The notes below the pieces were generated by a model. The model saw only the letters and a program-made list of their open reading frames with translations, was not told the DNA's origin and ran no database searches. DNA of 64,000 bases from positions 22,411 through 86,410 of the forward strand of contig PBAU01000002.1 of the NCBI GenBank assembly GCA_002716355.1, written 5' to 3'. Shown here piece by piece: positions 1 through 64,000 of this stretch. Every line of letters begins with the position of its first letter. The first letter of the stretch is position 1. The position numbers and the translations under genes are program-made. This DNA comes from a bacterium (GTDB lineage: Bacteria > UBP7 > UBA6624).

Positions 1-485
1 TAATTGCCTTGAACGTGCACCAAGAAACAAATGAAGAAGCTCAGTTATTGATTAAATTAAATAAAATTTTTGAACCAAAACAAACAATAGCAGTTAGCCC
101 TTTGGAGGAAACAAAATCGGACCTTTTAAGCGAACAGGTTTTACTTTGCGGATGGGCCCCATTGATAGCTTTATTGACTTATAAAAAACTTATAAAATCT
201 GGAATATCAAAAGAACTTGCATGGGAGGAGTGCACCAGAGAGGCAAGTTACATTTTTGAAACTCTGGCCAATCTTGGTCCAGATGGATTTTCTAAAAAAA
301 TTAGCTCTTTGGCATTGCGAGGTGGATACAAGGCTATGAAAAAATTCCCCATACGCGAATGGGACAGAATGATTGATAAAATGTATTCCGAAATTGATAA
401 TGGAAATATTTTCAAATCAACGAACACAAGCCTTCCGTCCGAATCGGAAGCTCAAAAATTTTGGGAGGAATTAAACAATGAATGA
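1..485 (+). CDS. Ketol-acid reductoisomerase-like protein, C-terminal part (5' end outside the window)
   Basis: The reading frame is open to the left edge of the window. The segment EETKSDLLSEQVLLCGWAPLIALL...SKELAWEECTREASYIFETL is colinear with the C-terminal helical domain of class I IlvC (recalled consensus ETDLFGEQAVLCGG...PEMAYFECLHELKLIVDL), though diverged. It overlaps the next gene, a LeuA-family synthase, by 8 nt. Confidence 0.5.
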   Translation, partial: IALNVHQETNEEAQLLIKLNKIFEPKQTIAVSPLEETKSDLLSEQVLLCGWAPLIALLTYKKLIKSGISKELAWEECTREASYIFETLANLGPDGFSKKISSLALRGGYKAMKKFPIREWDRMIDKMYSEIDNGNIFKSTNTSLPSESEAQKFWEELNNE

Positions 486-1836
486 TCTTTACATTGATCC
501 AAAAAAATATACCAATAAAAATAGTTTTCCAAATCCAAAAACAATAAAAGTCTACGACACAACCTTGCGTGATGGTGAACAAACCCCTGGTGTGGCATAT
601 TCTCCAGAACAAAAATACGAAGTGACAAAAATGCTTTCTGATACAGGTGTGCATATTATTGATATAGGCTTTCCGTTTGTGGCCCCATCAGAACGTCAAG
701 CGTTACAAAAAATTATTGCTGGCAAAAGAAATGGCGAGATAAGAAAAGACCTCGAAATCTTGGTGATGTGCAGGGCAAATAAAAATGATGTTGATGCAAC
801 ATTAAAAACATTAGAAAAAGTAGGTGCAGAGCCATCAGAAATAACTTTTTTGACCTTCACTTCTGCAAGTGATCTTCACATTAAAGTCAAGCTTGGACCA
901 ACTCTACTTAAAAGAGAGGGTAAAACCAGGTTCATTGAAGATGTGCAATGGTACAGGGAAGCTAATTGTAAAATGATGGAAGAAATTTGCTCTTATATTA
1001 AGTCCCATGGTGTAAAAAAAATAGAACTTGGTACAGAAGATGCAAGCAGATCAGATATCTCTTATTTAAAGGAGCTGATAGATCGCTCTGTCTCCAAAGG
1101 TGCAAACAGATACATATTTCCGGACACGACCGGATCACTAACACCCGAGTCAACAAGGTACTATGCTAGGGAGTTGAGAAAGGCGTTTCCTAAGCTTGCA
1201 ATGGTGAGTCATTTCCATAACGACTTCGATCTAGCAGCAATTAACACTATAGTGGCACTGCAAGAAGGTATGGAGGGTTTTAGTGTTTCCGTCAATGGAA
1301 TAGGTGAAAGAGCCGGTAATGCAGCATTACACAATGTGGCTGTAACATTAAAAGTGTTATACGGGATTCAAATCCCAAATTTCCGTTATGACAAATTGAA
1401 GGAGCTTTCTGAATTGGTTGAATCTTATTCAGGAATGCCAATTAGACCTAATGAACCAGCTGTAGGTAGGAATGTTTTTGCTCACGAATCCGGAATCCAC
1501 ACACATGGCATGCTTAAAGATCCTCAAACATATGAACCTATACCGCATGATTTACTTGGTGTTAAAACAAGGTTTGTCTACGGCAAACACACGGGTATGG
1601 CTTTGGTTGAAGACTTGTTCAAGAAGTATGCAAAAGATATATCAGATAAAAATATTGAAGTTACCAAAAGGTTAAAAACCAACGTACTTCAAAAAATAAA
1701 AGAAAAACGTGAAAAAATGGCAGAAAGAGAGGTTGCGTCTAAAGCCATAAATAAATATAGAAAAATACTAACTGAAATTGAACTTGATGAAAATGAAGTT
1801 TTAGAAATAATATACTCCTTAGGAGATGGAAAATGA
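478..1836 (+). CDS. 2-isopropylmalate / citramalate / homocitrate synthase family protein (DRE-TIM, HMGL-like)
   Basis: 452-aa ORF with VYDTTLRDGEQTPGV near the N-terminus, HFHNDFDLA, GIGERAGNA and FAHESGIHTHG motifs. The subfamily (LeuA, CimA or NifV) cannot be resolved by eye. Confidence 0.8.
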   Translation: MNDLYIDPKKYTNKNSFPNPKTIKVYDTTLRDGEQTPGVAYSPEQKYEVTKMLSDTGVHIIDIGFPFVAPSERQALQKIIAGKRNGEIRKDLEILVMCRANKNDVDATLKTLEKVGAEPSEITFLTFTSASDLHIKVKLGPTLLKREGKTRFIEDVQWYREANCKMMEEICSYIKSHGVKKIELGTEDASRSDISYLKELIDRSVSKGANRYIFPDTTGSLTPESTRYYARELRKAFPKLAMVSHFHNDFDLAAINTIVALQEGMEGFSVSVNGIGERAGNAALHNVAVTLKVLYGIQIPNFRYDKLKELSELVESYSGMPIRPNEPAVGRNVFAHESGIHTHGMLKDPQTYEPIPHDLLGVKTRFVYGKHTGMALVEDLFKKYAKDISDKNIEVTKRLKTNVLQKIKEKREKMAEREVASKAINKYRKILTEIELDENEVLEIIYSLGDGK

Positions 1837-3011
1837 TACATAAACTGAATGAGCCAGTTGCAATTATTGGAGCGAAAAGAACGCCTGTGGGTAAATTTGG
1901 TGGAGGCCTGGCGTCCTTGGCAGCAACCGAATTAGGCTCTATAGCGGCAAAAGCAGCAATAAAACAATCTGGTGTTGCATTACAAGACATATCTTTATCA
2001 ATTTTTGGTCAAGTGCTACAAGCTGGCTGCGGACAAAATCCAGCACGACAAGTCGCACTTGGTGCTGGCCTTCAAGAAAGTAGCATTGCTTTTACATTAA
2101 ACATGGTGTGTGGTAGTGGGCTAAAAGCAATACATACAGCAGCTCAATCCATAAGGGGAGGGGAGCATGATTTTGCAGTGGCAGGTGGTATTGAATCAAT
2201 GTCAAGATCTCCCTATTATTCAAAAAAAAGTCGTTGGGGTGTTGGGTATGGAAACATGTCCCTTGAAGATGGCATGCTTGTTGATGGCTTGACAGATGCA
2301 TATAGTAAAAAACATATGGGCGAAGCTGCTGAGTGGGTTGCTGAAACATACAAAATTTCAAGATCAGCAATGGATGAATATGCCTTAAACAGTCATAAAA
2401 AATCATTATCTAGTCGAAAAAAACTAAGACGTGAAATCATTCACGTGCACACTAGGAAAAAAAGTATAAATGAAGATGAGGGCCCCCGTGATACATCTAT
2501 TGAAAAACTTGAATCGCTAAAAGCTGTTTTTAAAAGGGATGGATCAGTAACTGCTGGAAACTCATCATCAATAAATGATGGTGGAGCAGCTGTTGTTTTG
2601 GCATCTAAAAAAACTGTTGAAGAAAGAGGTTTAAAGCCGTTATGCTGGATCAGAGATTCTGTTGATGGTGGAGTGAAGCCAGAACAGGTTCTCATGAGTC
2701 CTGTTTCTGTTTTCAAAAGGATGAGACTTACTTTTGGTTTAGGTGTGAAAGATTTTGATGTCATTGAAATAAATGAAGCGTTTTCGTGCCAGATGGTTGC
2801 CCTTCAGAGAGAATTGAAAATTAATCAAAATCAATTAAACCCTTTGGGTGGCGCTGTTGCCCTTGGACATCCTATTGGTTGCTCAGGTGGGAGAATTGCT
2901 GTTTCCCTGCCGTATCAACTGGAAAACTCGGCAAATGGCATGGGTTTTGCTGCGTTATGTCTGGGTGGCGGTAATGGTACGGGTTTGATTTTTCAGAGGA
3001 GTTTGAATTAA
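1833..3011 (+). CDS. Acetyl-CoA acetyltransferase (thiolase)
   Basis: 392 aa with RTPVGKFGGGL, the nucleophile region NMVCGSGLKA, and C-terminal GHPIGCSGGR and CLGGGNG. There is a 4-nt overlap with the upstream gene. Confidence 0.9.
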   Translation: MIHKLNEPVAIIGAKRTPVGKFGGGLASLAATELGSIAAKAAIKQSGVALQDISLSIFGQVLQAGCGQNPARQVALGAGLQESSIAFTLNMVCGSGLKAIHTAAQSIRGGEHDFAVAGGIESMSRSPYYSKKSRWGVGYGNMSLEDGMLVDGLTDAYSKKHMGEAAEWVAETYKISRSAMDEYALNSHKKSLSSRKKLRREIIHVHTRKKSINEDEGPRDTSIEKLESLKAVFKRDGSVTAGNSSSINDGGAAVVLASKKTVEERGLKPLCWIRDSVDGGVKPEQVLMSPVSVFKRMRLTFGLGVKDFDVIEINEAFSCQMVALQRELKINQNQLNPLGGAVALGHPIGCSGGRIAVSLPYQLENSANGMGFAALCLGGGNGTGLIFQRSLN

Positions 3012-3035
3012 TCTGTTAGAATTGCTCATTACGTA

Positions 3036-3176
3036 ATGAGTACATTAAGAACATATCAGCCTAAAAAAAGGCACAGAAAGCGTGTACATGGATTCAGAAA
3101 GAGAATGCTGCGCCCAGGTGGAAGAGCTGTTGTTAGAGCAAGAAGGCGTAAGGGCAGAGCCAGACTCACTCATTAA
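3036..3176 (+). CDS. rpmH: 50S ribosomal protein L34
   Basis: This ORF is too short to appear in the ORF track. ATG at 3036 translates to [46 protein letters not shown] followed by TAA at 3174-3176, a textbook L34 sequence. It sits directly upstream of rnpA, as in most bacteria. Confidence 0.95.
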
Positions 3177-3177
3177 A

Positions 3178-3510
3178 TTGTCGAAAAGCTCTTTATGGAA
3201 CCACAGCCTTAAAGGATGGGCATACTTTAATCCTAGAAAAACTCGTAGAAAAACCATCAAGCTGCAAAAAAATGTGGATTTTTCATTATTGGAGCTAAAA
3301 ACTAAAGTACCAAAAATTGGTATTGTTCTGACGAAAAAATGTGGAAAAGCTGTTGTTAGAAACCGAACCAAGAGGCAGGTCAGAGCGTGGTTTTTAAAAA
3401 ACACAAGTCACCTCTCACCTAAAGCAAGAATATTGCGTTTCCATGGGGAGTCCGCAGGACCATTGACGGAAATTCTAAAATCCGTATCGAGACATTGGGA
3501 TGATAAGTAA
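3178..3510 (+). CDS. rnpA: Ribonuclease P protein component
   Basis: IGIVLTKKCGKAVVRNRTKRQVRAWF matches the RnpA RNR motif (KAVxRNRxKR). The track ORF begins at 3082 inside rpmH, so I trimmed it to the TTG at 3178 just after the rpmH stop. The exact start is uncertain. Confidence 0.8.
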   Translation: MSKSSLWNHSLKGWAYFNPRKTRRKTIKLQKNVDFSLLELKTKVPKIGIVLTKKCGKAVVRNRTKRQVRAWFLKNTSHLSPKARILRFHGESAGPLTEILKSVSRHWDDK

Positions 3511-3712
3511 AATTTTTATTTCTCTAATTAAGTGTTATAGAAAAAACATAAGTCACCTTTTTCCTCCATCGTGCCGTTTTTCTCCAACTTGTTCAAAATA
3601 TTGCCTTGAAGCATTTGAAAAATACAATCCAATAAAAGCTTTTGTTCTATCTTGTTCTAGAATTTTAAGATGTAACCCTTTGTGTAAGGGTGGGGATGAT
3701 CCTTTAACATGA
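3500..3712 (+). CDS. yidD: Membrane protein insertion efficiency factor YidD
   Basis: 70 aa with CRFSPTCSKYCLEA, the YidD signature CRFxPTCSxY. It lies between rnpA and yidC. Confidence 0.9.
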   Translation: MISKIFISLIKCYRKNISHLFPPSCRFSPTCSKYCLEAFEKYNPIKAFVLSCSRILRCNPLCKGGDDPLT

Positions 3713-4458
3713 CAGAGTCGTTAGCTAAAGCTTTTTTTGCATTAATTGAAATATTGCATTCATTCACAAATGCTTATGGCTTTGATTTAATAATATTGAC
3801 GATCATTGTAAAAACAGCTCTTTACCCATTAACAATGCAACAAATGCGTAATCAGAGGTTGATGCAGAAGATGGCACCAGAATTGAAGAAACTAGACCAT
3901 CTCAAAAACAAAAACCCTCAAGAGTATCAACAAAAAACAATGGATTTATACAAGAAATACAAGACAAACCCTTTGGCTGGGTGCTTGCCAATGTTTATCC
4001 AGTTTCCAATAATTATTGCATTGTTCAGAATGTTAAGAGATCACTCAATAAATAATGGGGTTTTTTTAACTGAAAATCTGTTTGGCGTAAACCTTGGGGC
4101 AACCCCAGTTGCAACAGTTGTGTCCCTTTCAGAGGCACAAAGGCTAACTGGCTCAACAGCTCTACCATCACCATGGGGGAATGACCCAACCTTTATTAGC
4201 TTTTATTGGCCAGCCTTAATTCTTTTAGCTTTCTACCTCGGGACAACAGTTCTTTATCAAAACCAAATGATGCCAGCAAAAAAGGAAGGTGAGGACAGCA
4301 TGCCTCAGCCTTTTAATCCAAAAATATTTACATTCATGATTTTAATTTGGGGATTATTTTTCCCAGCTGGTTTAATTTTTTACTTCATTGTTTTTAATGT
4401 TGTAAGCATTTTTCAAACAAAAATGATCTATAAAAAATTAGATGCAGAAAATGCTTAA
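3709..4458 (+). CDS. yidC: Membrane protein insertase YidC (short form, no large periplasmic domain)
   Basis: 249 aa with LYPLTMQQMRNQRLMQKMAPELKKL and LYKKYKTNPLAGCLPMFIQFPIIIALF, multiple TM segments, and conserved synteny after yidD. Confidence 0.85.
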   Translation: MTESLAKAFFALIEILHSFTNAYGFDLIILTIIVKTALYPLTMQQMRNQRLMQKMAPELKKLDHLKNKNPQEYQQKTMDLYKKYKTNPLAGCLPMFIQFPIIIALFRMLRDHSINNGVFLTENLFGVNLGATPVATVVSLSEAQRLTGSTALPSPWGNDPTFISFYWPALILLAFYLGTTVLYQNQMMPAKKEGEDSMPQPFNPKIFTFMILIWGLFFPAGLIFYFIVFNVVSIFQTKMIYKKLDAENA

Positions 4459-5326
4459 AAAAAACCAAAAAACTGACCAGGGCAAAAAAATTCATTATTT
4501 CTTCAGTGGTCCAACAGGTAGACTTGCTTGGATACTATTTGCATTATTTATCTTTCTGGCAATACCACAAAAAAACAAAACGGCCAAGTTAAGTATGGTT
4601 AAAAACGATTTAACTCTTTCTGAAAATTTTTACGAACTTCATATTTTTCCTGAAGAAAAAATGCTTGATCTTGATACTGGAAGTTTTGAAGAAGCTGTAA
4701 CAATGCTTGATTTTTTTCTTTCATATTCCGATTTATACAAAATAAAAATTGCATTGCCTGAAAATTATCAACTAATTGATGATTTAAGGTTGTTTTTAAT
4801 AAGTTTTGTTAACGAGGAAATTGAATTTGACTTCATTGAATACCCAGAAAAAGATTATGCTGCTGGGGGGTTTGTGCTGTGGACCGATTCAAAATCTACC
4901 TTTAACGAAAAGCTGTCTATCAAAAAATCCATGGAAAATCTTAAAGAAGAGGAGTACAGGTTGCTTGAATCAACCTGGTTAACCGCTGCACAAAAAACCA
5001 AAAGTCCCGTTTCGTCAATTCAAAATGGTTGGATTTTTATTGAGCACCCTTACAGAAATCCAAAAGAAGAATTTCTAATTATGGATAATGTTTCTTTTGT
5101 GGAGTTGGATATGGGTATTGATGCTGATTTTCTTAAAAAGAATAAACGAGTTTGGAAGGGCAGCATAAAGCCAAGTGCTTTAAGACTCATTATTGGTTCT
5201 TTCTGTTTTTCTTTTTGCAGTGATGGTGAGGTTATGCCTAATTTACCAATCGTGATTAAAATCACAAATGGCATGACAACTCATTGGTCTTCAGGGTACC
5301 CGCAACAAGGGTGGTTAAATCATTGA
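4442..5326 (+). CDS. Hypothetical membrane-anchored protein
   Basis: 294-aa ORF with one N-terminal TM segment (LAWILFALFIFLAI). It occupies the position after yidC where jag often sits, but I saw no KH or R3H motifs. Confidence 0.4.
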   Translation: MQKMLKKNQKTDQGKKIHYFFSGPTGRLAWILFALFIFLAIPQKNKTAKLSMVKNDLTLSENFYELHIFPEEKMLDLDTGSFEEAVTMLDFFLSYSDLYKIKIALPENYQLIDDLRLFLISFVNEEIEFDFIEYPEKDYAAGGFVLWTDSKSTFNEKLSIKKSMENLKEEEYRLLESTWLTAAQKTKSPVSSIQNGWIFIEHPYRNPKEEFLIMDNVSFVELDMGIDADFLKKNKRVWKGSIKPSALRLIIGSFCFSFCSDGEVMPNLPIVIKITNGMTTHWSSGYPQQGWLNH

Positions 5327-5979
5327 ACAGTCAAATTCTCTCTATAGATGGCCCTGCCGGTTCTGGAAAAACTACAGTTACAAAATGTTTGGCTGAAAAA
5401 ATTCAAGGCGCGTCCATAAGCAGTGGTCTTGTATATCGAGTTTTGGCTTTCATCTGCAATGAAGATTCGGAACTGGCTGAAACAATCCATAATGTAAATG
5501 ATTTTAAATCTGCCATCGAATGTTTAGGGTTTAAATTCCGGAACGGGTGCACGATTAAAAATTCAAAAAATCAAGACATTACTGAAATCTTCTATACAAA
5601 AACAATAGACCGAATCAGTAGCCGAATTGCAAAAAAGAAAGAGAATCGATTGATAGTGAGTGGTTTTCTTGCCTTTTTTGTTAAAGAATCATGGGCAAAA
5701 AATTTTGATACCATTATTATTGAGGGAAGGGACATAGGGTCTGTAGTTTTTCCCGACGCTAAATGGAAAATCTATCTTGATGCATCTGTAGAGGCAAGAG
5801 TGTTGAGGAGGAATCAAGAGCGTGATGGCGCTGGTGATGACATCTCAAAAAGAGACAGGTCTGACAAGGATCGAAAAAACAGTCCGCTTGTTGTCCCCTC
5901 TGGAGCATTAATTATTGATTCAACTAGCTTGAACCTTAAGGAAGTTATTGCGTTAATATTAGAACACATCCATGAATAA
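5284..5979 (+). CDS. cmk: Cytidylate kinase
   Basis: P-loop SIDGPAGSGKTT followed by a Cmk-like body (GRDIGSVVFPDA). The true start may lie a few codons downstream of 5284. Confidence 0.8.
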   Translation: MVFRVPATRVVKSLNSQILSIDGPAGSGKTTVTKCLAEKIQGASISSGLVYRVLAFICNEDSELAETIHNVNDFKSAIECLGFKFRNGCTIKNSKNQDITEIFYTKTIDRISSRIAKKKENRLIVSGFLAFFVKESWAKNFDTIIIEGRDIGSVVFPDAKWKIYLDASVEARVLRRNQERDGAGDDISKRDRSDKDRKNSPLVVPSGALIIDSTSLNLKEVIALILEHIHE

Positions 5980-6664
5980 AAACAAAAAATACCCGTTTAG
6001 CATTCCGTCATATTGGTTTGCTGTCAACATATGTAAATTTTTTTTATTTTGCTGCAATTCGTTTCGATTTACAAAAAAAGACAAATTCAAAAACAAAAAA
6101 CCTGTTATATTTGTTGCAAACCACACAAGTCATTTTGATCCACCACTAATAGTCAGTTCAAGAAAAAGGCCTGTAAGGTTTTTGGCGAAATCATCCTTAT
6201 TTAAGGGTTTGCTAGGAGCAGGTATGAAATCTTGGGGTCAAGTACCTGTTTATAGAACTGGAAAGATGGCAGGAATAAGCGTAATTAAAATTGCAATTGA
6301 TGTGGTATTAGCTGGATGGGATATTTGCCTGTTTGTAGAGGGTACGAGAAGCACAGACGGAATCTTTAAACCACATCGTGCTAAAACAGGAGCAGCGACC
6401 ATAGCACACAAATCAAAAGCTTTTGTTGTGCCTGTTGGAATCATTGGTTCACATAATGCCTTTCCAAAAGGAAGCAAATTGCCAAAAAGATGTCATTTAG
6501 ATATAGTTTTTGGTGATCCGATTGAAACTGAAGAATTCTTTAGCGGCAAGCTGAACTCTCAAACCGCCAAAGTGTTTACAGAAAAAATTGTCAGAAGCAT
6601 TGATGAGCTTTTGCCCGAAAATCAAAAAGCACTGTCAGAATCATGGAAAAGGTTTAAGGGTTAA
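5972..6664 (+). CDS. plsC: 1-acyl-sn-glycerol-3-phosphate acyltransferase
   Basis: Contains the HX4D acyltransferase motif (NHTSHFDP) and FVEGTRS. Confidence 0.8.
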   Translation: MNKNKKYPFSIPSYWFAVNICKFFLFCCNSFRFTKKDKFKNKKPVIFVANHTSHFDPPLIVSSRKRPVRFLAKSSLFKGLLGAGMKSWGQVPVYRTGKMAGISVIKIAIDVVLAGWDICLFVEGTRSTDGIFKPHRAKTGAATIAHKSKAFVVPVGIIGSHNAFPKGSKLPKRCHLDIVFGDPIETEEFFSGKLNSQTAKVFTEKIVRSIDELLPENQKALSESWKRFKG

Positions 6665-6675
6665 AATGCTCTTTT

Positions 6676-6748
6676 GCGCTCGTAGCTCAACTGGCAGAGC
6701 GTCGGCTTGCGGAGCCGAAGGTTGTAGGTTCAAGTCCTACCGGGCGTG
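6676..6748 (+). tRNA. tRNA-Arg, anticodon read as GCG
   Basis: Hand-folded cloverleaf of 73 nt. The acceptor stem is GCGCTCG/CGGGCGT (two G-U pairs), the D arm GCTC-AACTGGCA-GAGC, the anticodon stem TCGGC/GCCGA with loop TTGCGGA, and the T arm GTAGG-TTCAAGT-CCTAC. The discriminator is G and no CCA is encoded. Confidence 0.8.
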
Positions 6749-6765
6749 TATACACAACTGAACAA

Positions 6766-6838
6766 GCGCTCGTAGCTCAACAGGCAGAGCGAGGCCCTCC
6801 TAAGGCCTAGGCTAGAGGTTCGAGTCCTCTCGAGCGTG
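6766..6838 (+). tRNA. tRNA-Arg, anticodon CCT
   Basis: 73-nt cloverleaf. The acceptor stem is GCGCTCG/CGAGCGT, the anticodon stem AGGCC/GGCCT with loop CTCCTAA, and the T arm AGAGG-TTCGAGT-CCTCT. The first 26 nt differ from the neighbouring tRNA at a single position. Confidence 0.85.
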
Positions 6839-6839
6839 T

Positions 6840-7940
6840 TCAGTTAAGTATTTTTGATTCTGTTTTTGCAAAATGGAAACTTTTAGGCAAACCTAAAATT
6901 CCCAACATACGATTTCCACTTAAGGCATGTTGTAGTTGTTTGTAATTTTTATTTGATGGCTTTCTGTCAAACGCACCGTCAATTCTGGTGGGCTGACTTG
7001 GAATCTGATAGCCCTCTTCTCTAAATTCTGGAAACCACTCATTCGCTTTGTCCTTTAGAATTTTATGGATTCTTCTTTTAGCAAACATTGAACTGGCAAA
7101 CCATGCATCGTCAAACCAGGCACCCACAAAAACACGCCTACCTTCTTTTGCGGGTGAGTCTGAATCACCCATTCTCATACAGCCAACAATAAGGTTTTCA
7201 TCGATCGGAGCTGCTTCTGGTATTGCTTGAGATATATGAAACTCTCCTGAATGCTTTCCGTTAGCAGAACCGACAATTTGAACAAACCTTGATTGTGGCC
7301 AACCCATCTTTTTGCCTATCGCATCGGTAGAAATATTACAATTGCTGATATTGGCTTCATCAACTACAGATCCACCTGATGCCTTCCATAAACTTTCCAC
7401 TTCTGATCTCCATGTTTGAACATTAAGCATCATCCATGGTTTGATATCTTGCTTTAACAATTCAGCCACACCAGTTAATCTGTTTTCAGACGGTTGACTA
7501 GAGCCTGTTGCAACAAGCAATAATTGCATCCATTTTACCCAGTTTGAATTTTTATGTGTTTCAAACCTGTATTCCTTCATGGGTGGAAAAAAGGAAAAAC
7601 TTCTATCTAGTGGTATCCCGGCTTTTTGAGCCAGGTATTCAAGGGTGTGTTTATCCCAATCACGAGTTTGTGCAGCAACCAAAAGGTCAGAAATCTCTTC
7701 TGGAGAACCTTCAATCTCCTGAACTTTAGAGCAAAACTGAACCGGATCAGAACAGACATCAAGTGATTTGTCTCCAAGATGCAATTTTGTCTTGAGGTAT
7801 TGGTGTGCAATGCCAGTGGGTGGCGTTCCAAGAAAAACATAAGGCTCTTGTGGGTGCCTTGTTTTTTTTTCTTTGGTTTTTTTAAGCCAGAAGCCTGGCT
7901 TGTGTTTGGCAACGATGCTTTGAGCGGCATAAACCGCCAA
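6840..7940 (-). CDS. Hypothetical protein (366 aa), no family recognised
   Basis: Long uninterrupted ORF that begins 33 nt downstream of the SLH porin gene on the same strand. Its stop lies 1 nt from the 3' end of the convergent tRNA-Arg(CCT). I recognised no motifs. Confidence 0.5.
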   Translation of the reverse strand: MAVYAAQSIVAKHKPGFWLKKTKEKKTRHPQEPYVFLGTPPTGIAHQYLKTKLHLGDKSLDVCSDPVQFCSKVQEIEGSPEEISDLLVAAQTRDWDKHTLEYLAQKAGIPLDRSFSFFPPMKEYRFETHKNSNWVKWMQLLLVATGSSQPSENRLTGVAELLKQDIKPWMMLNVQTWRSEVESLWKASGGSVVDEANISNCNISTDAIGKKMGWPQSRFVQIVGSANGKHSGEFHISQAIPEAAPIDENLIVGCMRMGDSDSPAKEGRRVFVGAWFDDAWFASSMFAKRRIHKILKDKANEWFPEFREEGYQIPSQPTRIDGAFDRKPSNKNYKQLQHALSGNRMLGILGLPKSFHFAKTESKILN

Positions 7941-7973
7941 AGCATCATCACCCTGTATGTTTCTATTCAGGAA

Positions 7974-9311
7974 CTAAAAGCTGCCTTTTACATTCCATGA
8001 CAGTTGCCAATTGTTGTCATTGTTGCCCGATTCATTACCCCAGTCAAGCACCCAAGACATCTTTACATTATCAGCAGCCTGTCTGGATAAACCTAATGAT
8101 AGGTAGTCAACATTGTTTCGGAAAGAACCAAACATGTTTGATGTAACGCCTGTTTTCCTCCACGCAATGCTTCCATCCCAGCCGTCAAGCAAGTTTATAT
8201 TTGTCTTGATCTCATAGCTGCTGTCGCCACTGTTTTGTGATGCAGCATCCCAGAGATAAGTAATATTAAGATCTTTGTTTATAAGATTTAATGTAGACGC
8301 AATGCTTCCAACCTTACCACCTGCATTTTCAGTCCAACCAAAAGTGCCAGGAAGGCCGAAGACCAATGAATCTGATGTTGCTTGCAGGAATGTAATCTCA
8401 CTCATCGTGCTTGCATTGTTATCATCCATCCAACCTGTAACAAATCTATAATCCTTCAATTCACCGCCTATCACAGCACCCTCGAATGCCTGGTAAGGAT
8501 TCCATGAGAAATTGGACTGTGTCCAGAAAGGTTCAAACCTTCCAACTACATAATCCAAACCATTTGCAGATGATTTGCCGTTGTAAACCATGTATGTTTC
8601 ATGAAGGTCAAAAGCCCAATTCCTTGAATCACCGTTTACGTTTCCATCAAAATCATTTGATGTTACAGGTACCCATGGCCCCCCTCTCATAAACATGTTT
8701 CTTCCGCCGACAGCCATGTCGTCCATTTCGGTTTGCAAAGACATTCCGAACATGAAGTCACCTGATTCATGGGCCATATCCATTCTCATGTGACCCCATA
8801 GGTTTTCTGTATTGTTGCCCCCGCCTTGCTGTTCGCTCAATTCAAAACCATAAGTAAAAGCAAAACCTGGACCGCCACCTGGGCCAATCCTGCTGATTCT
8901 GTCATCAAGATTCTCAACCTCACTCCAGAGGTCCATAACCTCACCAGAAAGAGCATCGATTCTCAATTCATTAGCGGCAATTGCAGCCCTAACTTCATCA
9001 AGCTCAGCGTCAAATTCACTTCTCAACATGGCCATTAGGCCAGAAACGTCATCAGGGGTTCCACCCTCGCTTCCGCCAAATCGCATAGCCAGGTCTCTTT
9101 CAAGCCTTGCAAGCATAACTGCCCATTCGTATCTTGTCATTTTCTCATCGCCTTTAAACTCCTCATCAGGGTATCCAATCACATAGCCTTTTGCTGCAAG
9201 GTATTCAACAGCATCGTATGCCCAATGATCTACAGGAACATCATCAAAAGCTCCTGCCTTCAGGTTAAAAGAAAACACAAATGCTAGTGCTATCAATAAG
9301 ATATTTTTCAT
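7974..9311 (-). CDS. SLH-domain outer-membrane porin (OmpM / cyanobacterial Som-type)
   Basis: Signal peptide MKNILLIALAFVFSFNLKAGA, then an SLH motif (FDDVPVDHWAYDAVEYLAAKGYVIGYPDEEFKGDEKMTRYEWAVMLARL). A heptad-like coiled coil follows (ELDEVRAAIAANELRIDALSGEVMDLWSEVENL). The remainder is a Gly/aromatic-rich beta-strand region ending in NVKGSF with a terminal Phe, as in OM beta-barrels. Confidence 0.75.
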   Translation of the reverse strand: MKNILLIALAFVFSFNLKAGAFDDVPVDHWAYDAVEYLAAKGYVIGYPDEEFKGDEKMTRYEWAVMLARLERDLAMRFGGSEGGTPDDVSGLMAMLRSEFDAELDEVRAAIAANELRIDALSGEVMDLWSEVENLDDRISRIGPGGGPGFAFTYGFELSEQQGGGNNTENLWGHMRMDMAHESGDFMFGMSLQTEMDDMAVGGRNMFMRGGPWVPVTSNDFDGNVNGDSRNWAFDLHETYMVYNGKSSANGLDYVVGRFEPFWTQSNFSWNPYQAFEGAVIGGELKDYRFVTGWMDDNNASTMSEITFLQATSDSLVFGLPGTFGWTENAGGKVGSIASTLNLINKDLNITYLWDAASQNSGDSSYEIKTNINLLDGWDGSIAWRKTGVTSNMFGSFRNNVDYLSLGLSRQAADNVKMSWVLDWGNESGNNDNNWQLSWNVKGSF

Positions 9312-9374
9312 AGTTCACAAACCTCCAAAAAAATAGTTACTCTATTAGATTATAGGGATATATTTGTTTTCTGG

Positions 9375-9695
9375 TTATTTTTTAAAGGGAAACAAAAGAA
9401 AGATTGAGTTAAATATAGCGCAAAAGCTTCCCAAACCTAACAAATCGACTGAGTTGCGACTGATAACCAATGTTGATCCAATGTTGAGACAGACTGAGAA
9501 AAAAAGCAACCACGACATTAATGTAAGGTTTTTGTCTTCTTTGTAATTTTTAGCTATAGCCAGTACTACACAAGACACTATCAAAAGCACCTTAACTGCT
9601 GAAGTTTCATTTAGTGTTGTGCTGCTGTACCATGGAAGAAAACCGCCAAGCAAGCTAATTACAAGTGATGTGATTGTTTTTTTATTCACTTTCAC
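9375..9695 (-). CDS. Small hypothetical membrane protein
   Basis: 106 aa with three or four hydrophobic segments. It overlaps the end of the upstream pgeF-like gene by 14 nt. Confidence 0.35.
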   Translation of the reverse strand: MKVNKKTITSLVISLLGGFLPWYSSTTLNETSAVKVLLIVSCVVLAIAKNYKEDKNLTLMSWLLFFSVCLNIGSTLVISRNSVDLLGLGSFCAIFNSIFLLFPFKK

Positions 9696-10266
9696 TAATT
9701 TCCATTTTTATCCAATTAAAACCTTTCTTATAGCCTCTCTTGGAGGCAAAACCTGTTGAACAAATTGTACATTCCTGATTGAAGCTTATATTTTCACCTA
9801 GTTGACTCCTTAAAATTTTACCCATGTTGAGAAAAGATTTATTGTCTCGATTAATCAAGAAGGGTTTTCCAAAGTGTTCCATGCCTTGTTTTTTTCCAAA
9901 TTCATAACAGCACTCTTTAGCAAAAGGGAAAACATGTATATCAACCTCTCCGTTAAAAAAACCTTGCATCTTTTGGCATATTCCGGAAGCAATGCCCCTC
10001 CAGCCTGCGTGAACTATTCCTGCAGATTTTGCCCCAACAAATGCAACGCAAGTGCAATCTGCAGTTTTAATCCAATACCGTCCTGCCTTGGTTGCAAAAA
10101 TACCATCAGCAGCTAAATTGTTATGTTGCGGGTTTTTTAATATTTTAGTTTCATGTTTTTGCTGCAACCTTATACCTTCTTTTGGCATATATGGTGGCAA
10201 ATAGAGCGAAAAGGTAACCTTTTTATTCAGTTTGGAAAACCATTTCATCATTATGGATATTATCAT
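9682..10266 (-). CDS. pgeF: Peptidoglycan editing factor / YfiH (DUF152, laccase-domain) family protein
   Basis: Contains TADCTCVAF...IVHAGWRGIASGI, KECCYEFG and a C-terminal CTICSTGFASKRG, the YfiH family motif order (ADCxP...HAGWRG...C.YEV...CT...F.S.R). Confidence 0.7.
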   Translation of the reverse strand: MIISIMMKWFSKLNKKVTFSLYLPPYMPKEGIRLQQKHETKILKNPQHNNLAADGIFATKAGRYWIKTADCTCVAFVGAKSAGIVHAGWRGIASGICQKMQGFFNGEVDIHVFPFAKECCYEFGKKQGMEHFGKPFLINRDNKSFLNMGKILRSQLGENISFNQECTICSTGFASKRGYKKGFNWIKMEISESE

Positions 10267-10277
10267 TTAATATTGCT

Positions 10278-10360
10278 GCCGGTGTGGCGGAATGGTAGAC
10301 GCGACGGACTTAAAATCCGTTGTCCGCAAGGACGTGGGGGTTCGAGTCCCTTCGCCGGCA
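10278..10360 (+). tRNA. tRNA-Leu, anticodon TAA (class II, long variable arm)
   Basis: 83-nt cloverleaf. The acceptor stem is GCCGGTG/CGCCGGC, the anticodon stem ACGGA/TCCGT with loop CTTAAAA, the long variable arm TGTCCGCAAGGACGT, and the T loop TTCGAGT. The discriminator is A. The gene is contiguous, with no intron. Confidence 0.85.
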
Positions 10361-10371
10361 TGCTTAATATT

Positions 10372-10845
10372 ATGGATGTTTTAATTGGGCAAAAACTTGC
10401 AAAACTAAGGCAACAAAAGGGTCTTACCCTAAATGATGTTGCCAAAGAGGTGGGGATATCTGCTGTATACATCTCTCTATTGGAAAGAGGGTTAAGAAAA
10501 AACCCAAGCAAAGAAGTCTTGAAAAGATTGGTTAGCCTTTATGGTGTCTCTGAAACAAGCTTGCTTAAGCCAGGATCCTCGTCGCCACCTGTTGAGGATG
10601 ATTCTGGTGGTGTTGATTACACACAAACTCAAGTAACACCTGGAGCTATACCGAAAAATCCTCAGGGTATTCCTGTATCTGTTCGTCGTTTTTTAGAGAG
10701 TGAAGATGCTGATTTCCTAAGGCCAAGTGCCGGTGAAATACGAATCCTCGTTGCATGGGCGAGAAAAAACCACCATGCATCCCCTGAAGAAGTTATGTTT
10801 TATCTTATTGAGAAAGTGAGGCCATCACTACCAAAACAATTTTGA
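10372..10845 (+). CDS. XRE-family helix-turn-helix transcriptional regulator
   Basis: IGQKLAKLRQQKGLTLNDVAKEVGISAVYISLLERGLRKNPS is a classic Cro/C1 HTH. The track ORF (10153) reads through the tRNA-Leu, so I trimmed it to the ATG at 10372; an ATG at 10360 is an alternative. The C-terminal ~90 aa are uncharacterised. Confidence 0.7.
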   Translation: MDVLIGQKLAKLRQQKGLTLNDVAKEVGISAVYISLLERGLRKNPSKEVLKRLVSLYGVSETSLLKPGSSSPPVEDDSGGVDYTQTQVTPGAIPKNPQGIPVSVRRFLESEDADFLRPSAGEIRILVAWARKNHHASPEEVMFYLIEKVRPSLPKQF

Positions 10846-12011
10846 AATCTGTTTGGATTGTTTCTGCCCAGAGGACGCCGATTGGAAAATTTGGTGGTGG
10901 TTTTAAGGATTTTAATGCTGTTGACCTGGGTGTGCTGGCAACACAAAAAACCATTGCGCAAAGTGTTTTTGATGCAAAGGATGTTGATTTAACAATTTTT
11001 GGACATGGAAGACAGGGTGGAAGCGGACCAAATCCCTCAAGGCAAATTGCAATTCGATCTGGTTTGAATGAATCGACAACCTCATACACCGTAAATCAAG
11101 CTTGTGCATCTAGTCTTTTAGCAATAAAACATGCTTTTTATGAACTTCAAAATGGTAACTCTAAAGCAATAATTGCTGGCGGTATAGAGTCAATGAGCTC
11201 TCTTCCCCATTACCTATTTGAATCCAGATGGGGCAAGGGTTACGGAAACATCAAGGGTTGGGATGCCAACTATAAAGATGGATTCTTTTGCCCTTTAGCA
11301 AATCAACTAATGGGTTTAACGGCTGAAACACTTGCAAAAGAGGCTCAAATAGACAGGCGGATGCAAGAAGAATTTGCTATTCAAAGCCACAACAAAGCAC
11401 AAAACGCTTCCAATAATGGAATTTTTAAAAATGAAATGTTCGATGTAAAAACAAAAAAATCAACAATCACAAAAGACGAAACGATTCGAGAGAATCCAGA
11501 TCCCAAAAAATTAGCAAAATTACCCACTGTTTTCTTAAGTCAAGAAAAAGGTGGAACTGTCACTGCTGGAACCAGCTGTTCTATGGCAGATGGAGCTGCG
11601 TCAATGCTTCTTGTTGGCGACATATCTCCTCCACCTGGCGCTTTAGCTAAAATTGTTGGATTTTGTGACACTGGTGTGGCGCCAACACATATGGGAATTG
11701 GACCTGTGTCAACATGTCAAAAATTAGAAAAGATAACCAATTGGAAAACCTCTAGTTACCAACATGTTGAGCTTAATGAGGCGTTCGCTGCGCAGGTTTT
11801 AGCATGTCAACAACACCTTAACATAAAAAAGAACAGACTGAACCCTTATGGTGGCGCGATAGCTCTTGGACACCCTATTGGATGTACTGGTGCAAGAATT
11901 GCCACAACATTGTCACACTCAATAAAAAGAATGGGCAAGGGCACGCGTGGCTTGGCAACATTATGTGTAAGTGGCGGCATGGGTTTTGCTCTTGCCCTTG
12001 AAAGCTGCTAG
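10842..12011 (+). CDS. Acetyl-CoA acetyltransferase (thiolase), second copy
   Basis: 389 aa with RTPIGKFGGGF, NQACASSLLA, GHPIGCTGAR and CVSGGMG. TTG start overlapping the upstream stop. Confidence 0.9.
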   Translation: MKSVWIVSAQRTPIGKFGGGFKDFNAVDLGVLATQKTIAQSVFDAKDVDLTIFGHGRQGGSGPNPSRQIAIRSGLNESTTSYTVNQACASSLLAIKHAFYELQNGNSKAIIAGGIESMSSLPHYLFESRWGKGYGNIKGWDANYKDGFFCPLANQLMGLTAETLAKEAQIDRRMQEEFAIQSHNKAQNASNNGIFKNEMFDVKTKKSTITKDETIRENPDPKKLAKLPTVFLSQEKGGTVTAGTSCSMADGAASMLLVGDISPPPGALAKIVGFCDTGVAPTHMGIGPVSTCQKLEKITNWKTSSYQHVELNEAFAAQVLACQQHLNIKKNRLNPYGGAIALGHPIGCTGARIATTLSHSIKRMGKGTRGLATLCVSGGMGFALALESC

Positions 12012-12892
12012 GGTAAAACACTTAAGGCAAAACTTGTTGTTAACCATGTTATAAACATGAAAACAACCACCGTACCCATTTCACCATGTTTTTGTTTGAA
12101 GATATGGTGAATGTGTCTTTGATCAGGTTGGGATATTTTTTTAAATAATTTTAAAAGTGTTCTTTTTTCCCCTTTCCTGAAGGGGGCCCTTCTTATAATA
12201 GCCCAAAAAACATCCAGGAAAGGCAAAAAGAAAAACAAAATAAAAAATTGAAAATGAATATCTGGATCAAATAATTCAGGTCCTCCAATTTGTGTAATTG
12301 AAATCCAAAATGCTATTGATCCGAGCAACAATGATCCGGAATCACCAAGATAAATGTGTTTATTTTTCAAACTTGAATAACCAGCCCCCAAAACAATAAA
12401 AGAAATTGCGAAATGCTGTCCTGACTGAAGGAATAAAACAAAACACAAAAGGGGCAGTAAACCATTAACACCGTCTAGAAAGTTAAACCCGTTAATGACT
12501 AACAACCCTAAAAGCAACAAAAAAACTAACTGATTTAAATTTAAATCGAAATTAGACAAAAACCAACAAATAACAATGGCTTGTAAAAACAATTTTTTTA
12601 AAGCTTTCATGTCGTGCAAATCGTCAAAAAAACCTATCATGAAAAACCCAAGAAATAAAAATGGCACATAAGGTGTTAAGAGCTGTATATCGATGCTGAG
12701 ACTGTCATAAATGAAAAAACATGCAAATAAACCAAACACAATTGCCCAGCCTCCTACAAGTCTTCCGGGGTTGTTCTTGTTTCCTGTTTGTCTTTGTTTG
12801 AAAATGTCTGCATCCTTAGAGCTCTTAGAAAAATAAAAAGACAGACATGTTGTCAGGGTGAATGAGAAAATTGCGGTAAAAAAATCAGTCAT
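12008..12892 (-). CDS. Polyprenyl-phosphate N-acetylhexosamine-1-phosphate transferase (MraY/WecA, glycosyltransferase family 4)
   Basis: Polytopic membrane protein with GFFDDLHDM, FNFLDGVNGL and YLGDSGSLLLG motifs typical of the family. Confidence 0.7.
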   Translation of the reverse strand: MTDFFTAIFSFTLTTCLSFYFSKSSKDADIFKQRQTGNKNNPGRLVGGWAIVFGLFACFFIYDSLSIDIQLLTPYVPFLFLGFFMIGFFDDLHDMKALKKLFLQAIVICWFLSNFDLNLNQLVFLLLLGLLVINGFNFLDGVNGLLPLLCFVLFLQSGQHFAISFIVLGAGYSSLKNKHIYLGDSGSLLLGSIAFWISITQIGGPELFDPDIHFQFFILFFFLPFLDVFWAIIRRAPFRKGEKRTLLKLFKKISQPDQRHIHHIFKQKHGEMGTVVVFMFITWLTTSFALSVLP

Positions 12893-12916
12893 TATTTGGT
12901 TTTTGGCTGAAAAAAA

Positions 12917-14965
12917 TCAAATATCTATATTCATTACTTTTGTTGCATTTTTCTGAATGAAAATTTTTCTTTCTGAAACGTCTTTGCCCATCAGGGATGT
13001 AAATGTGTTTTCGGCATCCACAACATCTTCAACCTTTACTCTTTCTAAAATTCTTGTTTCCGGATCCATGGTGGTTTCCCAAAGTTCATCTGCATCCATC
13101 TCACCCAAACCTTTAAACCTCATAATGGTGGGGTTTCTTCCTTCCCACTTTTCCAAAAGAGCTTCCTTTTCCCTTTCATCTATAACATACTTTTCATCTT
13201 TGCCTGCTCTTATTTTGTACAACGGGGGTCGGGCTGCATATATATGTCCATTTTCAATCAATGACGGCATGTGTCTGTAAAAAAATGTTAGCAAAAGTGT
13301 TTTAATATGTGCACCATCAACATCCGCATCGGTCATAAATATAATCTTGTTGTATCTCAACTTTTGTGCGTTAACCCCTGTTTGTGCAATTGATGCTCGT
13401 TCGCTTAATGGGAAAATTCTTCGAACTGTTTTTGCTCCCTCTTGCATTTCAGCATCTGGGAACTCTTGTTCAAAATCCTCATCACTCATGTATTCAGTCC
13501 TTGGCGTAAACCCTATGCCTATTGCCTGGATGAGAGCTTTGATCTCTTCATTGTTAAGCCATCTCGATTCAGTGTTGGCTTTTTCAACATTTAAAATTTT
13601 ACCCCTGAGCGGTAAAACAGCTTGGAAATGGGGATCGCGAGCTTGTTTGGAGTTGCCGCCTGCGGAGTCACCCTCGACAATAAAGAGTTCTGTTCTTGTT
13701 CTATCTTTTGAAATGCAGTCTGTAAGTTTTCCTGGAAGAACCCCGCTTCCCAGGTTCTCCTTGCTTCTTTCCAGGTCAAAAGCCTTTTTGGCTCTTTGGC
13801 TGGCTTTAGCGATGGTCACAGCGAGTAAAACAATTTTTCTGGCCTCTTGCGGGTGTTGTTCCAACCATCTGTAAAAATCACCAGAGACAGTTGAGTGAAC
13901 AGCGCCTTTCGCAACAGTGCTACCGAGTTTACCTTTTGTCTGTCCTTCAAATTGTGGTTCATGCAAGCGTACAGTCACAATTGCTTGCATTCCATATCTA
14001 ATTGATTCACCGTCAACAGAAACATCCTTATCTTCCAATTTGTAATCTTTCATGTATTTCAATAAAGTTCTTGTTACACCTGTGTTTAAACCAGTAACAT
14101 GCGTTCCTCCACCTTGTGTTCGAATATTGTTAACAAAAGACAACGTTTCGCCTCTTTTTTGTGTTAAAAACTGAAGTGTTAGCTCCACGTGTACAACTGG
14201 TCCATTTTTAGTCTTAGCTTCTTTTGCACAAAAAAACGGTGTTGTTAATAGTGTGGTGTCGTTTTCTGTTAAGTCTTCTATGTATTCAGCTATGCCGCCC
14301 TCGTGGATGAATTCTTCAATGTAAACATCCACATCCCTTAGGTCCTCAAGGATGATCTTTAATCCAGGATTAAGGTAAGCCAGCTCTTTTAATCTTCTTT
14401 TTAAAGTTTTTACATTGAAGATAATTCCTTCTTTGAAAATTTGACTGTCTGGAAAAAATTGTATCTTTGTGCCTCTTGCTTTAGTTTTTCCTACCTCTTT
14501 TAAGGATGAGGTTAACTGTCCTCTTGAATAATCGATTTCATATTCCTTGCCATCCCTATAAACCCTTGCTTTCAGCCATTCCGAAAGAGCATTCACACAT
14601 GAAACACCAACACCATGCAAGCCACCTGAAACTTTATAGGTTTTATCATCAAACTTACCACCTGCATGTAGGGTTCCCAGAACCAGCTCTATTGCTGGAA
14701 CTTTTTTAATTTTGTGCATGTCAACAGGGATGCCTCGACCGTTATCCTCGACTTCACATGAACCATCTTCCATAAGCCTTACAGTAATTTGAGTACACTC
14801 GCCTGCCATTGCTTCGTCTATAGAGTTGTCAACAACCTCCCAAACCAAATGATGCAAACCGGCTTCTGCAGTGTCGCCTATGTACATAGCTGGACGCTTT
14901 CTTACTGCCTCCAAGCCCTCTAAAACTGTTATTTGATCGGAAGTGTATTTGTTATTTTTTGCCAT
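12917..14965 (-). CDS. gyrB: DNA gyrase subunit B
   Basis: 682 aa with YIGDT, LHHLVWEVVDNSIDEA, GGLHGVG, EGDSAGG, PLRGKILNVEKA, DADVDGAHI and GLGEM motifs. Confidence 0.97.
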   Translation of the reverse strand: MAKNNKYTSDQITVLEGLEAVRKRPAMYIGDTAEAGLHHLVWEVVDNSIDEAMAGECTQITVRLMEDGSCEVEDNGRGIPVDMHKIKKVPAIELVLGTLHAGGKFDDKTYKVSGGLHGVGVSCVNALSEWLKARVYRDGKEYEIDYSRGQLTSSLKEVGKTKARGTKIQFFPDSQIFKEGIIFNVKTLKRRLKELAYLNPGLKIILEDLRDVDVYIEEFIHEGGIAEYIEDLTENDTTLLTTPFFCAKEAKTKNGPVVHVELTLQFLTQKRGETLSFVNNIRTQGGGTHVTGLNTGVTRTLLKYMKDYKLEDKDVSVDGESIRYGMQAIVTVRLHEPQFEGQTKGKLGSTVAKGAVHSTVSGDFYRWLEQHPQEARKIVLLAVTIAKASQRAKKAFDLERSKENLGSGVLPGKLTDCISKDRTRTELFIVEGDSAGGNSKQARDPHFQAVLPLRGKILNVEKANTESRWLNNEEIKALIQAIGIGFTPRTEYMSDEDFEQEFPDAEMQEGAKTVRRIFPLSERASIAQTGVNAQKLRYNKIIFMTDADVDGAHIKTLLLTFFYRHMPSLIENGHIYAARPPLYKIRAGKDEKYVIDEREKEALLEKWEGRNPTIMRFKGLGEMDADELWETTMDPETRILERVKVEDVVDAENTFTSLMGKDVSERKIFIQKNATKVMNIDI

Positions 14966-14991
14966 TATTTTTATTGTACCGGTTTTTAAAT

Positions 14992-16269
14992 TTATTTTTT
15001 TATTTGTTCTAAGAGATCATGCTCCATTTGCTGTAGAGTGGATTTTTTTTCCGCCTCCATTGTTACCTCTATACGAGAATGTTCTTCTGTGTTTGCCCAA
15101 AACCAAGATCCATTTTCATAGTCTGTCCTGATCCCCTGAAGGTCTCTGACACTCACAAGAGGTGAACCTGCAAGGTTCATAACTGGTTCTTCTCGAAAAA
15201 AATTTTTCAATCTAACATGTTCTGATTTTTCCAACTGCAAGATCAAAGTTCTCTTGATGCCCTTTCCGTACTTGTCAGAAATTGAAATTCTTGTTTTTGA
15301 GAGAGGTTCTGATGTTTTTTGGAGATGATTCATTAGTGAAATTATGCAATAAAGTGCGTCTGGTACCGTATTATGCAAAAACGGTATAGTTATGTTTCCT
15401 CTCTTTACAGCCATCAAGCCATTTGTTTTTTTAAGAGCATTGTGCAAGTCCTTCTCACGAGTGGTTGTGAATACAATTTTTTGATTTAACTCTTTGGCGA
15501 TCTTCTGAAAAATATTGCTTGTGTTAACAGCGCAAACGATTGCACCATTTCTTTTTTCAAGCTCTGCTTTGTATAAGAAGGCTTGTATCCATTCGCCAGG
15601 CCACACAAAACCTTTATCGTCTATGATGAAAAATCTTTCGCCACTGTCATCCAAGACAAAACCCAAATCACAATTTTCACCTACAACATGCCTTGCAACA
15701 TCATCAACCCTGTGCTTGTATGGTTTGTTTTTATCAACTTGCAATGTAAAAACCGTGTGTGTATCAAATATTTTTTTAGCTATTTTTTCCACAACCGGAT
15801 TGGAGGTTTGAATTGTTATCTTTTTGGGCTTTTGTCGTTTTCGGATTGAAAGCAGTTCGTTTAGCTGTGTTGTTGGAATATTTTTTATTTTTACTTTTTT
15901 TTCATTGTCAAAACCATTTAACCCAACCTCGGGATGTGGGTTACCTTTTTCATCAAAAACCTTAAAACCCATCATTGCTTGCGGTGAAGATCCTGCAGTA
16001 ATGATTATCGAGCAAAAATCATTTTTAACAGCCTCCCTTACAGCAAATGGTGTTAATGTTTCTTGTTTGGTTTCACAAACATTTAAACCCCAAGAATTCA
16101 ACTCACCCAGGATTGCTTCTTTTACCCGTTTCCCCATAAACCTTGCCCCGTCCTCTGCAAGCAAATATTTCCTACTAGGATCAAGTGTTATTCGTAACTG
16201 TTTTAAAATTTTATTTAAGGTTAGGTCTCTACCCCATTTTCCATAAAAATAATTATCTTTAATTTTCAT
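14992..16269 (-). CDS. Alpha-D-phosphohexomutase (PGM/PMM)-like protein with substituted catalytic motifs
   Basis: 425 aa, colinear with the four-domain PGM/PMM fold. The signature motifs are altered: TASHNP reads IIITAGSSPQAMMGFKVF, DGDGDR reads LDDSGERFFIIDDKG, and the RxSGTEP loop reads ANTEEHSRIEV. Confidence 0.5.
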   Translation of the reverse strand: MKIKDNYFYGKWGRDLTLNKILKQLRITLDPSRKYLLAEDGARFMGKRVKEAILGELNSWGLNVCETKQETLTPFAVREAVKNDFCSIIITAGSSPQAMMGFKVFDEKGNPHPEVGLNGFDNEKKVKIKNIPTTQLNELLSIRKRQKPKKITIQTSNPVVEKIAKKIFDTHTVFTLQVDKNKPYKHRVDDVARHVVGENCDLGFVLDDSGERFFIIDDKGFVWPGEWIQAFLYKAELEKRNGAIVCAVNTSNIFQKIAKELNQKIVFTTTREKDLHNALKKTNGLMAVKRGNITIPFLHNTVPDALYCIISLMNHLQKTSEPLSKTRISISDKYGKGIKRTLILQLEKSEHVRLKNFFREEPVMNLAGSPLVSVRDLQGIRTDYENGSWFWANTEEHSRIEVTMEAEKKSTLQQMEHDLLEQIKK

Positions 16270-16272
16270 TTC

Positions 16273-16563
16273 TTACTGCAGTGTAATTTTATTTATTTTT
16301 ATCTTTTGATTTGAAAGTTTTTCGATTATCGATTTTTTATTTTTGTTAAGTGTTTTTTTAATAATTGGGTGACTTTTTTTAACACTAACAAACAACTCTT
16401 GGTTTTTAAGGTTTTTTACCTCTGATTTTTTATAGGTTGGTTCTATTTTTTTTTTCCACACACCCCTAACCAACAAGAGTTCATTTAAGCCTGGACTGAT
16501 CTTATTGATTATTTTTTGAATTTCTTTTTTGGGTTTTATACTTTGTTTAAAAATATTTTTCAC
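16273..16563 (-). CDS. DUF721 / DciA-family small basic protein
   Basis: 96 aa and Lys-rich. The pattern LLLVRGVWKKKIEPTYKKSEVKNLKNQELFVSVKKSHPIIKKTL resembles the DUF721 core (W..ivG......t.....dg.L.V.v.s). Its position between dnaN and gyrB is typical for this family. Confidence 0.45.
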   Translation of the reverse strand: MKNIFKQSIKPKKEIQKIINKISPGLNELLLVRGVWKKKIEPTYKKSEVKNLKNQELFVSVKKSHPIIKKTLNKNKKSIIEKLSNQKIKINKITLQ

Positions 16564-17690
16564 CCTTCTATTTTAGGGTGCTTCAAAGTCATTAAAAAAT
16601 ATTTGTAACTGCTATCCTCGGGGTCTGAAAAAAGACAAGAAGAATGCGGATCTTCAAAACTGAAATTCACCTTATCGCTTTTTACAATTTTCAAAAAATC
16701 CAACATGAAGGAACTGTTCAAACAAACCAAAAAATCACCATCTTCAAAATCTTCTGCTGACAAAGTTTCCTCACCTTGGCCCCTTGCTGTATCATCTGTT
16801 GTTATGAGTATCTCTCCTTTATCAATCTTGATCAACGATGCATTATTGAGTTCCTGGTACTTACCAAACTGCTGCAACCTTTCAAGAGCTTTTGTAAATT
16901 CTTTTTTATTTAAAGTAACCTTTTTAGTATGTTTCCTTTCTAGTATTTTTTCATAGTCTGGGTATGTTGGCGTCAATATTGTCGCAAAAAATTTCACACC
17001 CTCATGAACAAACATGACATGATCACCTCTAACCTTTCCTTCCAAGATTCCAGTCCTTCCTGACAAGCCTTTCAATATACTTTTCAATGAATTTGTATCA
17101 ACTTGAATCTTTCTTTCAATGCCACTGTGATCATCGATGCTTACTATAGCCATACGAAAACCATCAGTGTTCACAATTCTTAAAGAACTACCTCTAAAAT
17201 CCAATAAAGTACCGCCAGAATACCCTTGGGAAGAGCCACCTCTAGCAACAATTAAAACCTTTTCAAGAAGTGCTACAAGGTCTTCTGTTTTGATCTCAAA
17301 AACTTCATCAGAACCTTTATCGTTAAAGGGAAAGCTGGTATGAGTTTGTGGAACTATAGATTTAAGGGTGTACCTGGAGCCTGAATTCTTTAAATGCAGA
17401 GCTCCGTCTTGATCGATATCCATTAGAACATCTCCCTCCATTCTTCTGAAAAGCTCCCTCATTTCTGCAATAGGGTAAAAGGTGTTTTCGGTTTCTTCTG
17501 ATATGTTTTTATCCCTGATGGTTAGTGAACAGCCAGATACATTATTAAATGTTTCCAGGATCAAGCTTTTAGATTCATATCTTAGTCCTACATGGGATAT
17601 CCCCCTTAACCCCAACAAAGCATCTCCTGCACATGCAGAAACCGTTGTCAGGCTGTCATGCAACAATGTAGAGGATATTTTTATAGCCAT
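16560..17690 (-). CDS. dnaN: DNA polymerase III subunit beta (sliding clamp)
   Basis: 376 aa directly downstream of dnaA, with three-domain clamp-like length and pattern. There is a 4-nt overlap with the next gene. Confidence 0.85.
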   Translation of the reverse strand: MAIKISSTLLHDSLTTVSACAGDALLGLRGISHVGLRYESKSLILETFNNVSGCSLTIRDKNISEETENTFYPIAEMRELFRRMEGDVLMDIDQDGALHLKNSGSRYTLKSIVPQTHTSFPFNDKGSDEVFEIKTEDLVALLEKVLIVARGGSSQGYSGGTLLDFRGSSLRIVNTDGFRMAIVSIDDHSGIERKIQVDTNSLKSILKGLSGRTGILEGKVRGDHVMFVHEGVKFFATILTPTYPDYEKILERKHTKKVTLNKKEFTKALERLQQFGKYQELNNASLIKIDKGEILITTDDTARGQGEETLSAEDFEDGDFLVCLNSSFMLDFLKIVKSDKVNFSFEDPHSSCLFSDPEDSSYKYFLMTLKHPKIEG

Positions 17691-17775
17691 AAAAGTTATT
17701 TTAAAGAATAAATAGGATATTTGTTATTTGATTAATTAAATTAATTTTTATAAAAAACTACTTCTACTACTATTG

Positions 17776-19086
17776 TTAAAAAAGAGTTAAATTACCATTA
17801 TTTTCAGGGTTAACATCTTGGTTAGAAAAATCTAAAGATATACCATGATTAATAGCAATTGATTTAACCTGACTTTTGAAAAAAGAATCTTTTTTAAGCT
17901 TTTCTTTACCCTTTTTTAACGAATATGTTATTGCAGATTTTTTAACATTTAAAACACGTGATGATGAGGCCTTGCAACCATTCGGACGATTGCACAAAAG
18001 AACAGAAGCAGCCTGTCTAGCTAAAACAACCTCCCTGGATCTTGATCCAGAAAGTAGTGATGATTTTGAAACATTAAAAACATTGCAAATTTCGTCTAAT
18101 AGCGATGAACCAGGTAACGATGTGTCTGTAGACAATGCAAACGAAACAGAGTAGTCTTCAGGGTTTCCAATTGATTTTGACCAAAGAAACCTGGTTGCAA
18201 TCCCTTTTAGAGCCCTAACGTCAGCAGGTAGTTTTTGAAACAGGTTTGTAGGTATGGTGTCTGAATTTTTTTCTTTGATTATTTTTGAAAGCAATATTTC
18301 ACGTTCTTTTTCTAAAGGCGGTGACATTTTTATTACCAGGCCAGCAGTCAGCCTGCTTATTAATCTTGGACTGAATTCACGAATTGTTCTTGGGTGTCTA
18401 TCGGCAACTATAACAATAGGCCGTGATCTTGTTAAAAAGGAATCGAAAACATTAAAAAACTCTTGAAGTGTTCTTTTTCTCCCAATGAACTTTTGTATAT
18501 CGTCAACAAGCAAAGATGATTGGGAAAAAAAGTAAGATTTAAAACTGTTTAGATCTTTTTTTTCAACTGAATCAACCAACTTTTGTGTGAACTCGTCAGA
18601 CGTGAAAACCCTATCGTCAAGGTTTTTTGCTGCGATATTTAGAAGATGGGTTTTTCCAATACCGGGAGGTCCGTATAAAAATATTGGAAACAATTGATTT
18701 TCTAACTTGTTTGTTGTTGTCGAAGCGATTGCCCTAAATGCATTTTCAACCCCTCTGTAAGGGTGAAAATCGTTAAAAATCTCTTTTTTCGCACGAGGTT
18801 TTTTTTTGGTAATGATAGGAACATTTTTTGGTATTTTCTTTGAAGAGATCGATTCGATTAATTTGAAATCTTTGTAATTCAAATTGATAATAATTTTCTT
18901 CAACAGGCCGAAGTTTTTTTCTGCAACTTTAAAATTGTATCTACCTGAAGCAGCAAGAATAACAGTGTTTTCCTGAAAGGTGATTTTTGAAGTTCTCAAA
19001 AGCGATGTTAACAAAAAGAAATTGGGTTCTAGCTTGATTTTTTGGATTATTTTTTCTTTTAGTTTTTTGCTTTTTGAAATTTCCAT
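17776..19086 (-). CDS. dnaA: Chromosomal replication initiator protein DnaA
   Basis: AAA+ Walker A LYGPPGIGKTHL, Walker B LLVDDIQ, a sensor region IVIVADRHPR, and a C-terminal domain IV (REVVLARQAASVLL). Confidence 0.95.
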   Translation of the reverse strand: MEISKSKKLKEKIIQKIKLEPNFFLLTSLLRTSKITFQENTVILAASGRYNFKVAEKNFGLLKKIIINLNYKDFKLIESISSKKIPKNVPIITKKKPRAKKEIFNDFHPYRGVENAFRAIASTTTNKLENQLFPIFLYGPPGIGKTHLLNIAAKNLDDRVFTSDEFTQKLVDSVEKKDLNSFKSYFFSQSSLLVDDIQKFIGRKRTLQEFFNVFDSFLTRSRPIVIVADRHPRTIREFSPRLISRLTAGLVIKMSPPLEKEREILLSKIIKEKNSDTIPTNLFQKLPADVRALKGIATRFLWSKSIGNPEDYSVSFALSTDTSLPGSSLLDEICNVFNVSKSSLLSGSRSREVVLARQAASVLLCNRPNGCKASSSRVLNVKKSAITYSLKKGKEKLKKDSFFKSQVKSIAINHGISLDFSNQDVNPENNGNLTLF

Positions 19087-19203
19087 GAAGAGTGATTTTA
19101 AACATCAAAAAAATAATATATTTTTTTTAAAAAAGGTAACAAAAGAAAACCTAACCAACGTTATTCAACGATAAAAAAAAGATTTATCGTTTATTATTTT
19201 TTC

Positions 19204-20067
19204 ATGAAAAAAACAACAATGAAAAAACAAAAAATATTAGTCATAGGCTGTGGCCAAATGGGATCCGGGATTGCGCAAACAGCCGCAGAGCATAATCATT
19301 CTGTTTTTTTGGGAGATTTGAATAAAAGATACGTGAAACAGGCAATTGAAAAAATTCACCAAAGATGGAACATGGCTGCAGACAAGGGCAAAAGGCAAAA
19401 AGAAGAAATCAGCTGCTTCAAATCTGATTTGCATGTTTTTGAAGATGGGAATTACCAAGGTTTTGATTTCATAATTGAAGCTGTGTCCGAAGATGAAAAG
19501 GTAAAAAAACAAATATTTAAAAAAATAGGCCAAGAATCTTCAGAACACACCATCTTGGGATCCAACACGTCGTCAATATCCATAAACACCCTTGGAGCAG
19601 CAAGCGGCTTTGCGGAAAGGACGATAGGGATTCACTTCATGAATCCGGTACCGGTTATGGAGCTGGTTGAGGTGATAGAGGGGGACAAAACCAACATTGA
19701 CACAATTCAGAAAACTCTAGACTTCATCAAAAGCATAAAAAAGATTCCAGCAAAAAGCAAAGACAGACCGGGTTTTATAAGCAACAAGATTCTGATGCCA
19801 ATGATTAACGAAGCCATACTCACACTCGAATCAGGAACAGGGTCAAAAGAGGATATAGATACCGTAATGGAGTTAGGGATGAAACACCCCATGGGCCCTT
19901 TAAAACTTGCGGATCTCATAGGCCTTGATACATGCTTGGCTATTATGAATGTTTTGCATTCTGGCTTTAAAGAAGAAAAATATAAACCAGCAAAGTTATT
20001 GGTGGAAAAAGTTGACAATAATGAGCTTGGTAGAAAAACAGGAATCGGTTTCTACAAATACAATTAA
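19204..20067 (+). CDS. hbd: 3-hydroxybutyryl-CoA / 3-hydroxyacyl-CoA dehydrogenase
   Basis: Rossmann motif VIGCGQMGSGIAQ, FMNPVPVMELVEVI, and PGFISNKILMPMINEA. Confidence 0.85.
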   Translation: MKKTTMKKQKILVIGCGQMGSGIAQTAAEHNHSVFLGDLNKRYVKQAIEKIHQRWNMAADKGKRQKEEISCFKSDLHVFEDGNYQGFDFIIEAVSEDEKVKKQIFKKIGQESSEHTILGSNTSSISINTLGAASGFAERTIGIHFMNPVPVMELVEVIEGDKTNIDTIQKTLDFIKSIKKIPAKSKDRPGFISNKILMPMINEAILTLESGTGSKEDIDTVMELGMKHPMGPLKLADLIGLDTCLAIMNVLHSGFKEEKYKPAKLLVEKVDNNELGRKTGIGFYKYN

Positions 20068-20071
20068 ACTT

Positions 20072-21337
20072 ATGAGTCAAACATTGGTACAAAAAATAAT
20101 TGCTGAAAAATCTGAAAAAAATAATGTTAACGTCGGTGAGATCGTCATGGCTAAAGTTGATAGAGCAATGGGTCATGACATCACGGGTCCAGCTGCAGCA
20201 GCACTGCTAAGGGAGGCTGGCATCAACAAGGTTTGGAACAAAGACAAGGTTGTTCTTGTTGCCGATCATTTTGTGCCAGCTAAGGATTTGGCCGCTGCAA
20301 AGCTGGGAAAAGAGTTGAGAATTTTTGCAGAAGAGTATGAAGTGGGTCATTACTTTGGTGAAGGCAAAGGCGGAATTTGTCATGTTGTCATGCCGGAAGA
20401 GGGACTTGTTGCTCCTGGTGAGATTGTTATTGGTGCTGATAGCCACACATGCACAAATGGAGCTGTAGGCTGTCTTGCAACCGGTGTTGGACACACGGAT
20501 CTGGCTGCAGTTTTAGCAACAGGCAAAGTTTGGTTAAGGGTTCCTGAAACCATCAAGGTTGTTTTCAAGGGTTCACCACCACCAGAGGTAACACCTAAAG
20601 ATATGTCTTTGGCTCTTGGAAAGATATTGACTGTTAGCGGTGGCAACTATAAAGTTTTAGAGCTCCATGATAATACCGATACAGGTATAGATATGGAGGG
20701 TAGATTAACCATTTCAAACATGGCAATAGAGTGGGGTGCTAAAGCTGGAATATTTGTACCAGATGCTATTACCGAAACCTTCACACAAGAACGCGTTCAG
20801 CATTCTGACTGGAAAATGTTGCAACCTGATGAAAATGCTTCTTACTGCCAGAAAATCACCATAGACACAACCACATTGGAACCATTGGTTGCTATGCCTT
20901 TCAGCCCTGATAATGTAACAACCGTAAGGGAGGTTGAAAAACAAAAGGTAAAAATAGACCAAGTGTTTATTGGTTCATGCACCAATGCTCGAATCGGAGA
21001 TCTTAGAGAGGTTCATGGTGTTTTTAAGAACAATCCGAATAAACAAAAAAAAGTCCCTCGTGTTGTTGTTATACCCGGTGATCAAAAAACTTACTTAACA
21101 GCAATTAGCGAAGGCATAGCAACAGAATGCATATCAAGAGGCTGTGTTTTTTCCACCCCAACATGTGGACCCTGTCTAGGGGGCCATTCAGGAGTTATGG
21201 CTGCTGAGGAGGTGTGTTTGTCCACAAGTAATAGAAACTTTCATGGAAGAATGGGTCATCCAGATTCATTGGTTTATTTAAGTTCCCCCCTTGTTGCAGC
21301 GCATTCCGCTCTTAAAGGTTATATCTCTGCACCGTAA
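20072..21337 (+). CDS. Aconitase-family dehydratase large subunit (LeuC / homoaconitase type)
   Basis: Contains MSQTLVQKII...DRAMGHDITGP, GADSHTCTNGA, GSCTNARIGD and TCGPCLGGH (Fe-S ligand cysteines present). I trimmed the track ORF (19949) to the ATG at 20072 after the hbd stop. No small-subunit gene is adjacent. Confidence 0.85.
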   Translation: MSQTLVQKIIAEKSEKNNVNVGEIVMAKVDRAMGHDITGPAAAALLREAGINKVWNKDKVVLVADHFVPAKDLAAAKLGKELRIFAEEYEVGHYFGEGKGGICHVVMPEEGLVAPGEIVIGADSHTCTNGAVGCLATGVGHTDLAAVLATGKVWLRVPETIKVVFKGSPPPEVTPKDMSLALGKILTVSGGNYKVLELHDNTDTGIDMEGRLTISNMAIEWGAKAGIFVPDAITETFTQERVQHSDWKMLQPDENASYCQKITIDTTTLEPLVAMPFSPDNVTTVREVEKQKVKIDQVFIGSCTNARIGDLREVHGVFKNNPNKQKKVPRVVVIPGDQKTYLTAISEGIATECISRGCVFSTPTCGPCLGGHSGVMAAEEVCLSTSNRNFHGRMGHPDSLVYLSSPLVAAHSALKGYISAP

Positions 21338-21955
21338 TTGAAAACTATTTTTCACAATTTTCAACAAAAAAGCTGGATAGACAGTTACTACCTGCAGCTA
21401 CAAGCTACTGAGGATGCTAGAAGGAATGTCGAACATGTATTTTTTTTTGAACATAAAAATGTTATCACCTTAGGAACATCTTCAACCAAAAGTGATATAC
21501 CAAATACAGCCAATATTAGGCGTAAAAATATTAGTATTTTTAAAACAAACAGAGGTGGTGAAGCAACCTGGCATGGTGCCGGACAACTTGTTTTTTATCC
21601 AGTTTTAAACATAAAGAAAAGACGGATCAAAGCAACAGAGTTAGTGAAAATAGTGTTACAAGCAACACAAGATGCATTGTTAAAAAAACAAATTGAAACC
21701 TCTATAAACCTCAAGAAACCTGGCTTGTATATTCAAAATAAGAAAATCGTTTCTTTCGGCATGACGATTCAAAAAGGGATAACCATGCATGGCGTGTCAG
21801 TGAATGTGAACAACAATAATAAAGGATTTGCAGAAATCAAACCTTGTGGGATGCCGCCAAACACTGTTTCTTCCATCAAAGCTGAAACAGGTAGCAATGA
21901 AAGTATAGAATCAATTGCTCAAGAGGTTAAGCTTCATTTGAAAAAGATTTTATGA
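21338..21955 (+). CDS. lipB: Octanoyltransferase
   Basis: Contains FFFEHKNVITLGT and NRGGEATWHGAGQLVFYPV. TTG start immediately after the upstream stop. Confidence 0.85.
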   Translation: MKTIFHNFQQKSWIDSYYLQLQATEDARRNVEHVFFFEHKNVITLGTSSTKSDIPNTANIRRKNISIFKTNRGGEATWHGAGQLVFYPVLNIKKRRIKATELVKIVLQATQDALLKKQIETSINLKKPGLYIQNKKIVSFGMTIQKGITMHGVSVNVNNNNKGFAEIKPCGMPPNTVSSIKAETGSNESIESIAQEVKLHLKKIL

Positions 21956-22794
21956 CACAACATCCTAATTGGACAAAGATTCAAATCAAGCCTGGTTCTA
22001 CAAAATCTCTCATTGACCTTTTTGCTGAACCGGAAGAGTTTAAGATAACCACTGTTTGCGAAGAGGCATGTTGTCCCAATTTGCCAGAATGCTGGGGCAA
22101 GGGTACAGCCACATTTATGTTGCTTGGAGATACCTGCACAAGAGGTTGTCGTTACTGTTCGGTCAAAAAAGGAATACCTGAACCACCTGATCCCAATGAA
22201 CCCGGGGATTTAGCTGAAACCATTCAAAAAATGAATGCAAAATACATTGTTTTAACAATGGTTGATAGAGATGATCTGATCGATGCCGGTGTCAGTCACA
22301 TCATGGACACGGTAAACTCTATAAAGAGAATCAACCCCACAACAAAAATAGAATTACTTGTGGGTGATCTGAATGGTGAACCTGAGCTGATTAAAGAGGT
22401 TGCCCAATCAAACATAAATGTTTTTTCTCACAATATTGAAACTGTAGAAAGGTTGTATCCAAAACTAAGACCACAAGGCAGTTACCAACGCGCATTAAAA
22501 GTTTTAAGAGAGGCAAAAAAAACAGGTTGCCAAACAAAAACTAGCCTGATTGCCGGGATGGGGGAAACAACAGACGAGGTACTGTCTTTTTTGAAGGATA
22601 TTAAAACGATTGAAGTGGATATTTTTACATCAGGACAATACTTGAGACCGTCACAAAACCAAGCACCGGTTATAAAACATCGCAGTCCAGAATGGTTTGA
22701 ATTTATTGAACAGCAAGCAGAAATGTTAGGGATTAAATCCAAGTGCGGACCCCTGGTAAGATCCAGCTACATGGCTGAAACTCTATATAAATAA
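21952..22794 (+). CDS. lipA: Lipoyl synthase
   Basis: Auxiliary cluster motif CEEACCPNLPECW and radical-SAM motif CTRGCRYCSV. Confidence 0.95.
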   Translation: MTQHPNWTKIQIKPGSTKSLIDLFAEPEEFKITTVCEEACCPNLPECWGKGTATFMLLGDTCTRGCRYCSVKKGIPEPPDPNEPGDLAETIQKMNAKYIVLTMVDRDDLIDAGVSHIMDTVNSIKRINPTTKIELLVGDLNGEPELIKEVAQSNINVFSHNIETVERLYPKLRPQGSYQRALKVLREAKKTGCQTKTSLIAGMGETTDEVLSFLKDIKTIEVDIFTSGQYLRPSQNQAPVIKHRSPEWFEFIEQQAEMLGIKSKCGPLVRSSYMAETLYK

Positions 22795-22823
22795 TACCCC
22801 CCCAGGGTATAGTTATTTTTTTT
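22794..22823 (+). terminator. Possible rho-independent terminator after lipA
   Basis: A 6-bp stem ATACCC/GGGTAT (22794-22799 and 22805-22810) with a 5-nt loop CCCCA, followed by a T-run at 22816-22823. The stem is short, so this call is weak. Confidence 0.35.
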
Positions 22824-22849
22824 AAAAAAATAACATATAATTACCAGTT

Positions 22850-23989
22850 ATGAATTCGAAAAAAATAAATCAGAAACAAAAAAAATCATTTGGGGTCGAT
22901 CAACAAACAGCATTTGAAGTTCTGTATCATCCATTATTGAAAGCCAGGTTGCTTGACGAAAGAATGGTCAAGCTTTTTAATCAAGGTAGATTTGGTGGTA
23001 CATATTTTAGTGGTTGTGGTCAAGAGGCAACAAATGTTGGTGCAGGTGTTCACATGGTTGAAGGTGACATACTTGCTCCATCACATAGGCAACTAGGGGC
23101 CATGGTTGCTAGAGGTATAACCGCTAAAAGAGTGTTAGCACAAGTTTATTCAACAGCTGAATCGCCAGATGGAGCTCAGCAGCACCCATGTCACTTTGGA
23201 GACCCGGAACTTGATATTGTTAGTCCCACAGGACATGTGGCGATACAGGTTGTTTTAGCTGCAGGTTCAGCCTACGCATATCTTTTAGATGCGTACAGAA
23301 AAGGCGATGTGAAAATCAATTGGGACAAAGATGGAATCGTATGGGCTGGAAACTGGACGCTTAAAAAGGGATCCAAGCTCAATTGCGCTTTTGCATTTTT
23401 TGGAGATGGCGCAACAGCAAAAGGGGATTTTCATGAGTCTGTGAATTTTGCTGGAATACACAAATTACCAGTAATTTACATGGCTGAAAATAATATATGG
23501 GCAGAGTCTGTTCACGTTACCGAGAATGTGCCTGTTGAGAGGTTAAGCGATAGAGCAGCTGCATATGGAATGCCCGGAGTTACTGTTGATGGTCAGAATG
23601 TTTTTGAGGTTTATCACGCAGTGCAGGAGGCAGTTGAACGTGCTCGCTCTGGTGGCGGGCCAACCCTTGTTGAATGCTTGACTTATCGTTACCATGGACA
23701 TTCCATGATTGATCCAGCTGATTATCGAACAGATGAAGAGGTTGAAAAATGGAAAAAGAGAGATCCTTTAATTGTTTTTGAACAGGTAGCTAAAGAGGAT
23801 GGGATTTGGAGCGATAAACTCGCAAAGGAAACAGAAGACAGAATCAATAATGAGATTGAAGAGGCGATTGATTGGGTTGAAGATGAATCAACTAAACCCA
23901 AACCCGATCAATTCATTGATGTAACCTTTAGAGATCCAAAATTTAATGATGCAATTCGCAAGAGATGGGAGAAGAGAAAAAATGTCTAG
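22850..23989 (+). CDS. 2-oxoacid dehydrogenase E1 component, alpha subunit (TPP-dependent; pyruvate, branched-chain or acetoin type unresolved)
   Basis: TPP-binding region FFGDGATAKGDFHESVNFAGIHKLPVIYMAENNIWA and YRYHGHSMIDP. Confidence 0.85.
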   Translation: MNSKKINQKQKKSFGVDQQTAFEVLYHPLLKARLLDERMVKLFNQGRFGGTYFSGCGQEATNVGAGVHMVEGDILAPSHRQLGAMVARGITAKRVLAQVYSTAESPDGAQQHPCHFGDPELDIVSPTGHVAIQVVLAAGSAYAYLLDAYRKGDVKINWDKDGIVWAGNWTLKKGSKLNCAFAFFGDGATAKGDFHESVNFAGIHKLPVIYMAENNIWAESVHVTENVPVERLSDRAAAYGMPGVTVDGQNVFEVYHAVQEAVERARSGGGPTLVECLTYRYHGHSMIDPADYRTDEEVEKWKKRDPLIVFEQVAKEDGIWSDKLAKETEDRINNEIEEAIDWVEDESTKPKPDQFIDVTFRDPKFNDAIRKRWEKRKNV

Positions 23990-25013
23990 TAAAAATATTA
24001 GTTATATCCAGGCAATTACAGACACAATGTGGTCTGAAATGGAAATTGATGAAACGGTTTTTGTCTTAGGTCAAGATTGTGGAAGATATGGAGGCGTGTT
24101 TAAAGCCACAGCCTGGAGGTCGGAAAAAGACGGCAAACCTGATTTAAGTAAAAAAATGTATGATGAATTTGGACCATTGAGAGTTCTTGATGCACCTTTG
24201 GCAGAAAATGCAATCATCGGTGGTGCAATTGGTGCCGCTTTGTCTGGTTATAGGCCAATTGCTGAGATTCAATTTATGGATTTTATTGATTGTGCTATGG
24301 GCCATATCGTGAACCAAGCAGGCACTATCTCTTTTAAGACTAATGGTAGTTGGTGTTGCCCAATTACAATTCGCACCCCTTATGGTGGAGGTATTGGCGG
24401 TGGTATGACCCATAGCCAAAGCAATGAAGCTTGGTTTTGTCATGCTGGTGGTCTAGTTGTAACCGCACCCAGCACACCAAGAGATGCAGCAGGGCTTTTA
24501 AGATCCTGCATTAGGGCAGATGATCCTTGTGTGTATATTGAGCACAAAGGTTTATATCGAGCTATAACTGGTGATGTGCCTGATGATCCCAACTTCACTA
24601 TTGAATTAGGAAAAGGAAAAGTTGTTCGAGAGGGTAGTGATATTACATTGATTTCTTATGGCGCCATGTTGCACAAATGCTTAAGTGTTGCAGAAAAACT
24701 TGAATCTGAAGGCGCCAGTGTTGAGATTATTGATCCTCGAACATTATGGCCAATGGATGAAGATTTAATGATTAACTCTGCTTGTAAAACAGGCAGGTGT
24801 GTGGTTGTTGCTGAGTCACATGCGGCGTATGGTTTCACTAGCGAGGTTGCCGCAAGAGTGCAAGAGGGTGCCTTTTGGAACCTATTAACACCAATTCGTA
24901 CTATTGCAGGACCAGACACACCCTTCCCTTTTGAACCGGGAATGGAGGCTGCTTATCTGCCTTCAGATGATGAAATATACAACTCTTGTAAAAGAGCGTT
25001 GGGGGACGGATAA
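23982..25013 (+). CDS. 2-oxoacid dehydrogenase E1 component, beta subunit
   Basis: MSSKNISYIQAITDTMWSEMEIDETVFVLGQDCGRYGGVFKAT is a typical E1-beta N-terminus. I trimmed the track ORF (23946) to the ATG at 23982, which overlaps the E1-alpha stop by 8 nt. Confidence 0.85.
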   Translation: MSSKNISYIQAITDTMWSEMEIDETVFVLGQDCGRYGGVFKATAWRSEKDGKPDLSKKMYDEFGPLRVLDAPLAENAIIGGAIGAALSGYRPIAEIQFMDFIDCAMGHIVNQAGTISFKTNGSWCCPITIRTPYGGGIGGGMTHSQSNEAWFCHAGGLVVTAPSTPRDAAGLLRSCIRADDPCVYIEHKGLYRAITGDVPDDPNFTIELGKGKVVREGSDITLISYGAMLHKCLSVAEKLESEGASVEIIDPRTLWPMDEDLMINSACKTGRCVVVAESHAAYGFTSEVAARVQEGAFWNLLTPIRTIAGPDTPFPFEPGMEAAYLPSDDEIYNSCKRALGDG

Positions 25014-26251
25014 TGCCAATTAAAGTTCCAGTTCCCGATCTAGGTGTTTCTGTTGTTGAAGCCAAAGTGGCCGAATGGAAGAAAAAAATAGGTGATGATG
25101 TTGTTCGTGATGAAGAGATTGGTATATTGGAAACAGACAAGATAACAACCCCAATTACAGCATTCAAAGAAGGGAAACTTGTAGCACTTTTTGCAAAACC
25201 TGGGGATACCGTTCCCGTGGGACAAACTATAGCAATTATCCAAAAAGTTGGAGAAAATTTATCCCAAGAAGATATTGATAAGTTGAATCCACATGGTTCA
25301 AAACCGACACCGGAACCGACACCGGAACCGACACCGGAACCCATTAAAACAACTGTTGACACCAAACGTCAAGGCTCAAATCCCCAAACCCTTAAAACCA
25401 GTCCAGCTGTTAGAAGGTATGCGAGTGAGAATGACATTAACCTGGTTGATGTTCAAGGCACTGGCTCTAATGGAAGAATCCAAATGGCTGATGTTTTAGC
25501 GTTTAAAAAACCAATCAAATCTACGGGTTTAAATTTAGAACCTGATAATACTGAATCCAGAAGTCCTGTCAGCAGCTCCATGGCTGTTATGGCAAAACAT
25601 ATGGTTCACTCAGTGTCAACCAGCCCGCATTTTTTAATTGTTGATGAACTTGACATGACTGAAACATTGGCTGTATATAAGAATTTAAAACCAAAATTGC
25701 AAGAAAGCGGAATCAGGTTAACACTCATGAGCTTTTTTGTCAGAGCAGCAGCACAAGCGCTTAAGGATTTTCCAAGAATGAATGTTTCTCTTGAAAAAGA
25801 CACTTTGATAACCAAGAATTATAGAAATATAGGAATGGCAGCTAGTGTTGGGGAAAGTTTGATAGTGCCTGTTATCAAGAATGCTGATCTTTTAAATATT
25901 GAAAATCTTGCAGCTGAAATCAACAGATTGTCTATTGCCGCTCAGGAAAACAAATTAACAATGCAAGACATTACAGGTGGAACATTCACAATCACCAATG
26001 CAGGCATGTTTGGAGGCCCGTTATTTTCAGCACCTATTATCAATCAGCCTGAAGCGGCTATATTGGGTATTCACACAGTGAAAGAAAGAGCTGTTGTTGA
26101 GAATGGAAATATTGTTGTAAAACCAATGGTTTATGTATCCCTTTCAAGTGATCACAGAATGGTAGATGGCGTTTTAGCTGTTAGGTTTTTATGCAGGGTT
26201 AAAGAGTTGCTTCAGCATCCAGGCTTAATGGCAACTGGACCTCTTTTATGA
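25013..26251 (+). CDS. Dihydrolipoamide acyltransferase (E2)
   Basis: One lipoyl domain (LETDKITTPI), a PTPEPTPEPTPEP linker, a peripheral subunit-binding domain (SPAVRRYASENDINL), and a catalytic domain with SSDHRMVDG. Confidence 0.9.
   Translation: MPIKVPVPDLGVSVVEAKVAEWKKKIGDDVVRDEEIGILETDKITTPITAFKEGKLVALFAKPGDTVPVGQTIAIIQKVGENLSQEDIDKLNPHGSKPTPEPTPEPTPEPIKTTVDTKRQGSNPQTLKTSPAVRRYASENDINLVDVQGTGSNGRIQMADVLAFKKPIKSTGLNLEPDNTESRSPVSSSMAVMAKHMVHSVSTSPHFLIVDELDMTETLAVYKNLKPKLQESGIRLTLMSFFVRAAAQALKDFPRMNVSLEKDTLITKNYRNIGMAASVGESLIVPVIKNADLLNIENLAAEINRLSIAAQENKLTMQDITGGTFTITNAGMFGGPLFSAPIINQPEAAILGIHTVKERAVVENGNIVVKPMVYVSLSSDHRMVDGVLAVRFLCRVKELLQHPGLMATGPLL
25304..25342 (+). repeat. Three perfect tandem copies of a 12-bp unit (CCGACACCGGAA) inside the E2 gene
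   Basis: Read directly at 25304-25339, followed by CCC. It encodes the (PTPE)n interdomain linker. Confidence 0.9.
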
Positions 26252-27624
26252 AATATGACTTGGTTGTGATAGGTGCTGGCCCAGGTGGCTATGTGTGTGC
26301 TTTACGGGCAGCACAACTCGGCTTAAAGGTAGCTGTTGTTGAAAAGAAAAAAGCGGGTGGAACATGTTTGAATGTTGGTTGCATACCATCTAAAGCTTTA
26401 TTGGATTCAACAGAAATTTTTTCTGAAATTTCACCAGGGAACGAACATGGAATAGAGGTCAGCAAAGCTAACATTAACTGGTCGACCCTGCAATCCAGAA
26501 GGGAAAAAATTGTTACCCAATTAACAGGTGGTGTTGAATTTCTTTTAAAAAAGGCTAAGGTTGATTATTATCAAGGATTTGCAGATGTGAAATCTTGTTA
26601 TACGGTTGTTGTTGGCAGGAATAATCTTGCAACTAAAAATGTTGTTTTGGCCACCGGATCCACACCTGTAGAAATTCCATTTTTGCCATTTGATGGAGAA
26701 CATGTTATAAGTTCAACCGAAGCTCTTAATCAATTCAATATACCCAAAAGTCTTATTGTTGTTGGAGGAGGTTATATAGGGTTAGAAATGGCCAGTGTTT
26801 ACAGCCGAATCGGAACCCATGTCACAGTAATTGAGATGATGGATCGGATTGTTCCATTGATGGATACAGATATAAGCAAGCAGTTGCAAAAATCATTAAG
26901 AAAACAAGGCATCAAGTTTAAAACATCAACCAAGGTGACCGATTGCAAGAAAACAAAAAATAAAATTATTTTAAATTTAGAAAAAAACAAAAAAACAAGC
27001 ACACAGGAGGCTGATCAAGTTCTTGTTGCTGTAGGTCGTCGGCCTAATGCAGGGGGTATTAACCTCAATGCTTTAGGAGTCACAATGGATGAGAGGGGGT
27101 TTGTTTCTGTAAATCAAAACATGGAAACATCCATACCTGGTATTTATGCCATAGGCGATTTGGTTCCAGGTCCCATGCTTGCACATAAAGCCAGTGAGGA
27201 AGGGGTGGTTGTTGCCGAAAGAATTGCTGGCAAGCAAACAACACTTGACTATAGCTTGATTCCATCTGTAGTTTACACACACCCTGAAGGCGCTTCTATT
27301 GGTAGAACCGCAGATGAGCTTAAAAAAGCCAACGTAGAATTTAAAACAGGTATGTTTCCGTTTTCTGCATCCGGAAGAGCTATGGCTATAGGTTGTACTG
27401 AAGGTTTTGTTAAGGTGTTAGCAGATTCCAAAACCGATAAGGTTTTAGGGGTCCATATATTAGGGCCGAAAGCTTCAGAATTAATATCTGAAGCAGCAAT
27501 GGTGATGGGCTTCTGTGGCACTGCTGAAGACATAGGTGTGTTTATTCACGCGCACCCAACACTTTCGGAAGCATTAAAAGAAGCCGCTCTTGAAGCTTCT
27601 GGTCATGGTGCGATTCATACCTAA
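26248..27624 (+). CDS. lpd: Dihydrolipoyl dehydrogenase (E3)
   Basis: GAGPGGY, redox disulfide GGTCLNVGCIPSK, and a C-terminal HAHPTLSE. Confidence 0.95.
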   Translation: MKYDLVVIGAGPGGYVCALRAAQLGLKVAVVEKKKAGGTCLNVGCIPSKALLDSTEIFSEISPGNEHGIEVSKANINWSTLQSRREKIVTQLTGGVEFLLKKAKVDYYQGFADVKSCYTVVVGRNNLATKNVVLATGSTPVEIPFLPFDGEHVISSTEALNQFNIPKSLIVVGGGYIGLEMASVYSRIGTHVTVIEMMDRIVPLMDTDISKQLQKSLRKQGIKFKTSTKVTDCKKTKNKIILNLEKNKKTSTQEADQVLVAVGRRPNAGGINLNALGVTMDERGFVSVNQNMETSIPGIYAIGDLVPGPMLAHKASEEGVVVAERIAGKQTTLDYSLIPSVVYTHPEGASIGRTADELKKANVEFKTGMFPFSASGRAMAIGCTEGFVKVLADSKTDKVLGVHILGPKASELISEAAMVMGFCGTAEDIGVFIHAHPTLSEALKEAALEASGHGAIHT

Positions 27625-27634
27625 GGAGAAAACA

Positions 27635-27814
27635 ATGTTTGGATTTATTTTTGCTTTAGGACCAACAGAAATTGCTTTAATTGCAGTTGTTGTTTTGGTT
27701 CTTTTTGGACCCAAAAAAGTTACAGAATTCGCAAGATCTCTAGGAAGAACTAGTGGTGAATTCAAAAAAGGACTTGAAGAGGGTAAAAAGACAACAAAAG
27801 ATAAAGAGGAGTAA
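27635..27814 (+). CDS. tatA: Twin-arginine translocase subunit TatA/E
   Basis: MFGFIFALGPTEIALIAVVVLVLFGPKKV... (59 aa). An AAGGAG lies 6 nt upstream of the ATG at 27635. The track ORF starts earlier, inside lpd. Confidence 0.85.
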   Translation: MFGFIFALGPTEIALIAVVVLVLFGPKKVTEFARSLGRTSGEFKKGLEEGKKTTKDKEE

Positions 27815-27823
27815 AGCTGCTGT

Positions 27824-28534
27824 ATGCAAGACAAAAAAATGCCTCTGTCCGAGCATTTTGCTGATCTGCAAAAAACTTTATTAAACAGTCTTCTTTATTG
27901 TTTTTTTGCCTCTGTTTTGCTGTCCTTTTTTCATAAGGAATTATTAATTGCTTTTCAAAAACCACTAAACAATGTCGGAATTACTGCGTTAAATGTTTTA
28001 TCTCCACAAGAGGGGTTCCTCATCCCCATCAAGTTGGTTTTAATGTGTGGTTTAATTGTGGCAACACCTTTGATTGTTAGAGAGGTTACCTTATTTGCCT
28101 GGCCCGCATTAAGGCAAAATGAAAAACAAATACTTCAAACTTTTGTAATCCCAAGTTTTTTAATTGCACTTGTTGCAGCGTTTTTTGCTTGGCAGGTTTT
28201 AATACCAATATCAATTGAATTTCTGCTCAAGGCAACAACAAACAATAACCTACAAGCAACATGGACATTGCAATATTGGTTTGTTTTTGTTCAATCTATG
28301 TTGATTGCCTCTGTGGCTGCTTTTCAACTGCCAATAGTCATGGGGGTTTTAGCTAAATTCGGCTTAATTGACTCACATACGGTCCGGGAAAAAGGCCCAC
28401 ATGCAATTATTGGGCTATTGATATTATCTGGTTTTATAACCCCTCCAGATGTTGTCACGCAGATCATTATCGCCATACCATTAATCCTTCTGTTTTATTT
28501 CAGTATTTTCATAGTCAAGGCAAACGAGGATTAA
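27824..28534 (+). CDS. tatC: Twin-arginine translocase subunit TatC
   Basis: N-terminal MPLSEHFADLQKTLL and six hydrophobic segments, directly after tatA. Confidence 0.85.
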   Translation: MQDKKMPLSEHFADLQKTLLNSLLYCFFASVLLSFFHKELLIAFQKPLNNVGITALNVLSPQEGFLIPIKLVLMCGLIVATPLIVREVTLFAWPALRQNEKQILQTFVIPSFLIALVAAFFAWQVLIPISIEFLLKATTNNNLQATWTLQYWFVFVQSMLIASVAAFQLPIVMGVLAKFGLIDSHTVREKGPHAIIGLLILSGFITPPDVVTQIIIAIPLILLFYFSIFIVKANED

Positions 28535-28603
28535 ATCTAAAATTAATTCAGGTTTTTCAATAGAATTAAAAAGTTGTAGATTTGTACAAATGGAGGAAAA
28601 ATT

Positions 28604-30925
28604 ATGGCACGAATAGGTGTTTTTCTTAGCAAAGAGGGAAAAGGTTTAGATCCGCTTAACCTACAAACCATTGCTGACAGATTGGTTGAGGAAGTGCAGG
28701 AGATAAACCATGTTTTTATACATGAAGACCTCAACACAGTTCAAGGTTTGGAAGCAATATCACAAGAGATCAAAAATCAAGATATTGGCTATGTTGTTAT
28801 CGGTTGTGGCTCTATTGATCAAAGGGAAGAGAATATCAGAAAAACATTGAATACAGCTGGCATTAACGAATACCTTTTGGAGGTTGTTAATCTTAAAGAA
28901 ATGGTAGCTAACGTGCATTCAGAAGAGCCCGAGAAAGCCAATGAAAAAGCTTTTCAGCTATTGAAAACAGCAGTTATCAAGGTTGAGCAAAGTAAACCTT
29001 TAGAAAAAACACCAATGAGGGTGGAACAACAAGTTTTAGTTGTTGGCGGCGGTGTTGCAGGCATGACTGCTTCTTTGAGAATTGCAGATGCTGGCTACAG
29101 TGTTGTTTTAGTTGAAAAGTCACCTGCATTAGGTGGAAAAGTTGCCTCTCTCAAAAATCTTTGGCCAAAACTCGAAGAGGCAGATGACTTAATGAGGAAT
29201 CTTTCAATCAGTTGTCATCAACATGAAAATATAGTTATTTATGATTATTCAGAAGTTAAATCTATAGACGGAGTTCGTGGGGATTTTGATGTTGAAATAG
29301 TCAGAAAACCAAGATTTGTTCAAAGTCAAAAAATTGTAAATTTTGAAAAAATTACAGAATCATTAAAAACGGATTTTCCAAATAAGCACACCGGAGGCAG
29401 GACGGTGAACAAGGTTCTTTATCAACCATACGCAGGCTGTGTCCCACCATTGTTTTTGATAGACCCAGAAAATATAAATCATCCAGATGTCAAAAAGTTA
29501 ATCACACTTGTTCCTGATGGAACTGTGAATCAGAACGAAAAGGAAAAAATCGTTCATGAAAAAGCAGGTGCTGTGATTATGGCTTTTGGAGCTGGGATGA
29601 TGGATTGTTCTGGCTTAACAAATTTAACTGCTGCAAATAGTGAAAATGTACACAGTGCTAGTGATTTTGAATTTTTGAATTTCAAAAAAGACGAAGAAAT
29701 GTCGTTGTTATGGGTTGCAGATGCAGGAAGCAATGATCCCAAGAACGGTGTTGCTTACGCTTCCGAAGTGCCTTTGATGACCTGTGTCAAACAGGCTATT
29801 TTTGCTAAAAAAATGTCTAATGGAAAAATTCACACAACAGTTGTTTACTCAGATAGGAGATCCAGAACAAAAGGATATGAAGAATTTATCAAAACCGCTG
29901 AGGAAAAATACCAGGTACAGATGGTTAGAGGCGCTGTTTCAAATGTAACTTCAAAGTCAAACGGGTTGTCTGTCAGCTTGCACGATTTAATACAGGGCAA
30001 AGAGCAAAAGGTATCAGTTGACAAGGTTGTTTTGGCACAAGAGGTTGTTGCACACGATGATTCACAACATCTAGCAAGTATTGTTGATATAGGTCGTGAC
30101 GAAACAGGCTTTCTTGCTGAAACCCATCCTTCTCTGGAGCCATGTTCAACCAGTAATTCTGGAGTTTTTGTTTGTGGAGACTGTGCGTCTCCCGGTGATA
30201 TCAGAGCTGCTGTTTTGACAGCTGAATCAGCAGTTGCTAAAGCTATGGCCGTTTTGGCCCAAAAAACAAGTGAGCCCTACAGGTTAAAACAAAAAGATGA
30301 GCAACTTGCACGATTTGATGCTCCAGCAAAAGAGGTTTCTCCTGAGAGCTTTCAAACAAATGATGAAGGTGGCATGAATTACACAAGATTAAATAATGTT
30401 TTTGGTAAAACTGAAAGCGGTGTGTCCATACCAGCCTCACCAACCAGAAACATTGAACTTGCTGGTTGGGAGCTTTCTAAGTCAATTGCAGAAATTGAAA
30501 ATATTTGGACAGATGCAAAAAATGACAACTGGGAACCAAGAATAACAGGATTTGCATCACAGTATGGTGGTTATCCACTTTTGGAAACACTTGGAAGAGA
30601 GGAGGTTTCTTATTCATCTTGTTTTAGATTTCTGAGAGTGCGCTCAACAGCACATCTGGATCCACTCCTTGTCCTCAAAAGCTTCTTTAATGGTGCAGAT
30701 GGTGTGTTTATTATTGGTGGACCTTTAGGCAAAGGCAAGTTTCACAACGACAACTACCTTGCAAAAAGAAGATTTAAAGCATTAGAAGGGGTGCTTGATG
30801 CTGGTGGGATTGAGCCAGATAGAGTCAAGATTTTATTTGTAGATTCTCACCAAATTGATGAAGTTGCTGATCAGTTGCAAAAATTCCATAATGCTGTCTC
30901 TAGCTTAGGCCCTTTAGGTATTTGA
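28604..30925 (+). CDS. HdrA-like flavoprotein fused to an MvhD-like domain, lacking the Fe-S cysteine motifs
   Basis: 773 aa. The N-terminus RIGVFLSKEGKGL...VVIGCGSIDQREENIRK...AGINEYLLEVVNLKEMVANVH is colinear with the HdrA N-domain (recalled consensus KIGVxVCHCGxNI...VVVAACSPRxHE...AGLNPxLxExANIRExCSWVH). The FAD motif VLVVGGGVAGMTASLRIADAGYSVVLVEKSPALGGK is intact. WVADAGSNDPKNGVAYAS stands where CVGSRD...YCS is expected. The C-terminal 130 aa (30533-30922) are colinear with MvhD/FlpD but contain no conserved Cys. GGAGG lies 7 nt upstream of the ATG. Confidence 0.7.
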   Translation: MARIGVFLSKEGKGLDPLNLQTIADRLVEEVQEINHVFIHEDLNTVQGLEAISQEIKNQDIGYVVIGCGSIDQREENIRKTLNTAGINEYLLEVVNLKEMVANVHSEEPEKANEKAFQLLKTAVIKVEQSKPLEKTPMRVEQQVLVVGGGVAGMTASLRIADAGYSVVLVEKSPALGGKVASLKNLWPKLEEADDLMRNLSISCHQHENIVIYDYSEVKSIDGVRGDFDVEIVRKPRFVQSQKIVNFEKITESLKTDFPNKHTGGRTVNKVLYQPYAGCVPPLFLIDPENINHPDVKKLITLVPDGTVNQNEKEKIVHEKAGAVIMAFGAGMMDCSGLTNLTAANSENVHSASDFEFLNFKKDEEMSLLWVADAGSNDPKNGVAYASEVPLMTCVKQAIFAKKMSNGKIHTTVVYSDRRSRTKGYEEFIKTAEEKYQVQMVRGAVSNVTSKSNGLSVSLHDLIQGKEQKVSVDKVVLAQEVVAHDDSQHLASIVDIGRDETGFLAETHPSLEPCSTSNSGVFVCGDCASPGDIRAAVLTAESAVAKAMAVLAQKTSEPYRLKQKDEQLARFDAPAKEVSPESFQTNDEGGMNYTRLNNVFGKTESGVSIPASPTRNIELAGWELSKSIAEIENIWTDAKNDNWEPRITGFASQYGGYPLLETLGREEVSYSSCFRFLRVRSTAHLDPLLVLKSFFNGADGVFIIGGPLGKGKFHNDNYLAKRRFKALEGVLDAGGIEPDRVKILFVDSHQIDEVADQLQKFHNAVSSLGPLGI

Positions 30926-30928
30926 AAC

Positions 30929-31822
30929 ATGAATGAAATGAGAATAACAATCCAACGAGAAGCCAGAAGGCTTTTACAGCTGCAAAAAGTCAGCGTTGTT
31001 ATAGGTTATGAGGTTGGTCCATACCCTGGCACGACCGCTCCCTGTTTCGCTTTCACCCCAGATGACGCTCAAAGAATTGTTTTCAATAGCTTTTCGTCTA
31101 TCAATTTAGCCGTTTATCTTCCAGGCATTACTGGAAATGTTGGCATAGTGGCCACACCTGCAACTGTAAGATCCATCAAAGAGCTCGAAAAAGACGGCTT
31201 GGTGAATCGTAAAAATCTGCATATTATTGGTGTGAAATTTCCAGGAATATTAGATCCTCGACATTTAAATGTTGACAGAGAGAACGAAAATACGTTATCA
31301 GTCAATGAGCATCCAGAAGCTTTATGGGAGTGGGCACTTCATGATCTTTACGAGGAGCCAGAAGATTATGACATACTTGTTGAGCCCAGGTGGATGAATG
31401 ACCTCAGTAAAGCCGGCAAACTAAAAAAACCCACCCCAAACCGTACCAGCGTTGAAAGGTTAGAGCAGATGACTCATCACGAAAGAAGGCTATACTGGAT
31501 GAGTTATTTTGAAAAACATAGGCATTCAGACCATAATAAAAATTTATTTCCTTCCACTTATGCGGGAGGAGACCATTTAGAAAAGTTTAAATATATCAAA
31601 TCTGCATATAGCTCGAACGAGCTTTTTTACGAACATCTTTCATGGGTTTACCAATCGATGGGTCGAGCTTCTGGCTTCGATCTCTCAGACCTTACAGAGG
31701 ACATGAATCAAATACCCCTTTCAACAATTCGAGCTTGGGCTGCTAGAGAGTTTAGAAAAAATTTTAATTACAGGCCAGGTGGGGAAGAGCCAAATCCATT
31801 ACTGAAAAAGGAAAACATATAA
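30929..31822 (+). CDS. Hypothetical protein resembling the Fe-S subunit of FrhB/FlxC/HydB-type oxidoreductases, with a single Cys
   Basis: 297 aa. VSVVIGYEVGP...NLAVYLPGITGNVGIVATPATVRSIKELEK...NLHIIGVKFPGIL resembles the recalled (V/I)GxPCxxRA...(I/V)GxxCxG layout with the cysteines replaced. It starts 3 nt after the upstream stop. The family assignment needs an HMM search. Confidence 0.35.
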   Translation: MNEMRITIQREARRLLQLQKVSVVIGYEVGPYPGTTAPCFAFTPDDAQRIVFNSFSSINLAVYLPGITGNVGIVATPATVRSIKELEKDGLVNRKNLHIIGVKFPGILDPRHLNVDRENENTLSVNEHPEALWEWALHDLYEEPEDYDILVEPRWMNDLSKAGKLKKPTPNRTSVERLEQMTHHERRLYWMSYFEKHRHSDHNKNLFPSTYAGGDHLEKFKYIKSAYSSNELFYEHLSWVYQSMGRASGFDLSDLTEDMNQIPLSTIRAWAAREFRKNFNYRPGGEEPNPLLKKENI

Positions 31823-31823
31823 C

Positions 31824-32846
31824 ATGAGCGACTATATTTTGTCAAAAGCTAAATTGAAATATTGGTTAGAGGATGTCAGAAAACGAAATGAACTATGGGC
31901 ACCCGTTGGATCCAAAGGCGCTGTAAGTTATTTGAAAAATCCAAAAGGTGAAAATGTTGCAACAGATTTTACAAATAGTTTGGATTGTCCAAAGTATATA
32001 TTTTGCCCACAGCAAGATGCCATATGCAACTATGAGATACAAGGAAGAGGCAAGGTTGCTATTGAGGAAGTTGAGCTCGATGTGACTCCTAGAGTTGTAT
32101 TTGGCTTACGGCCACCAGACATTAGAGGCATCGAAATTCTCGATGCTTACCTGTTGAAAGATCAAATTGATCGGAGATACGAGGCAAGGCGAAAAAATAC
32201 AATAAATATTTGTCTTGGTTACCATAACCCACCTCCTTGCTGTTTCGCAGAGTCTGTAGGTGTCGATCTTTTTCCCAAGAGTGGCTCTGACATTTTGTTA
32301 ACTGATATTGGTAGGAGTTATTATGTTGAAACACTTTCTGAAAAAGGAGATAGCCTGATCTCGGAACATTTCAATGAAGCTGATGATATTGTTCGAAATG
32401 AAGCCTGGGATATACAGAAGGGAAGTGAAGGAAAAACAAATTTTGATTTAAATTTGAATCGTTGGCAGGATTTCACTGATACTGAAATTTACACTTTGCC
32501 GTATTGGGATGAAATTTATTTGGGCATTATTGCTGATTCTGTCGCAACCAGGTATTTTTACTCAGGAACTTATTTTAAGATTGTTGATGTTAACAGTGGA
32601 AACAAGGGCACAAGGTATAAAACCTGGACAACAATGTATTCTCCAGGCTTTTCAACATTGGCAAATGGTTATGACTACAAGCCAAGCCTCAAGGAAAAAT
32701 TTAAAGATTGGATATTAGAAATGTTTCATTTTTTTCCAAAAAGACATGGTTTTATTGGCTGTTCAGGTGCGCACAGGTGCATTGCAGGCATGACCACCAA
32801 GCATGACCTGAGAAAAATTATTTCTAATGTGGACTTTGGAATATGA
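31824..32846 (+). CDS. AsrA / sulfhydrogenase-beta (HydB, FlxB)-like protein with degenerate ferredoxin motifs
   Basis: 340 aa. ELWAPVG..., CPKYIFCPQQDAICNY, VVFGLRPPDIRGIEILD (expected GxRPCDxxAxxxLD), RRYEARRKNTINICLGYHNPPPCCFAES, and FIGCSGAHRCIAG (expected CVGCGRCxxxCP). There is no CxxCxxCxxxCP motif. Confidence 0.5.
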   Translation: MSDYILSKAKLKYWLEDVRKRNELWAPVGSKGAVSYLKNPKGENVATDFTNSLDCPKYIFCPQQDAICNYEIQGRGKVAIEEVELDVTPRVVFGLRPPDIRGIEILDAYLLKDQIDRRYEARRKNTINICLGYHNPPPCCFAESVGVDLFPKSGSDILLTDIGRSYYVETLSEKGDSLISEHFNEADDIVRNEAWDIQKGSEGKTNFDLNLNRWQDFTDTEIYTLPYWDEIYLGIIADSVATRYFYSGTYFKIVDVNSGNKGTRYKTWTTMYSPGFSTLANGYDYKPSLKEKFKDWILEMFHFFPKRHGFIGCSGAHRCIAGMTTKHDLRKIISNVDFGI

Positions 32847-33619
32847 ATTTAGTACCAAAGATAGCAAATATAAAAAATACAGAACGGGATGGTCGTTTAG
32901 GGTCAATATCATTTGATTTTGATGGGGACCTGAAGGCCGGACAGGTTTTCAAGATAGGGACCTTTGGAAAAGGAGAAACAACTGCTTGGGTCATAGATGC
33001 GGAAGATAAAACCGTAACCGTTTCGTTTCTGGATAACAACCCTGTCACACATAAAATCATGCTCCTTCCCACAGATGAATGCATTACTGTAAGAGGGCCA
33101 TTTGGCAATGGTTTTTCACTTTTAGATGAAAGAAATATTTTATTAATTAGTCAAGATGATGGAATATTAAGCCAAAAGAAACTTATTAATGATTTGCTCC
33201 AAAATGGTAATCAGGTCAGCTTGCTCCACTTCACCTCTTTTCCAAAAGATATATTTATGAGCTCTTCACTTAAAAAAGCTGTATCAGATGACTCTCCTAT
33301 CAATGGTGAAATTATCGATATGACAAAAAAAGGACCACAGGATTTAGATACGTTTATCAAATCTTGCATCAAGGCAAGTTACACCTCCGGAATAAACGCA
33401 GTGGCTCTATCAGGCAATGAGAATTTTCAGCAGTCTGTGTCGAGGGTTCTGGAGAAAACAATGATTAAAGATAAAAGCATACAAATTTTATTTAATCGTA
33501 ATTTTGTTTCAGGAATGGGTTGGTCTAACAAGGATCTTTACGGTACCACAAACATATGGAAAGAAGGGCCAGTATTTACATTAGATCAGGTTCGAAGATT
33601 CCCAGGTGTATTCATTTAA
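32843..33619 (+). CDS. PyrK / AsrB / HydG (FlxA)-like ferredoxin-reductase-fold protein lacking the 2Fe-2S and dinucleotide motifs
   Basis: 258 aa. VRGPFGNGF is the PyrK-family hallmark. The expected GGxGxxP reads ISQDDGILS. The C-terminal cluster site reads VSGMGWSNKDLYG where CGxGxCxxC is expected. There is a 4-nt overlap with the upstream gene. Confidence 0.55.
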   Translation: MNLVPKIANIKNTERDGRLGSISFDFDGDLKAGQVFKIGTFGKGETTAWVIDAEDKTVTVSFLDNNPVTHKIMLLPTDECITVRGPFGNGFSLLDERNILLISQDDGILSQKKLINDLLQNGNQVSLLHFTSFPKDIFMSSSLKKAVSDDSPINGEIIDMTKKGPQDLDTFIKSCIKASYTSGINAVALSGNENFQQSVSRVLEKTMIKDKSIQILFNRNFVSGMGWSNKDLYGTTNIWKEGPVFTLDQVRRFPGVFI

Positions 33620-34385
33620 TACTGCTATTTTTTGACAGCATCATTCCTAGTTCAGGATCAATGTCTTCGGCCCGAAAGCCATCAGGTATCCTTTCCAGCG
33701 TGCCATCAGGCACAAAACCCCTCAGTAGCTTTTTGGCATTCTTCCTTCTTTGAGAGAATATTTTTTTATTTAATTGCAAATATTGATATGAATATTGAAA
33801 ATCCTCCGTTTTTTCCTTATTCGTTAAGGTGATAATCGCACTGTCAATTTTTGGTTTTGGAAAGAATGCATTTTTTGAAATTTTTTTTTCAATCTTACAT
33901 GAATAAAAAAATTGCAATGGCCCAGAAAGAAGACCGTATGATTTAGAGCTGGTTTGAGAGCAGATGCGCTCGGCAACTTCTTTTTGAACGGTGAATATGG
34001 CGTTTTTTATCTTTTCTGGCCATCTTGCAACCAGCCATAAAATTCTCCCTGAAAGATAGTAAGGCAAATTGCCTACCAGCATGCCATTATTTTCAGCATT
34101 TTCAGGTTGCCATTTTCGAACATCCGTCTCGATGTTGATTGATGGAAATTTGTTTTTTAAAAAGGAATTGAGGTGTTCGTCAACCTCATAAACAGTTAGT
34201 CTATTTCTATAGGATATTTTTTCTGTTAGGAAGCCCAGGCCACCGCCAATTTCAATTGTCCAGTCACTTTCTTTTTCTTTAATTATGTTTGACAAAAAAT
34301 CAAGATTTGACTTATTTGTCATGAAGTTTTGACCACGATGTTTTTTGGGTGGATGATTACGGAAGTAATCAATCGCTAGCGACAT
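33612..34385 (-). CDS. rsmA: 16S rRNA (adenine1518/1519-N6)-dimethyltransferase
   Basis: Contains RGQNFMTNKSNLDFL and the SAM motif EIGGGLGFLTEKI. Its 3' end overlaps the convergent upstream gene by 8 nt. Confidence 0.85.
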   Translation of the reverse strand: MSLAIDYFRNHPPKKHRGQNFMTNKSNLDFLSNIIKEKESDWTIEIGGGLGFLTEKISYRNRLTVYEVDEHLNSFLKNKFPSINIETDVRKWQPENAENNGMLVGNLPYYLSGRILWLVARWPEKIKNAIFTVQKEVAERICSQTSSKSYGLLSGPLQFFYSCKIEKKISKNAFFPKPKIDSAIITLTNKEKTEDFQYSYQYLQLNKKIFSQRRKNAKKLLRGFVPDGTLERIPDGFRAEDIDPELGMMLSKNSSIK

Positions 34386-34409
34386 TAAACTTTTTTCAGA
34401 TTGGCTTAT

Positions 34410-34631
34410 TTAGACTTCCTCGTAGAGGATTAATGCACCCGATACAAACATTGGGGTCCTAACATCATCTTCTTTTGACGCATCCATGGTTACACTAGAG
34501 CCATATTTGATGTCAATAATTTTTACTTTAGATTTGTTTGCCTTTAACCACTCGTTGATTTCTCGATCAAGCGGGGGTGTTCTATAGCTCCCTAAGCTAG
34601 ATTCCATAAAATGTTTTACTTTCATAAGCAA
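34410..34631 (-). CDS. Small hypothetical protein, possibly Cse60-like
   Basis: 73 aa. The pattern MKVKHF...INEWLKAN..VKIIDIKYGSSV......FVSGALILYE resembles the recalled Cse60/YteV layout. The resemblance is weak. Confidence 0.3.
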   Translation of the reverse strand: MLMKVKHFMESSLGSYRTPPLDREINEWLKANKSKVKIIDIKYGSSVTMDASKEDDVRTPMFVSGALILYEEV

Positions 34632-34720
34632 ATCTTAATTCCAAAAACAAACAAACCTAACCCAAGAACAGCAGATTCAAAAATTAATATCTAATTATTC
34701 AGATATAAAATTAAAAATAT

Positions 34721-35644
34721 ATGAATCGTTTAAAAAGCATAAATCTACGTTTTTTGTTGATGCCCTTTGTTCTGGCTTTTATTTTTGCTTTTGAGGATAT
34801 TGACACTAAAGAGAAGTCAAGCGAGGAGTTATGGGTTGTAAATTTTTTAGCTGAAGGAGTGGTTTTACCACCCGGTCAGATAGATTTGCCAAAAATAACT
34901 ATCGATTACACAAAAACTGACCATGCCAAAATTGCTAAGAATCTTTTGGGTGCAGACATAGAGGCAGAAACCTCTGTCGGTTTAACCAGAGTTATCGATC
35001 AGGGTTTTCAAACATATGCAACCGAGGACGGCCGAGAATTATTGGTTTTTCCTCATGGTGGAATCACATTTAACCATCCTTTTGCCGGGGTGCATGAGTT
35101 GTTCCCATTAACCCGCACACAGGCAGAAAGTGTTCTGGATATTTTTAATAACAATTTTAATTATTTTCCAGAAGATGCCTCACTGGTCAATACAGGAGAA
35201 ATTAAACATCCAGAATATCAGTCTTTCAACAACAGTCAAGGATTACCGTTTGGTTACATTTATGAATATGGGCGTTATTTTAAAAATGTTCTCATTAAAA
35301 ATGATGTAGTCAGGGCTTTAGTGGTTGGCGGAAGAGTTTGGGAATTTTCATTTTCCTGGGGCGATCAGCCTGTTGAGATTGAAGACACTGAGGCAACAAT
35401 AATCCCAGCATGGTCTGCAGTTAAGGATGCCATCGAGTATGCGTATAGGAATTTTTACGCTGGAGAATATTACGCAGATGTATTTGTTACCAAGGTTCAA
35501 CTTGTTTATACTTTTGATGGCCTACAGGAGGCATGGAAAAAGGATGAACCAAAAAGATTAGTTCCGGCATGGGTGGTCCAGATAAATAAATCGAATGAAA
35601 TTATCTTAGAAGCTTTCACCGGTCAAGTTATTCCCATTTATTAA
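34721..35644 (+). CDS. Hypothetical exported or membrane-anchored protein
   Basis: 307 aa with an N-terminal hydrophobic segment (LRFLLMPFVLAFIFAF). No family recognised. Confidence 0.45.
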   Translation: MNRLKSINLRFLLMPFVLAFIFAFEDIDTKEKSSEELWVVNFLAEGVVLPPGQIDLPKITIDYTKTDHAKIAKNLLGADIEAETSVGLTRVIDQGFQTYATEDGRELLVFPHGGITFNHPFAGVHELFPLTRTQAESVLDIFNNNFNYFPEDASLVNTGEIKHPEYQSFNNSQGLPFGYIYEYGRYFKNVLIKNDVVRALVVGGRVWEFSFSWGDQPVEIEDTEATIIPAWSAVKDAIEYAYRNFYAGEYYADVFVTKVQLVYTFDGLQEAWKKDEPKRLVPAWVVQINKSNEIILEAFTGQVIPIY

Positions 35645-35690
35645 AAATACAAAGAATTTTTTAATTGCTTTAGATAGCTTTAAGGGAACC

Positions 35691-36803
35691 ATGAGTTCCA
35701 CCGAAGCAGGAGATGTTGTTGCCCAGGCTATACTTCAAAAATACCCTAAATCAAATGTATTTGTTAAGAATTTTGCAGATGGTGGTGAGGGAACGGCAGA
35801 TGTCCTGTTGGATTATTTCGATCATGAAGCTCACAAGGTTAAAACCCAAGGTGCCAACGGGAAGGATATTGATGCTTATTGGTATTTTTTGAAAAAAGAA
35901 AAAGTAGCCCTGCTAGAAATGGCTTCAATTGTCGGGATTTCAATGATTCCCAAGTCCGAATTAGATCCAGAGGCTTTAAGCACTTGCGGTCTTGCTCCAG
36001 TTATTATTGACATTCTTGAAAAAGGTATTAGAAAAATCTGGTTTACTGTTGGCGGAACCTCAACGGTTGATGCTGGACTTGGCTTGCTGAAAGGGATGGG
36101 CGTTTCCACACGGGAAGGGACATTTCCTAATTCATTATTAGCAGTAAAGAAAGATATTTTTTTTGATTTTAAAAATTTAGATTCGATGATTTCAGATCTT
36201 AAAATACACCCAGCAAAAGGCAGCTGTTTGTTTCCTGATGTTTTTTTTGATATAATAGCTGATGTTCGCGCTCCTCTTTTAGGTAAGCGAGGTGCTGTTT
36301 TGGCTTTTGGCAAGCAAAAGGGTGCTACCCCTAAAAATATTCCTATTTTGGAACAAGGGATGGCTGATTTTGCTTGTATGGTTGAAGCCAAAGTCGAGGA
36401 CTCGACCTTTTTGCAAACAAAAGGTTTGGGTGCTGCTGGCGGCATCGCTCTTGGGCTGGCCTTGCTTTTTAACGTGAATATTAAAAATGGAGCTGATTTT
36501 GTTATTGACAAAATGGGGCTCAGGGACGAGATGAGTAATTTTGATTTTGTGATAACAGGAGAGGGACAGTTTAACTCTCAAACCAAACAAGGGAAAGGGC
36601 CATGGTCTATTGCATCACTAGCTGTAAGTAATAGCACCCCAGTTTTGATTATTAGTGGTTTGAAAATTAAAGAAAGAAACAAAACAAAAGATTTTTCTTT
36701 CTTGGAGGTTTCTCAGACAGTCCCAAGAAACAAAAAAGAGGCACAATTAAATCTTTTCCAAGCTATGAGTGGATGGCTTGATGATAATGAGGTGAAAAAA
36801 TGA
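35691..36803 (+). CDS. Glycerate kinase (start codon problematic, see findings)
   Basis: FADGGEGTADVLL and FVITGEGQFNSQTKQGKGP match glycerate kinase signatures. The conserved N-terminal DSFKG motif is encoded in frame upstream of the first ATG (35691). Confidence 0.8.
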   Translation: MSSTEAGDVVAQAILQKYPKSNVFVKNFADGGEGTADVLLDYFDHEAHKVKTQGANGKDIDAYWYFLKKEKVALLEMASIVGISMIPKSELDPEALSTCGLAPVIIDILEKGIRKIWFTVGGTSTVDAGLGLLKGMGVSTREGTFPNSLLAVKKDIFFDFKNLDSMISDLKIHPAKGSCLFPDVFFDIIADVRAPLLGKRGAVLAFGKQKGATPKNIPILEQGMADFACMVEAKVEDSTFLQTKGLGAAGGIALGLALLFNVNIKNGADFVIDKMGLRDEMSNFDFVITGEGQFNSQTKQGKGPWSIASLAVSNSTPVLIISGLKIKERNKTKDFSFLEVSQTVPRNKKEAQLNLFQAMSGWLDDNEVKK

Positions 36804-39664
36804 AACAAAACAAAGTAATTGATATGGGTTTGATTATTACTGAAACCTTTGCAGGTATTATGCAGAAAAATATTGCAAAAGCAGGAACTTTAAAAGATCT
36901 AGAAGCCAGTTTTTTAGAATATGAGGATGCTATTGGTTTAGATGCAAAAATATTTGTTAAAAGATATGCTATGAAGTTTTTATCAAATTGTGCTTTTATA
37001 AAAAAATGGGATGATGGTTGGGTTTTAGTTCCTCATAAGCTAAAAGCACACAAGCTAGCAAGAGAAATACTAGAAGAAAGCGGATCTTTTATGTTGGAAT
37101 CCAAAATAAGAAGCCAAGTTGCTAAGCGACTCGGACAGAAAGTTAGTGAGACAAAGTTATATCTAGATATAGATGATGATTTTTCATTGGCGGAAGGCTT
37201 AAGGCAGGAAGATCAAATAGGCAGAGGTGCCATTTGGGGTTTGTGTGAATGGGTTTTGATTAATAATTTAGCAAAAACCCTTATTGAATCCCGAGGTCCA
37301 ATGAAAGAAAAAAGAATCATCAGCACATTGATCGAGAATGATTTAGTTACACAGGAAAAACAACCTGTTTTTTGCCCGCAGATAGACAAGAGATTTATAG
37401 CTGAATCAGGTAATTCATGGGATGTAGGAAAGGCAAAAAAGCAACCCCTTCAGACACCTAAAACCGGAGCTTTGGAGACCAAGATAAGAGAGGAGATAAC
37501 AAGCAAGGTAGAAAGATTGCTGGAGAATCAGGCATCAGACAAGAGTTTTTCAAAACAGGAGATTACAACTGCCCTGATTGGTAGTGCAAAAAGTTCTAAA
37601 GGTTCTCATTACCAGGACATGCTGGACGAGATCCTTTCTGTTTTTGAGAAATCTAAAAAGATAACCAAGGTTCGATTCGAACTTAAAAACCCATATTGGA
37701 TTAAGTCTGAAAGCCTGCCAAAGATAGATGTAAAAAAATTAGATCTAATTTTTCCACTCCCATATTCCGAACATCAGCTTTTGGGAGACGATATATTTAA
37801 TGAAAATCTTTTTGCAAATCTCTCTGATCCAGCTTTGTATTGGTTGGACGGGGATTTTTCCGAACAGGGTTTTCCTGAGGTGGAGCCATTGTTTATTTTA
37901 ACTTTCAATGACTTTGTAAATGACGAGTTAAACTACATATCACAACCATTGGTTAATGCTATTCAGGCTTCATTGCTTGCATCTAATGAGTGGGGTGAAT
38001 TTGTTTTACAAACACCCGACAAGCAAGAGCTTTCTATTTTGATTAATTTTAAGCATCAAATAATTTCAGGTATGGCATCCTGGGTTAATGGCTATGCCCA
38101 ACCTGGTGATGTTTACAATTTCGAATATCTCGGATCATCTACTTTCAGGCTTGTAAAAAATAAAGAGATTAAAAATCCATCACTAGATGACGATGAACTA
38201 GAAAGATTACTCTCCTTACAGGCAGAGAGCAAACTAACACTCAAAAAACTTGTAATTGAAGTTTTAAAACATCACCCAGGTGGTTTAACCTTCAGCGGTA
38301 TATTTAATCGCTTAATGTTTATAAGAAGAATTTCAAGAAGATCTTTAATGAGTGAGTTGACAAAATTCTTTTGTTTTGATTGTAAAGATGATAAATGGAA
38401 ATATTATGAAAAAAGATCTGACCTAGGAGAAAAGTTTTCTGCTAGCTCTTTTCCAATTGCTGGTTTAAATACCAATTGTTGGATATTGCGTGAGGAAATG
38501 CAGCCCGAAGTTGGGGATTCATTGAATATGGTTTATGGGAAAGCAGCACATAATGATTTGTTTTGCATTGTTAATCCAAAAAATCAACTTACCAGTGTGT
38601 TTCGATTAGCCGTTAAAGGTAAAAAATGCACAATTCAAGATATTACAAGCTGTGAGCCAATGCCTTTAGATAATTTTGATATCCCAAAAGCAGGTCTGAA
38701 TCAGATTGAGAATTCAGTTTTTTGTGACATTAACGAAGAGCTTGAAAGGGAGGTTTTGGATTCCGAAGTTTACGCAGGAATTAAGCAGGCCTTCACGACA
38801 TTTGAACCTAATCCAAGTGTAAACCAGGAGGTTACAAGAAGCTTAGAGGAGCTAGAGAGTCTTTTGGAGGATTCTGGTTCCGTTAGTCCATTCGGTGGCT
38901 TGGCATGGCAACTTCAGCAAAAATTTACCTGGCAGGAATTTCAAAAAGTTTTAGACTCAAAGATTTATTCTCAAGAGCATGAGGACCGTTTGGATGCAGG
39001 CAAGTTTGCAAGCTGGATGGCGAAAAGACCAATAGCATGGGACTCCGAATCGATTGTTTATCCAGCTGGACATGGGGAATTGTCAATCTGCATTCTGGAA
39101 GCATTGATTTCCATAATGCAAAATGCTGATTACACCATAGAGGAAGATTCACTTAACATTAGAACAGCCCTTAATAGCGATTTTGTTTTTAACTGGAGCA
39201 AACTGTTGTCAGACCAAAGAAGAATCAAGAAGATTGTTGACATGGAAGATAGTTTTGAATTAGTTGAATTTTTATCTGGCTGGTTTAGACGAGTAGCCAA
39301 GATTATTGAACCTAGAAAATTAGAAAGTGTAATTAACAGGTTAAGTTTTCACCTGAAAGGTATCGGATCTGTCGATATTAGCGATAAGGATTTGCCAGAA
39401 TATTTAAAATCAGAAAAATCTTCCCTGACAGGTCTAAGTCTTTCTGGAGACAAGCAAGAAAAATCTGCAACTTTGTTTGCAGATTTTAGAGGATTTTCAA
39501 AAGCCAAGATTAAGAAAACATTAAGCCTAGCACCTTCAGTTCTTGTTGATGGGGGACTGCTTGTTTTTGTTTCATTTGAAAATCAAAAAGTAAACTTTAA
39601 AAATGGAAAGCTAGAGGACCAGATCTCAATGGGTTCAATAGTTGCTAAATCTTATATCGTTTAA
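36800..39664 (+). CDS. Large hypothetical cytoplasmic protein (954 aa)
   Basis: Uninterrupted ORF with a 4-nt overlap with the glycerate kinase gene. I saw no P-loop, nuclease or methyltransferase motifs. Several segments look like winged-helix/HARE-HTH modules (for example LAKTLIESRGPMKEKRIISTLIEN and LVIEVLKHHPGGLTFSGIFNRL). Confidence 0.5.
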   Translation: MKQNKVIDMGLIITETFAGIMQKNIAKAGTLKDLEASFLEYEDAIGLDAKIFVKRYAMKFLSNCAFIKKWDDGWVLVPHKLKAHKLAREILEESGSFMLESKIRSQVAKRLGQKVSETKLYLDIDDDFSLAEGLRQEDQIGRGAIWGLCEWVLINNLAKTLIESRGPMKEKRIISTLIENDLVTQEKQPVFCPQIDKRFIAESGNSWDVGKAKKQPLQTPKTGALETKIREEITSKVERLLENQASDKSFSKQEITTALIGSAKSSKGSHYQDMLDEILSVFEKSKKITKVRFELKNPYWIKSESLPKIDVKKLDLIFPLPYSEHQLLGDDIFNENLFANLSDPALYWLDGDFSEQGFPEVEPLFILTFNDFVNDELNYISQPLVNAIQASLLASNEWGEFVLQTPDKQELSILINFKHQIISGMASWVNGYAQPGDVYNFEYLGSSTFRLVKNKEIKNPSLDDDELERLLSLQAESKLTLKKLVIEVLKHHPGGLTFSGIFNRLMFIRRISRRSLMSELTKFFCFDCKDDKWKYYEKRSDLGEKFSASSFPIAGLNTNCWILREEMQPEVGDSLNMVYGKAAHNDLFCIVNPKNQLTSVFRLAVKGKKCTIQDITSCEPMPLDNFDIPKAGLNQIENSVFCDINEELEREVLDSEVYAGIKQAFTTFEPNPSVNQEVTRSLEELESLLEDSGSVSPFGGLAWQLQQKFTWQEFQKVLDSKIYSQEHEDRLDAGKFASWMAKRPIAWDSESIVYPAGHGELSICILEALISIMQNADYTIEEDSLNIRTALNSDFVFNWSKLLSDQRRIKKIVDMEDSFELVEFLSGWFRRVAKIIEPRKLESVINRLSFHLKGIGSVDISDKDLPEYLKSEKSSLTGLSLSGDKQEKSATLFADFRGFSKAKIKKTLSLAPSVLVDGGLLVFVSFENQKVNFKNGKLEDQISMGSIVAKSYIV

Positions 39665-40238
39665 TTTTAGACCATGGAAATAATGGTCCAGGGTCCATTT
39701 TTCTTCCTGGAGCAATTTCGTTATGGCCTACAACATGCTTACATTGAGGATGTTGGCTGCGGATCCACAATAAAAGGGTATTAAGTGAATTTAATTGTTG
39801 GCGAGGCCAGTTGCCCCATTTTCTTCCCGCTTGCACACTCCAGCCATATCGCCAAAAAGATTTTTTTTTATAAAAGCCAGGATTTATCAATTCAATACCT
39901 ATTGAAAAATCATTAACATTATCACGATCTTGAAAGCAAGAGGCCCCTGCGTGCCAGGCTTTCTTCTCGGTATCTAGCAACTGAAAAATTTTTCCATTAT
40001 GGCTTAAAACAAAATGAACTGAAAGCCTTCTTGCATTAAGGATGTGTAATGTTTGAGCCATTGAAGTTGTTGCTGTGTAATGCAAAACAACTAACTCAGG
40101 TTTAATTTCCATGTTTGGATGATGCGCTGTTGGTTTTTGGTGAGCGTTCTTGTAAATCATCTTAGTGTCAATTTTATTCAGATTGTCTTGAATAAAATAG
40201 AATAAGCAACAATGAGCAACCCCCAAAAAGGCCAACAT
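39645..40238 (-). CDS. N-acetylmuramoyl-L-alanine amidase (Amidase_2 / AmpD-PGRP type)
   Basis: Contains VVLHYTA, WHAGAS, SIGIELINPG and VVGHNEIAPGRKMDPGPLFPW. The start is probably the internal Met (MIYKNAH, about 40160) rather than 40238, which overlaps the divergent permease gene. Confidence 0.8.
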   Translation of the reverse strand: MLAFLGVAHCCLFYFIQDNLNKIDTKMIYKNAHQKPTAHHPNMEIKPELVVLHYTATTSMAQTLHILNARRLSVHFVLSHNGKIFQLLDTEKKAWHAGASCFQDRDNVNDFSIGIELINPGFYKKKSFWRYGWSVQAGRKWGNWPRQQLNSLNTLLLWIRSQHPQCKHVVGHNEIAPGRKMDPGPLFPWSKIKRYKI

Positions 40239-42626
40239 GAAGAACTAGCAAGAACATTAGGACTTTATGACGTTACCATGATTGGCGTTGCTGCCATGAT
40301 TGGTGCTGGCATTTTTGTTTTAACAGGAAAGGCCGCAGGCATTGCGGGTCCAGCTTTTCTATTGGCATTTTTTTTAAATGGCATTGTTGCAATGCTTACT
40401 GCTGGCGCATATGCAGAACTAGGAGCATCCTTTCCAGAAGCGGGAGGTGCTTTTATGTGGGTCGCCCAGGGTTACCGGAAAGTGGTTTCCTTTATTGCTG
40501 GGTGGATAGGATGGTTTAGTCATGTTGTAGCTGTTGCTGTTTATTCATTGGGCTTCGGTGTCTATATCTTAGAACTATTTAATTTTTTTGGATTGGTGGA
40601 TCATCCAGAGGAAATGGGGTCCAGCTATCAGCTCTATGTCAAGCTTGGAGCAATAGCAATTTGTGTAATTTTATCTTGGGTCAATTTTGTTGGAGTGTCC
40701 GAAACTGGAAAATTTGGATCAATAATGAGCACAGCAAAAGTTGTCATCTTGCTTTTGTTTGCAGTTTTTGGATTCATGCGTATTTTTCAAACTGATGGTT
40801 TTGTTCATTATGAACCTTTCTTTTTATCCACAGAAGAACACGCAAGTGCAATATTGGTTTTATTTGCAATGGGTATTACATATATGGCATTTGAGGGTTA
40901 TGAGGTAATTGTCCAAGCAAGCGAGGAAGTAAAAAATCCTGAAAAAAATATACCTAAAGCTATATTTCTGTCTATTTTAGTTGTACTGCCAGTTTATTTA
41001 TTGGTCGGTGGAGCTTCGCTTGGAGCATTAAACATTGATGAGATTTCACCTTCTTTAAGTGCAGGTTTTTATGGCCTGGTTGAATCTTCTCAACAACCTG
41101 CAACCAATTACAATTTAATGGCATTTTTGGGCGAAAGGGCAGTCGTTGAATCTGCTAATCAATTTGTTCTGCCTTTCCCTTTTCCTGGCTCTAACTACAC
41201 TGTGGGCATGTTTCTTGTTATATTAGCAGGCATAGCTTCAACAACATCAGCACTTAACGGAACACTGTTTTCTTCCAGCAGGGTTGCATTTGCAATGGGC
41301 AGGGAGGGTTTATTGCCTTCGATTCTTGGAAAAATTCATCATGTTAAACGAACGCCATATATGGGTTTATTTTTTACTGCATTAATTGTTCTTGTGATCG
41401 TGGTTGCATTACCGCTTTCAGCAGTGTCTGCAGCGGCAAATGTTATGTTTCTTTTATTGTTTACATTAGTGAACATGACTTTAATCAAGCTTAGAAAAAC
41501 CAAACCAAAAGTGGCAAGGCCATTCAGGATGCCATTGGTTCCTCTGTTGCCATTTTTAGCCATAGTTTTACAGATAGTTATAGCTATTGGTGTATTCTTT
41601 ATTCCAAATTCACCTTTTGATGCGCATGGTGGCCATTCTGCAGGTGCCATTGCCTGGGGTGTGACGTTAGCTTGGATTATCTTGGGTTTATTGTTATATG
41701 TCGGCCCATTTAGAAAGCTTCAACCAATGTCTAGATCCAGGATTGCAAGTCAAGATACCATTCATACGCCGCAAGGAAATAGCATATTGCTTGCATTGCC
41801 AAATTCTAAAAATCAAAAACCTTTAACACATCTAGCTGCAAGCATTGCAAAAGCACAGGACAGTTTAATCCATATTGTTTCGATTGCAACCATACCAGAA
41901 ACTACACCTTTAACTTTCGCTCCAAAAAAAGATATTCAAAAAAGACATGACTTAATCTCTTCCGCAAAGCAGGAGTTAGAGAAAAGTAAGGTGAAAATTA
42001 ACAGCAGTGTTGTGGTTGGAAGGCACCCTGCTGCAGTGATATGCAATGTCGCAGATTTAAGAGGTTCTGATTTGGTTTTAATGGGCTGGAGAGGCGGTAA
42101 AAAGAAAAAAGGGTTGTTTCTTGGAGACACCCTTGACAGGGTTTTGGCTGATTCCTCTAAAACTCTTGCAATATTAAAACAAGGTAAAGAAACTGAATAT
42201 AAGAATGTTACTGTGGCTGTAGGTTATGGACCAAATACACAAAAATCAATTGAAATTGGGGCAAGAATCGTTTCGTCTAATCAAGGCTGCCTTACACTGT
42301 TAGCCGTTGCAAAAAATGCCGATGAAAAAGATTTTGCTAAAAAAAGGTTGCAGGCATCAGCAATAGAAATTCAGTCAGTGTATAAGGACTTAAAGGTGGT
42401 TCAGAGCATAATTAAATCATCCTCGATTAAGAAATCAATTATTAAATCATCCAAAGAAAGCGATCTTTTGATCTTAGGGGCAAGTGTAAATGGTGTTTTG
42501 GATAAAGCCAGACTTGGAAATATCCAAGAAAGCATTGCAAGAGAGTCCAAAGGCAGTGTTTTAACTATTAGAGCGCCTGAGGGAAGGGTGAAAAGATGGT
42601 TACATAGGTTATTAAACGATGAATAA
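40212..42626 (+). CDS. APC-family amino acid permease fused to tandem universal stress protein (Usp) domains
   Basis: The N-terminal ~500 aa are polytopic with MIGVAAMIGAGIFVLTGKAAG...AYAELGASFPEAGGAF. The C-terminal ~290 aa contain two Usp-like repeats (GSDLVLMGWRG; ESDLLILGAS). Confidence 0.8.
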   Translation: MSNPQKGQHEELARTLGLYDVTMIGVAAMIGAGIFVLTGKAAGIAGPAFLLAFFLNGIVAMLTAGAYAELGASFPEAGGAFMWVAQGYRKVVSFIAGWIGWFSHVVAVAVYSLGFGVYILELFNFFGLVDHPEEMGSSYQLYVKLGAIAICVILSWVNFVGVSETGKFGSIMSTAKVVILLLFAVFGFMRIFQTDGFVHYEPFFLSTEEHASAILVLFAMGITYMAFEGYEVIVQASEEVKNPEKNIPKAIFLSILVVLPVYLLVGGASLGALNIDEISPSLSAGFYGLVESSQQPATNYNLMAFLGERAVVESANQFVLPFPFPGSNYTVGMFLVILAGIASTTSALNGTLFSSSRVAFAMGREGLLPSILGKIHHVKRTPYMGLFFTALIVLVIVVALPLSAVSAAANVMFLLLFTLVNMTLIKLRKTKPKVARPFRMPLVPLLPFLAIVLQIVIAIGVFFIPNSPFDAHGGHSAGAIAWGVTLAWIILGLLLYVGPFRKLQPMSRSRIASQDTIHTPQGNSILLALPNSKNQKPLTHLAASIAKAQDSLIHIVSIATIPETTPLTFAPKKDIQKRHDLISSAKQELEKSKVKINSSVVVGRHPAAVICNVADLRGSDLVLMGWRGGKKKKGLFLGDTLDRVLADSSKTLAILKQGKETEYKNVTVAVGYGPNTQKSIEIGARIVSSNQGCLTLLAVAKNADEKDFAKKRLQASAIEIQSVYKDLKVVQSIIKSSSIKKSIIKSSKESDLLILGASVNGVLDKARLGNIQESIARESKGSVLTIRAPEGRVKRWLHRLLNDE

Positions 42627-43668
42627 AAAAATATTATTTTTGCTGATTGGGTTTTTTGGTTTTTTTGGCTGCTACAAACCAACAATACCATGGCAGATAA
42701 CAGCCTCATCCATTGTTGACACAGGCCAACATGTAAGGGCAGCTGTTAACTGGAAAGGCGGGCCTGATGGAACACCAATCAATATCACTGTTATTTATGA
42801 GTTAAATATTGATGATAATCAAACAAATTGGCAGCCTATAGCTAGACACGATAATTGGAAAAATGTACAAAGTATTGATTTTTCAGAAGACGGAAGCTTT
42901 GTCGTTTTGGCAGCTGATTCTAAAAATCGAGATATTTGGATTTGGGAAATAGGGAAACTACCGGTAGAGTTCACATCCAATAAAGATATAGAGGGTGATG
43001 TTACCTTGATTCAGGATTCGATTGCTTTTAGAAAAAAAGAAGGCAAGGCCCATAATTTATTTGTCAAATCGTTAAATGGCCTTGATAACAAAAGGTTAAC
43101 CAATGGTAGCTCAACACGTTGGAATCTGAAAGCTTCAGAAAGAGAAGAGGGTGTTGTTCTTTTGCATAATGTTAGATCGAGAATGAATATAGGTTTGTCT
43201 ACTGTAGGAATTGATGGTTCTAAGCCACAACGTGTTTTTGATGAGGATGGACCTGAGGTTTCTTTTGATATTGCGGGAAACTATGTTGTTTTTTCCAATG
43301 AAAATAATTGGTTTTTGTGCTCTCCTGAAGCGGGAATGGATTTTTCAAACCCCGTATGTATCAAAAATGACGCCCCATCTGCTTTCGGTTGGATTGGGGA
43401 TGTTTTCATAATTAATCAGGATCTTTATGGTGGGATAGTGGCAGATGAATCTTCGCCTAATGGTAATATTTTGTTATATGTTTTTAATAATCAGATTTAT
43501 GAATTTGCTTATGAGAATAATGTAATTAAACATGTGAAATCAGAAGGAGACAAGCTAAGTTTAAGCATCAACAACCCTATGTTTGGTGATTTTTTTGCCA
43601 TCCTTAAAATGGGTGAATTTGAACTTGAAGAACTTCCAGTTATTTACGCACCTGAATCTGATAGTTGA
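42619..43668 (+). CDS. Hypothetical lipoprotein
   Basis: Lipobox LLIGFFGFFGC. The body is rich in short beta-strand repeats and may be a propeller. No family recognised. Confidence 0.45.
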   Translation: MNKKILFLLIGFFGFFGCYKPTIPWQITASSIVDTGQHVRAAVNWKGGPDGTPINITVIYELNIDDNQTNWQPIARHDNWKNVQSIDFSEDGSFVVLAADSKNRDIWIWEIGKLPVEFTSNKDIEGDVTLIQDSIAFRKKEGKAHNLFVKSLNGLDNKRLTNGSSTRWNLKASEREEGVVLLHNVRSRMNIGLSTVGIDGSKPQRVFDEDGPEVSFDIAGNYVVFSNENNWFLCSPEAGMDFSNPVCIKNDAPSAFGWIGDVFIINQDLYGGIVADESSPNGNILLYVFNNQIYEFAYENNVIKHVKSEGDKLSLSINNPMFGDFFAILKMGEFELEELPVIYAPESDS

Positions 43669-44594
43669 TTTTTCAACGCCAACGTCTTAAGGTGCTGCCT
43701 AAGTATTGGCTTGGGGTAATTAGATAATATTTTTAAACTCCATCCGTCTGTTATCTCCGGTAAATCCATAAGCCATCCATCCAAATCAAGATCAAAAGAT
43801 TTTTTAATTATTTTAAAATTTTCACTTTTTAAACCATGTTGAAAGTAAACCATATAAATATAAGCATCTTTCTCTTTTGAAAGGTAACTCACGAAGGCGC
43901 CTTTTGTTTCTTCCTCTTCGAGTTTGTGGGTGTTTAAATAAAATGTCCTTTGCCTTGTCGTCCCCAGTATTTCCTCAGGAAGAAAAAAATCCTTTTTTGT
44001 GGTTTTCGTGGTAATTTTATAATTATTATTATTTTCAGGAGCCACAAATAAATCATCGTTTAACTCTTCTTCATTGATGCTGATCTCAATAACATCAGTC
44101 AACGAATAACCTTCATTCAGCGTAACCCTCTCCCTTTTCATTGGCAGCTTGTATTCTTTATGTAGCCAGTAGGTTGTCTTGAAGCCTTGCTCTTCAAAAT
44201 ATGTATTGGAGTTTGAAATTGTCACAATCTCAACATCATTAAAAATGTCCTCTTTTTTTATCCATTGGTCATCATCTGGAGATATTTCTGCCACTTTGCC
44301 CCACACATGCCCAGGCTTTAAAAGGTTAAAGATTTCTTTGTTTCCCGGGAATAGAGCTTTTTCGAAAAAGATGTTTGTATTTATGTCTTGCAAAACATAG
44401 ACATTGCCATCTTCCCTAAGTAGAAAAAATTCATTTTTTTTCTCTTCTAAACGAATGGAATTATTTTTTGCAAAGTAACGAAGTTCATTTTTCTCAATTG
44501 TTGTTTTTTGATTTTTTTTGTAAAAGTTTATTTCACCATAAAAGGAATTTTCAACCTGGAACACACTCAGCAGAATCAGGAGAAGCCCAATCAT
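43644..44594 (-). CDS. Hypothetical exported protein, last gene of the ECF sigma operon
   Basis: 316 aa with an N-terminal hydrophobic segment. It starts immediately after the anti-sigma gene stop. Confidence 0.45.
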   Translation of the reverse strand: MIGLLLILLSVFQVENSFYGEINFYKKNQKTTIEKNELRYFAKNNSIRLEEKKNEFFLLREDGNVYVLQDINTNIFFEKALFPGNKEIFNLLKPGHVWGKVAEISPDDDQWIKKEDIFNDVEIVTISNSNTYFEEQGFKTTYWLHKEYKLPMKRERVTLNEGYSLTDVIEISINEEELNDDLFVAPENNNNYKITTKTTKKDFFLPEEILGTTRQRTFYLNTHKLEEEETKGAFVSYLSKEKDAYIYMVYFQHGLKSENFKIIKKSFDLDLDGWLMDLPEITDGWSLKILSNYPKPILRQHLKTLALKNQLSDSGA

Positions 44595-45026
44595 CTATGT
44601 TAAAAAGGGATCTTCAAGTAGTAATGTATTGAAGTCGGAAACGCCACCGCTCAGGCCTGTTTGCGAAGCTTGCTCAACTTTGTTTAGACTGTTGGCCATG
44701 TCAGTGTTATTTCGAAAAGTATCACGCACATAACCCCATCCAAAATAGGAAATCGACATTAGGCATATTGCCAATGTGGAAAAAGACACGCCGGCAAATG
44801 AGTTAATGGCCAATTTTCTTTGTTGAATTTTTATTTTTTGATCAACTATACCAAAAATGTCAATTTTGGAATTTTTTGTCATGCCGGACAATTCTGGAAC
44901 TTTTGGCTTCTCGTTTTCAATCAAATCACACAAGATGTCTTTGACCCTTTTGGGCTTTTTCTGGCCCTGGAGACCCTTTCTGACCTCAGCCAGGAAAGCT
45001 TTATTTCTATTTTCTGAAAAAAACAT
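44595..45026 (-). CDS. Putative anti-sigma factor (single-pass membrane protein)
   Basis: 143 aa, located 3 nt downstream of the ECF sigma gene, with one TM segment (FAGVSFSTLAICLMSISYFGWGYV). The assignment rests on position only. Confidence 0.4.
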   Translation of the reverse strand: MFFSENRNKAFLAEVRKGLQGQKKPKRVKDILCDLIENEKPKVPELSGMTKNSKIDIFGIVDQKIKIQQRKLAINSFAGVSFSTLAICLMSISYFGWGYVRDTFRNNTDMANSLNKVEQASQTGLSGGVSDFNTLLLEDPFLT

Positions 45027-45029
45027 TAT

Positions 45030-45620
45030 TTATTTATTATCCATATATTGTTTAAATTTTAATCTCGCTTTATGTATTCGCATCTTTACAGCAACAACAG
45101 AGCAGCCCAATATTTCGGCCACATCCAAGTAGCTTAATTCCGCCTGAACGGCAAGCATTAAGGCCTCTCGCAAATGAACAGGTAGCTTCATGAGTACGAT
45201 TCCAATTTTTTCAGCTTGATCCTGTTGGTTCAGCACTTGTTCGGGATTGAATTCTCGAGGGTCGCTTGGGTCAAAGGCGTTGTTTTCCGAATCATTGGTG
45301 TTAAATAGACCTTCAATAGATCCCGGTCTTTTGTTTTGGGAGGTCAGTAACGTGTTGCCCTGGTTTCTGGCTATTGTGAAAAGCCATGTTTTGAATTTTT
45401 GTTTTGTGTTAAATTTTTTAGCATATTTCCACACTCTAAAAAACGACTCCGCCGCAGCTCCTTCCGCTGTGGCTGGGTCTTTGATGTATATGCTCAAAAA
45501 GTTAAAGAGTGGCCCCTGGTATCTTTCGACAAGCTCATTCAAGGCATCATGATTGTTCTTTGCAACTAGCTCCATCAGTTTTTCATCCGTATATCCATTT
45601 AAAGCCATACTAGGCTCCAT
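45030..45620 (-). CDS. RNA polymerase sigma-70 factor, ECF subfamily
   Basis: Region 2 (ALNELVERYQGPLFNFL...AEGAAAESFFRVWKY...FKTWLFTIARN) and region 4 HTH (LSYLDVAEILGCSVVAVKMRIHKAR). Confidence 0.85.
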   Translation of the reverse strand: MEPSMALNGYTDEKLMELVAKNNHDALNELVERYQGPLFNFLSIYIKDPATAEGAAAESFFRVWKYAKKFNTKQKFKTWLFTIARNQGNTLLTSQNKRPGSIEGLFNTNDSENNAFDPSDPREFNPEQVLNQQDQAEKIGIVLMKLPVHLREALMLAVQAELSYLDVAEILGCSVVAVKMRIHKARLKFKQYMDNK

Positions 45621-45690
45621 CTTATACTCATTCAGGCCGGGGTTTGTTTCTTGGAAATGTAGGTTTGATGAACTTGATTAAAAATTTCTA

Positions 45691-47052
45691 TCAATTATAT
45701 TCTGGCTCTCTTATTGAAACTACAAATTCTTGTGTTGTCGTGGTGACTAATCTTGAATAGCCAATACGGAACCCATAATCTCCATGTTGTGAAAGGTTGC
45801 CATCAAATGACGGTTGCATGTTGATTGGCATGTCATCCATGCCAGAACCTGTAAAACTGATAAGCATGTCGCCACTCCAAAGGCTATTTATTGAAAATCT
45901 GTGATGCAGCTTGAATGTGTTTGTTGCATTATGCTCCCCATGCTCCCACCAAAAAATATGCTTTCTGCCACTTGTCTCAATTGCGAGGGATATTTGTGCT
46001 GATCTCAAGTTTATGGGAGCGTAAGCCATACCGATCCCCTCTCTCTCTGGTCCAGCTGTCCATGGGTTTGCGGGTGACCATTCTTTGTAAACGATTTGCT
46101 CAGTAGAGTCATTTTGGTAAACCAGTGTCAGTTTAGATGTGAAGGGATTGATCTCAAAGCCAAAAGACTCAGTGACATCTTCAGCAATGGGAGAATAAAT
46201 AGCATCTGCACCACTCCATTGTGAGATTTGACCGCAAGCACTTACACAATGGTAAAGTTTTATTTTCTTTTTTCCGCTAGCTAGATCCAGATATCTGGCT
46301 GTTATATAGATTTTTGCACCGTTGGTTTTTAAAATTGGCGAACTGCCGACATATGACTGCAATGTGCCACCGCCATCAATAGACACTGGAGCATTCCAAT
46401 CTGTAAAATCATAGGGGTTTGCTTGTAAATTTGCTAGCGGGTAGTCCATAAAGTTTAATCCCATATTAATTGGGTTGCCTAAATCGTCAAAACTTTCTTG
46501 CCAGGCCAGAAGAAGAGTGTTGTTTGTTGTGTCAATCGCAGCAGTTGGGGCCCCACCACCTACTGTGTTTGACAAACTAGACCCACAACCTTGCAAGCTA
46601 CCTCCTGTTGACCAAGTTCCATCCCAGCACCAATACGTTACATAAGTGTCAGCAGTTGGAATATCCTCAGTTGCAAAAATATGCAGTACTCCACTATTTA
46701 CTGAGTTATAAACTGAATTGTTATTATCGATAATTGCAGTCACCCCACTACATCCAATACCACCTCCAATTGTCATTTTTTCGGTTGTGCTAAAGCTCCC
46801 TGAGATGTCTTTGTAGATTTCAAGCTGACCGACACTCAGGCCACTTGAGTTGCACGCTAAAAGATAATTATTACCCTGAAAATCATAAATATAATGAGTT
46901 TCAGAATAGACTGCAGGAGTTTGGGAAGTTGGTGCAACTGAAAGATCTTGACCGTTATATGCTATTGGGTGTGTTGCGTTTGAATTGTTGTTACCGCCAC
47001 ATGCGGATATTGCGATAATTAAAATTGGTAAAAGTTTAATAATTTTTTTCAT
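45691..47052 (-). CDS. Hypothetical lipoprotein (453 aa)
   Basis: Lipobox LIIAISACGG. The body is Gly/Ser/Thr/aromatic-rich, suggesting a beta-rich fold. No family recognised. Confidence 0.45.
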   Translation of the reverse strand: MKKIIKLLPILIIAISACGGNNNSNATHPIAYNGQDLSVAPTSQTPAVYSETHYIYDFQGNNYLLACNSSGLSVGQLEIYKDISGSFSTTEKMTIGGGIGCSGVTAIIDNNNSVYNSVNSGVLHIFATEDIPTADTYVTYWCWDGTWSTGGSLQGCGSSLSNTVGGGAPTAAIDTTNNTLLLAWQESFDDLGNPINMGLNFMDYPLANLQANPYDFTDWNAPVSIDGGGTLQSYVGSSPILKTNGAKIYITARYLDLASGKKKIKLYHCVSACGQISQWSGADAIYSPIAEDVTESFGFEINPFTSKLTLVYQNDSTEQIVYKEWSPANPWTAGPEREGIGMAYAPINLRSAQISLAIETSGRKHIFWWEHGEHNATNTFKLHHRFSINSLWSGDMLISFTGSGMDDMPINMQPSFDGNLSQHGDYGFRIGYSRLVTTTTQEFVVSIREPEYN

Positions 47053-47057
47053 AATAT

Positions 47058-48311
47058 TTAGTTTACCACTTTCTTGCCTTCAACAAACAGCATCTTCAGT
47101 TTGTTATTTTTTTCAAAAAATTTATCAATATTGTTTTTCCACACACCCAAATCGGCAATATAGCCTTTTTTGATTTTTCCAATTTTGGTCAAACCTATAG
47201 TTTTGGCAGGAATAGATGTGATTGATTTCAAAATTTCTTCATTTGTCATATTCAAGTCTCGCAAGGCCAGCCTTCCAATGTCTAATAAGGATGTGCAAAA
47301 AGACGAACCTGCATTCAGGTCTGTTGCCAAAAACACTTCAACACCAGAGTCAATTAAAAATCTTGCATTTGGCTGGATGTTGGTGTCAAGTTCAATATTG
47401 CACATGGGTAAAATCCCAACCACAATTCCACTTTCAGATAGCTTTTCTACATCACCAGTTTTTAAATGTTCAGCATGATCAATTGATGATGCTCCATATC
47501 TGACCGCAATGTCAACTCCATTCATTTCTGAAAATTGACCTGCATGCAATGTTATCTGATAGCCAAGTGAGCAAGCATGAGAGAGAAGGAATTCAGTTTC
47601 CTCTTGGGAGAATGCGCCACTCTCTAAAAAGACATCAAATCTATTTGTTAGATTTTCTTGTCGTGCGATTTTAGCAGTATCTACCACTTCTTCAAGATAT
47701 TCCTTTCTGTTTTTTTCATCTGGAACTGTATGTGCCATTAGCAATGTTGGGACTATTCGTGTTTTGTTCTCTTTTGACCATTCCGCATATAGCCTTAAAT
47801 GGTTTAATTCATCTTTTTTAGATAAACCATAACCAGTTTTTACCTCTATTGTTGTTGTGCCAGTCGCTTGCATTTTTAAAAATCTTGTATCCATGAGTTT
47901 CTTAAGTTGTCTATTTGATGATTCACAAGTTTTTTGAACTGTATACTTGATCCCGCCACCTGCCTTCAGGATATCAATATAAGAGGCACCCTGTTTGCGC
48001 ATTTCTTTTTCAAAATGTCGATTGCCTGCATGGAGAATATGGGTGTGTGCATCCACCAAGCCAGGCGTAATGAAGGATGCTCCAAGGTCGATATGTTCCA
48101 TATTTGCACCTTGCAACAATGACTGTCTGGCTTTCTCACCAGAACCGTGATTGTGAATAAGGCCATTTTTGACATGTATGGAATTAGGGCCTGGCACAAT
48201 CCTTTCGCCATCCCATACATTGCCGCTTGTTGTTAGAAGGTATTCCACATAAGAATCATATTGTCGCATTGTAGAATTTTTCATTATGAATCCAAAAAAA
48301 GCTTTTTCCAA
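47058..48311 (-). CDS. hutI: Imidazolonepropionase
   Basis: PGLVDAHTHILHAGNRHFEKEMRKQGASYIDILKAGGGIKYTV matches the HutI amidohydrolase signature. The start is probably an internal Met (about 48284 or 48269) because 48311 overlaps the divergent gene. Confidence 0.8.
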   Translation of the reverse strand: MEKAFFGFIMKNSTMRQYDSYVEYLLTTSGNVWDGERIVPGPNSIHVKNGLIHNHGSGEKARQSLLQGANMEHIDLGASFITPGLVDAHTHILHAGNRHFEKEMRKQGASYIDILKAGGGIKYTVQKTCESSNRQLKKLMDTRFLKMQATGTTTIEVKTGYGLSKKDELNHLRLYAEWSKENKTRIVPTLLMAHTVPDEKNRKEYLEEVVDTAKIARQENLTNRFDVFLESGAFSQEETEFLLSHACSLGYQITLHAGQFSEMNGVDIAVRYGASSIDHAEHLKTGDVEKLSESGIVVGILPMCNIELDTNIQPNARFLIDSGVEVFLATDLNAGSSFCTSLLDIGRLALRDLNMTNEEILKSITSIPAKTIGLTKIGKIKKGYIADLGVWKNNIDKFFEKNNKLKMLFVEGKKVVN

Positions 48312-49788
48312 ATTAAAAAAAATATCAGAAGACTCTCATGCAATTAGCGACGTAAGTGCAATTGTGAGCTGGGACCAGGAGGTAAACATGCCTCCAAAAG
48401 GTTTAGAGAACAGGGGCAGAATGATGTCCTGGCTTGCACAGCAAAGACACAAAAATGCAACTAATCCAGAGATTGGAGAGGCCTTGGAAACAACCCGTTC
48501 TGGTGACTGGAACGAAAAGGAAAAAGCTTGCTTGAGGGAATGGCAAAGAGGTTGGGACCTTTCAACCAAGATACCGGCTGACTTGGTTCAAAGAGCAGCA
48601 CTGGCTTCAGTCAAGGGGCATGAATCATGGAAGTCTGCCAGGGAGAAGAATGATTTTTCCATTTTTAGAGATGATCTAAAAGAGCTTATTGACCTCAGCA
48701 AAGAACGAGCCGAATGTATTGGTTATACAACTGAATCCTATGATGCGCTTTTGGACATGTACCAAGCTGGCATGAATGTTCAAGGTATTGATGCATTATT
48801 TACAAATTTAAAAAACAAATTAACCCCTTTATTGGAGGAAATTCTTGATTGGCAGGGAGAGATTGAGGATGATCCTGTTGCAGGTCATTACTCACAAGAA
48901 GAGCAGAAAAAATTCTGTGAGTGGGGTGCAAAGCATATCGGTTTTGATTTTGATGCAGGCAGGATTGACACTGCAGTACATCCATTTTGCTCTGGTGCTG
49001 GACCAGGTGACATAAGGCTTACAACAAGATACAATCTTGAAAATCCTTTTGACTCTTTCTTTGGTTCATTGCATGAAACTGGTCATGGACTTTACGAACA
49101 GGGCTTACCTTCAGGAAAGGATGAGTATGGAACACCATTGAGTGAATCTGTTTCATTAGGCATTCATGAAAGTCAATCTTTATTCTGGGAATCAATTGTT
49201 GGCCAAAGTCCCGAATTTTGGGAATACGTGCTTCCTTTTTTCAAAGAGCACTTCCCCGGCAGGGCTGATTCGGTCACACATGCACAAATCGTCAGGAGGA
49301 CAAACAAGGTTTCAAGATCACTCATTAGGGTTGAAGCAGACGAGGTTACATATCCGCTTCATGTTATTTTGCGATTCGAAATCGAGAGGGATATTTTTAG
49401 AGGTAATTTATCTGTAGACGATTTGCCTGACGCTTGGAACCAAAAGATGCAAGAGCTTATTGGTGTAACTCCACCCAACAACACTTTGGGCGTGCTGCAG
49501 GATGTGCATTGGTCAATGGGTGGTTTTGGGTACTTCCCAACTTATGCTCTCGGCAGGCTGTATTCAGCTCAATTCACAGAAACACTTTCCAAGGATGTTC
49601 CAAGCTGGAAAGATGATATGGCTAAAGGTGATTGTTCTCCAGCTTTGGAATGGTCACGAAAAAATATTCATTCAAGAGGTTCAATTTACAGAACTGAACA
49701 ATTGATTGAAAAAGTGACAGGCACACCACCAAGTGAAGAGCCATTCTTGAATTATTTAAGAAAGAAATATAAGTCGATTTTTAGTTAG
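48286..49788 (+). CDS. Carboxypeptidase Taq-type metallopeptidase (M32)
   Basis: Contains [17 protein letters not shown] ([11 protein letters not shown]), HESQSLFWE and [13 protein letters not shown]. Confidence 0.85.
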
Positions 49789-51514
49789 CTAAGTCGATAT
49801 TCATGTCAGAAGCATTTTGTATAGCGTCTTCATAACCTGCATCTGCATGTCTTGCAACACCGATTCCAGGATCATTGGTTAAGACCCTGTCCAGTCTTTT
49901 TTCTTTAGATTTGGTCCCATCAGCAACAACCACCATTCCTGCATGCATAGACATGCCCGTTCCAACTCCGCCTCCACTGTGAAAAGACACCCAGGAAGCC
50001 CCAGATGCTGCATTTAGCGCAAAATTCAATAATGGCCAATCTGCAACAGCATCCGACCCATCAGCCATTGCTTCTGTCTCCCTGCTAGGGCTTGCAACCG
50101 AACCAGTATCCAAATGATCTCTACCTATAACAATAGGGGCATCAAGGGTTTTGTTTTTGACCATGTCATTCATCGCTAAACCCGCTTTAGCGCGGTCTCC
50201 ATATTTAAGCCAGCAAATCCTTGTAGGCATACCTTCAAAAGGCACTCTAGTTTGGGCTAATTTAATCCATTGTGCTAAAAATTTATCATCCGGAAACAAC
50301 TCCAGCATCCTTTTATCGGTTTTTTCTATATCTTTTTTGTTTCCAGATAATGCTGCCCACCTAAAAGGACCCATACCTTTTGAAAAAAGAGGCCTGATAT
50401 AGGCCGGCAAAAAACCAGGATAAATATACTCATTCCCTTTTTTAACCTTTTTAAACCCAGCAAAATAAGCTTGATCCCTAAGGGCATTGCCATAATCAAA
50501 AGCAATTGATCCTCTTTTCTGCATGCCTAAAATTGCATCTACATGTTTCACTATGGTTTCTTGTGATTTTTTTGCATACTCTTTTGGATCAGATGTTCTA
50601 AGTCTATTTAGATCACCAAGATCTCCTTCCGGCCAGTATGACAAAAGGTTATGAGCCGATGTTTGATCTGTAACTATATCGGGAATCTCATCTCGTTTAA
50701 GCAATTCTGTGGCAACTGTAGCTATATTGCCAACAAGCCCAACAGATAAACCTTTACCCTGAAGCACAGCTTCATCTTTCCACTTCAAGGCCTCTTCAAG
50801 GCTGTCTGTTATTTTGTCACAGAAACCTTGCTTGACCTTTTTTTCAATTCGTTCTTTTAAAACCTCAACACATATGATGCATGCTCCAGCCATTGCGCCT
50901 GCAAGAGGTTGTGCGCCACTCATCCCACCAACCCCTCCTGTTAATATCCATCTATTTGTTAGGTCAGTGGTTCCATATTCTTTTTCTGCAAGGGCAACAA
51001 ATGTTTGGTATGTTCCCTGCAGTATGCCCTGTGTGCCTATGTATATCCATGATCCAGCAGTCATTTGGCCATACATAAACAAACCTTTTCTATCCAACTC
51101 ATTAAAGTGTTCGTCATTAGCCCAGTTCGGAACCAAATTGCTATTTGCAATAATTACCCTGGGTGCATCTTCATGTGTTTTCCCTACGTAAACTGCTTTA
51201 CCACTTTGAACACAGAGTGTTTCGTCAGGCTGTAATCTTTTAAGAGTATCGAGTATCCGAGCATATTCCTTCCAATTTCTTGCTGCTCTTCCTGACCCTC
51301 CGTATACTATTAATTTTTCCCAATCTATAGCCACTCTTGGATCAAGATTATTTTGAAGCATCCTGTAAGCAGCTTCAATATCCCAATTTTTACATGTTTT
51401 AGATCTTCCAACCGGAGCGCTGGGTGGTTTGTTAGGCTTGGCATCCATAAACATAGGCCTGCCGTAAAGAGATTTTTCGTTAAATTTGTCTGCTTGAAAA
51501 AAGTTCATTCCCAA
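49781..51514 (-). CDS. hutU: Urocanate hydratase
   Basis: 577 aa with [16 protein letters not shown]..., and [19 protein letters not shown] typical of urocanase. Confidence 0.9.
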
Positions 51515-52011
51515 CTATCTTCTTTGATGTTTGGGGGTGTTATTTCATATTTTGAAGAAAGTGTTTTTTGCAAATAGAGTGAAGTTGTTGTGATTCTTTG
51601 TACTGATTCAATAATGCATTGCAATGTCAATTCACTCGCTTCTTTATTTTCACATGAATAGAGCCATCCATCGCCAGGAGCAGAAACATTTGAAAAACTT
51701 GAATGCGCAATTGATAAAGAATCTTTTAGAAATGCAATTCTTTTTTCTTGAGGGAATGGTAGGCATTGAGCTTCACTTTTAAAAACAACAGCTCCATTTT
51801 CATCTTTGTGAATTCCAAGAACCACAGGAACCGTTCGACGTGGCCAGAAGCCGATAGAAACACTGTCATCGTCATCTTCCATCGTGTGCTCCATGAAGTT
51901 TATTTTGAGTTTTTTGCAAACCTCCACGAGCAGCTCTCTTCCAAGCCCCAATTCATCTTTTAGAGGTTTTAAGTTGTCAAAAATATTTTCTGAACCCACT
52001 GGATTTATCAT
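51505..52011 (-). CDS. Hypothetical protein (168 aa)
   Basis: ORF overlapping the hutU start by 10 nt. No family recognised. Confidence 0.4.
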
Positions 52012-52029
52012 AACAATTTAAATAAAAAA

Positions 52030-53196
52030 TTAAACTAAAAACCAATCTTTTTGTGGCTCTGTTGTGACAATTGGAAGAGGATTGATTACTAGGTTGATCT
52101 CACTTCGTATGCCCCATTCTGGATAATAAACACCAGGTTCAATCGTTCCTGCCCATCCTGGAAGCAGCGATCTTGTGTCTTTTGCCTCATAGCTGTCTAG
52201 TTGAGCAGCATCACCATGGGCGCTTGTAAGTCCCAGATTATGGCCTGTCCTATGAATGAACCCCTCTCCAAATCCATGATTTTCAATTACATTTCTAACA
52301 GCCTGGTCAACCTCATAACCGGCAATCGATCTTTTCTCCAAAAAAGCTCTCTTTATTACCTGAACCCCCGCATCTCTGGCTTCTAAAACAGCATAAAAAC
52401 CCTTGTCGATAACCTTGTCAACTTTTCCTCGTTTTGCCATCCATGTTATATCGGCATATGCAGGTTTGTCAGATTTTTTTGTTGCCCATAAATCTATAAG
52501 AAGCACAAAATTTTCTCCCAATCTTGCACTTCCCTCTTTTGGTGTTGCGTAATGGGGATCGCCAGCATTTCCATTAACTGCAACTACAGGTGGATGGTCA
52601 GTTGTCATGCCCATTTCTTCAAAACTTTCTAGTATCCAATTTTGAACCATTGATTCATCCAGTTCAAAAGGTTTTGCCTTAGACACTCGATCAAAAACAC
52701 CTTGGACTATTGATGTTAAATTTATTGCTGATTCACAATGGGATTCAATTGTTTTTTCGGACCATAGTAAAAGATGTTCCTGCGAGATGTTTTCACTACT
52801 TTTTAAACTGCAATCCATTGATCTTAGTAGGTCAATCAACCCCCCATCAAGATAAGAGAGATAGGGAATCTTGCCATCTTCACACCATTCCACATAAATG
52901 GTTTTTCCTGCAATCATTGATGTCAATGTTCTTTTCCAATCTTCAAAATTTTGATATTTTCTAATTTGCACATCAGTGAATGCCAGACTTTTTGATTCAA
53001 TTCCATTGACAATCATTTCTGCTTTTCCTTTTTTTGGAATCCAGAGCGCCCATCGCCTGCTTAAAAACACATTATCTGGTAAAAATTTTCTAGCAATTGG
53101 ATTATGTGAATGGAAATCTGCAACAAACCATCCATCAACTGCATGGCTGGAAAGGTTGTTTTGAATTTCTTTAATCAATAAATCGAGTTGTTTCAT
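52030..53196 (-). CDS. M24-family metallopeptidase (Xaa-Pro aminopeptidase / prolidase-like)
   Basis: C-terminal pita-bread motifs (DLWATK..., HRTGHNLG, GTIEPGVY). Confidence 0.7.
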   Translation of the reverse strand: MKQLDLLIKEIQNNLSSHAVDGWFVADFHSHNPIARKFLPDNVFLSRRWALWIPKKGKAEMIVNGIESKSLAFTDVQIRKYQNFEDWKRTLTSMIAGKTIYVEWCEDGKIPYLSYLDGGLIDLLRSMDCSLKSSENISQEHLLLWSEKTIESHCESAINLTSIVQGVFDRVSKAKPFELDESMVQNWILESFEEMGMTTDHPPVVAVNGNAGDPHYATPKEGSARLGENFVLLIDLWATKKSDKPAYADITWMAKRGKVDKVIDKGFYAVLEARDAGVQVIKRAFLEKRSIAGYEVDQAVRNVIENHGFGEGFIHRTGHNLGLTSAHGDAAQLDSYEAKDTRSLLPGWAGTIEPGVYYPEWGIRSEINLVINPLPIVTTEPQKDWFLV

Positions 53197-53224
53197 TGTG
53201 GAAAATTTTATACTATGCTAAGTT

Positions 53225-54025
53225 ATGTTTTTTCTAATGATGTTGTTAATGAAACCATGCCTCGGGCATGATCAGCATTGTGACAAAAGATACGACGAGC
53301 TTTCTTACCTTGTTACGCATAATGCGATGTCGACATCAGAAGATAGATGGCTTTTCCCCAACCAGGATCGAGGTCTCATTGCTCAGCTGAACGATGGCGT
53401 TAGAGGCTTGTCGTGGGACATCTACGAGCATAATCAGGAGGTTTATCTTTGCCATGGTTATTGCTGGCTTGGAAAAAGGAAATTAATGCATGACCTTGTT
53501 GAACTCAAAGGTTGGCTAGATGATAACCCCAGAGAGATAGTCTCGATTTTTTTTGAAAGCTATGTCGGGAAGAAGCCGGTTGTCGAGCTTTTTGAGCAGT
53601 CTGGAATGATTAGCTATGTTCACCATCAAGCCCTTGAGCAAGATTGGCCATCCATAATTGATATGATCGACAGCGGAAAAAGGGTTGTTGTTTTCACAAG
53701 TCGGGAAGGCGGTATTGACGACTGGTACCATGATGCCTGGAGGTATGTTTGGGATACAGATTTTTCATACAAAAGCATCGATGACTTTTCATGCTCAAGG
53801 CTCAGGGGCCCAAAAGACCTTTCAGGTCTTTACAGCATAAATCATTTTTTGACAAACCCACTTGCCTCAAAAACACTTGCCTCAAAAGCAAACCCGTCTG
53901 TTTACAAAAGAGCTGAGAGCTGTTGGGTAAAGACTGGGCAAAGGCCCAATTTTATTTTTGTTGATTTTTATTCGGTCGGAAACACCTTGGAGGCGGTAAG
54001 AAAATTAAACTTGTTACATTTTTAA
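53225..54025 (+). CDS. PLC-like phosphodiesterase (PI-PLC X-domain-like) protein
   Basis: LSYLVTHNAMS...GVRGLSWDIY...LCHG resembles the PI-PLC-like catalytic TIM barrel. It lies 7 nt upstream of the PhoU-fusion regulator gene. Confidence 0.4.
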   Translation: MFFLMMLLMKPCLGHDQHCDKRYDELSYLVTHNAMSTSEDRWLFPNQDRGLIAQLNDGVRGLSWDIYEHNQEVYLCHGYCWLGKRKLMHDLVELKGWLDDNPREIVSIFFESYVGKKPVVELFEQSGMISYVHHQALEQDWPSIIDMIDSGKRVVVFTSREGGIDDWYHDAWRYVWDTDFSYKSIDDFSCSRLRGPKDLSGLYSINHFLTNPLASKTLASKANPSVYKRAESCWVKTGQRPNFIFVDFYSVGNTLEAVRKLNLLHF

Positions 54026-54032
54026 AACAAGT

Positions 54033-55001
54033 TTGAATGCACATAACAAATATACAATTGAGAAGATGATGACAGAGGATCGTACAAACAAGGTTCATTT
54101 AAACGTTATCAGGTTAGGCAAGCTGGTTGTTTTTGCGTTAAAAAAAGCTCTTAAGGGTAGCACCTTTAACATAGATGCTTTTCTTGCAAAATGCAGAGCA
54201 AGAGAGACTGAAATCAACCTGTTAGAGATGGAAATTGAACAGGATCTCCAGACTTTAATGAGACCAGAGCTGGAAGATAAAGATTGTCGTCACTTTACAG
54301 CGTTGTTGAAAATCAATAATGACCTTGAGAGGATTGGCGATTATGCCATGGCGATAGCTAAATATCTTGTTGATGTTGACATGTCAGAAACGGTGAAAAT
54401 TGAATCCAAATTTAAAAAATTATCAAAAGCATCTATAGAGATGCTTGAAAGATCCGTTAAGGCAATAGAGCTTGAAGATATCAACCTAGCCAAGCAGGTT
54501 ATTCGTGATGACGATTATGTTGATAAATTGAACAAGGCAATAATCAAGATTCTTTTAAGCAGTAAAAATCCAGATATGGCTTCGGTTGTTTCGTTGGTTA
54601 ATTTGTGTAGAAGATTGGAGAGGACAGCAGATCATGCAACCAACATAGCAGAAGATTTGGTTTTTTGGATAGAGGGTGATGTTTTGAGGCATCCCACAAA
54701 AAAAAGATCCTTTATGTTTAATGAGATTGAAATATATCCAAACAGCAGAGAGATTAAGATTTCAGAAAAGGTCCATCTTTCTAAAAGTGAATGGGAGATA
54801 TTCATACACCTTATAGAAAGATCTCCAGACGGTGTTTCTAGAGAGGATCTTATGAAAAATGCTTTAGGCTACGACTCTTCTGTTGAAACTCGAACTATCG
54901 ATCAACACGTGGTTAGATTGCGAAAAAAACTAGGCCACAAAAAAACACTTTTGAAATCTATAGCTGGATTCGGTTACAAAGTGGTTAATTCAAAGAATTA
55001 A
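54033..55001 (+). CDS. PhoU domain fused to an OmpR/PhoB-type winged-helix DNA-binding domain (no receiver domain)
   Basis: Residues 1-220 hold two PhoU repeats (NNDLERIGDYAMAIAK; CRRLERTADHATNIAEDLVFWIEGD). Residues ~227-318 read LSKSEWEIFIHLIERSPDGVSREDLMKNALGYDSSVETRTIDQHVVRLRKKLG...IAGFGYKV, which is the trans_reg_C pattern (Lt.kEf.lL..L....G.v.sRe.L......vetRtvDvhi.rLRkKl...tvrG.GY). Confidence 0.8.
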   Translation: MNAHNKYTIEKMMTEDRTNKVHLNVIRLGKLVVFALKKALKGSTFNIDAFLAKCRARETEINLLEMEIEQDLQTLMRPELEDKDCRHFTALLKINNDLERIGDYAMAIAKYLVDVDMSETVKIESKFKKLSKASIEMLERSVKAIELEDINLAKQVIRDDDYVDKLNKAIIKILLSSKNPDMASVVSLVNLCRRLERTADHATNIAEDLVFWIEGDVLRHPTKKRSFMFNEIEIYPNSREIKISEKVHLSKSEWEIFIHLIERSPDGVSREDLMKNALGYDSSVETRTIDQHVVRLRKKLGHKKTLLKSIAGFGYKVVNSKN

Positions 55002-55089
55002 AACAAATTTGTTACAAGTTTTTAAAAAATCACAAAGAATACTATTTAAGATTTCAACTTAAATCCAAAAAGGAGGATTTTATATAAAA

Positions 55090-55974
55090 ATGAAATTTAA
55101 ATTTTCAAGCTTTTTTATATTGTTAGTTTTAGTAGTTACCAGTTGTGCAAGGCCGCAGGATTCTGAAGGAAATGCCGCAGGAAGTAGTTCCTCGGGAAGC
55201 GAGCAAAGCATACAGGTGACAGGCTCTGACACCATGGTTAACTTAGGTCAAGCATGGGCTGAAGAATATACAAAAACGAACCCCAACGCATATATTGCTG
55301 TTGGTGGCGGAGGCTCTGGTGTTGGGATCGCTGCCTTGATGAATGGAACTGCTGATCTCGCAAATTCATCCAGAGCAATTAAGGACAAAGAGATCTCAAA
55401 GGCAAACGAACTTGGCTTCGGTATCAAGGAGTATATTGTTGGTTGGGATGGGCTTGCTGTTGTCGTTCACCCAGATAATCCAGTTAACCAATTGTCAATT
55501 TTGCAAATCGCAGAAATTTTTACTGCCAAAATTACAAACTGGAAAGAGGTTGGTGGTGATGATTTAGAGATTGTTTTGTTGTCACGAGAGGTAAATAGTG
55601 GAACACATGTTTACTTCAAAGAAAATGTCGTTGGATCTTTAGGTAAGGGTACTGAATTCAGCGAAGAGGCGTTATTGATGCCAAGTAGCCAAGCACTTGC
55701 TGATGAGGTAACAAATAATATTGGCGCAATTGGCTATTATGGCATGGGTTATTTGTCACCATCACAAAAGCCAATTGATGTATCTGTTGATGGGGTTGTT
55801 TTTGTTCCACCAACTATAGAAAATGTTCTTAATAAAACATATCCAATTGCGAGACCCCTACACATGTTTTCAAGAGATAACATTTCTGCAGCAGCAAAAG
55901 CTTATATTGAGTGGATAATGGGAGAGGGGGGCCAGGCTGTTGTTGCAGCACAGGATTTTGTCCCCTTGAGCTGA
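55090..55974 (+). CDS. pstS: Phosphate ABC transporter substrate-binding lipoprotein
   Basis: Lipobox VVTSC, then GSDTMVNLGQAWAEEY, GGGSGVG and SREVNSGTH. AGGAGGA lies upstream of the ATG. Confidence 0.9.
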   Translation: MKFKFSSFFILLVLVVTSCARPQDSEGNAAGSSSSGSEQSIQVTGSDTMVNLGQAWAEEYTKTNPNAYIAVGGGGSGVGIAALMNGTADLANSSRAIKDKEISKANELGFGIKEYIVGWDGLAVVVHPDNPVNQLSILQIAEIFTAKITNWKEVGGDDLEIVLLSREVNSGTHVYFKENVVGSLGKGTEFSEEALLMPSSQALADEVTNNIGAIGYYGMGYLSPSQKPIDVSVDGVVFVPPTIENVLNKTYPIARPLHMFSRDNISAAAKAYIEWIMGEGGQAVVAAQDFVPLS

Positions 55975-56005
55975 CTTTAGCCTGATTTGATTAAGATTTG
56001 AACTT

Positions 56006-56917
56006 GTGAAAAATATAAAATTAAAAAAGCATAAAACAGAGACTTTCAAACAGCCTCTGTCTGAAAAAATAACAGAGGCATGCTTGCGTTTTGCAGCATG
56101 GCTATGCATCTTTTTTATTGCCTGCATTCTTTATTTTTTAGTAAAAGAAAGTGGCGGGGTTTTTTTTAGTGACATTTTTACTATTACAGGTAAATTTTGG
56201 AGACCAATCAGTGAACCTCCAGATTTTGGTGTTTGGGTATTGCTTGCAGGCAGTTTGGCAGTAACGTTAACAGCATCTCTAATCGCAGTGCCCCTAGGGA
56301 TTTGTGCAGCTATTTTTATCGGCGAACTGCTGCCACAGAAATTTAGAGAATTTTTGAAAGTTATAGTTGAATTTCTAGCAGCAATACCAAGTGTTGTTAT
56401 TGGGTTCTTGGGCATGATTATTCTTGCACCATACATCAAGGAAGCTTTTGACCTAAAAACAGGCTTAACGGCTTTTTCGGCAGCATTGATGCTTGCATGG
56501 ATGGCAATGCCGACAATAGTCAGTTTAACTGAGGATGCTCTCAGAAGTGTACCTGATACTTTAAGAGATGGGGCTCTTGCTCTTGGTGCTACCAAATGGC
56601 AAATGATCACAAGGGTGCTTTTGCCAACAGCAAAACCAGGCATACTTGCTGCAGCAATGCTTGGTGTTGGAAGGGTGATAGGTGAAACAATGGCGGTTTT
56701 AATGATTAGTGGTAATTCTGCCAGGATACCAAGTAGCATCATGGAGCCAGTCAGAACTCTCACTGCAACAATTGCTGCAGAAATGGGAGAAACAGTCAAG
56801 GGCGATGAGCATTATCAAGCCCTTTTTGGCTTGGGTGTTGTTTTATTTATTATCACATTGCTAATTAATACTGCAGCAGATAGGTTTATTAATAAAAAAT
56901 ACACAGAAGAATCATGA
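56006..56917 (+). CDS. pstC: Phosphate ABC transporter permease PstC
   Basis: Polytopic permease with the EAA-type loop (DALRSVPDTLRDGALALGATKWQ). Confidence 0.9.
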   Translation: MKNIKLKKHKTETFKQPLSEKITEACLRFAAWLCIFFIACILYFLVKESGGVFFSDIFTITGKFWRPISEPPDFGVWVLLAGSLAVTLTASLIAVPLGICAAIFIGELLPQKFREFLKVIVEFLAAIPSVVIGFLGMIILAPYIKEAFDLKTGLTAFSAALMLAWMAMPTIVSLTEDALRSVPDTLRDGALALGATKWQMITRVLLPTAKPGILAAAMLGVGRVIGETMAVLMISGNSARIPSSIMEPVRTLTATIAAEMGETVKGDEHYQALFGLGVVLFIITLLINTAADRFINKKYTEES

Positions 56918-57774
56918 ACTTTAAAAAACAAAATCCAATCAACCAGCAAAAAAGGGCCACTTTTGGCTTGGGGCTTATAACAGCCATTGTGGTTATTCCG
57001 GTTTTATTGATACTAGGTGTTGTTTTTGTTAAGGGTATTTCAGTTATAGATTGGAACTTCCTGACCACTGAACCCACCAATGGTTTAAGAGAGGGCGGGG
57101 TTTTCCCGGCCATAGTTGGAACATTGATCCTGGTTGTTGGGGCCGTGGTTTGGAGTGTCCCTTTTGGTGTGGCTACTGCAATTTATCTTGTTGAATATTC
57201 TCCAAGAAGCCGAGCAGCTAACTTGGTTAGGTTAGCAATCTTAAATTTAGCAGGAGTCCCCAGTGTTGTTTACGGGTTGTTTGGCTTGGGGGTGTTTGTC
57301 ATAGCTTTAAAATTTGGCGCAAGCATTTTAGCGGGAACTTTAACCCTTGCTCTGATGGGTTTGCCAGTAATAGTCACATCAACTGCAGAAGCGTTAAAAG
57401 CTGTTCCTGATAGATTCAGAGAAGCAAGCTTGGCATTGGGTGCTAGCAAATGGCAAACAACTAGGCATGTTGTTCTTCCAAACTCCATACAGGGAATTTT
57501 GACCGGAATAATTTTAGAAATTAGTCGTGCTGGCGGAGAGACTGCACCAATTTTGTTCACTGTAGCAGCTTTTTATTTACCAAGATTGCCACAAAGTATC
57601 TTTGATCAGGTCATGGCGCTTCCAATGCATCTTTTTGCAATCTCAACACAGGTGCCTAACATAGGCTTGGATGTGAGATATGCAGTTGCCTTAACGTTGT
57701 TGTTTTTAGTTTTAGGCATCAATGCAGTTGCAATTTCCATAAGAGCAAAAATTAGGAAAAACAGAATATGGTAA
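56914..57774 (+). CDS. pstA: Phosphate ABC transporter permease PstA
   Basis: Polytopic permease with EALKAVPDRFREASLALGASKWQ. There is a 4-nt overlap with pstC. Confidence 0.9.
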   Translation: MNFKKQNPINQQKRATFGLGLITAIVVIPVLLILGVVFVKGISVIDWNFLTTEPTNGLREGGVFPAIVGTLILVVGAVVWSVPFGVATAIYLVEYSPRSRAANLVRLAILNLAGVPSVVYGLFGLGVFVIALKFGASILAGTLTLALMGLPVIVTSTAEALKAVPDRFREASLALGASKWQTTRHVVLPNSIQGILTGIILEISRAGGETAPILFTVAAFYLPRLPQSIFDQVMALPMHLFAISTQVPNIGLDVRYAVALTLLFLVLGINAVAISIRAKIRKNRIW

Positions 57775-58517
57775 AAGAAATCATTATTAAATCTTTGTCG
57801 GTTTCATATGGAAACAAACAGGCAATAAGAAATTTGTCTTTATCGGTTGAAAAAAATGAAATATTAGGAATCATTGGTCCTACTACTTCAGGAAAAACAA
57901 CCTTACTTACAGTTTTAAACAGAATGATCGACACAATACCGTCAGTTGCGATTTCCGGCAATGTTTCCATGGGTGATATTGATGTTTTGACAACACCAAA
58001 CATCCATAGTCTCAGGAGGTCTGTTGGGATGATTTTTGCCCTTCCGGTCGCTTTGCCCATGACTATTAGGGAAAATGTTGAATATGGCCCAAAGATGGCT
58101 GGAGAGGCAAAAGGAGAGTTGGAGACAAGGGTTAAAGAAAGTCTTGTGCAGGCTGGATTATGGGATGAGGTGCACGACAGGTTGGACACCCCGGCATTAA
58201 AGCTTTCAGGCGGCCAGCAACAAAGGCTTTGCATCGCAAGGGCTTTAGCATTAAAGCCAAAGGTTTTATTGCTTGATGAGCCTTGTTCGGGGCTTGATCC
58301 AATCTCAACATCCAGAATAGAGGATACACTGAGTCAATTAAAAAATGACATGACTATCATCTTGGTCACAAACAACCCCCATCAAGCTGCTCGTGTTGCT
58401 CATCGAACAGCTTTTATGCTTAAGGGCGAGCTTATCGAGCTTGCTGACACAGACACACTGTTCACAAATCCTGCAGACAATAGAACAAAAGAATACATTG
58501 AGGGTAAATTTGGATAA
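57768..58517 (+). CDS. PstB-like ATPase with substituted Q-loop and H-loop
   Basis: Walker A GPTTSGKTT, signature LSGGQQQRL and Walker B LLLDEP are all present. The Q-loop reads VGMIFALP (Gln to Ala) and the H-loop reads ILVTNNPHQAARV (TH to TN). Confidence 0.85.
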   Translation: MVKEIIIKSLSVSYGNKQAIRNLSLSVEKNEILGIIGPTTSGKTTLLTVLNRMIDTIPSVAISGNVSMGDIDVLTTPNIHSLRRSVGMIFALPVALPMTIRENVEYGPKMAGEAKGELETRVKESLVQAGLWDEVHDRLDTPALKLSGGQQQRLCIARALALKPKVLLLDEPCSGLDPISTSRIEDTLSQLKNDMTIILVTNNPHQAARVAHRTAFMLKGELIELADTDTLFTNPADNRTKEYIEGKFG

Positions 58518-59281
58518 TGGCAAAAACTCTAATTAAATCTGAAAAATTCAATTTGTGGTATGGTGACTTTCAAGCTTTAATTGATATAGATCTCGACATA
58601 CCAGAAAATCAAGTTACAGCTGTTGTGGGTCCTTCAGGATGCGGAAAAAGCACTTTTGTTCGTTGTATCAACAGGCTAAACGATCAAATAAACACAGTTA
58701 GCACCAAGGGTTCTATTTTTATTGATGGGACAGACATTTACCAATATACGGCTGATGAGGTTGTTGGGCTTAGGCGATCTGTCGGGATGGTTTTTCAGAG
58801 ACCCAACCCCTTTCCGCTTTCTGTTTTTGAAAACGTTGCTTTTGGCTTAAAGACAAACCCCATGGTTCCTGATCATCAAACCATAAAAAAGGAAGTCAAT
58901 AAAGCGCTGCAAGCGGTAGGTTTGCTTGAGGACCTAGACGGTAACCTTGCGAGACCAGGAACCAGTCTTTCCCTGGAACAGCAGCAAAGATTATGTATTG
59001 CAAGATGCCTGCCAACAAGGCCCAAAATATTGCTTATGGACGAACCTTGTTCAGCATTGGATCCAAGCGATACCGATAAGGTAGAGGAGCTCATAAGGGA
59101 ATTAAGGAAAGACTATACCGTTGTGATAGTGACCCACAACCTACAACAAGCTGGCAGAATTTCTGATCAATCTGTATTATTCCATTTGGGCAAAATTATT
59201 GAAGCAGCACCAACAGCAGATTTCTTCCAGAACCCGAAAGAAAAAAGAACAAGAGACTTTATTACAGGTCGTTATGGTTAG
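58517..59281 (+). CDS. pstB: Phosphate ABC transporter ATP-binding protein PstB (canonical catalytic motifs, altered signature motif)
   Basis: Walker A GPSGCGKST, Q-loop VGMVFQRPNPFP, Walker B LLMDEP and H-loop VIVTHNLQQAGR are canonical. The signature motif reads LSLEQQQRL instead of LSGGQ. Confidence 0.9.
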   Translation: MAKTLIKSEKFNLWYGDFQALIDIDLDIPENQVTAVVGPSGCGKSTFVRCINRLNDQINTVSTKGSIFIDGTDIYQYTADEVVGLRRSVGMVFQRPNPFPLSVFENVAFGLKTNPMVPDHQTIKKEVNKALQAVGLLEDLDGNLARPGTSLSLEQQQRLCIARCLPTRPKILLMDEPCSALDPSDTDKVEELIRELRKDYTVVIVTHNLQQAGRISDQSVLFHLGKIIEAAPTADFFQNPKEKRTRDFITGRYG

Positions 59282-59290
59282 GAGTTAAAT

Positions 59291-59938
59291 ATGACTAAAA
59301 GATTAACAAAACTTATTGATAAAATCAAAGTAAAAACCTTGGCAATGGCTCAAGATGTTTGCAAATCAATGGATGATGCAATGGAGGCAATTTTAAATTC
59401 TAGCGATGATAAATATCAAGCAATGAAACAACGAGAAGATAATATTGATTCGCTAGAAGTTGAGATCGAAGAATCCATACTTGGCACCATTGCTGTCCAT
59501 CAACCTGTTGCAGATGATTTAAGAATTCTTGCAGCAATGTTGAAGATTACAAATGACTTAGAAAGAATTGGTGATTATGCGATCAAAATTGCTCAAAGGG
59601 GCAAGGATATTGACGCCAACTTGATCAAGAGCATCAAAGCTCCTTTGTCTAAATTGGGAACATCTTCAATCCAGATGATTAAAGATGCAGTACAGGCTTT
59701 AGACGCAGGAGATGCAGATTTAGCCCAGAAGGTTAGAGATGCTGATGACCAGGTGGATGAGCTTAACAAATCCCTCATAAAGGAATTATCCAAAATCGAT
59801 GATGATGACTTTGAGTCCTTGGTCGCACTGGTTTCAATATCCAGAAGATTCGAAAGAGCTGCTGATCATGCAACAAACATAGCAGAAGATGTTTTGTTCT
59901 GGCTTGAAGGCAGGATATTCAGACACGGTGAAACCTAA
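59291..59938 (+). CDS. phoU: Phosphate signalling complex protein PhoU
   Basis: 215 aa with two PhoU repeats (TNDLERIGDYAIKIAQ; SRRFERAADHATNIAEDVLFWLEG). Confidence 0.9.
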   Translation: MTKRLTKLIDKIKVKTLAMAQDVCKSMDDAMEAILNSSDDKYQAMKQREDNIDSLEVEIEESILGTIAVHQPVADDLRILAAMLKITNDLERIGDYAIKIAQRGKDIDANLIKSIKAPLSKLGTSSIQMIKDAVQALDAGDADLAQKVRDADDQVDELNKSLIKELSKIDDDDFESLVALVSISRRFERAADHATNIAEDVLFWLEGRIFRHGET

Positions 59939-59966
59939 ACCAGCACTTGGGCATAAAATTGCCTAA

Positions 59967-60854
59967 GTGAAAAAAGTTCGTTATTTTCAAAGACCATCAG
60001 AGTATTGGAAGGATCATGTTTTCCCAATGCGAAAAATGGATTTGTTGAAAAAACGTATCGAAGAATCGTTTTCAATTGATTTTGTTGAGCCTGACAGTTT
60101 GCCAGAAGGTTCAATTGCACTCACGCATCACCGCAATTTTATAAATCGTATACATTCATATTTTGATAACCCCGAAGCTTCTTATGGTGAGTTTGAAGCA
60201 AGATGTGACAGTTGGGTTTTTGAGAACGAATGCAAGGCGGTTGCCGGCACTTTGTCTGCATGCAGGGATGCCTTGCTGCAGGGTTGGGGTTTTAATATTG
60301 GCGGCGGATTGCACCATTCTTTCCCTGATCATGGAGAGGGTTTCTGTATCATTAACGATATTGCAATTTCAATTAACCAACTTATCAAAGAGGGCAATAT
60401 CCATAATGCAGCTGTAGTCGATCTTGACGTGCATCAAGGCAATGGTACTGCTGTTTGTTTCCAAAATAGCCCAAATGTAAAAACAATCTCATTGCATCAA
60501 CAGCATAATTATCCATCCTGGAAACCTAAATCAGATTTAGACATTGGTTTAGACGACGGAACAGGTGATAGCGCTTATTTGCAGCATCTATCAACTGCAC
60601 TTGATTGGCTTTCAACACAAGATAAACCTGACTTGGTTTTATTTTTGGCAGGTGCTGACCCTTATCGAAAAGACCAGCTTGGAGGGCTTGCGCTCACAAA
60701 AGCGGGCTTAAGCTCAAGAGATAGGCTTGTAATAGAGTGGTGCAAAAATAAAAATTGCCCAGTAGCGATTGTTTTGGCTGGTGGCTACGCTAAGGATGTA
60801 AATGACGTTGTTGATATACACTTTAATACATTCAAATGTTTAATGGAGGTTTAA
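59967..60854 (+). CDS. Histone deacetylase-family (arginase-fold) deacetylase
   Basis: Contains GGGLHHSFPDHGEGFCIINDIAI and DLDVHQGNGT. Confidence 0.8.
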   Translation: MKKVRYFQRPSEYWKDHVFPMRKMDLLKKRIEESFSIDFVEPDSLPEGSIALTHHRNFINRIHSYFDNPEASYGEFEARCDSWVFENECKAVAGTLSACRDALLQGWGFNIGGGLHHSFPDHGEGFCIINDIAISINQLIKEGNIHNAAVVDLDVHQGNGTAVCFQNSPNVKTISLHQQHNYPSWKPKSDLDIGLDDGTGDSAYLQHLSTALDWLSTQDKPDLVLFLAGADPYRKDQLGGLALTKAGLSSRDRLVIEWCKNKNCPVAIVLAGGYAKDVNDVVDIHFNTFKCLMEV

Positions 60855-60855
60855 G

Positions 60856-61683
60856 GTGATGTTGTTAGGTTTGTTATTTATATCTAATCTTTTTAATTCA
60901 GACTGCACAGATGCAGAAAAATCCTTTAGGGGTTATTTAGCACATGAGTCAAAAAGCGAAATCACGATAGATGGAAAGTTGGATGATCTCTCATGGAGAA
61001 AAGCACTATGGTCGGATTGTTTTGTAGACATAGAGGGATCACTTCAGCCTAATCCAAAATATAAAACGAGATTAAAAATGTTATGGGATGAGAATTACTT
61101 TTACATCGCTGCACTAATGGAGGATCCTCATATTTGGGCCGTAAGCACAGAACGAGATTCTTATATTTGGCAAAATGAAGGGGATTTTGAGGTTTTTATA
61201 GATCCCGACAGTAATTCTTTGGACTATATTGAAATTGAAATTAACGCCATGGGAACAGAATGGGATCTTCTTATGGATAAACCGTATAGCGAAGGTGGCG
61301 TTAATGATGATAGTTGGGATATTCAAGGCCTTAAATCAGCAGTTACTATTGATGGAACCTTAAACAACCCTGAAGATATAGATAAAAAATGGATAGTTGA
61401 AATTGCAATTCCCTGGAAAGGTATAAACCAAACCGCAAATGTTTCTATGCCGCCAAAAAATAATGATTCTTGGAGAATTAATTTTTCTAGAGTATGGTGG
61501 GATCACGAAGTGATTGATGGCCGTTATGTCAAGATTGGAGAGGCTTTTGAAGGCCTGGAGTCAAATTGGGTTTGGTCTGCACAGGGTGTGATCAATATGC
61601 ATGATCCTAGCCTTTGGGGCTTTGTAACTTTTAAAAAATTTGAAAAATCTCAAAATCGCATACTTGATTTTTTGTCTAGGTGA
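60856..61683 (+). CDS. Carbohydrate-binding family 9-like exported protein
   Basis: ITIDGKLDDLSWRKA...MLWDENYFYIAALMEDPHIWA...DFEVFIDPD...YIEIEINAMGTEWDL is typical of the CBM9-like fold. There is an N-terminal hydrophobic leader. Confidence 0.55.
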   Translation: MMLLGLLFISNLFNSDCTDAEKSFRGYLAHESKSEITIDGKLDDLSWRKALWSDCFVDIEGSLQPNPKYKTRLKMLWDENYFYIAALMEDPHIWAVSTERDSYIWQNEGDFEVFIDPDSNSLDYIEIEINAMGTEWDLLMDKPYSEGGVNDDSWDIQGLKSAVTIDGTLNNPEDIDKKWIVEIAIPWKGINQTANVSMPPKNNDSWRINFSRVWWDHEVIDGRYVKIGEAFEGLESNWVWSAQGVINMHDPSLWGFVTFKKFEKSQNRILDFLSR

Positions 61684-61688
61684 ATTGA

Positions 61689-63626
61689 ATGAATGCTGGT
61701 CCTCTTGATTGGTTGATCATATTTGTCACTTGGGGTATTTTGGTTTTATCGGTTCCAATTGCCAAAAAATACATGAGGAGCGTTGCTGACTACCTTTCTG
61801 CAGGAAGATCGGCAGGCAGATATATTTTATCTGTTGCTCAAGGTATAGCTGCGCTTGGTGCAATTTCTGTTGTAGCGATGATGGAACAGAATTATGTTGC
61901 CGGTTTTTCAATGTCTTGGTGGGGGCTAACTATGAATCTTGTTGTTCTCGCTGTCACCGCTTCAGGTTGGGTCATTTATCGTTTTAGGGAAACCAGGTGT
62001 TTAACATTAGCAGAATTTTTTGAACGAAGATACAGTAAAAAATTTCGTATTTTTTCAGGGCTTATAGCTTTCATTTCCGGAATTGTTAATTTCGGAATCT
62101 TCCCCGCAGTTGGAGCAAGGTTCTTTTTGAATTATCTTGGATTGCCAGGGCATCTCAGCCTGCTTGGCTTTGATATCCCCACTTTTGCAATCCTGATGCT
62201 TTTTCTTCTTGGGACATCTTTGTATTTTGTTTTTTCTGGAGGGCATGTTGCAGTCACAATTGCAGATTTCATCCAAGGGGTCTTCAGCAACGTGGTTTTC
62301 ATTTGGATGATTTTGTTTTTCTTATTTAATGTTTCCTGGGATCAGATTTTTTATTCATTAAATCAGGCACCAGAAAATGCATCATTGATCAACCCATTTA
62401 AAACAAGCCAGGTCGAGGATTTTAACCTAGGCTTCTTTTTGATTGGTATATTGATTTACATTTATGGAACCATGTCTTGGCAAGGTACGCAAGCGTATAA
62501 CGCCTCGGCCAAAAACGCACATGAAGCTAAAATGGGCAGCCTGTTAGGAAATTGGCGAAATATCCCCCAAAATCTTTTCATGCTTTTCATACCAATAATT
62601 GCATATACCGTTTTGCATCATCCGGACTTTAGCCTTCAGGCCGATTTTGTAAATTCAACCTTATCTAATGAGGAAAACAATGCAGTTGTGAATCAATTAA
62701 GAGTTCCTGCTGTATTGATATCAATGCTACCTCCTGGTCTAATGGGGGCTTTTGCCGCAGTGATGTTGGCTGCTTTTATTAGCACTCATGACACTTACCT
62801 TCACTCATGGGGTAGCATCTTTGTTCAAGATGTATACATGCCCTTTCAAAAGAAACCTTTAACCCAAGAAAAACATTTAAAGATTTTAAAGTGGTCCACG
62901 ATCGGTGTCGCTATTTTCATATTCATCTTTTCACTAATCTTTCAACAGAGTGAATACATCCTTTTGTTTTTTGCAATTACTGGTGCTATCTTCTTTGGTG
63001 GGTCCGGAGCTGTTCTGATAGGTGGTCTTTATTGGAACAAAGGCACAACCAAGGGAGCATGGTGGGCAATGTCATTAGGTGCGTCGCTATCAGTTTTCGG
63101 CATCTTCGGTGAAAGGTACATTGAGGCTTGGCCTGACTGGTTGAATGGGCAGGTTATGACGGGTATTGTTATTTTGTGCTGTATTGTCACATATGTGCTT
63201 GTGTCTTTAAACTCAAAACAAGCCGGTATAGATTTAAATAAACTTCTTTATAGAGGAAAACATGAAACAGAAAAAGAAAAAAAATTAATACAATTGCAAG
63301 TTCCGAGAGGGCTAAAAGCAATAGGCATCACTGAAGAGTTTACAAAATCTGATCGACGACTTTACTATATTACTTATACCTGGGTTATTGGTTGGTTCCT
63401 GACATTTCTAATTGGAACAATATATAACTTAAACAAGACTGTAGTCGATGATAGCTGGATTGCCTTTTGGAAGACTTATATGTGGATAAATGTTGTTGTA
63501 GCTATATTGGTTACGATTTGGTTTACATACAATGGTTTTAATGATCTAAAAGGCATGTTGAAGGAATTGAAAAGAAAAAAGATAGACATTAAGGATAACG
63601 GTTTTATTTCAGATGACAACATTTAA
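61689..63626 (+). CDS. Sodium:solute symporter family transporter
   Basis: 645 aa with 13 or more hydrophobic segments and an SSF-like region (GGSGAVLIGGLYWNKGTTKGAWWAM). Confidence 0.6.
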   Translation: MNAGPLDWLIIFVTWGILVLSVPIAKKYMRSVADYLSAGRSAGRYILSVAQGIAALGAISVVAMMEQNYVAGFSMSWWGLTMNLVVLAVTASGWVIYRFRETRCLTLAEFFERRYSKKFRIFSGLIAFISGIVNFGIFPAVGARFFLNYLGLPGHLSLLGFDIPTFAILMLFLLGTSLYFVFSGGHVAVTIADFIQGVFSNVVFIWMILFFLFNVSWDQIFYSLNQAPENASLINPFKTSQVEDFNLGFFLIGILIYIYGTMSWQGTQAYNASAKNAHEAKMGSLLGNWRNIPQNLFMLFIPIIAYTVLHHPDFSLQADFVNSTLSNEENNAVVNQLRVPAVLISMLPPGLMGAFAAVMLAAFISTHDTYLHSWGSIFVQDVYMPFQKKPLTQEKHLKILKWSTIGVAIFIFIFSLIFQQSEYILLFFAITGAIFFGGSGAVLIGGLYWNKGTTKGAWWAMSLGASLSVFGIFGERYIEAWPDWLNGQVMTGIVILCCIVTYVLVSLNSKQAGIDLNKLLYRGKHETEKEKKLIQLQVPRGLKAIGITEEFTKSDRRLYYITYTWVIGWFLTFLIGTIYNLNKTVVDDSWIAFWKTYMWINVVVAILVTIWFTYNGFNDLKGMLKELKRKKIDIKDNGFISDDNI

Positions 63627-64000
63627 CAGATATTCAAAAAATCCAATCATTACAAGGAAAGATATACCTTTAAGTTGCACAAATGGAATTGAATCAAGTT
63701 CGGTTTTCAACCCAGGTGCAATTCTTGACAATGGTGTTTTTCATTTGTTGTTAAGGGTGCAAAGCAGGCAAAGAAAAACTTTCTTAACCCACTGCTCAAG
63801 CACAAATGGGCATGACTTTACTGTTGATGCTCAGTCTGTGAAAATCAACGGGATTAATGAATTGGGCTTCGAGATTTTCCACGTTTACGACCCTAGGATT
63901 GTCAAAATTGAGGATGTTTTTTTGGTTTCAGCCGCAGTTGATGTTGAAGAGGGGTGCAGAACAGCAATTTTTTCAACTAAAGATTTCAAAGAGATGGATT
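63613..64000 (+). CDS. Glycoside hydrolase family 130-like protein (3' end outside the window)
   Basis: Open-ended frame from the ATG at 63613, so it is absent from the ORF track. MTTFNRYSKNPIITRKDIP...SVFNPGAILDNGVFHLLLRVQ matches the GH130 N-terminal pattern (NPil...d.p...vfNpga...g.f.ll.Rv). Confidence 0.6.
   Translation, partial: MTTFNRYSKNPIITRKDIPLSCTNGIESSSVFNPGAILDNGVFHLLLRVQSRQRKTFLTHCSSTNGHDFTVDAQSVKINGINELGFEIFHVYDPRIVKIEDVFLVSAAVDVEEGCRTAIFSTKDFKEMD

What the first reader, a model, noticed from the sequence alone, without database searches (positions are those of the whole stretch)
54033..55001. One-polypeptide PhoU::PhoB-effector fusion, a possible receiver-less phosphate regulator
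The N-terminal 220 aa are a complete two-repeat PhoU. Both metal-binding helices match the canonical PhoU encoded at 59291 (NNDLERIGDYA / TNDLERIGDYA and RLERTADHATNIAEDL / RFERAADHATNIAEDV). After a short basic linker (RHPTKKRSF), the C-terminal ~95 aa are an unmistakable OmpR/PhoB winged-helix output domain. No receiver domain is present, and no phoR or phoB is visible in the window. The gene sits 88 nt upstream of pstS and 7 nt downstream of a PLC-like phosphodiesterase gene. In the textbook system PhoU relays the PstB transport status to PhoR, which then controls PhoB. Fusing PhoU directly to the DNA-binding module would short-circuit that two-component step. I am not aware of this architecture having been characterised.
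Basis: partly seen in the sequence, partly recalled or inferred. Interest (0 to 1): 0.75.

Follow-up and report, generated by a model that had tools for sequence, protein, structure and literature searches.

The report
PhoU fused to PhoB-type DNA-binding domain
An uncultured marine bacterium encodes, just upstream of its phosphate-uptake operon, one protein that joins the phosphate-signalling adaptor PhoU to the DNA-binding half of the phosphate regulator PhoB without the usual phosphorylation domain; the fusion is real, conserved, very rare and unstudied, and probably senses phosphate status and switches genes directly.

Summary
ORF 54033-55001 (+) encodes two PhoU repeats (Pfam 4e-30) followed by an OmpR/PhoB winged helix (Trans_reg_C, 3e-16). 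It has no receiver domain.

It is not an assembly artefact. The same continuous frame occurs in four other marine MAG species (96% and 73-74% identity) with identical synteny, in a 42-member sequence cluster, and in a GC-rich relative at 35% identity. Both halves are under purifying selection.

The architecture is very rare: three receiver-less clusters were found among 1.84 billion representative proteins. It arose at least twice. A second lineage (L008) carries it in the phoU slot after pstSCAB. A third (L009) carries PhoU + receiver + wHTH in which the phospho-acceptor Asp and the conserved Lys are replaced.

The 88-nt spacer before pstS is 80-85% conserved, against 27-53% at four-fold sites. 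It holds hexamers in 11-nt phase, and one species has an exact extra 11-nt unit.

Best reading: a one-component phosphate regulator in which a PhoU paralog takes the place of the receiver. Not shown: DNA binding, the signal, or absence of phoBR from the rest of the genome (none in about 84 kb). I found no paper describing this fusion.

The parts
53225..54025 (+). Upstream gene (266 aa), probably co-transcribed with the fusion gene. Possible PI-PLC-X-like phosphodiesterase.
   Evidence: ORF. Only a sub-threshold PI-PLC-X hit (E 0.011) and no PDB sequence match. The same position is conserved in L003 and L004.
54013..54029 (+). GTTACA-N5-AAAACA, two hexamers 11 nt apart, overlapping the stop codon of the upstream gene. 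Possible autoregulatory site; weak evidence.
   Evidence: Read. Present in the window and L001 only, absent in L002-L004, so it is not supported by comparison.
54033..55001 (+). PhoU::wHTH fusion ORF (322 aa from TTG). Likely true start ATG 54066 (311 aa) or 54069.
   Evidence: NCBI MBG97609.1 'hypothetical protein', 311 aa.
54084..54680 (+). PhoU module (residues ~18-216): two PhoU repeats forming a six-helix bundle, with both metal-site motifs (DLERIGD and ERTAD) intact.
   Evidence: Pfam and NCBIfam. Invariant columns D97, E99, D103, E196, D200. AF2 and Foldseek against PhoU structures. 40% identical to the operon PhoU.
54681..54710 (+). Linker (GDVLRHPTKKRSF region). Contains an A8 run at about 54696-54703.
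   Evidence: AF2 shows no regular secondary structure at residues 215-226. The frame is continuous in all lineages, with different nucleotides.
54711..54983 (+). OmpR/PhoB-type winged helix-turn-helix (residues ~227-317). Recognition helix TRTIDQHVVRLRKKL.
   Evidence: Trans_reg_C 3e-16. Best NCBIfam matches are PhoB models. PDB sequence and fold matches to PhoB, CovR, ArlR and WalR DNA-binding domains. Alignment with E. coli PhoB.
55000..55038 (+). Conserved candidate operator: hexamers in 11-nt phase, AAAACA (55000), GTTACA (55011), TTAAAA (55022), and a weaker CAAAGA (55033).
   Evidence: The spacer is 80-85% identical between species whose four-fold sites are 27-53% identical. L003 has an exact extra 11-nt unit TTTTTACAACT. 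The function is inferred.
55047..55052 (+). Candidate -10 element TAAGAT (TATGAT or TAGGAT in the other species). No -35 consensus 17 nt upstream; the third hexamer lies there instead.
   Evidence: Alignment A2. The consensus promoter scan found no complete sigma-70 promoter in the spacer. Inferred.
55090..55974 (+). pstS (phosphate-binding protein).
   Evidence: PBP_like_2, 1.9e-41.
56006..57774 (+). pstC (56006-56917) and pstA (56914-57774) permeases.
   Evidence: ORFs. BPD_transp_1 on record for the 286-aa ORF; the upstream ORF is cut at the contig end in L010 and has no Pfam record there, so pstC is named from its position and its orthologs.
57768..59281 (+). Two tandem pstB ATPase genes (57768-58517 and 58517-59281).
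   Evidence: ABC_tran hits. NCBI names them 'phosphate ABC transporter ATP-binding protein'.
59291..59938 (+). Canonical stand-alone phoU (215 aa).
   Evidence: PhoU 2.6e-38. TIGR02135 162.4 bits, above its cut-off.

Best explanation
The gene encodes a one-component, phosphate-responsive transcription factor. A diverged paralog of the lineage's own PhoU (a six-helix, metal-binding bundle) sits where the receiver domain of a PhoB-type regulator would be, joined by a linker of about 12 residues to a PhoB-like winged helix.

Proposed mechanism (inferred):
1. The PhoU module reads phosphate status, either by docking on the PstB1/PstB2 ATPases of the adjacent transporter or by binding metal-phosphate directly.
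2. This sets whether the protein is held at the transporter or kept inactive, or is free as a PhoU-mediated dimer.
3. In the free state the two winged helices bind the 11-nt-phased hexamers that overlap the -35 region of the pstS promoter. They then control pstSCAB1B2-phoU as PhoB~P does at a Pho box, most likely by activation.

No phosphotransfer is needed. Shown here: the architecture, its conservation, its context, its recurrence, and selection on the pstS upstream DNA. Inferred: DNA binding, the signal, the sign of regulation, and independence from PhoR/PhoB.
For: - Domains and fold.
- The fusion is real and selected. The continuous frame is found in L001-L004, L007 and L008 with different junction nucleotides, and in a 42-member cluster seen on many contigs. 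Amino-acid identity is 74% against 40% at third codon positions, and the wHTH half is 80% conserved.
- Both PhoU metal motifs are invariant.
- wHTH residues equivalent to PhoB R193, T194, H198, R201 and R203 are kept. The a2-a3 loop has the same length as in PhoB, with G185, V190 and E191 kept (alignment; residue roles are from my knowledge of PDB 1GXP and of PhoB genetics).
- Context: the gene lies directly upstream of pstS-C-A-B1-B2-phoU in five species-level loci.
- Independent recurrence next to pst: L008 has pstSCAB followed by PhoU::wHTH in the phoU slot, and its PhoU part is 55-64% identical to ordinary PhoUs. L009 has pstSCAB followed by PhoU+REC+wHTH, with N at the D53 position and Q at the K105 position.
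- The pstS upstream spacer is 80-85% conserved against 27-53% at four-fold sites. It carries 11-nt-phased hexamers, and L003 has an exact one-unit (11 nt) insertion.
- The L008 pstS promoter has CTAACAATT / CTCACATTC / CTAACAATT in 11-nt phase, 9 nt before TATGGT.
- PHO boxes are built of 11-nt direct repeat units (PMC2275107).
- PhoU proteins homodimerise (PMC11705898). E. coli and Salmonella PhoU link Pst to PhoR (PMC4423584, PMC9239213).
- No receiver or histidine kinase in about 84 kb around the locus.
Against: - There is no experimental evidence of any kind.
- The rest of the genome could not be searched, so a canonical phoBR may exist.
- In the window itself the hexamers are degenerate and AT-rich (AAAACA, GTTACA, TTAAAA). 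The repeat finder reports no direct repeat there. A phased-hexamer scan is not enriched over shuffles: 120 hits against about 100.
- The wing Arg (PhoB R219) and R200 are not kept.
- The PhoU module scores below the NCBIfam equivalog cut-off (122 against 130), so it is a diverged paralog whose partners may differ.
- S. aureus PhoU homologs do not detectably bind PhoR or transporter proteins (PMC11705898), so PstB docking is not universal.
- The context of the GC-rich member (P0004) is unknown: its contig is 1.3 kb, and no pstS starts within 125 nt downstream.
Confidence: 0.6

Rival explanations
1. The protein is an accessory regulator working beside a canonical PhoR/PhoB encoded elsewhere in the genome. 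One possibility is a DNA-tethered PhoU that represses or fine-tunes pst when phosphate is plentiful, by competing with PhoB for the Pho box. Another is a feedback brake. In neither case does it replace the two-component system.
For: - PhoU is classically a negative regulator (PMC4423584, PMC9239213).
- The operon still encodes a normal PhoU, so the standard signalling parts are kept.
- Most bacteria have phoBR, and only about 84 kb of this genome was inspected.
- A site overlapping the -35 region is equally compatible with repression.
Against: - The L009 protein keeps a receiver but has lost D53 and K105. This points to PhoU input replacing phosphorylation, not adding to it.
- In L008 the fusion occupies the only phoU slot on the contig.
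- The a2-a3 loop that PhoB uses to contact sigma-70 has the same length, with three of its key residues kept.
- The candidate promoter has no -35 consensus, which is typical of activator-dependent Pho promoters.
Confidence: 0.27
2. The C-terminal winged helix no longer binds DNA. It serves as a protein-interaction module, for example contacting RNA polymerase, a PhoB partner or PstB, so the protein is essentially a modified PhoU.
For: PhoB R200 and the wing R219 are replaced. No statistically supported repeated site exists in the window itself.
Against: - The recognition helix is the most conserved part of the C-terminal half: TRTIDQH..LRKKLG is nearly invariant from 35% to 97% overall identity.
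- R193, T194, H198, R201 and R203 equivalents are kept.
- The fold is a complete effector domain.
- The neighbouring non-coding DNA is under strong selection.
Confidence: 0.08
3. The fusion is an artefact (mis-assembly, or a frameshift at the A8 run joining two genes) or a decaying pseudogene.
For: An A8 homopolymer lies in the linker.
Against: - The same open frame occurs in independent assemblies from different samples and pipelines (Tara, ENA, JGI, Logan, NCBI).
- It also occurs in lineages with no homopolymer at the junction (L007, L008).
- Both halves show purifying selection.
- The other two frames are closed around the junction.
Confidence: 0.02

Closest known systems
PhoU (phosphate signalling complex protein; TIGR02135 / PF01895), e.g. 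E. coli, Salmonella and P. aeruginosa PhoU (PDB 4Q25, 1T72, 1XWM)
   Same: It has the two PhoU repeats, the six-helix bundle and both E/D-x-x-x-D metal motifs. It is encoded in a pst locus. It is closest to the same lineage's own PhoU (40% identity).
   Different: It carries a C-terminal DNA-binding domain. It sits upstream of pstS instead of after pstB. It scores below the equivalog cut-off. It coexists with a normal PhoU in the same operon.
PhoB / PhoP (OmpR-family phosphate response regulators; TIGR02154; PDB 1GXP)
   Same: The C-terminal effector domain has the same fold. The best family matches are PhoB models. Most base-contacting residues of the recognition helix are kept. The candidate target has 11-nt-phased repeats at the pstS promoter, like a Pho box.
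   Different: It has no receiver domain and no phospho-acceptor Asp, so it cannot be a response regulator. PhoB R200 and R219 equivalents are replaced.
PhoU + pseudo-receiver + wHTH protein P0229 (L009, GCA_965178085.1), found here and uncharacterised
   Same: PhoU is fused N-terminally to a PhoB-type output, and the gene is in a pst locus.
   Different: It retains a receiver fold, with N at the D53 position and Q at the K105 position. It occupies the phoU slot after pstB. Its lineage is unrelated (25-28% identity).
Receiver-less OmpR-family one-component regulators (ToxR/CadC-type membrane regulators; SARP/AfsR-type)
   Same: An OmpR-type winged helix is driven by a non-receiver input domain in the same polypeptide.
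   Different: In those families the wHTH is N-terminal and is followed by a transmembrane or periplasmic sensor, or by BTAD/NB-ARC/TPR domains. Here the wHTH is C-terminal, as in response regulators, and the input is a cytoplasmic PhoU bundle.
Archaeal SpoVT/AbrB-PhoU proteins (e.g. T. kodakarensis TK2245, listed as chromosome-associated in PMC7325993)
   Same: A PhoU domain is combined with a DNA-binding domain in one protein.
   Different: They have a different DNA-binding fold, placed at the N-terminus. They are archaeal, and I know of no established link to Pho-box-type regulation.
Transporter-coupled control of transcription factors (MalK-MalT, PtsG-Mlc); analogy recalled from my own knowledge, not tested
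   Same: The proposed logic is the same: the idle or active state of a transporter component controls the availability of a transcription factor.
   Different: Those involve separate proteins of unrelated families. No such interaction has been shown here.

Membership tests
PhoU (PF01895 / TIGR02135) | Two PhoU repeats forming a six-helix bundle | tested here: met
   Pfam PhoU in 2 stretches, 104.5 bits. AF2 gives six helices. Foldseek TM 0.84-0.89 to 1t8b, 4q25, 1xwm and 2i0m.
PhoU (PF01895 / TIGR02135) | Conserved E/D-x-x-x-D metal-binding motif in each repeat | tested here: met
   D97, E99, D103 and E196, D200 are invariant across the fusions and 40 PhoUs.
PhoU (PF01895 / TIGR02135) | Score at or above the NCBIfam equivalog cut-off (130.25 bits) | tested here: not met
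   122.3 bits. The operon's own PhoU scores 162.4.
PhoU (PF01895 / TIGR02135) | Single-domain protein encoded after pstB | tested here: not met
   It has an extra wHTH domain and lies upstream of pstS. The canonical phoU is at 59291.
PhoU (PF01895 / TIGR02135) | Binds PstB and PhoR | not testable with these tools
   Needs two-hybrid or pull-down assays.
OmpR/PhoB-family response regulator | N-terminal receiver domain with a phospho-acceptor Asp | tested here: not met
   No Response_reg hit. tblastn with PhoB matches only residues 141-224.
OmpR/PhoB-family response regulator | C-terminal winged-helix effector domain (Trans_reg_C) | tested here: met
   59.6 bits against a cut-off of 26.2. Fold match to 1gxq and 1gxp.
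PhoB ortholog (TIGR02154 / NF053854) | Full-length score above the equivalog cut-off | tested here: not met
   46.9 against 296.2 bits, and 56.7 against 270 bits. Only the effector part matches, but these are the best-scoring response-regulator models.
PhoB ortholog (TIGR02154 / NF053854) | Binds tandem 11-nt direct repeats (Pho box) replacing the -35 of pst promoters | tested here: inconclusive
   Conserved phased hexamers and an 11-nt unit insertion in L003. However, the repeats in the window are degenerate and a scan is not enriched. Binding itself was not tested.
ToxR/CadC-type membrane one-component regulators | N-terminal wHTH followed by a transmembrane helix and a periplasmic sensor | tested here: not met
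   The wHTH is C-terminal. All of residues 1-216 belong to the PhoU helical bundle.
SARP / AfsR-type regulators | wHTH followed by a BTAD domain | tested here: not met
   No BTAD hit in Pfam.
Archaeal SpoVT/AbrB-PhoU regulators | N-terminal SpoVT/AbrB domain | tested here: not met
   No such Pfam hit.

The most novel reading that the evidence does not exclude
This marine clade has dispensed with PhoR/PhoB altogether. A PhoU paralog is itself the phosphate sensor and drives pst transcription directly through a fused PhoB output domain. That would be a complete Pho signalling pathway in one polypeptide. It would show that PhoU is a genuine signal-sensing module, and it would give a minimal, reconstitutable system (protein + DNA, with or without PstB) for working out what PhoU actually senses.
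Probability: 0.3. Interest if true: 0.8.

Novelty: new variant of a known kind. Interest (0 to 1): 0.65.

Why it matters
How the Pst transporter and PhoU tell PhoR that phosphate is plentiful is still unresolved, even in E. coli and Salmonella (PMC4423584, PMC9239213).

A natural fusion of PhoU to the PhoB output domain acts as a 'Rosetta stone': it argues that PhoU can control a PhoB-type output without kinase chemistry. This fusion recurs independently, and in one case sits beside a receiver that has lost its phospho-acceptor Asp.

If the protein binds DNA in a Pi-, metal- or PstB-dependent way, PhoU's input could be read out with a simple DNA-binding or reporter assay.

The protein also matters for ocean microbiology. 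It is common in Tara Oceans assemblies, from organisms living under phosphate scarcity, and is currently annotated as 'hypothetical protein' or plain 'phosphate transport system protein'.

Tried and rejected
- A homolog search with the wHTH alone (residues 221-322) returned one 74-aa fragment, because of the word-index limit. The origin of the wHTH could therefore not be traced.
- A metagenome scan with the GC-rich member P0004 found no further members and no context. Its only contig is 1.3 kb.
- Motif scans of the window gave no usable regulon prediction:
  - The 16-mer TTACAASTTTTTAAAA has one exact hit, the pstS site itself. The 3-mismatch hits are mostly in coding DNA.
  - WTWACA-N5-WTWACA has no hit.
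  - An ad hoc three-hexamer score gives 120 hits against about 100 in shuffles, and its top hit is circular.
- The consensus promoter and terminator scan found no full sigma-70 promoter and no terminator in the fusion-pstS spacer. This fits either an activator-dependent promoter or read-through.
- Rfam found only three tRNAs in the window and no leader RNA before pstS.
- The divergent region upstream of the PLC-like gene shows a conserved GGAAAATTTTATAC block but no convincing phased repeats.
- Mapping of E. coli PhoU A147/R148 (the PhoR-PAS contact) was considered and dropped. The position is not conserved across phyla and my E. coli sequence was from memory.
- Artefact and pseudogene readings were rejected.
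- Whole-genome search for phoB/phoR was not possible.
Full report

Yes. ORF 54033..55001 on the + strand is open for 322 codons from a TTG.

- Pfam finds PhoU in two stretches (E 4e-30, 104.5 bits) and Trans_reg_C at residues 245-316 (E 3.1e-16, 59.6 bits). It finds nothing else, and in particular no Response_reg.
- NCBIfam phoU_full aligns residues 18-216 to model positions 7-210 of 212, at 122.3 bits, just under the 130.25 equivalog cut-off.
- The C-terminal ~95 residues match only the last ~95 positions of response-regulator models. The two best are PhoB models (56.7 and 46.9 bits; next is CseB at 42.7).
- PDB sequence search gives PhoU structures for residues 18-223 and effector domains of CovR, ArlR, WalR and PhoB for residues 227-320.
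- An AlphaFold2 model built on 45 sequences (pLDDT 88, pTM 0.71) shows six long helices, an unstructured stretch at 215-226, then four short strands, three helices and a terminal hairpin.
- Foldseek matches PhoU structures (target TM 0.84-0.89) and the PhoB effector domain (1gxq, 1gxp; TM 0.73-0.79). No solved chain spans both parts.

I make two corrections:

- The start is more likely ATG 54066 or 54069. NCBI's call is 311 aa, the 73-74% orthologs begin at the aligned Met, and the residues before it are not conserved in frame even in the 96% relative.
- The 'PLC-like' identity of the upstream gene rests on a sub-threshold PI-PLC-X hit only (E 0.011).

**2. Artefact or real gene?**

It is a real gene.

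- The exact protein is in public collections: NCBI MBG97609.1, 'hypothetical protein [bacterium]', on a 175-kb contig. It belongs to a 90% cluster of 42 sequences from Tara, ENA, JGI, Logan and NCBI assemblies.
- Four other species-representative MAGs carry it at 96% (L001) and 73-74% (L002-L004) identity.
- L003 and L004 were checked in full and have the same gene order: urocanase, 164-aa gene and M24 peptidase on the opposite strand, then the PLC-like gene, the fusion, pstS, pstC, pstA, pstB, pstB, phoU, an HDAC-like gene, a CBM9-like gene and an SSF transporter.
- A GC-rich relative (P0004; 35% identity; contig 68% GC) has the same architecture with a linker one residue longer.
- The junction is in frame in every lineage although the nucleotides differ: an A8 run here, A7 in L002/L003, none in L007/L008. 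The other two frames are closed.
- Between the window and L002-L004, amino-acid identity is 74% while third codon positions are 40-42% identical and four-fold sites 27-38% identical.
- In the comparison with P0002, the wHTH half is 80% conserved and the PhoU half 68%. Both halves are therefore under purifying selection.

**3. How common is the architecture?**

It is very rare.

- In the word-indexed search of 5.8 billion proteins, only four of the best 120 hits combine PF01895 and PF00486. All other listed hits are plain PhoU.
- An exhaustive profile search of 1.84 billion 50% representatives gave three receiver-less clusters: P0001 (this clade), P0004 and P0121. It also gave one PhoU+receiver+wHTH protein (P0229) among the best 150.
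- Very divergent fusions scoring below about 118 bits would have been missed.
- Seven literature searches aimed at this architecture (PhoU with winged helix, fusion, Trans_reg_C, one-component, AbrB, SpoVT, or 'PhoU domain' fused) found no description of it.

**4. Independent recurrences, always at pst loci**

- P0121 is a short gene call. The full ORF on L008 is 322 aa (8006-8974) and lies after pstS-pstC-pstA-pstB, in the phoU slot. No other phoU is on that 11-kb contig.
- The PhoU part of the L008 protein is 55-64% identical to ordinary PhoUs (named examples are from SAR324 and Nitrospinae) but only 28% identical to the window's. Only one more cluster of that type exists (P0358, 87%).
- In a neighbour-joining tree, the L008 type nests inside a canonical PhoU clade. 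The window fusion plus P0004 form the sister group of their own lineage's canonical PhoUs (the window PhoU, the L003/L004 PhoUs and P0017). The tree is crude, but it indicates at least two separate fusion events.
- P0229 (L009, a 164-kb contig of GCA_965178085.1) is PhoU + Response_reg + Trans_reg_C, again directly after pstSCAB.
This natural case, a PhoU-fused PhoB whose receiver can no longer be phosphorylated, fits PhoU input substituting for phosphotransfer.

**5. Origin of the two halves**

The best non-fusion relative of the PhoU module in the whole database is the PhoU encoded 4.3 kb downstream in the same operon: P0005 is the window's 59291 gene, at 40% identity. They share lineage-specific features (LERIGDYA, FW.EG) that differ from the general consensus (LERIGDLA, IY..EG). 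So the module is an old paralog of the lineage's own phoU.

The origin of the wHTH could not be traced, because the domain-only search failed. PhoB models are its best matches, by a modest margin.

**6. Is the winged helix likely to bind DNA?**

Aligned with E. coli PhoB, the equivalents of R193, T194, H198, R201 and R203 are kept: TRTIDQHVVRLRKKL against DRTVDVHIRRLRKAL. V197 is Q, R200 is V, and the wing R219 is A, P or G.

The loop between a2 and a3, which in PhoB contacts sigma-70, has the same length, with G185, V190 and E191 kept and W184 and D192 changed. The residue roles come from my knowledge of the 1GXP structure and of PhoB genetics; they are not from a tool.

The recognition helix is the most conserved segment of the C-terminal half across 35-97% overall identity.

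**7. A candidate operator**

- The 88-nt spacer between the fusion gene and pstS is 80-85% identical between the window and L002-L004, although four-fold sites of the flanking genes are only 27-53% identical. The spacer is therefore under selection.
- It contains hexamers in 11-nt phase: AAAACA (55000), GTTACA (55011; TTTACA in the other species), TTAAAA (55022), and a weaker fourth at 55033.
- These are followed by a conserved TA(A/T/G)GAT at 55047, with no -35 consensus at the expected distance; the third hexamer lies there instead.
- L003 carries an exact extra unit TTTTTACAACT, an insertion of precisely 11 nt.
- In the independent L008 locus, the pstS upstream region has CTAACAATT / CTCACATTC / CTAACAATT in 11-nt phase, 9 nt before TATGGT.
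- PHO boxes of PhoB/PhoP regulators are arrays of 11-nt direct repeat units (PMC2275107). From memory, the TT(A/T/C)ACA-N5 repeat of B. subtilis PhoP is similar.

Caveats:

- In the window the repeats are degenerate and AT-rich.
- The repeat finder reports none there.
- A phased-hexamer scan is no more frequent than in shuffles.
- The consensus scan finds neither a promoter nor a terminator in the spacer.

The operator reading therefore rests on conservation and on the 11-nt unit insertion, not on motif statistics.

**8. phoB and phoR**

tblastn with PhoB and with a receiver domain finds no receiver in the 64-kb window. Ten size-matched ORFs have unrelated domains. Precomputed Pfam annotation for about 84 kb (the window plus 10 kb on each side) lists no Response_reg or HisKA; the only HATPase_c hit is GyrB.

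This says nothing about the rest of the genome, which I could not reach.

**9. Mechanism**

The best-supported reading is a one-component phosphate regulator. A PhoU paralog stands where the receiver of PhoB would be and is connected by a response-regulator-like linker to a PhoB-type output domain.

Known facts used:

- PhoU bridges PstB and PhoR in enterobacteria (PMC4423584, PMC9239213).
- PhoU proteins homodimerise (PMC11705898).
- OmpR/PhoB regulators need dimerisation of their N-terminal domain to place two effector domains on tandem repeats.

Inference: the PhoU module provides the regulated dimerisation or sequestration step. It would respond to the state of the PstB1/PstB2 ATPases or to bound metal-phosphate, and the protein would then bind the phased hexamers at the pstS promoter. 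Activation seems more likely than repression, because the promoter lacks a -35 and the sigma-contact loop is preserved, but the sign is open.

The main rival is that it works beside a canonical PhoBR as a repressor or tuning device. A non-DNA-binding role is unlikely, and an artefact is excluded.

**10. Classification and novelty**

- It is not a PhoU equivalog: it scores below the cut-off, has an extra domain and sits in a different position.
- It is not a response regulator: it has no receiver.
- It does not match ToxR/CadC, SARP or archaeal AbrB-PhoU architectures.
- It is best described as a new variant of the one-component regulator idea, combining two well-known Pho modules in a way that appears undescribed.

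**11. Organism**

The source is an uncultured marine bacterium (38.5% GC). NCBI labels it only 'bacterium'. Sequences in the same 90% clusters as two of its housekeeping proteins (TatC and dihydrolipoyl dehydrogenase) are labelled Gemmatimonadetes/Gemmatimonadota bacterium. I did not verify that placement.

Noticed in passing
L009:10001-11470 (protein P0229): PhoU + receiver + wHTH in one 489-aa protein, directly after pstSCAB. The receiver has N at the PhoB D53 position and Q at the K105 position, so it is a pseudo-receiver. It looks like an intermediate form of the same idea in an unrelated, AT-rich lineage.
   Followed up: partly
L008:8006-8974: An independent PhoU::wHTH fusion occupies the phoU slot after pstSCAB. 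The public gene call (P0121, 277 aa) is truncated at the N-terminus. A hybrid PAS histidine kinase with a C-terminal receiver lies convergent just downstream (9070-11010, minus strand).
   Followed up: partly
window 54696-54703: There is an A8 run in the linker codons (ACA AAA AAA AGA), and an A7 run in L002/L003. A slip into one alternative frame would end after about 8 codons and give a PhoU-only product. This could simply reflect Lys codon bias in an AT-rich genome.
   Followed up: no
window 54013-54029: GTTACA-N5-AAAACA, two hexamers 11 nt apart, overlaps the stop codon of the upstream gene just before the fusion gene. It is present only in the window and L001, not in L002-L004.
   Followed up: partly
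window 57768-59281: There are two tandem pstB paralogs (249 and 254 aa) together with two PhoU-type proteins in one locus. Tandem pstB genes were shown to be non-equivalent in E. faecalis (PMC12096839). Whether each PhoU-type protein pairs with one PstB is unknown.
   Followed up: no
window 59967-63626 and L003, L004, L010: An HDAC-like deacetylase, a CBM9-like protein and an SSF-family transporter follow phoU in conserved order in all species. Further downstream in L010 lie GH130, GH38, gamma-glutamyl transpeptidase and an Exo_endo_phos family gene (L010 13412-14206).
   Followed up: no
window 12917-19086 (minus strand): gyrB (12917-14965), a dnaN-like gene (16560-17690) and a DnaA-like ATPase (17776-19086, with only a weak DnaA C-terminal hit) lie together, so the window probably lies near the replication origin.
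   Followed up: no
protein P0126 (from; not in the window): A 692-aa protein with an N-terminal signal-like segment and six tandem OmpR-type winged-helix domains, with no PhoU and no receiver. This is an odd architecture.
   Followed up: no
window 53197-53224 and the homologous regions of L002-L004: The divergent spacer between the M24 peptidase and the PLC-like gene is only 28 nt in the window and about 70 nt in L002-L004. All share a conserved GGAAAATTTTATAC block next to the peptidase start.
   Followed up: partly
window 7974-9311 (minus strand): An SLH-domain protein (445 aa) is present in this marine MAG. Several large neighbouring ORFs (e.g. 36800-39664, 954 aa) have no Pfam hit on record.
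   Followed up: no

Follow-up and report, generated by a model that had tools for sequence, protein, structure and literature searches.

In the textbook view of Pst importers, which the Escherichia coli PstSCAB structures of 2026 share, the ATPase is a pair of identical PstB subunits with two equivalent ATP sites. The number of ATP molecules that an ABC importer spends per cycle and the purpose of its second site are long-standing questions, both addressed mainly through engineered mutants or naturally degenerate exporters so far. Substitution of the H-loop His or of a signature Gly abolishes ATPase activity in HisP, MalK, HlyB, and CFTR (G551D).

In E. coli PstSCAB (PDB 9k3x, 9k3y, and 9k3s), ATP is held between the Walker A/B motifs of one PstB and the LSGGQ signature of the other, with one PstB each on PstA and PstC (PMC12976172). 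Tandem PstBs are known from Firmicutes, for example, PstBA and PstBB of B. subtilis (PMC11466899). E. faecalis requires pstB2, whose neighbour pstB1 has an accessory role; excess PstB2 replaces PstB1, and the motifs of both proteins are reported to be identical to those of E. coli (PMC12096839). Exporters and channels with a degenerate site include TAP1/2, CFTR, TM287/288, TmrAB, BmrCD, LmrCD, and Rv1273c/72c; the hallmark of such a site, that is, catalytic-loop defects on one domain and a signature defect on the other, is found in TAP, CFTR, TM287/288, and BmrCD (PMC7756269).

The pst operon and its two PstB genes

The window, by which we mean the whole 64-kb stretch of DNA analysed, has a G+C content of 38.5%, and the contig closest to it is GCA_964343345.1. 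It contains a complete operon on the forward strand, in the order pstS-C-A-B1-B2-phoU. The periplasmic phosphate-binding protein, which has a lipoprotein-like N-terminus, is encoded by pstS (55090..55974; TIGR02136, 236 bits, cut-off 206.6; PF12849), the permease subunits by pstC (56006..56917; TIGR02138, 284.5 bits, cut-off 196) and pstA (56914..57774; TIGR00974, 280.3 bits, cut-off 193), and an ordinary two-domain PhoU by the last gene, phoU (59291..59938; TIGR02135, 162 bits, cut-off 130); each of these four exceeds its curated family cut-off in a profile search. Between pstA and phoU lie pstB1 (57768..58517, 249 aa), assigned by its motifs, the TIGR00972 profile, and family conservation, and pstB2 (58517..59281, 254 aa), assigned by its motifs and the same profile. 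The overlaps are 4 nt for pstC/pstA and 7 nt for pstA/pstB1. As had been read from the sequence beforehand, the two PstB genes lie back to back and share one nucleotide, base 58517 being common to the TAA stop of pstB1 and the ATG of pstB2 (GGATAATGG), an overlap that counts toward translational coupling of the pair. The window contains no further PstB-like ORF.

Both proteins match PF00005 and, at essentially full length (profile positions 3-248 for B1 and 2-248 for B2, of 248), TIGR00972, with 306.8 and 332.8 bits, respectively. The best non-Pst family reaches approximately 154 bits, and the suggestion that one copy might come from another transporter family is refuted, TIGR00972 being the best family by more than 150 bits for both. 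The two scores are slightly below the equivalog cut-off of 343.2 bits; because typical members from other lineages (319-369 bits for the B1 type and 319-393 bits for the B2 type) straddle or pass this value, the window pair is regarded as a divergent lineage inside the PstB family. B1 and B2 are 37% identical to one another, and 44% and 49% identical, respectively, to E. coli PstB. An intact fold is predicted for B1, whose AlphaFold model (pLDDT 93.6) has E. coli PstB chains as its top structural matches, namely 9k3x_C (TM 0.94, superposing at 1.3 Å) and 9k3s_C (TM 0.90); B2 matches PstB in the PDB with E = 1.9e-73. Comparison with a syntenic relative gave dN/dS values of 0.076 for pstB1 and 0.026 for pstB2, at a dS above 1 and thus near saturation; purifying selection on both genes is strong.

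The motifs of the two proteins deviate at complementary positions. B1 possesses the Q-loop VGMIFALP, with Ala91 at the Gln position (codon 58038..58040), and the H-loop LVTNNPHQA, with Asn202 at the His position (codon 58371..58373), while keeping the signature LSGGQQQRL (from 58203), the Walker B motif LLLDEP with its Asp-Glu (including the catalytic Glu171), and the D-loop SGLD. The sequence-only reading was right about these losses and about the intact Walker B and signature; it also took Walker A to be intact, which needs amending. That motif (GPTTSGKT, nt 57876-57899, translation checked against the DNA) keeps the P-loop Lys and Thr and is mildly non-canonical, as Thr at the fourth position breaks the ABC consensus GxxGxGK[ST]. 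In B2, the catalytic loops are all canonical (Walker A GPSGCGKS; Q-loop VGMVFQRP with Gln94, codon 58796-58798; Walker B ILLMDEP; D-loop SALD; H-loop VTHNLQQA with His207, codon 59135-59137) and only the signature deviates, reading LSLEQQQRL, in which Leu153 and Glu154 of LSLEQ (58967..58981) replace Gly-Gly; translation and DNA both agree with the earlier description. Neither subunit, therefore, carries a complete canonical motif set, B1 being without the Q-loop Gln and the H-loop His, and B2 without the Gly-Gly of LSGGQ.

Upstream of pstS, also on the forward strand, is a gene (54033..55001) whose product joins a PhoU-domain part to a DNA-binding winged helix of the OmpR/PhoB type (two PF01895 matches plus PF00486). 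It has no receiver domain and scores 122 bits against TIGR02135, below the cut-off of 130; the operon may have its one-component regulator in this protein. We considered this protein as a component of the B1/B2 system and rejected it, because it is absent from all 240 B1/B2 loci listed from other lineages and rare in the protein database, where both domains occur together in four clusters among the matches listed.

Conservation and pairing in other genomes

Among the best 120 homologues of B1, the Q-loop Ala is found in 119 and the H-loop Asn in all 120, as are LSGGQQQR, the Walker A Lys, and the Walker B Asp-Glu; the A-loop residue is Tyr or Phe in 117, and 111 of these closest relatives carry Asn, Arg, or Thr at the fourth position of Walker A. 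In the best 120 homologues of B2, signatures of the LS[LG]E type predominate and the loops are canonical.

Pairing was assessed in two scans, with the motifs read by HMM-guided alignment: a forward scan of at least 120 genome loci picked solely by the B1 Q-loop, and a reverse scan of at least 120 metagenome loci picked solely by the B2 signature. It should be kept in mind that metagenome-assembled genomes predominate in both and that each is conditioned on one motif sub-class. A second PstB gene lies directly downstream of the B1-type gene in 96 of 120 forward loci listed. None of the 95 readable downstream partners has an LSGGQ signature, and every readable case has the Q-loop Gln, the Walker B Asp-Glu, and the H-loop His. 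In the reverse direction, a B1-type gene is present in all 91 loci with enough DNA, among the at least 120 listed, and directly upstream in 89; all 89 of these upstream genes have Asn in the H-loop, and wherever their Q-loop can be read, its Gln is missing. The commonest gene order in the other loci listed is again pstS-C-A-B1-B2-phoU.

Several loci depart from this arrangement. The B2 gene is elsewhere within the locus in L103, L057, L160, and L205, either upstream of pstS (L103, L160, and L205) or divergently transcribed, and the apparent exception L064 comes from an ORF that is merged or frameshifted. Five Chloroflexota loci (L003, L020, L093, L098, and L100) have a B1-type gene and no B2 within the DNA fetched; their B2 may be upstream of pstS, as in L103, L160, and L205. 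Four further pattern matches were rejected as B1-type loci, there being no B1-type ORF: L004 and L032 are chance matches in Stenotrophomonas, and L040 and L052 are truncated by the locus edge.

The degenerate positions also change together, as the earlier reading had proposed checking. Among the forward pairs listed, an H-loop Asn in B1 accompanies Glu, Asp, or Tyr at signature position 4 of B2, and an H-loop His accompanies Gly at that position. The degeneracy is graded, from a His-retaining B1 class with LSLGQ to the Asn class with LSLEQ, and in some Chloroflexota members the B1 Walker B Glu has become Asn or Asp. In a neighbour-joining tree (without bootstrap), the B1-type sequences form a single clade, and the branching of the B1 subtree mirrors that of the B2 subtree; the B2 of the window has a long branch and is placed among canonical PstBs.

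The pair occurs across 15 or more phylum-level lineages of bacteria. A chance motif pattern is excluded because the conservation is family-wide and the genes are paired. Sporadic, unpaired substitutions in orthologues had been named as the finding that would speak against an asymmetric pair, and the opposite was found. Nor is this a peculiarity of one genome or a recent duplication: as judged from the motifs, pairing is strict in both directions across those lineages, and the class is old and widespread.

A probable asymmetric Pst ATPase and its alternatives

The central idea of the sequence-only reading, an asymmetric pair with one degenerate composite site, is supported by substitutions that are family-wide and paired both ways. 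If the PstB dimer geometry of E. coli (PMC12976172) applies, the defects would converge on one composite site. We consider it probable, with about three chances in four, that the Pst ATPase is an obligate PstB1-PstB2 heterodimer with one hydrolysing consensus site and one degenerate, ATP-binding latch site. PstA and PstC would each receive one of the two PstB subunits. Once the dimer has closed head to tail, Walker A/B, Gln94, and His207 of B2 would form the consensus site together with the LSGGQ of B1, and ATP hydrolysis at this site would drive transport. The degenerate site would combine Walker A/B, Ala91, and Asn202 of B1 with the LSLEQ of B2. It should still bind ATP, since the sequence of B1 has lost neither the Lys and Thr of Walker A nor the Asp of Walker B nor the aromatic A-loop residue, a Tyr; turnover there would be slow or nil, and the site might work as a latch or allosterically, promoting dimer closure. 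We infer that B1 and B2 physically form a heterodimer and that the degenerate site binds ATP but does not hydrolyse it, and we likewise infer the ATP stoichiometry of the transporter; if the site does act as a latch, approximately one ATP would therefore be spent per transport cycle versus two. Some residual hydrolysis could persist there, B1 Glu171 being kept. A consensus site would be possible only in the heterodimer and in neither homodimer, and active homodimers of each protein are accordingly disfavoured.

An alternative that we rate as rather improbable, at roughly one chance in eight, is a heterodimer in which both ATP sites are competent and the two subunits have diverged through docking specialization, for PstA and PstC. 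Asn would then stand in for the H-loop His and other residues for the Q-loop Gln, and LSLEQ would still close on ATP. This would agree with B1 still having its catalytic Glu as well as the Lys of Walker A and the Asp of Walker B. It would also agree with the position of the universally discriminating changes (Gln to Ala, Arg/Lys to Leu, and Phe to Leu) in the Q-loop segment, a part that also touches the membrane subunits at their coupling helix. However, the residues that changed are exactly those fatal to ATPase activity when mutated in other ABC proteins, all of them would lie on one composite site, and the B2 signature plays no part in docking to the membrane subunits; the co-variation of the B1 H-loop with B2 signature position 4 points to a shared ATP site rather than to the membrane interface.

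It is less probable still that B1 is an ABC protein with a regulatory or sensor role (e.g., in PhoU-linked phosphate signalling) and that a B2 homodimer powers transport. Such a homodimer would have LSLEQ at both sites and no consensus site, and the invariant LSGGQ of B1 would be useful only when facing a catalytic partner. One PstB of the E. faecalis tandem is indeed merely accessory (PMC12096839), but that pair is fully canonical and hence a different case. A contact between PhoU and PstB is already known, and two PhoU-type genes flank the operon; against this, B1 and B2 occur together in each of the 91 reverse-scan loci with room for both, and they co-diversify. We give hardly any credence to the view that relaxed selection has let a redundant duplicate decay, or that the genes are misassigned to PstB and come from another ABC family. 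The scores below the TIGR00972 cut-off could be read in that way, but typical members of both types pass it, the margin over the next family is the large one given above, and decay is at odds with the low dN/dS of both genes, full-length ORFs, a confidently predicted B1 fold, and 'defective' residues that are invariant across phyla.

With the obligate heterodimer as the preferred reading, we suggest more tentatively, at somewhat less than even chances, that the pairs in these 15 or more phylum-level lineages form a large class of Pst importer with a single hydrolytic site, whose second, permanently degenerate site is an ATP latch or sensor, possibly read by PhoU. The class would have gone unrecognised so far because annotation gives its two subunits the same plain name, 'PstB'. 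NCBIfam has no model separating the B1 type from the B2 type, no earlier description of a degenerate-site PstB pair was found in open-access papers and preprints, and the matched pair in at least 15 phylum-level lineages is apparently undescribed so far. In current annotation both genes of such loci are called 'PstB'; neither should be taken for an ATPase that works on its own. This widespread natural variant of Pst would offer a tractable importer, with separate soluble subunits, a sole consensus site that would need both paralogues, and graded degeneracy. If the single-site class is real, it would provide a natural type I importer for a direct test of one versus two ATP, and it is perhaps an energy-saving adaptation of energy-limited lineages. 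For Omnitrophota, Planctomycetota, Chloroflexota, Spirochaetota, and PVC-group bacteria, models of the energetics of phosphate uptake may have to count one ATP per cycle, not two.

Comparison with known transporters

The locus resembles E. coli PstSCAB in its PstB family, pstSCAB-phoU operon, fold, and site geometry; E. coli PstB, however, supplies identical subunits and two consensus sites, whereas the window encodes two paralogues with complementary defects. With the Firmicute tandem PstBs it shares an adjacent pstB pair in a pst-phoU operon and paralogues that are non-equivalent. Those proteins are canonical, whereas the window pair departs from that state in its Q-loop, H-loop, and signature, and an excess of E. 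faecalis PstB2 can substitute for PstB1, whereas neither homodimer of the window proteins would have a consensus site.

The layout of the defects is that of the degenerate-site exporters, with one site degenerate and the other consensus: the two domains are non-identical and co-encoded, the loop defects are in B1 only, and the signature defect is in B2. The exporters, however, have a type IV fold and fused domains, whereas this is a type I, binding-protein-dependent importer with free nucleotide-binding subunits; they usually lose the Walker B Glu, which the window lineage keeps, its constant change being the loss of the Q-loop Gln. For a type I importer such a site had been called unusual, and it is, although precedents with fused nucleotide-binding domains exist in RbsA and NupO (PMC11466899). 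These and other CUT2-type ATPases are likewise importers with one non-canonical ATP site; they belong to another family, their domains are fused, and their second Walker A has no Lys, whereas the PstBs described here are separate proteins with the Lys in both.

The phosphate-uptake operon and its two ATPase genes

A compact phosphate-uptake operon occupies window positions 54033-59938 on the plus strand, as do all of its genes. It begins with a gene (54033-55001, +) whose product joins PhoU domains to a winged-helix DNA-binding domain, continues with pstS (55090-55974, +), pstC (56006-56917, +), pstA (56914-57774, +) and the PstB-like genes pstB1 (57768-58517, +) and pstB2 (58517-59281, +), and ends with an ordinary phoU (59291-59938, +). 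The pstS, pstC, pstA and phoU products score above their curated NCBIfam cut-offs, and there is no third PstB in the window. The adjoining PstB genes had been read as sharing 1 nt, and the overlap is indeed one base (TAATG); with the 7-nt overlap of pstA and pstB1, this is a layout commonly associated with translational coupling and equimolar synthesis.

The two products, B1 of 249 aa and B2 of 254 aa, are both unambiguously assigned to the PstB family by profile score, TIGR00972 giving 306.8 and 332.8 bits (both slightly under the equivalog cut-off of 343.2) and the best non-Pst family approximately 154 bits, which argues against either copy belonging to a different transporter family. They share 37% identity, and alignment to E. 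coli PstB gives 44% for B1 and 49% for B2. In translation, B1 has the Walker A motif GPTTSGKT, the signature LSGGQQQRL, the Walker B motif LLLDEP and the D-loop SGLD, with Ala91 replacing Gln in the Q-loop (VGMIFALP) and Asn202 replacing His in the H-loop (LVTNNPHQA). The sequence-only reading was correct on both losses and on the retained signature; it overlooked that the fourth residue of the Walker A motif does not match GxxGxGK[ST]. Its account of B2 holds as written, with canonical loops (GPSGCGKS, VGMVFQRP, ILLMDEP, SALD, VTHNLQQA) and the signature LSLEQQQRL. Since AlphaFold models B1 with confidence (pLDDT 93.6, pTM 0.90) and the model fits E. coli PstB (9k3x_C; TM 0.94, 1.3 Å), B1 is predicted to be an intact nucleotide-binding domain rather than a remnant.

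The first gene of the operon, directly upstream of pstS, encodes 322 aa with two PhoU domains (approximately residues 18-216), an OmpR/PhoB-type winged-helix domain (residues 245-316) and no receiver domain. Among the matches listed, this architecture occurs in only four clusters (97%, 74%, 73% and 35% identity), and it occurs in none of the 240 related pst loci listed. The protein may be a lineage-specific, one-component phosphate regulator replacing PhoR/PhoB. Elsewhere in the window there are two tRNA-Arg genes (6675-6749 and 6766-6838), and a mechanically called ORF of 230 aa (10153-10845, +) fully encloses tRNA-Leu(TAA) (10277-10361, +), so this ORF is probably spurious, or at least wrongly started.

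Conservation and pairing of the two types across genomes

Among the best 120 database homologues of B1, which are spread over many phyla (with Firestonebacteria, Deltaproteobacteria, Armatimonadota, Actinobacteria, Chlamydiota and Eisenbacteria among the source names), the H-loop Asn, LSGGQQQR, the Walker A Lys and the Walker B Asp-Glu are each present in all 120, the Q-loop Ala in 119, and the A-loop aromatic residue in 117, while the fourth Walker A residue is Asn, Arg or Thr in 111. An LS[LG]E-type signature is found in approximately 105 of the best 120 B2 homologues, with Walker A, Q-loop, Walker B, D-loop and H-loop fully canonical. On these alignments, the "defects" of the pair are conserved family characters. 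Compared with the syntenic relative GCA_964343345.1, dN/dS is 0.076 for B1, 0.026 for B2 and 0.026-0.053 for the other pst genes, ratios that are approximate because dS is high (1.0-2.0).

Pairing was assessed in both directions. The forward scan used DNA encoding G-M-[IV]-F-A-x-P-x-P-L-P, a Gln-less Q-loop, with one genome per GTDB species, and returned at least 120 loci; HMM-guided alignment recovered a B1-type ORF (one sharing the motif pattern of B1) in 116 of those listed. A second PstB gene lies directly downstream in 96 of these 116, 13 lack room for one on the fetched DNA, and seven are apparent exceptions. Among the loci listed, the B1 signature is LSGGQ or FSGGQ throughout, and none of 95 readable partner signatures is LSGGQ (LSLEQ 30, LSLGQ 25, LPLDQ 10, LNPGQ 5, LSLGE 4, and rarer forms), while the partner Q-loop, Walker B and H-loop are canonical wherever readable. 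The reverse scan searched metagenome contigs for E-Q-x-Q-R-L-C-I-A-R, a signature with Glu at position 4, and also returned at least 120 loci. A partner lies directly upstream in 89 of those listed, every one with the H-loop Asn and an xSGGQ signature; the Q-loop Gln is found in no readable partner (Ala in most, Ser, Asp or Pro in a few). The substitutions are thus paired both ways among the loci listed, rather than sporadic.

The exceptions should be considered individually. Another 26 listed reverse loci lack room for a partner, and the two apparent exceptions, L160 and L205, have the order B2-pstS-pstC-pstA-B1-phoU, so a partner is present there. Among the forward exceptions, L064 is a merged ORF, and B2 lies elsewhere in the locus in L103, which has the same alternative order with the ATPase genes at opposite operon ends and no tandem, and in L057, where B2 is divergently transcribed. 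In five Chloroflexota loci (L003, L020, L093, L098 and L100), the B1-type gene follows pstA and no B2-type gene was found within the fetched 4-8 kb; Walker B is Asp-Asn or Asp-Asp in four of them, L020 keeping Asp-Glu. In these, B2 may be encoded outside the locus, or they may represent a further variant.

The usual gene order among the loci listed is pstS-C-A-B1-B2-phoU. By record title, the lineages are Omnitrophota, Chloroflexota, Planctomycetota, Spirochaetota, Verrucomicrobiota/Lentisphaerae/PVC, Desulfobacterota-type Deltaproteobacteria, Desantis-, Firestone- and Margulisbacteria, Acidobacteriota/Aminicenantes, Armatimonadota, Ignavibacteria/Bacteroidota, Elusimicrobia and Bacillota (metagenome-assembled genomes). 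In some genomes, a further PstB with canonical motifs (LSGGQ, Gln, His) is encoded a few kb from the B1/B2 operon (L083, 7355-7999, -; L046, 4177-4716, -), so both kinds of Pst ATPase can coexist in one genome.

Co-variation and the predicted asymmetric ATPase

Two co-varying sub-classes can be distinguished among the forward loci listed. In the N-class (e.g., L002, L007 and L026), B1 combines the H-loop Asn with Walker A GPxNSGK, and position 4 of the B2 signature is Glu, Asp or Tyr (LSLEQ, LPLDQ, LTLEQ, LPLYQ and others). In the H-class (e.g., L013, L022 and L045), B1 keeps the H-loop His (IVPHSxQQA) with Walker A GPAGGGKT, Walker B being Asp-Asn or Asp-Asp rather than Asp-Glu in some of these B1 proteins, and the B2 signature keeps the position-4 Gly and loses the first (LSLGQ, LSLGE, LNPGQ and others). 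Such co-variation is predicted by co-evolution of one composite site because the H-loop and the partner's signature face the same gamma-phosphate.

Over the full set of pairs, the types are told apart at 85% or more by six positions, four of them fixed (100%) in the B1 type. Three lie in the Q-loop (in B1, Gln to Ala 100%, Arg/Lys to Leu 85%, Phe to Leu 100%), one is the first Gly of the signature (always kept in B1, replaced by Leu in 87% of B2), and the last two are conservative (Walker A Ser/Thr and a Met/Leu). In a neighbour-joining tree, built without bootstrap support, all B1-type proteins group in a single clade that contains no canonical PstB, B2-type proteins fall beside or among the canonical ones, the window's own B2 is on a long branch, and the B1 and B2 subtree topologies mirror each other. 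Such a tree is consistent with a single old duplication after which the copies diversified together. The D-loop also differs: SGLD (window 58287-58298 in B1) is conserved in 115 of 117 B1-type proteins, SALD or STLD being found in B2-type and canonical PstB (59051-59062 in the window's B2), and the B1 loop reaches into the partner's consensus site.

In E. coli PstSCAB, the Walker A/B motifs of one PstB and the LSGGQ of the other hold each ATP, PstA and PstC each bear one PstB, contacted through their coupling helices, and PstB E179Q abolishes ATPase activity (PMC12976172). By analogy, both sites of a B1 homodimer would lack the Q-loop Gln and the H-loop His, and both sites of a B2 homodimer would be closed by LSLEQ; a fully consensus site (B2 loops with B1 LSGGQ) would arise only in B1-B2, the other site gathering all the defects. 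In HisP, MalK, HlyB and CFTR, hydrolysis is nearly abolished when the H-loop His is lost or when a signature Gly gives way to a bulky or acidic residue (see also the review PMC7756269). B1 and B2 would then form a heterodimer hydrolysing ATP at the consensus site only, at approximately one ATP per cycle. At the degenerate site, ATP is most likely bound and not turned over, because the binding residues of B1 are retained, though some residual activity is possible because its catalytic Glu171 is retained. The one-dead-site interpretation in the sequence-only reading is supported by conservation, two-way pairing and the co-variation of the H-loop with signature position 4; from such comparisons, the system is better described as a widespread, old Pst importer variant with a predicted obligate asymmetric ATPase, of which the window holds a divergent member.

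Comparison with known systems

The variant is apparently undescribed so far: no link between PstB and a degenerate site was found in the open-access text searched, and NCBIfam has no model separating the two types. The single PstB equivalog takes in typical members of either type, so one shared name conceals the class. Tandem pstB genes are known in Firmicutes, and the E. faecalis study calls itself the first functional comparison of such paralogues (PMC12096839); there, PstB1 and PstB2 have identical canonical motifs, whereas those of the window pair differ, and surplus PstB2 can stand in for PstB1 (PMC12096839). PstBA/PstBB of B. subtilis have been modelled as a heterodimer, with degeneracy uncommented (PMC11466899). 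The B1/B2 pair is no new principle, as degenerate sites are well described in heterodimeric exporters and have already been described in the fused-domain importers RbsA and NupO (PMC11466899); it offers a natural importer with separable subunits for testing one-site energisation.
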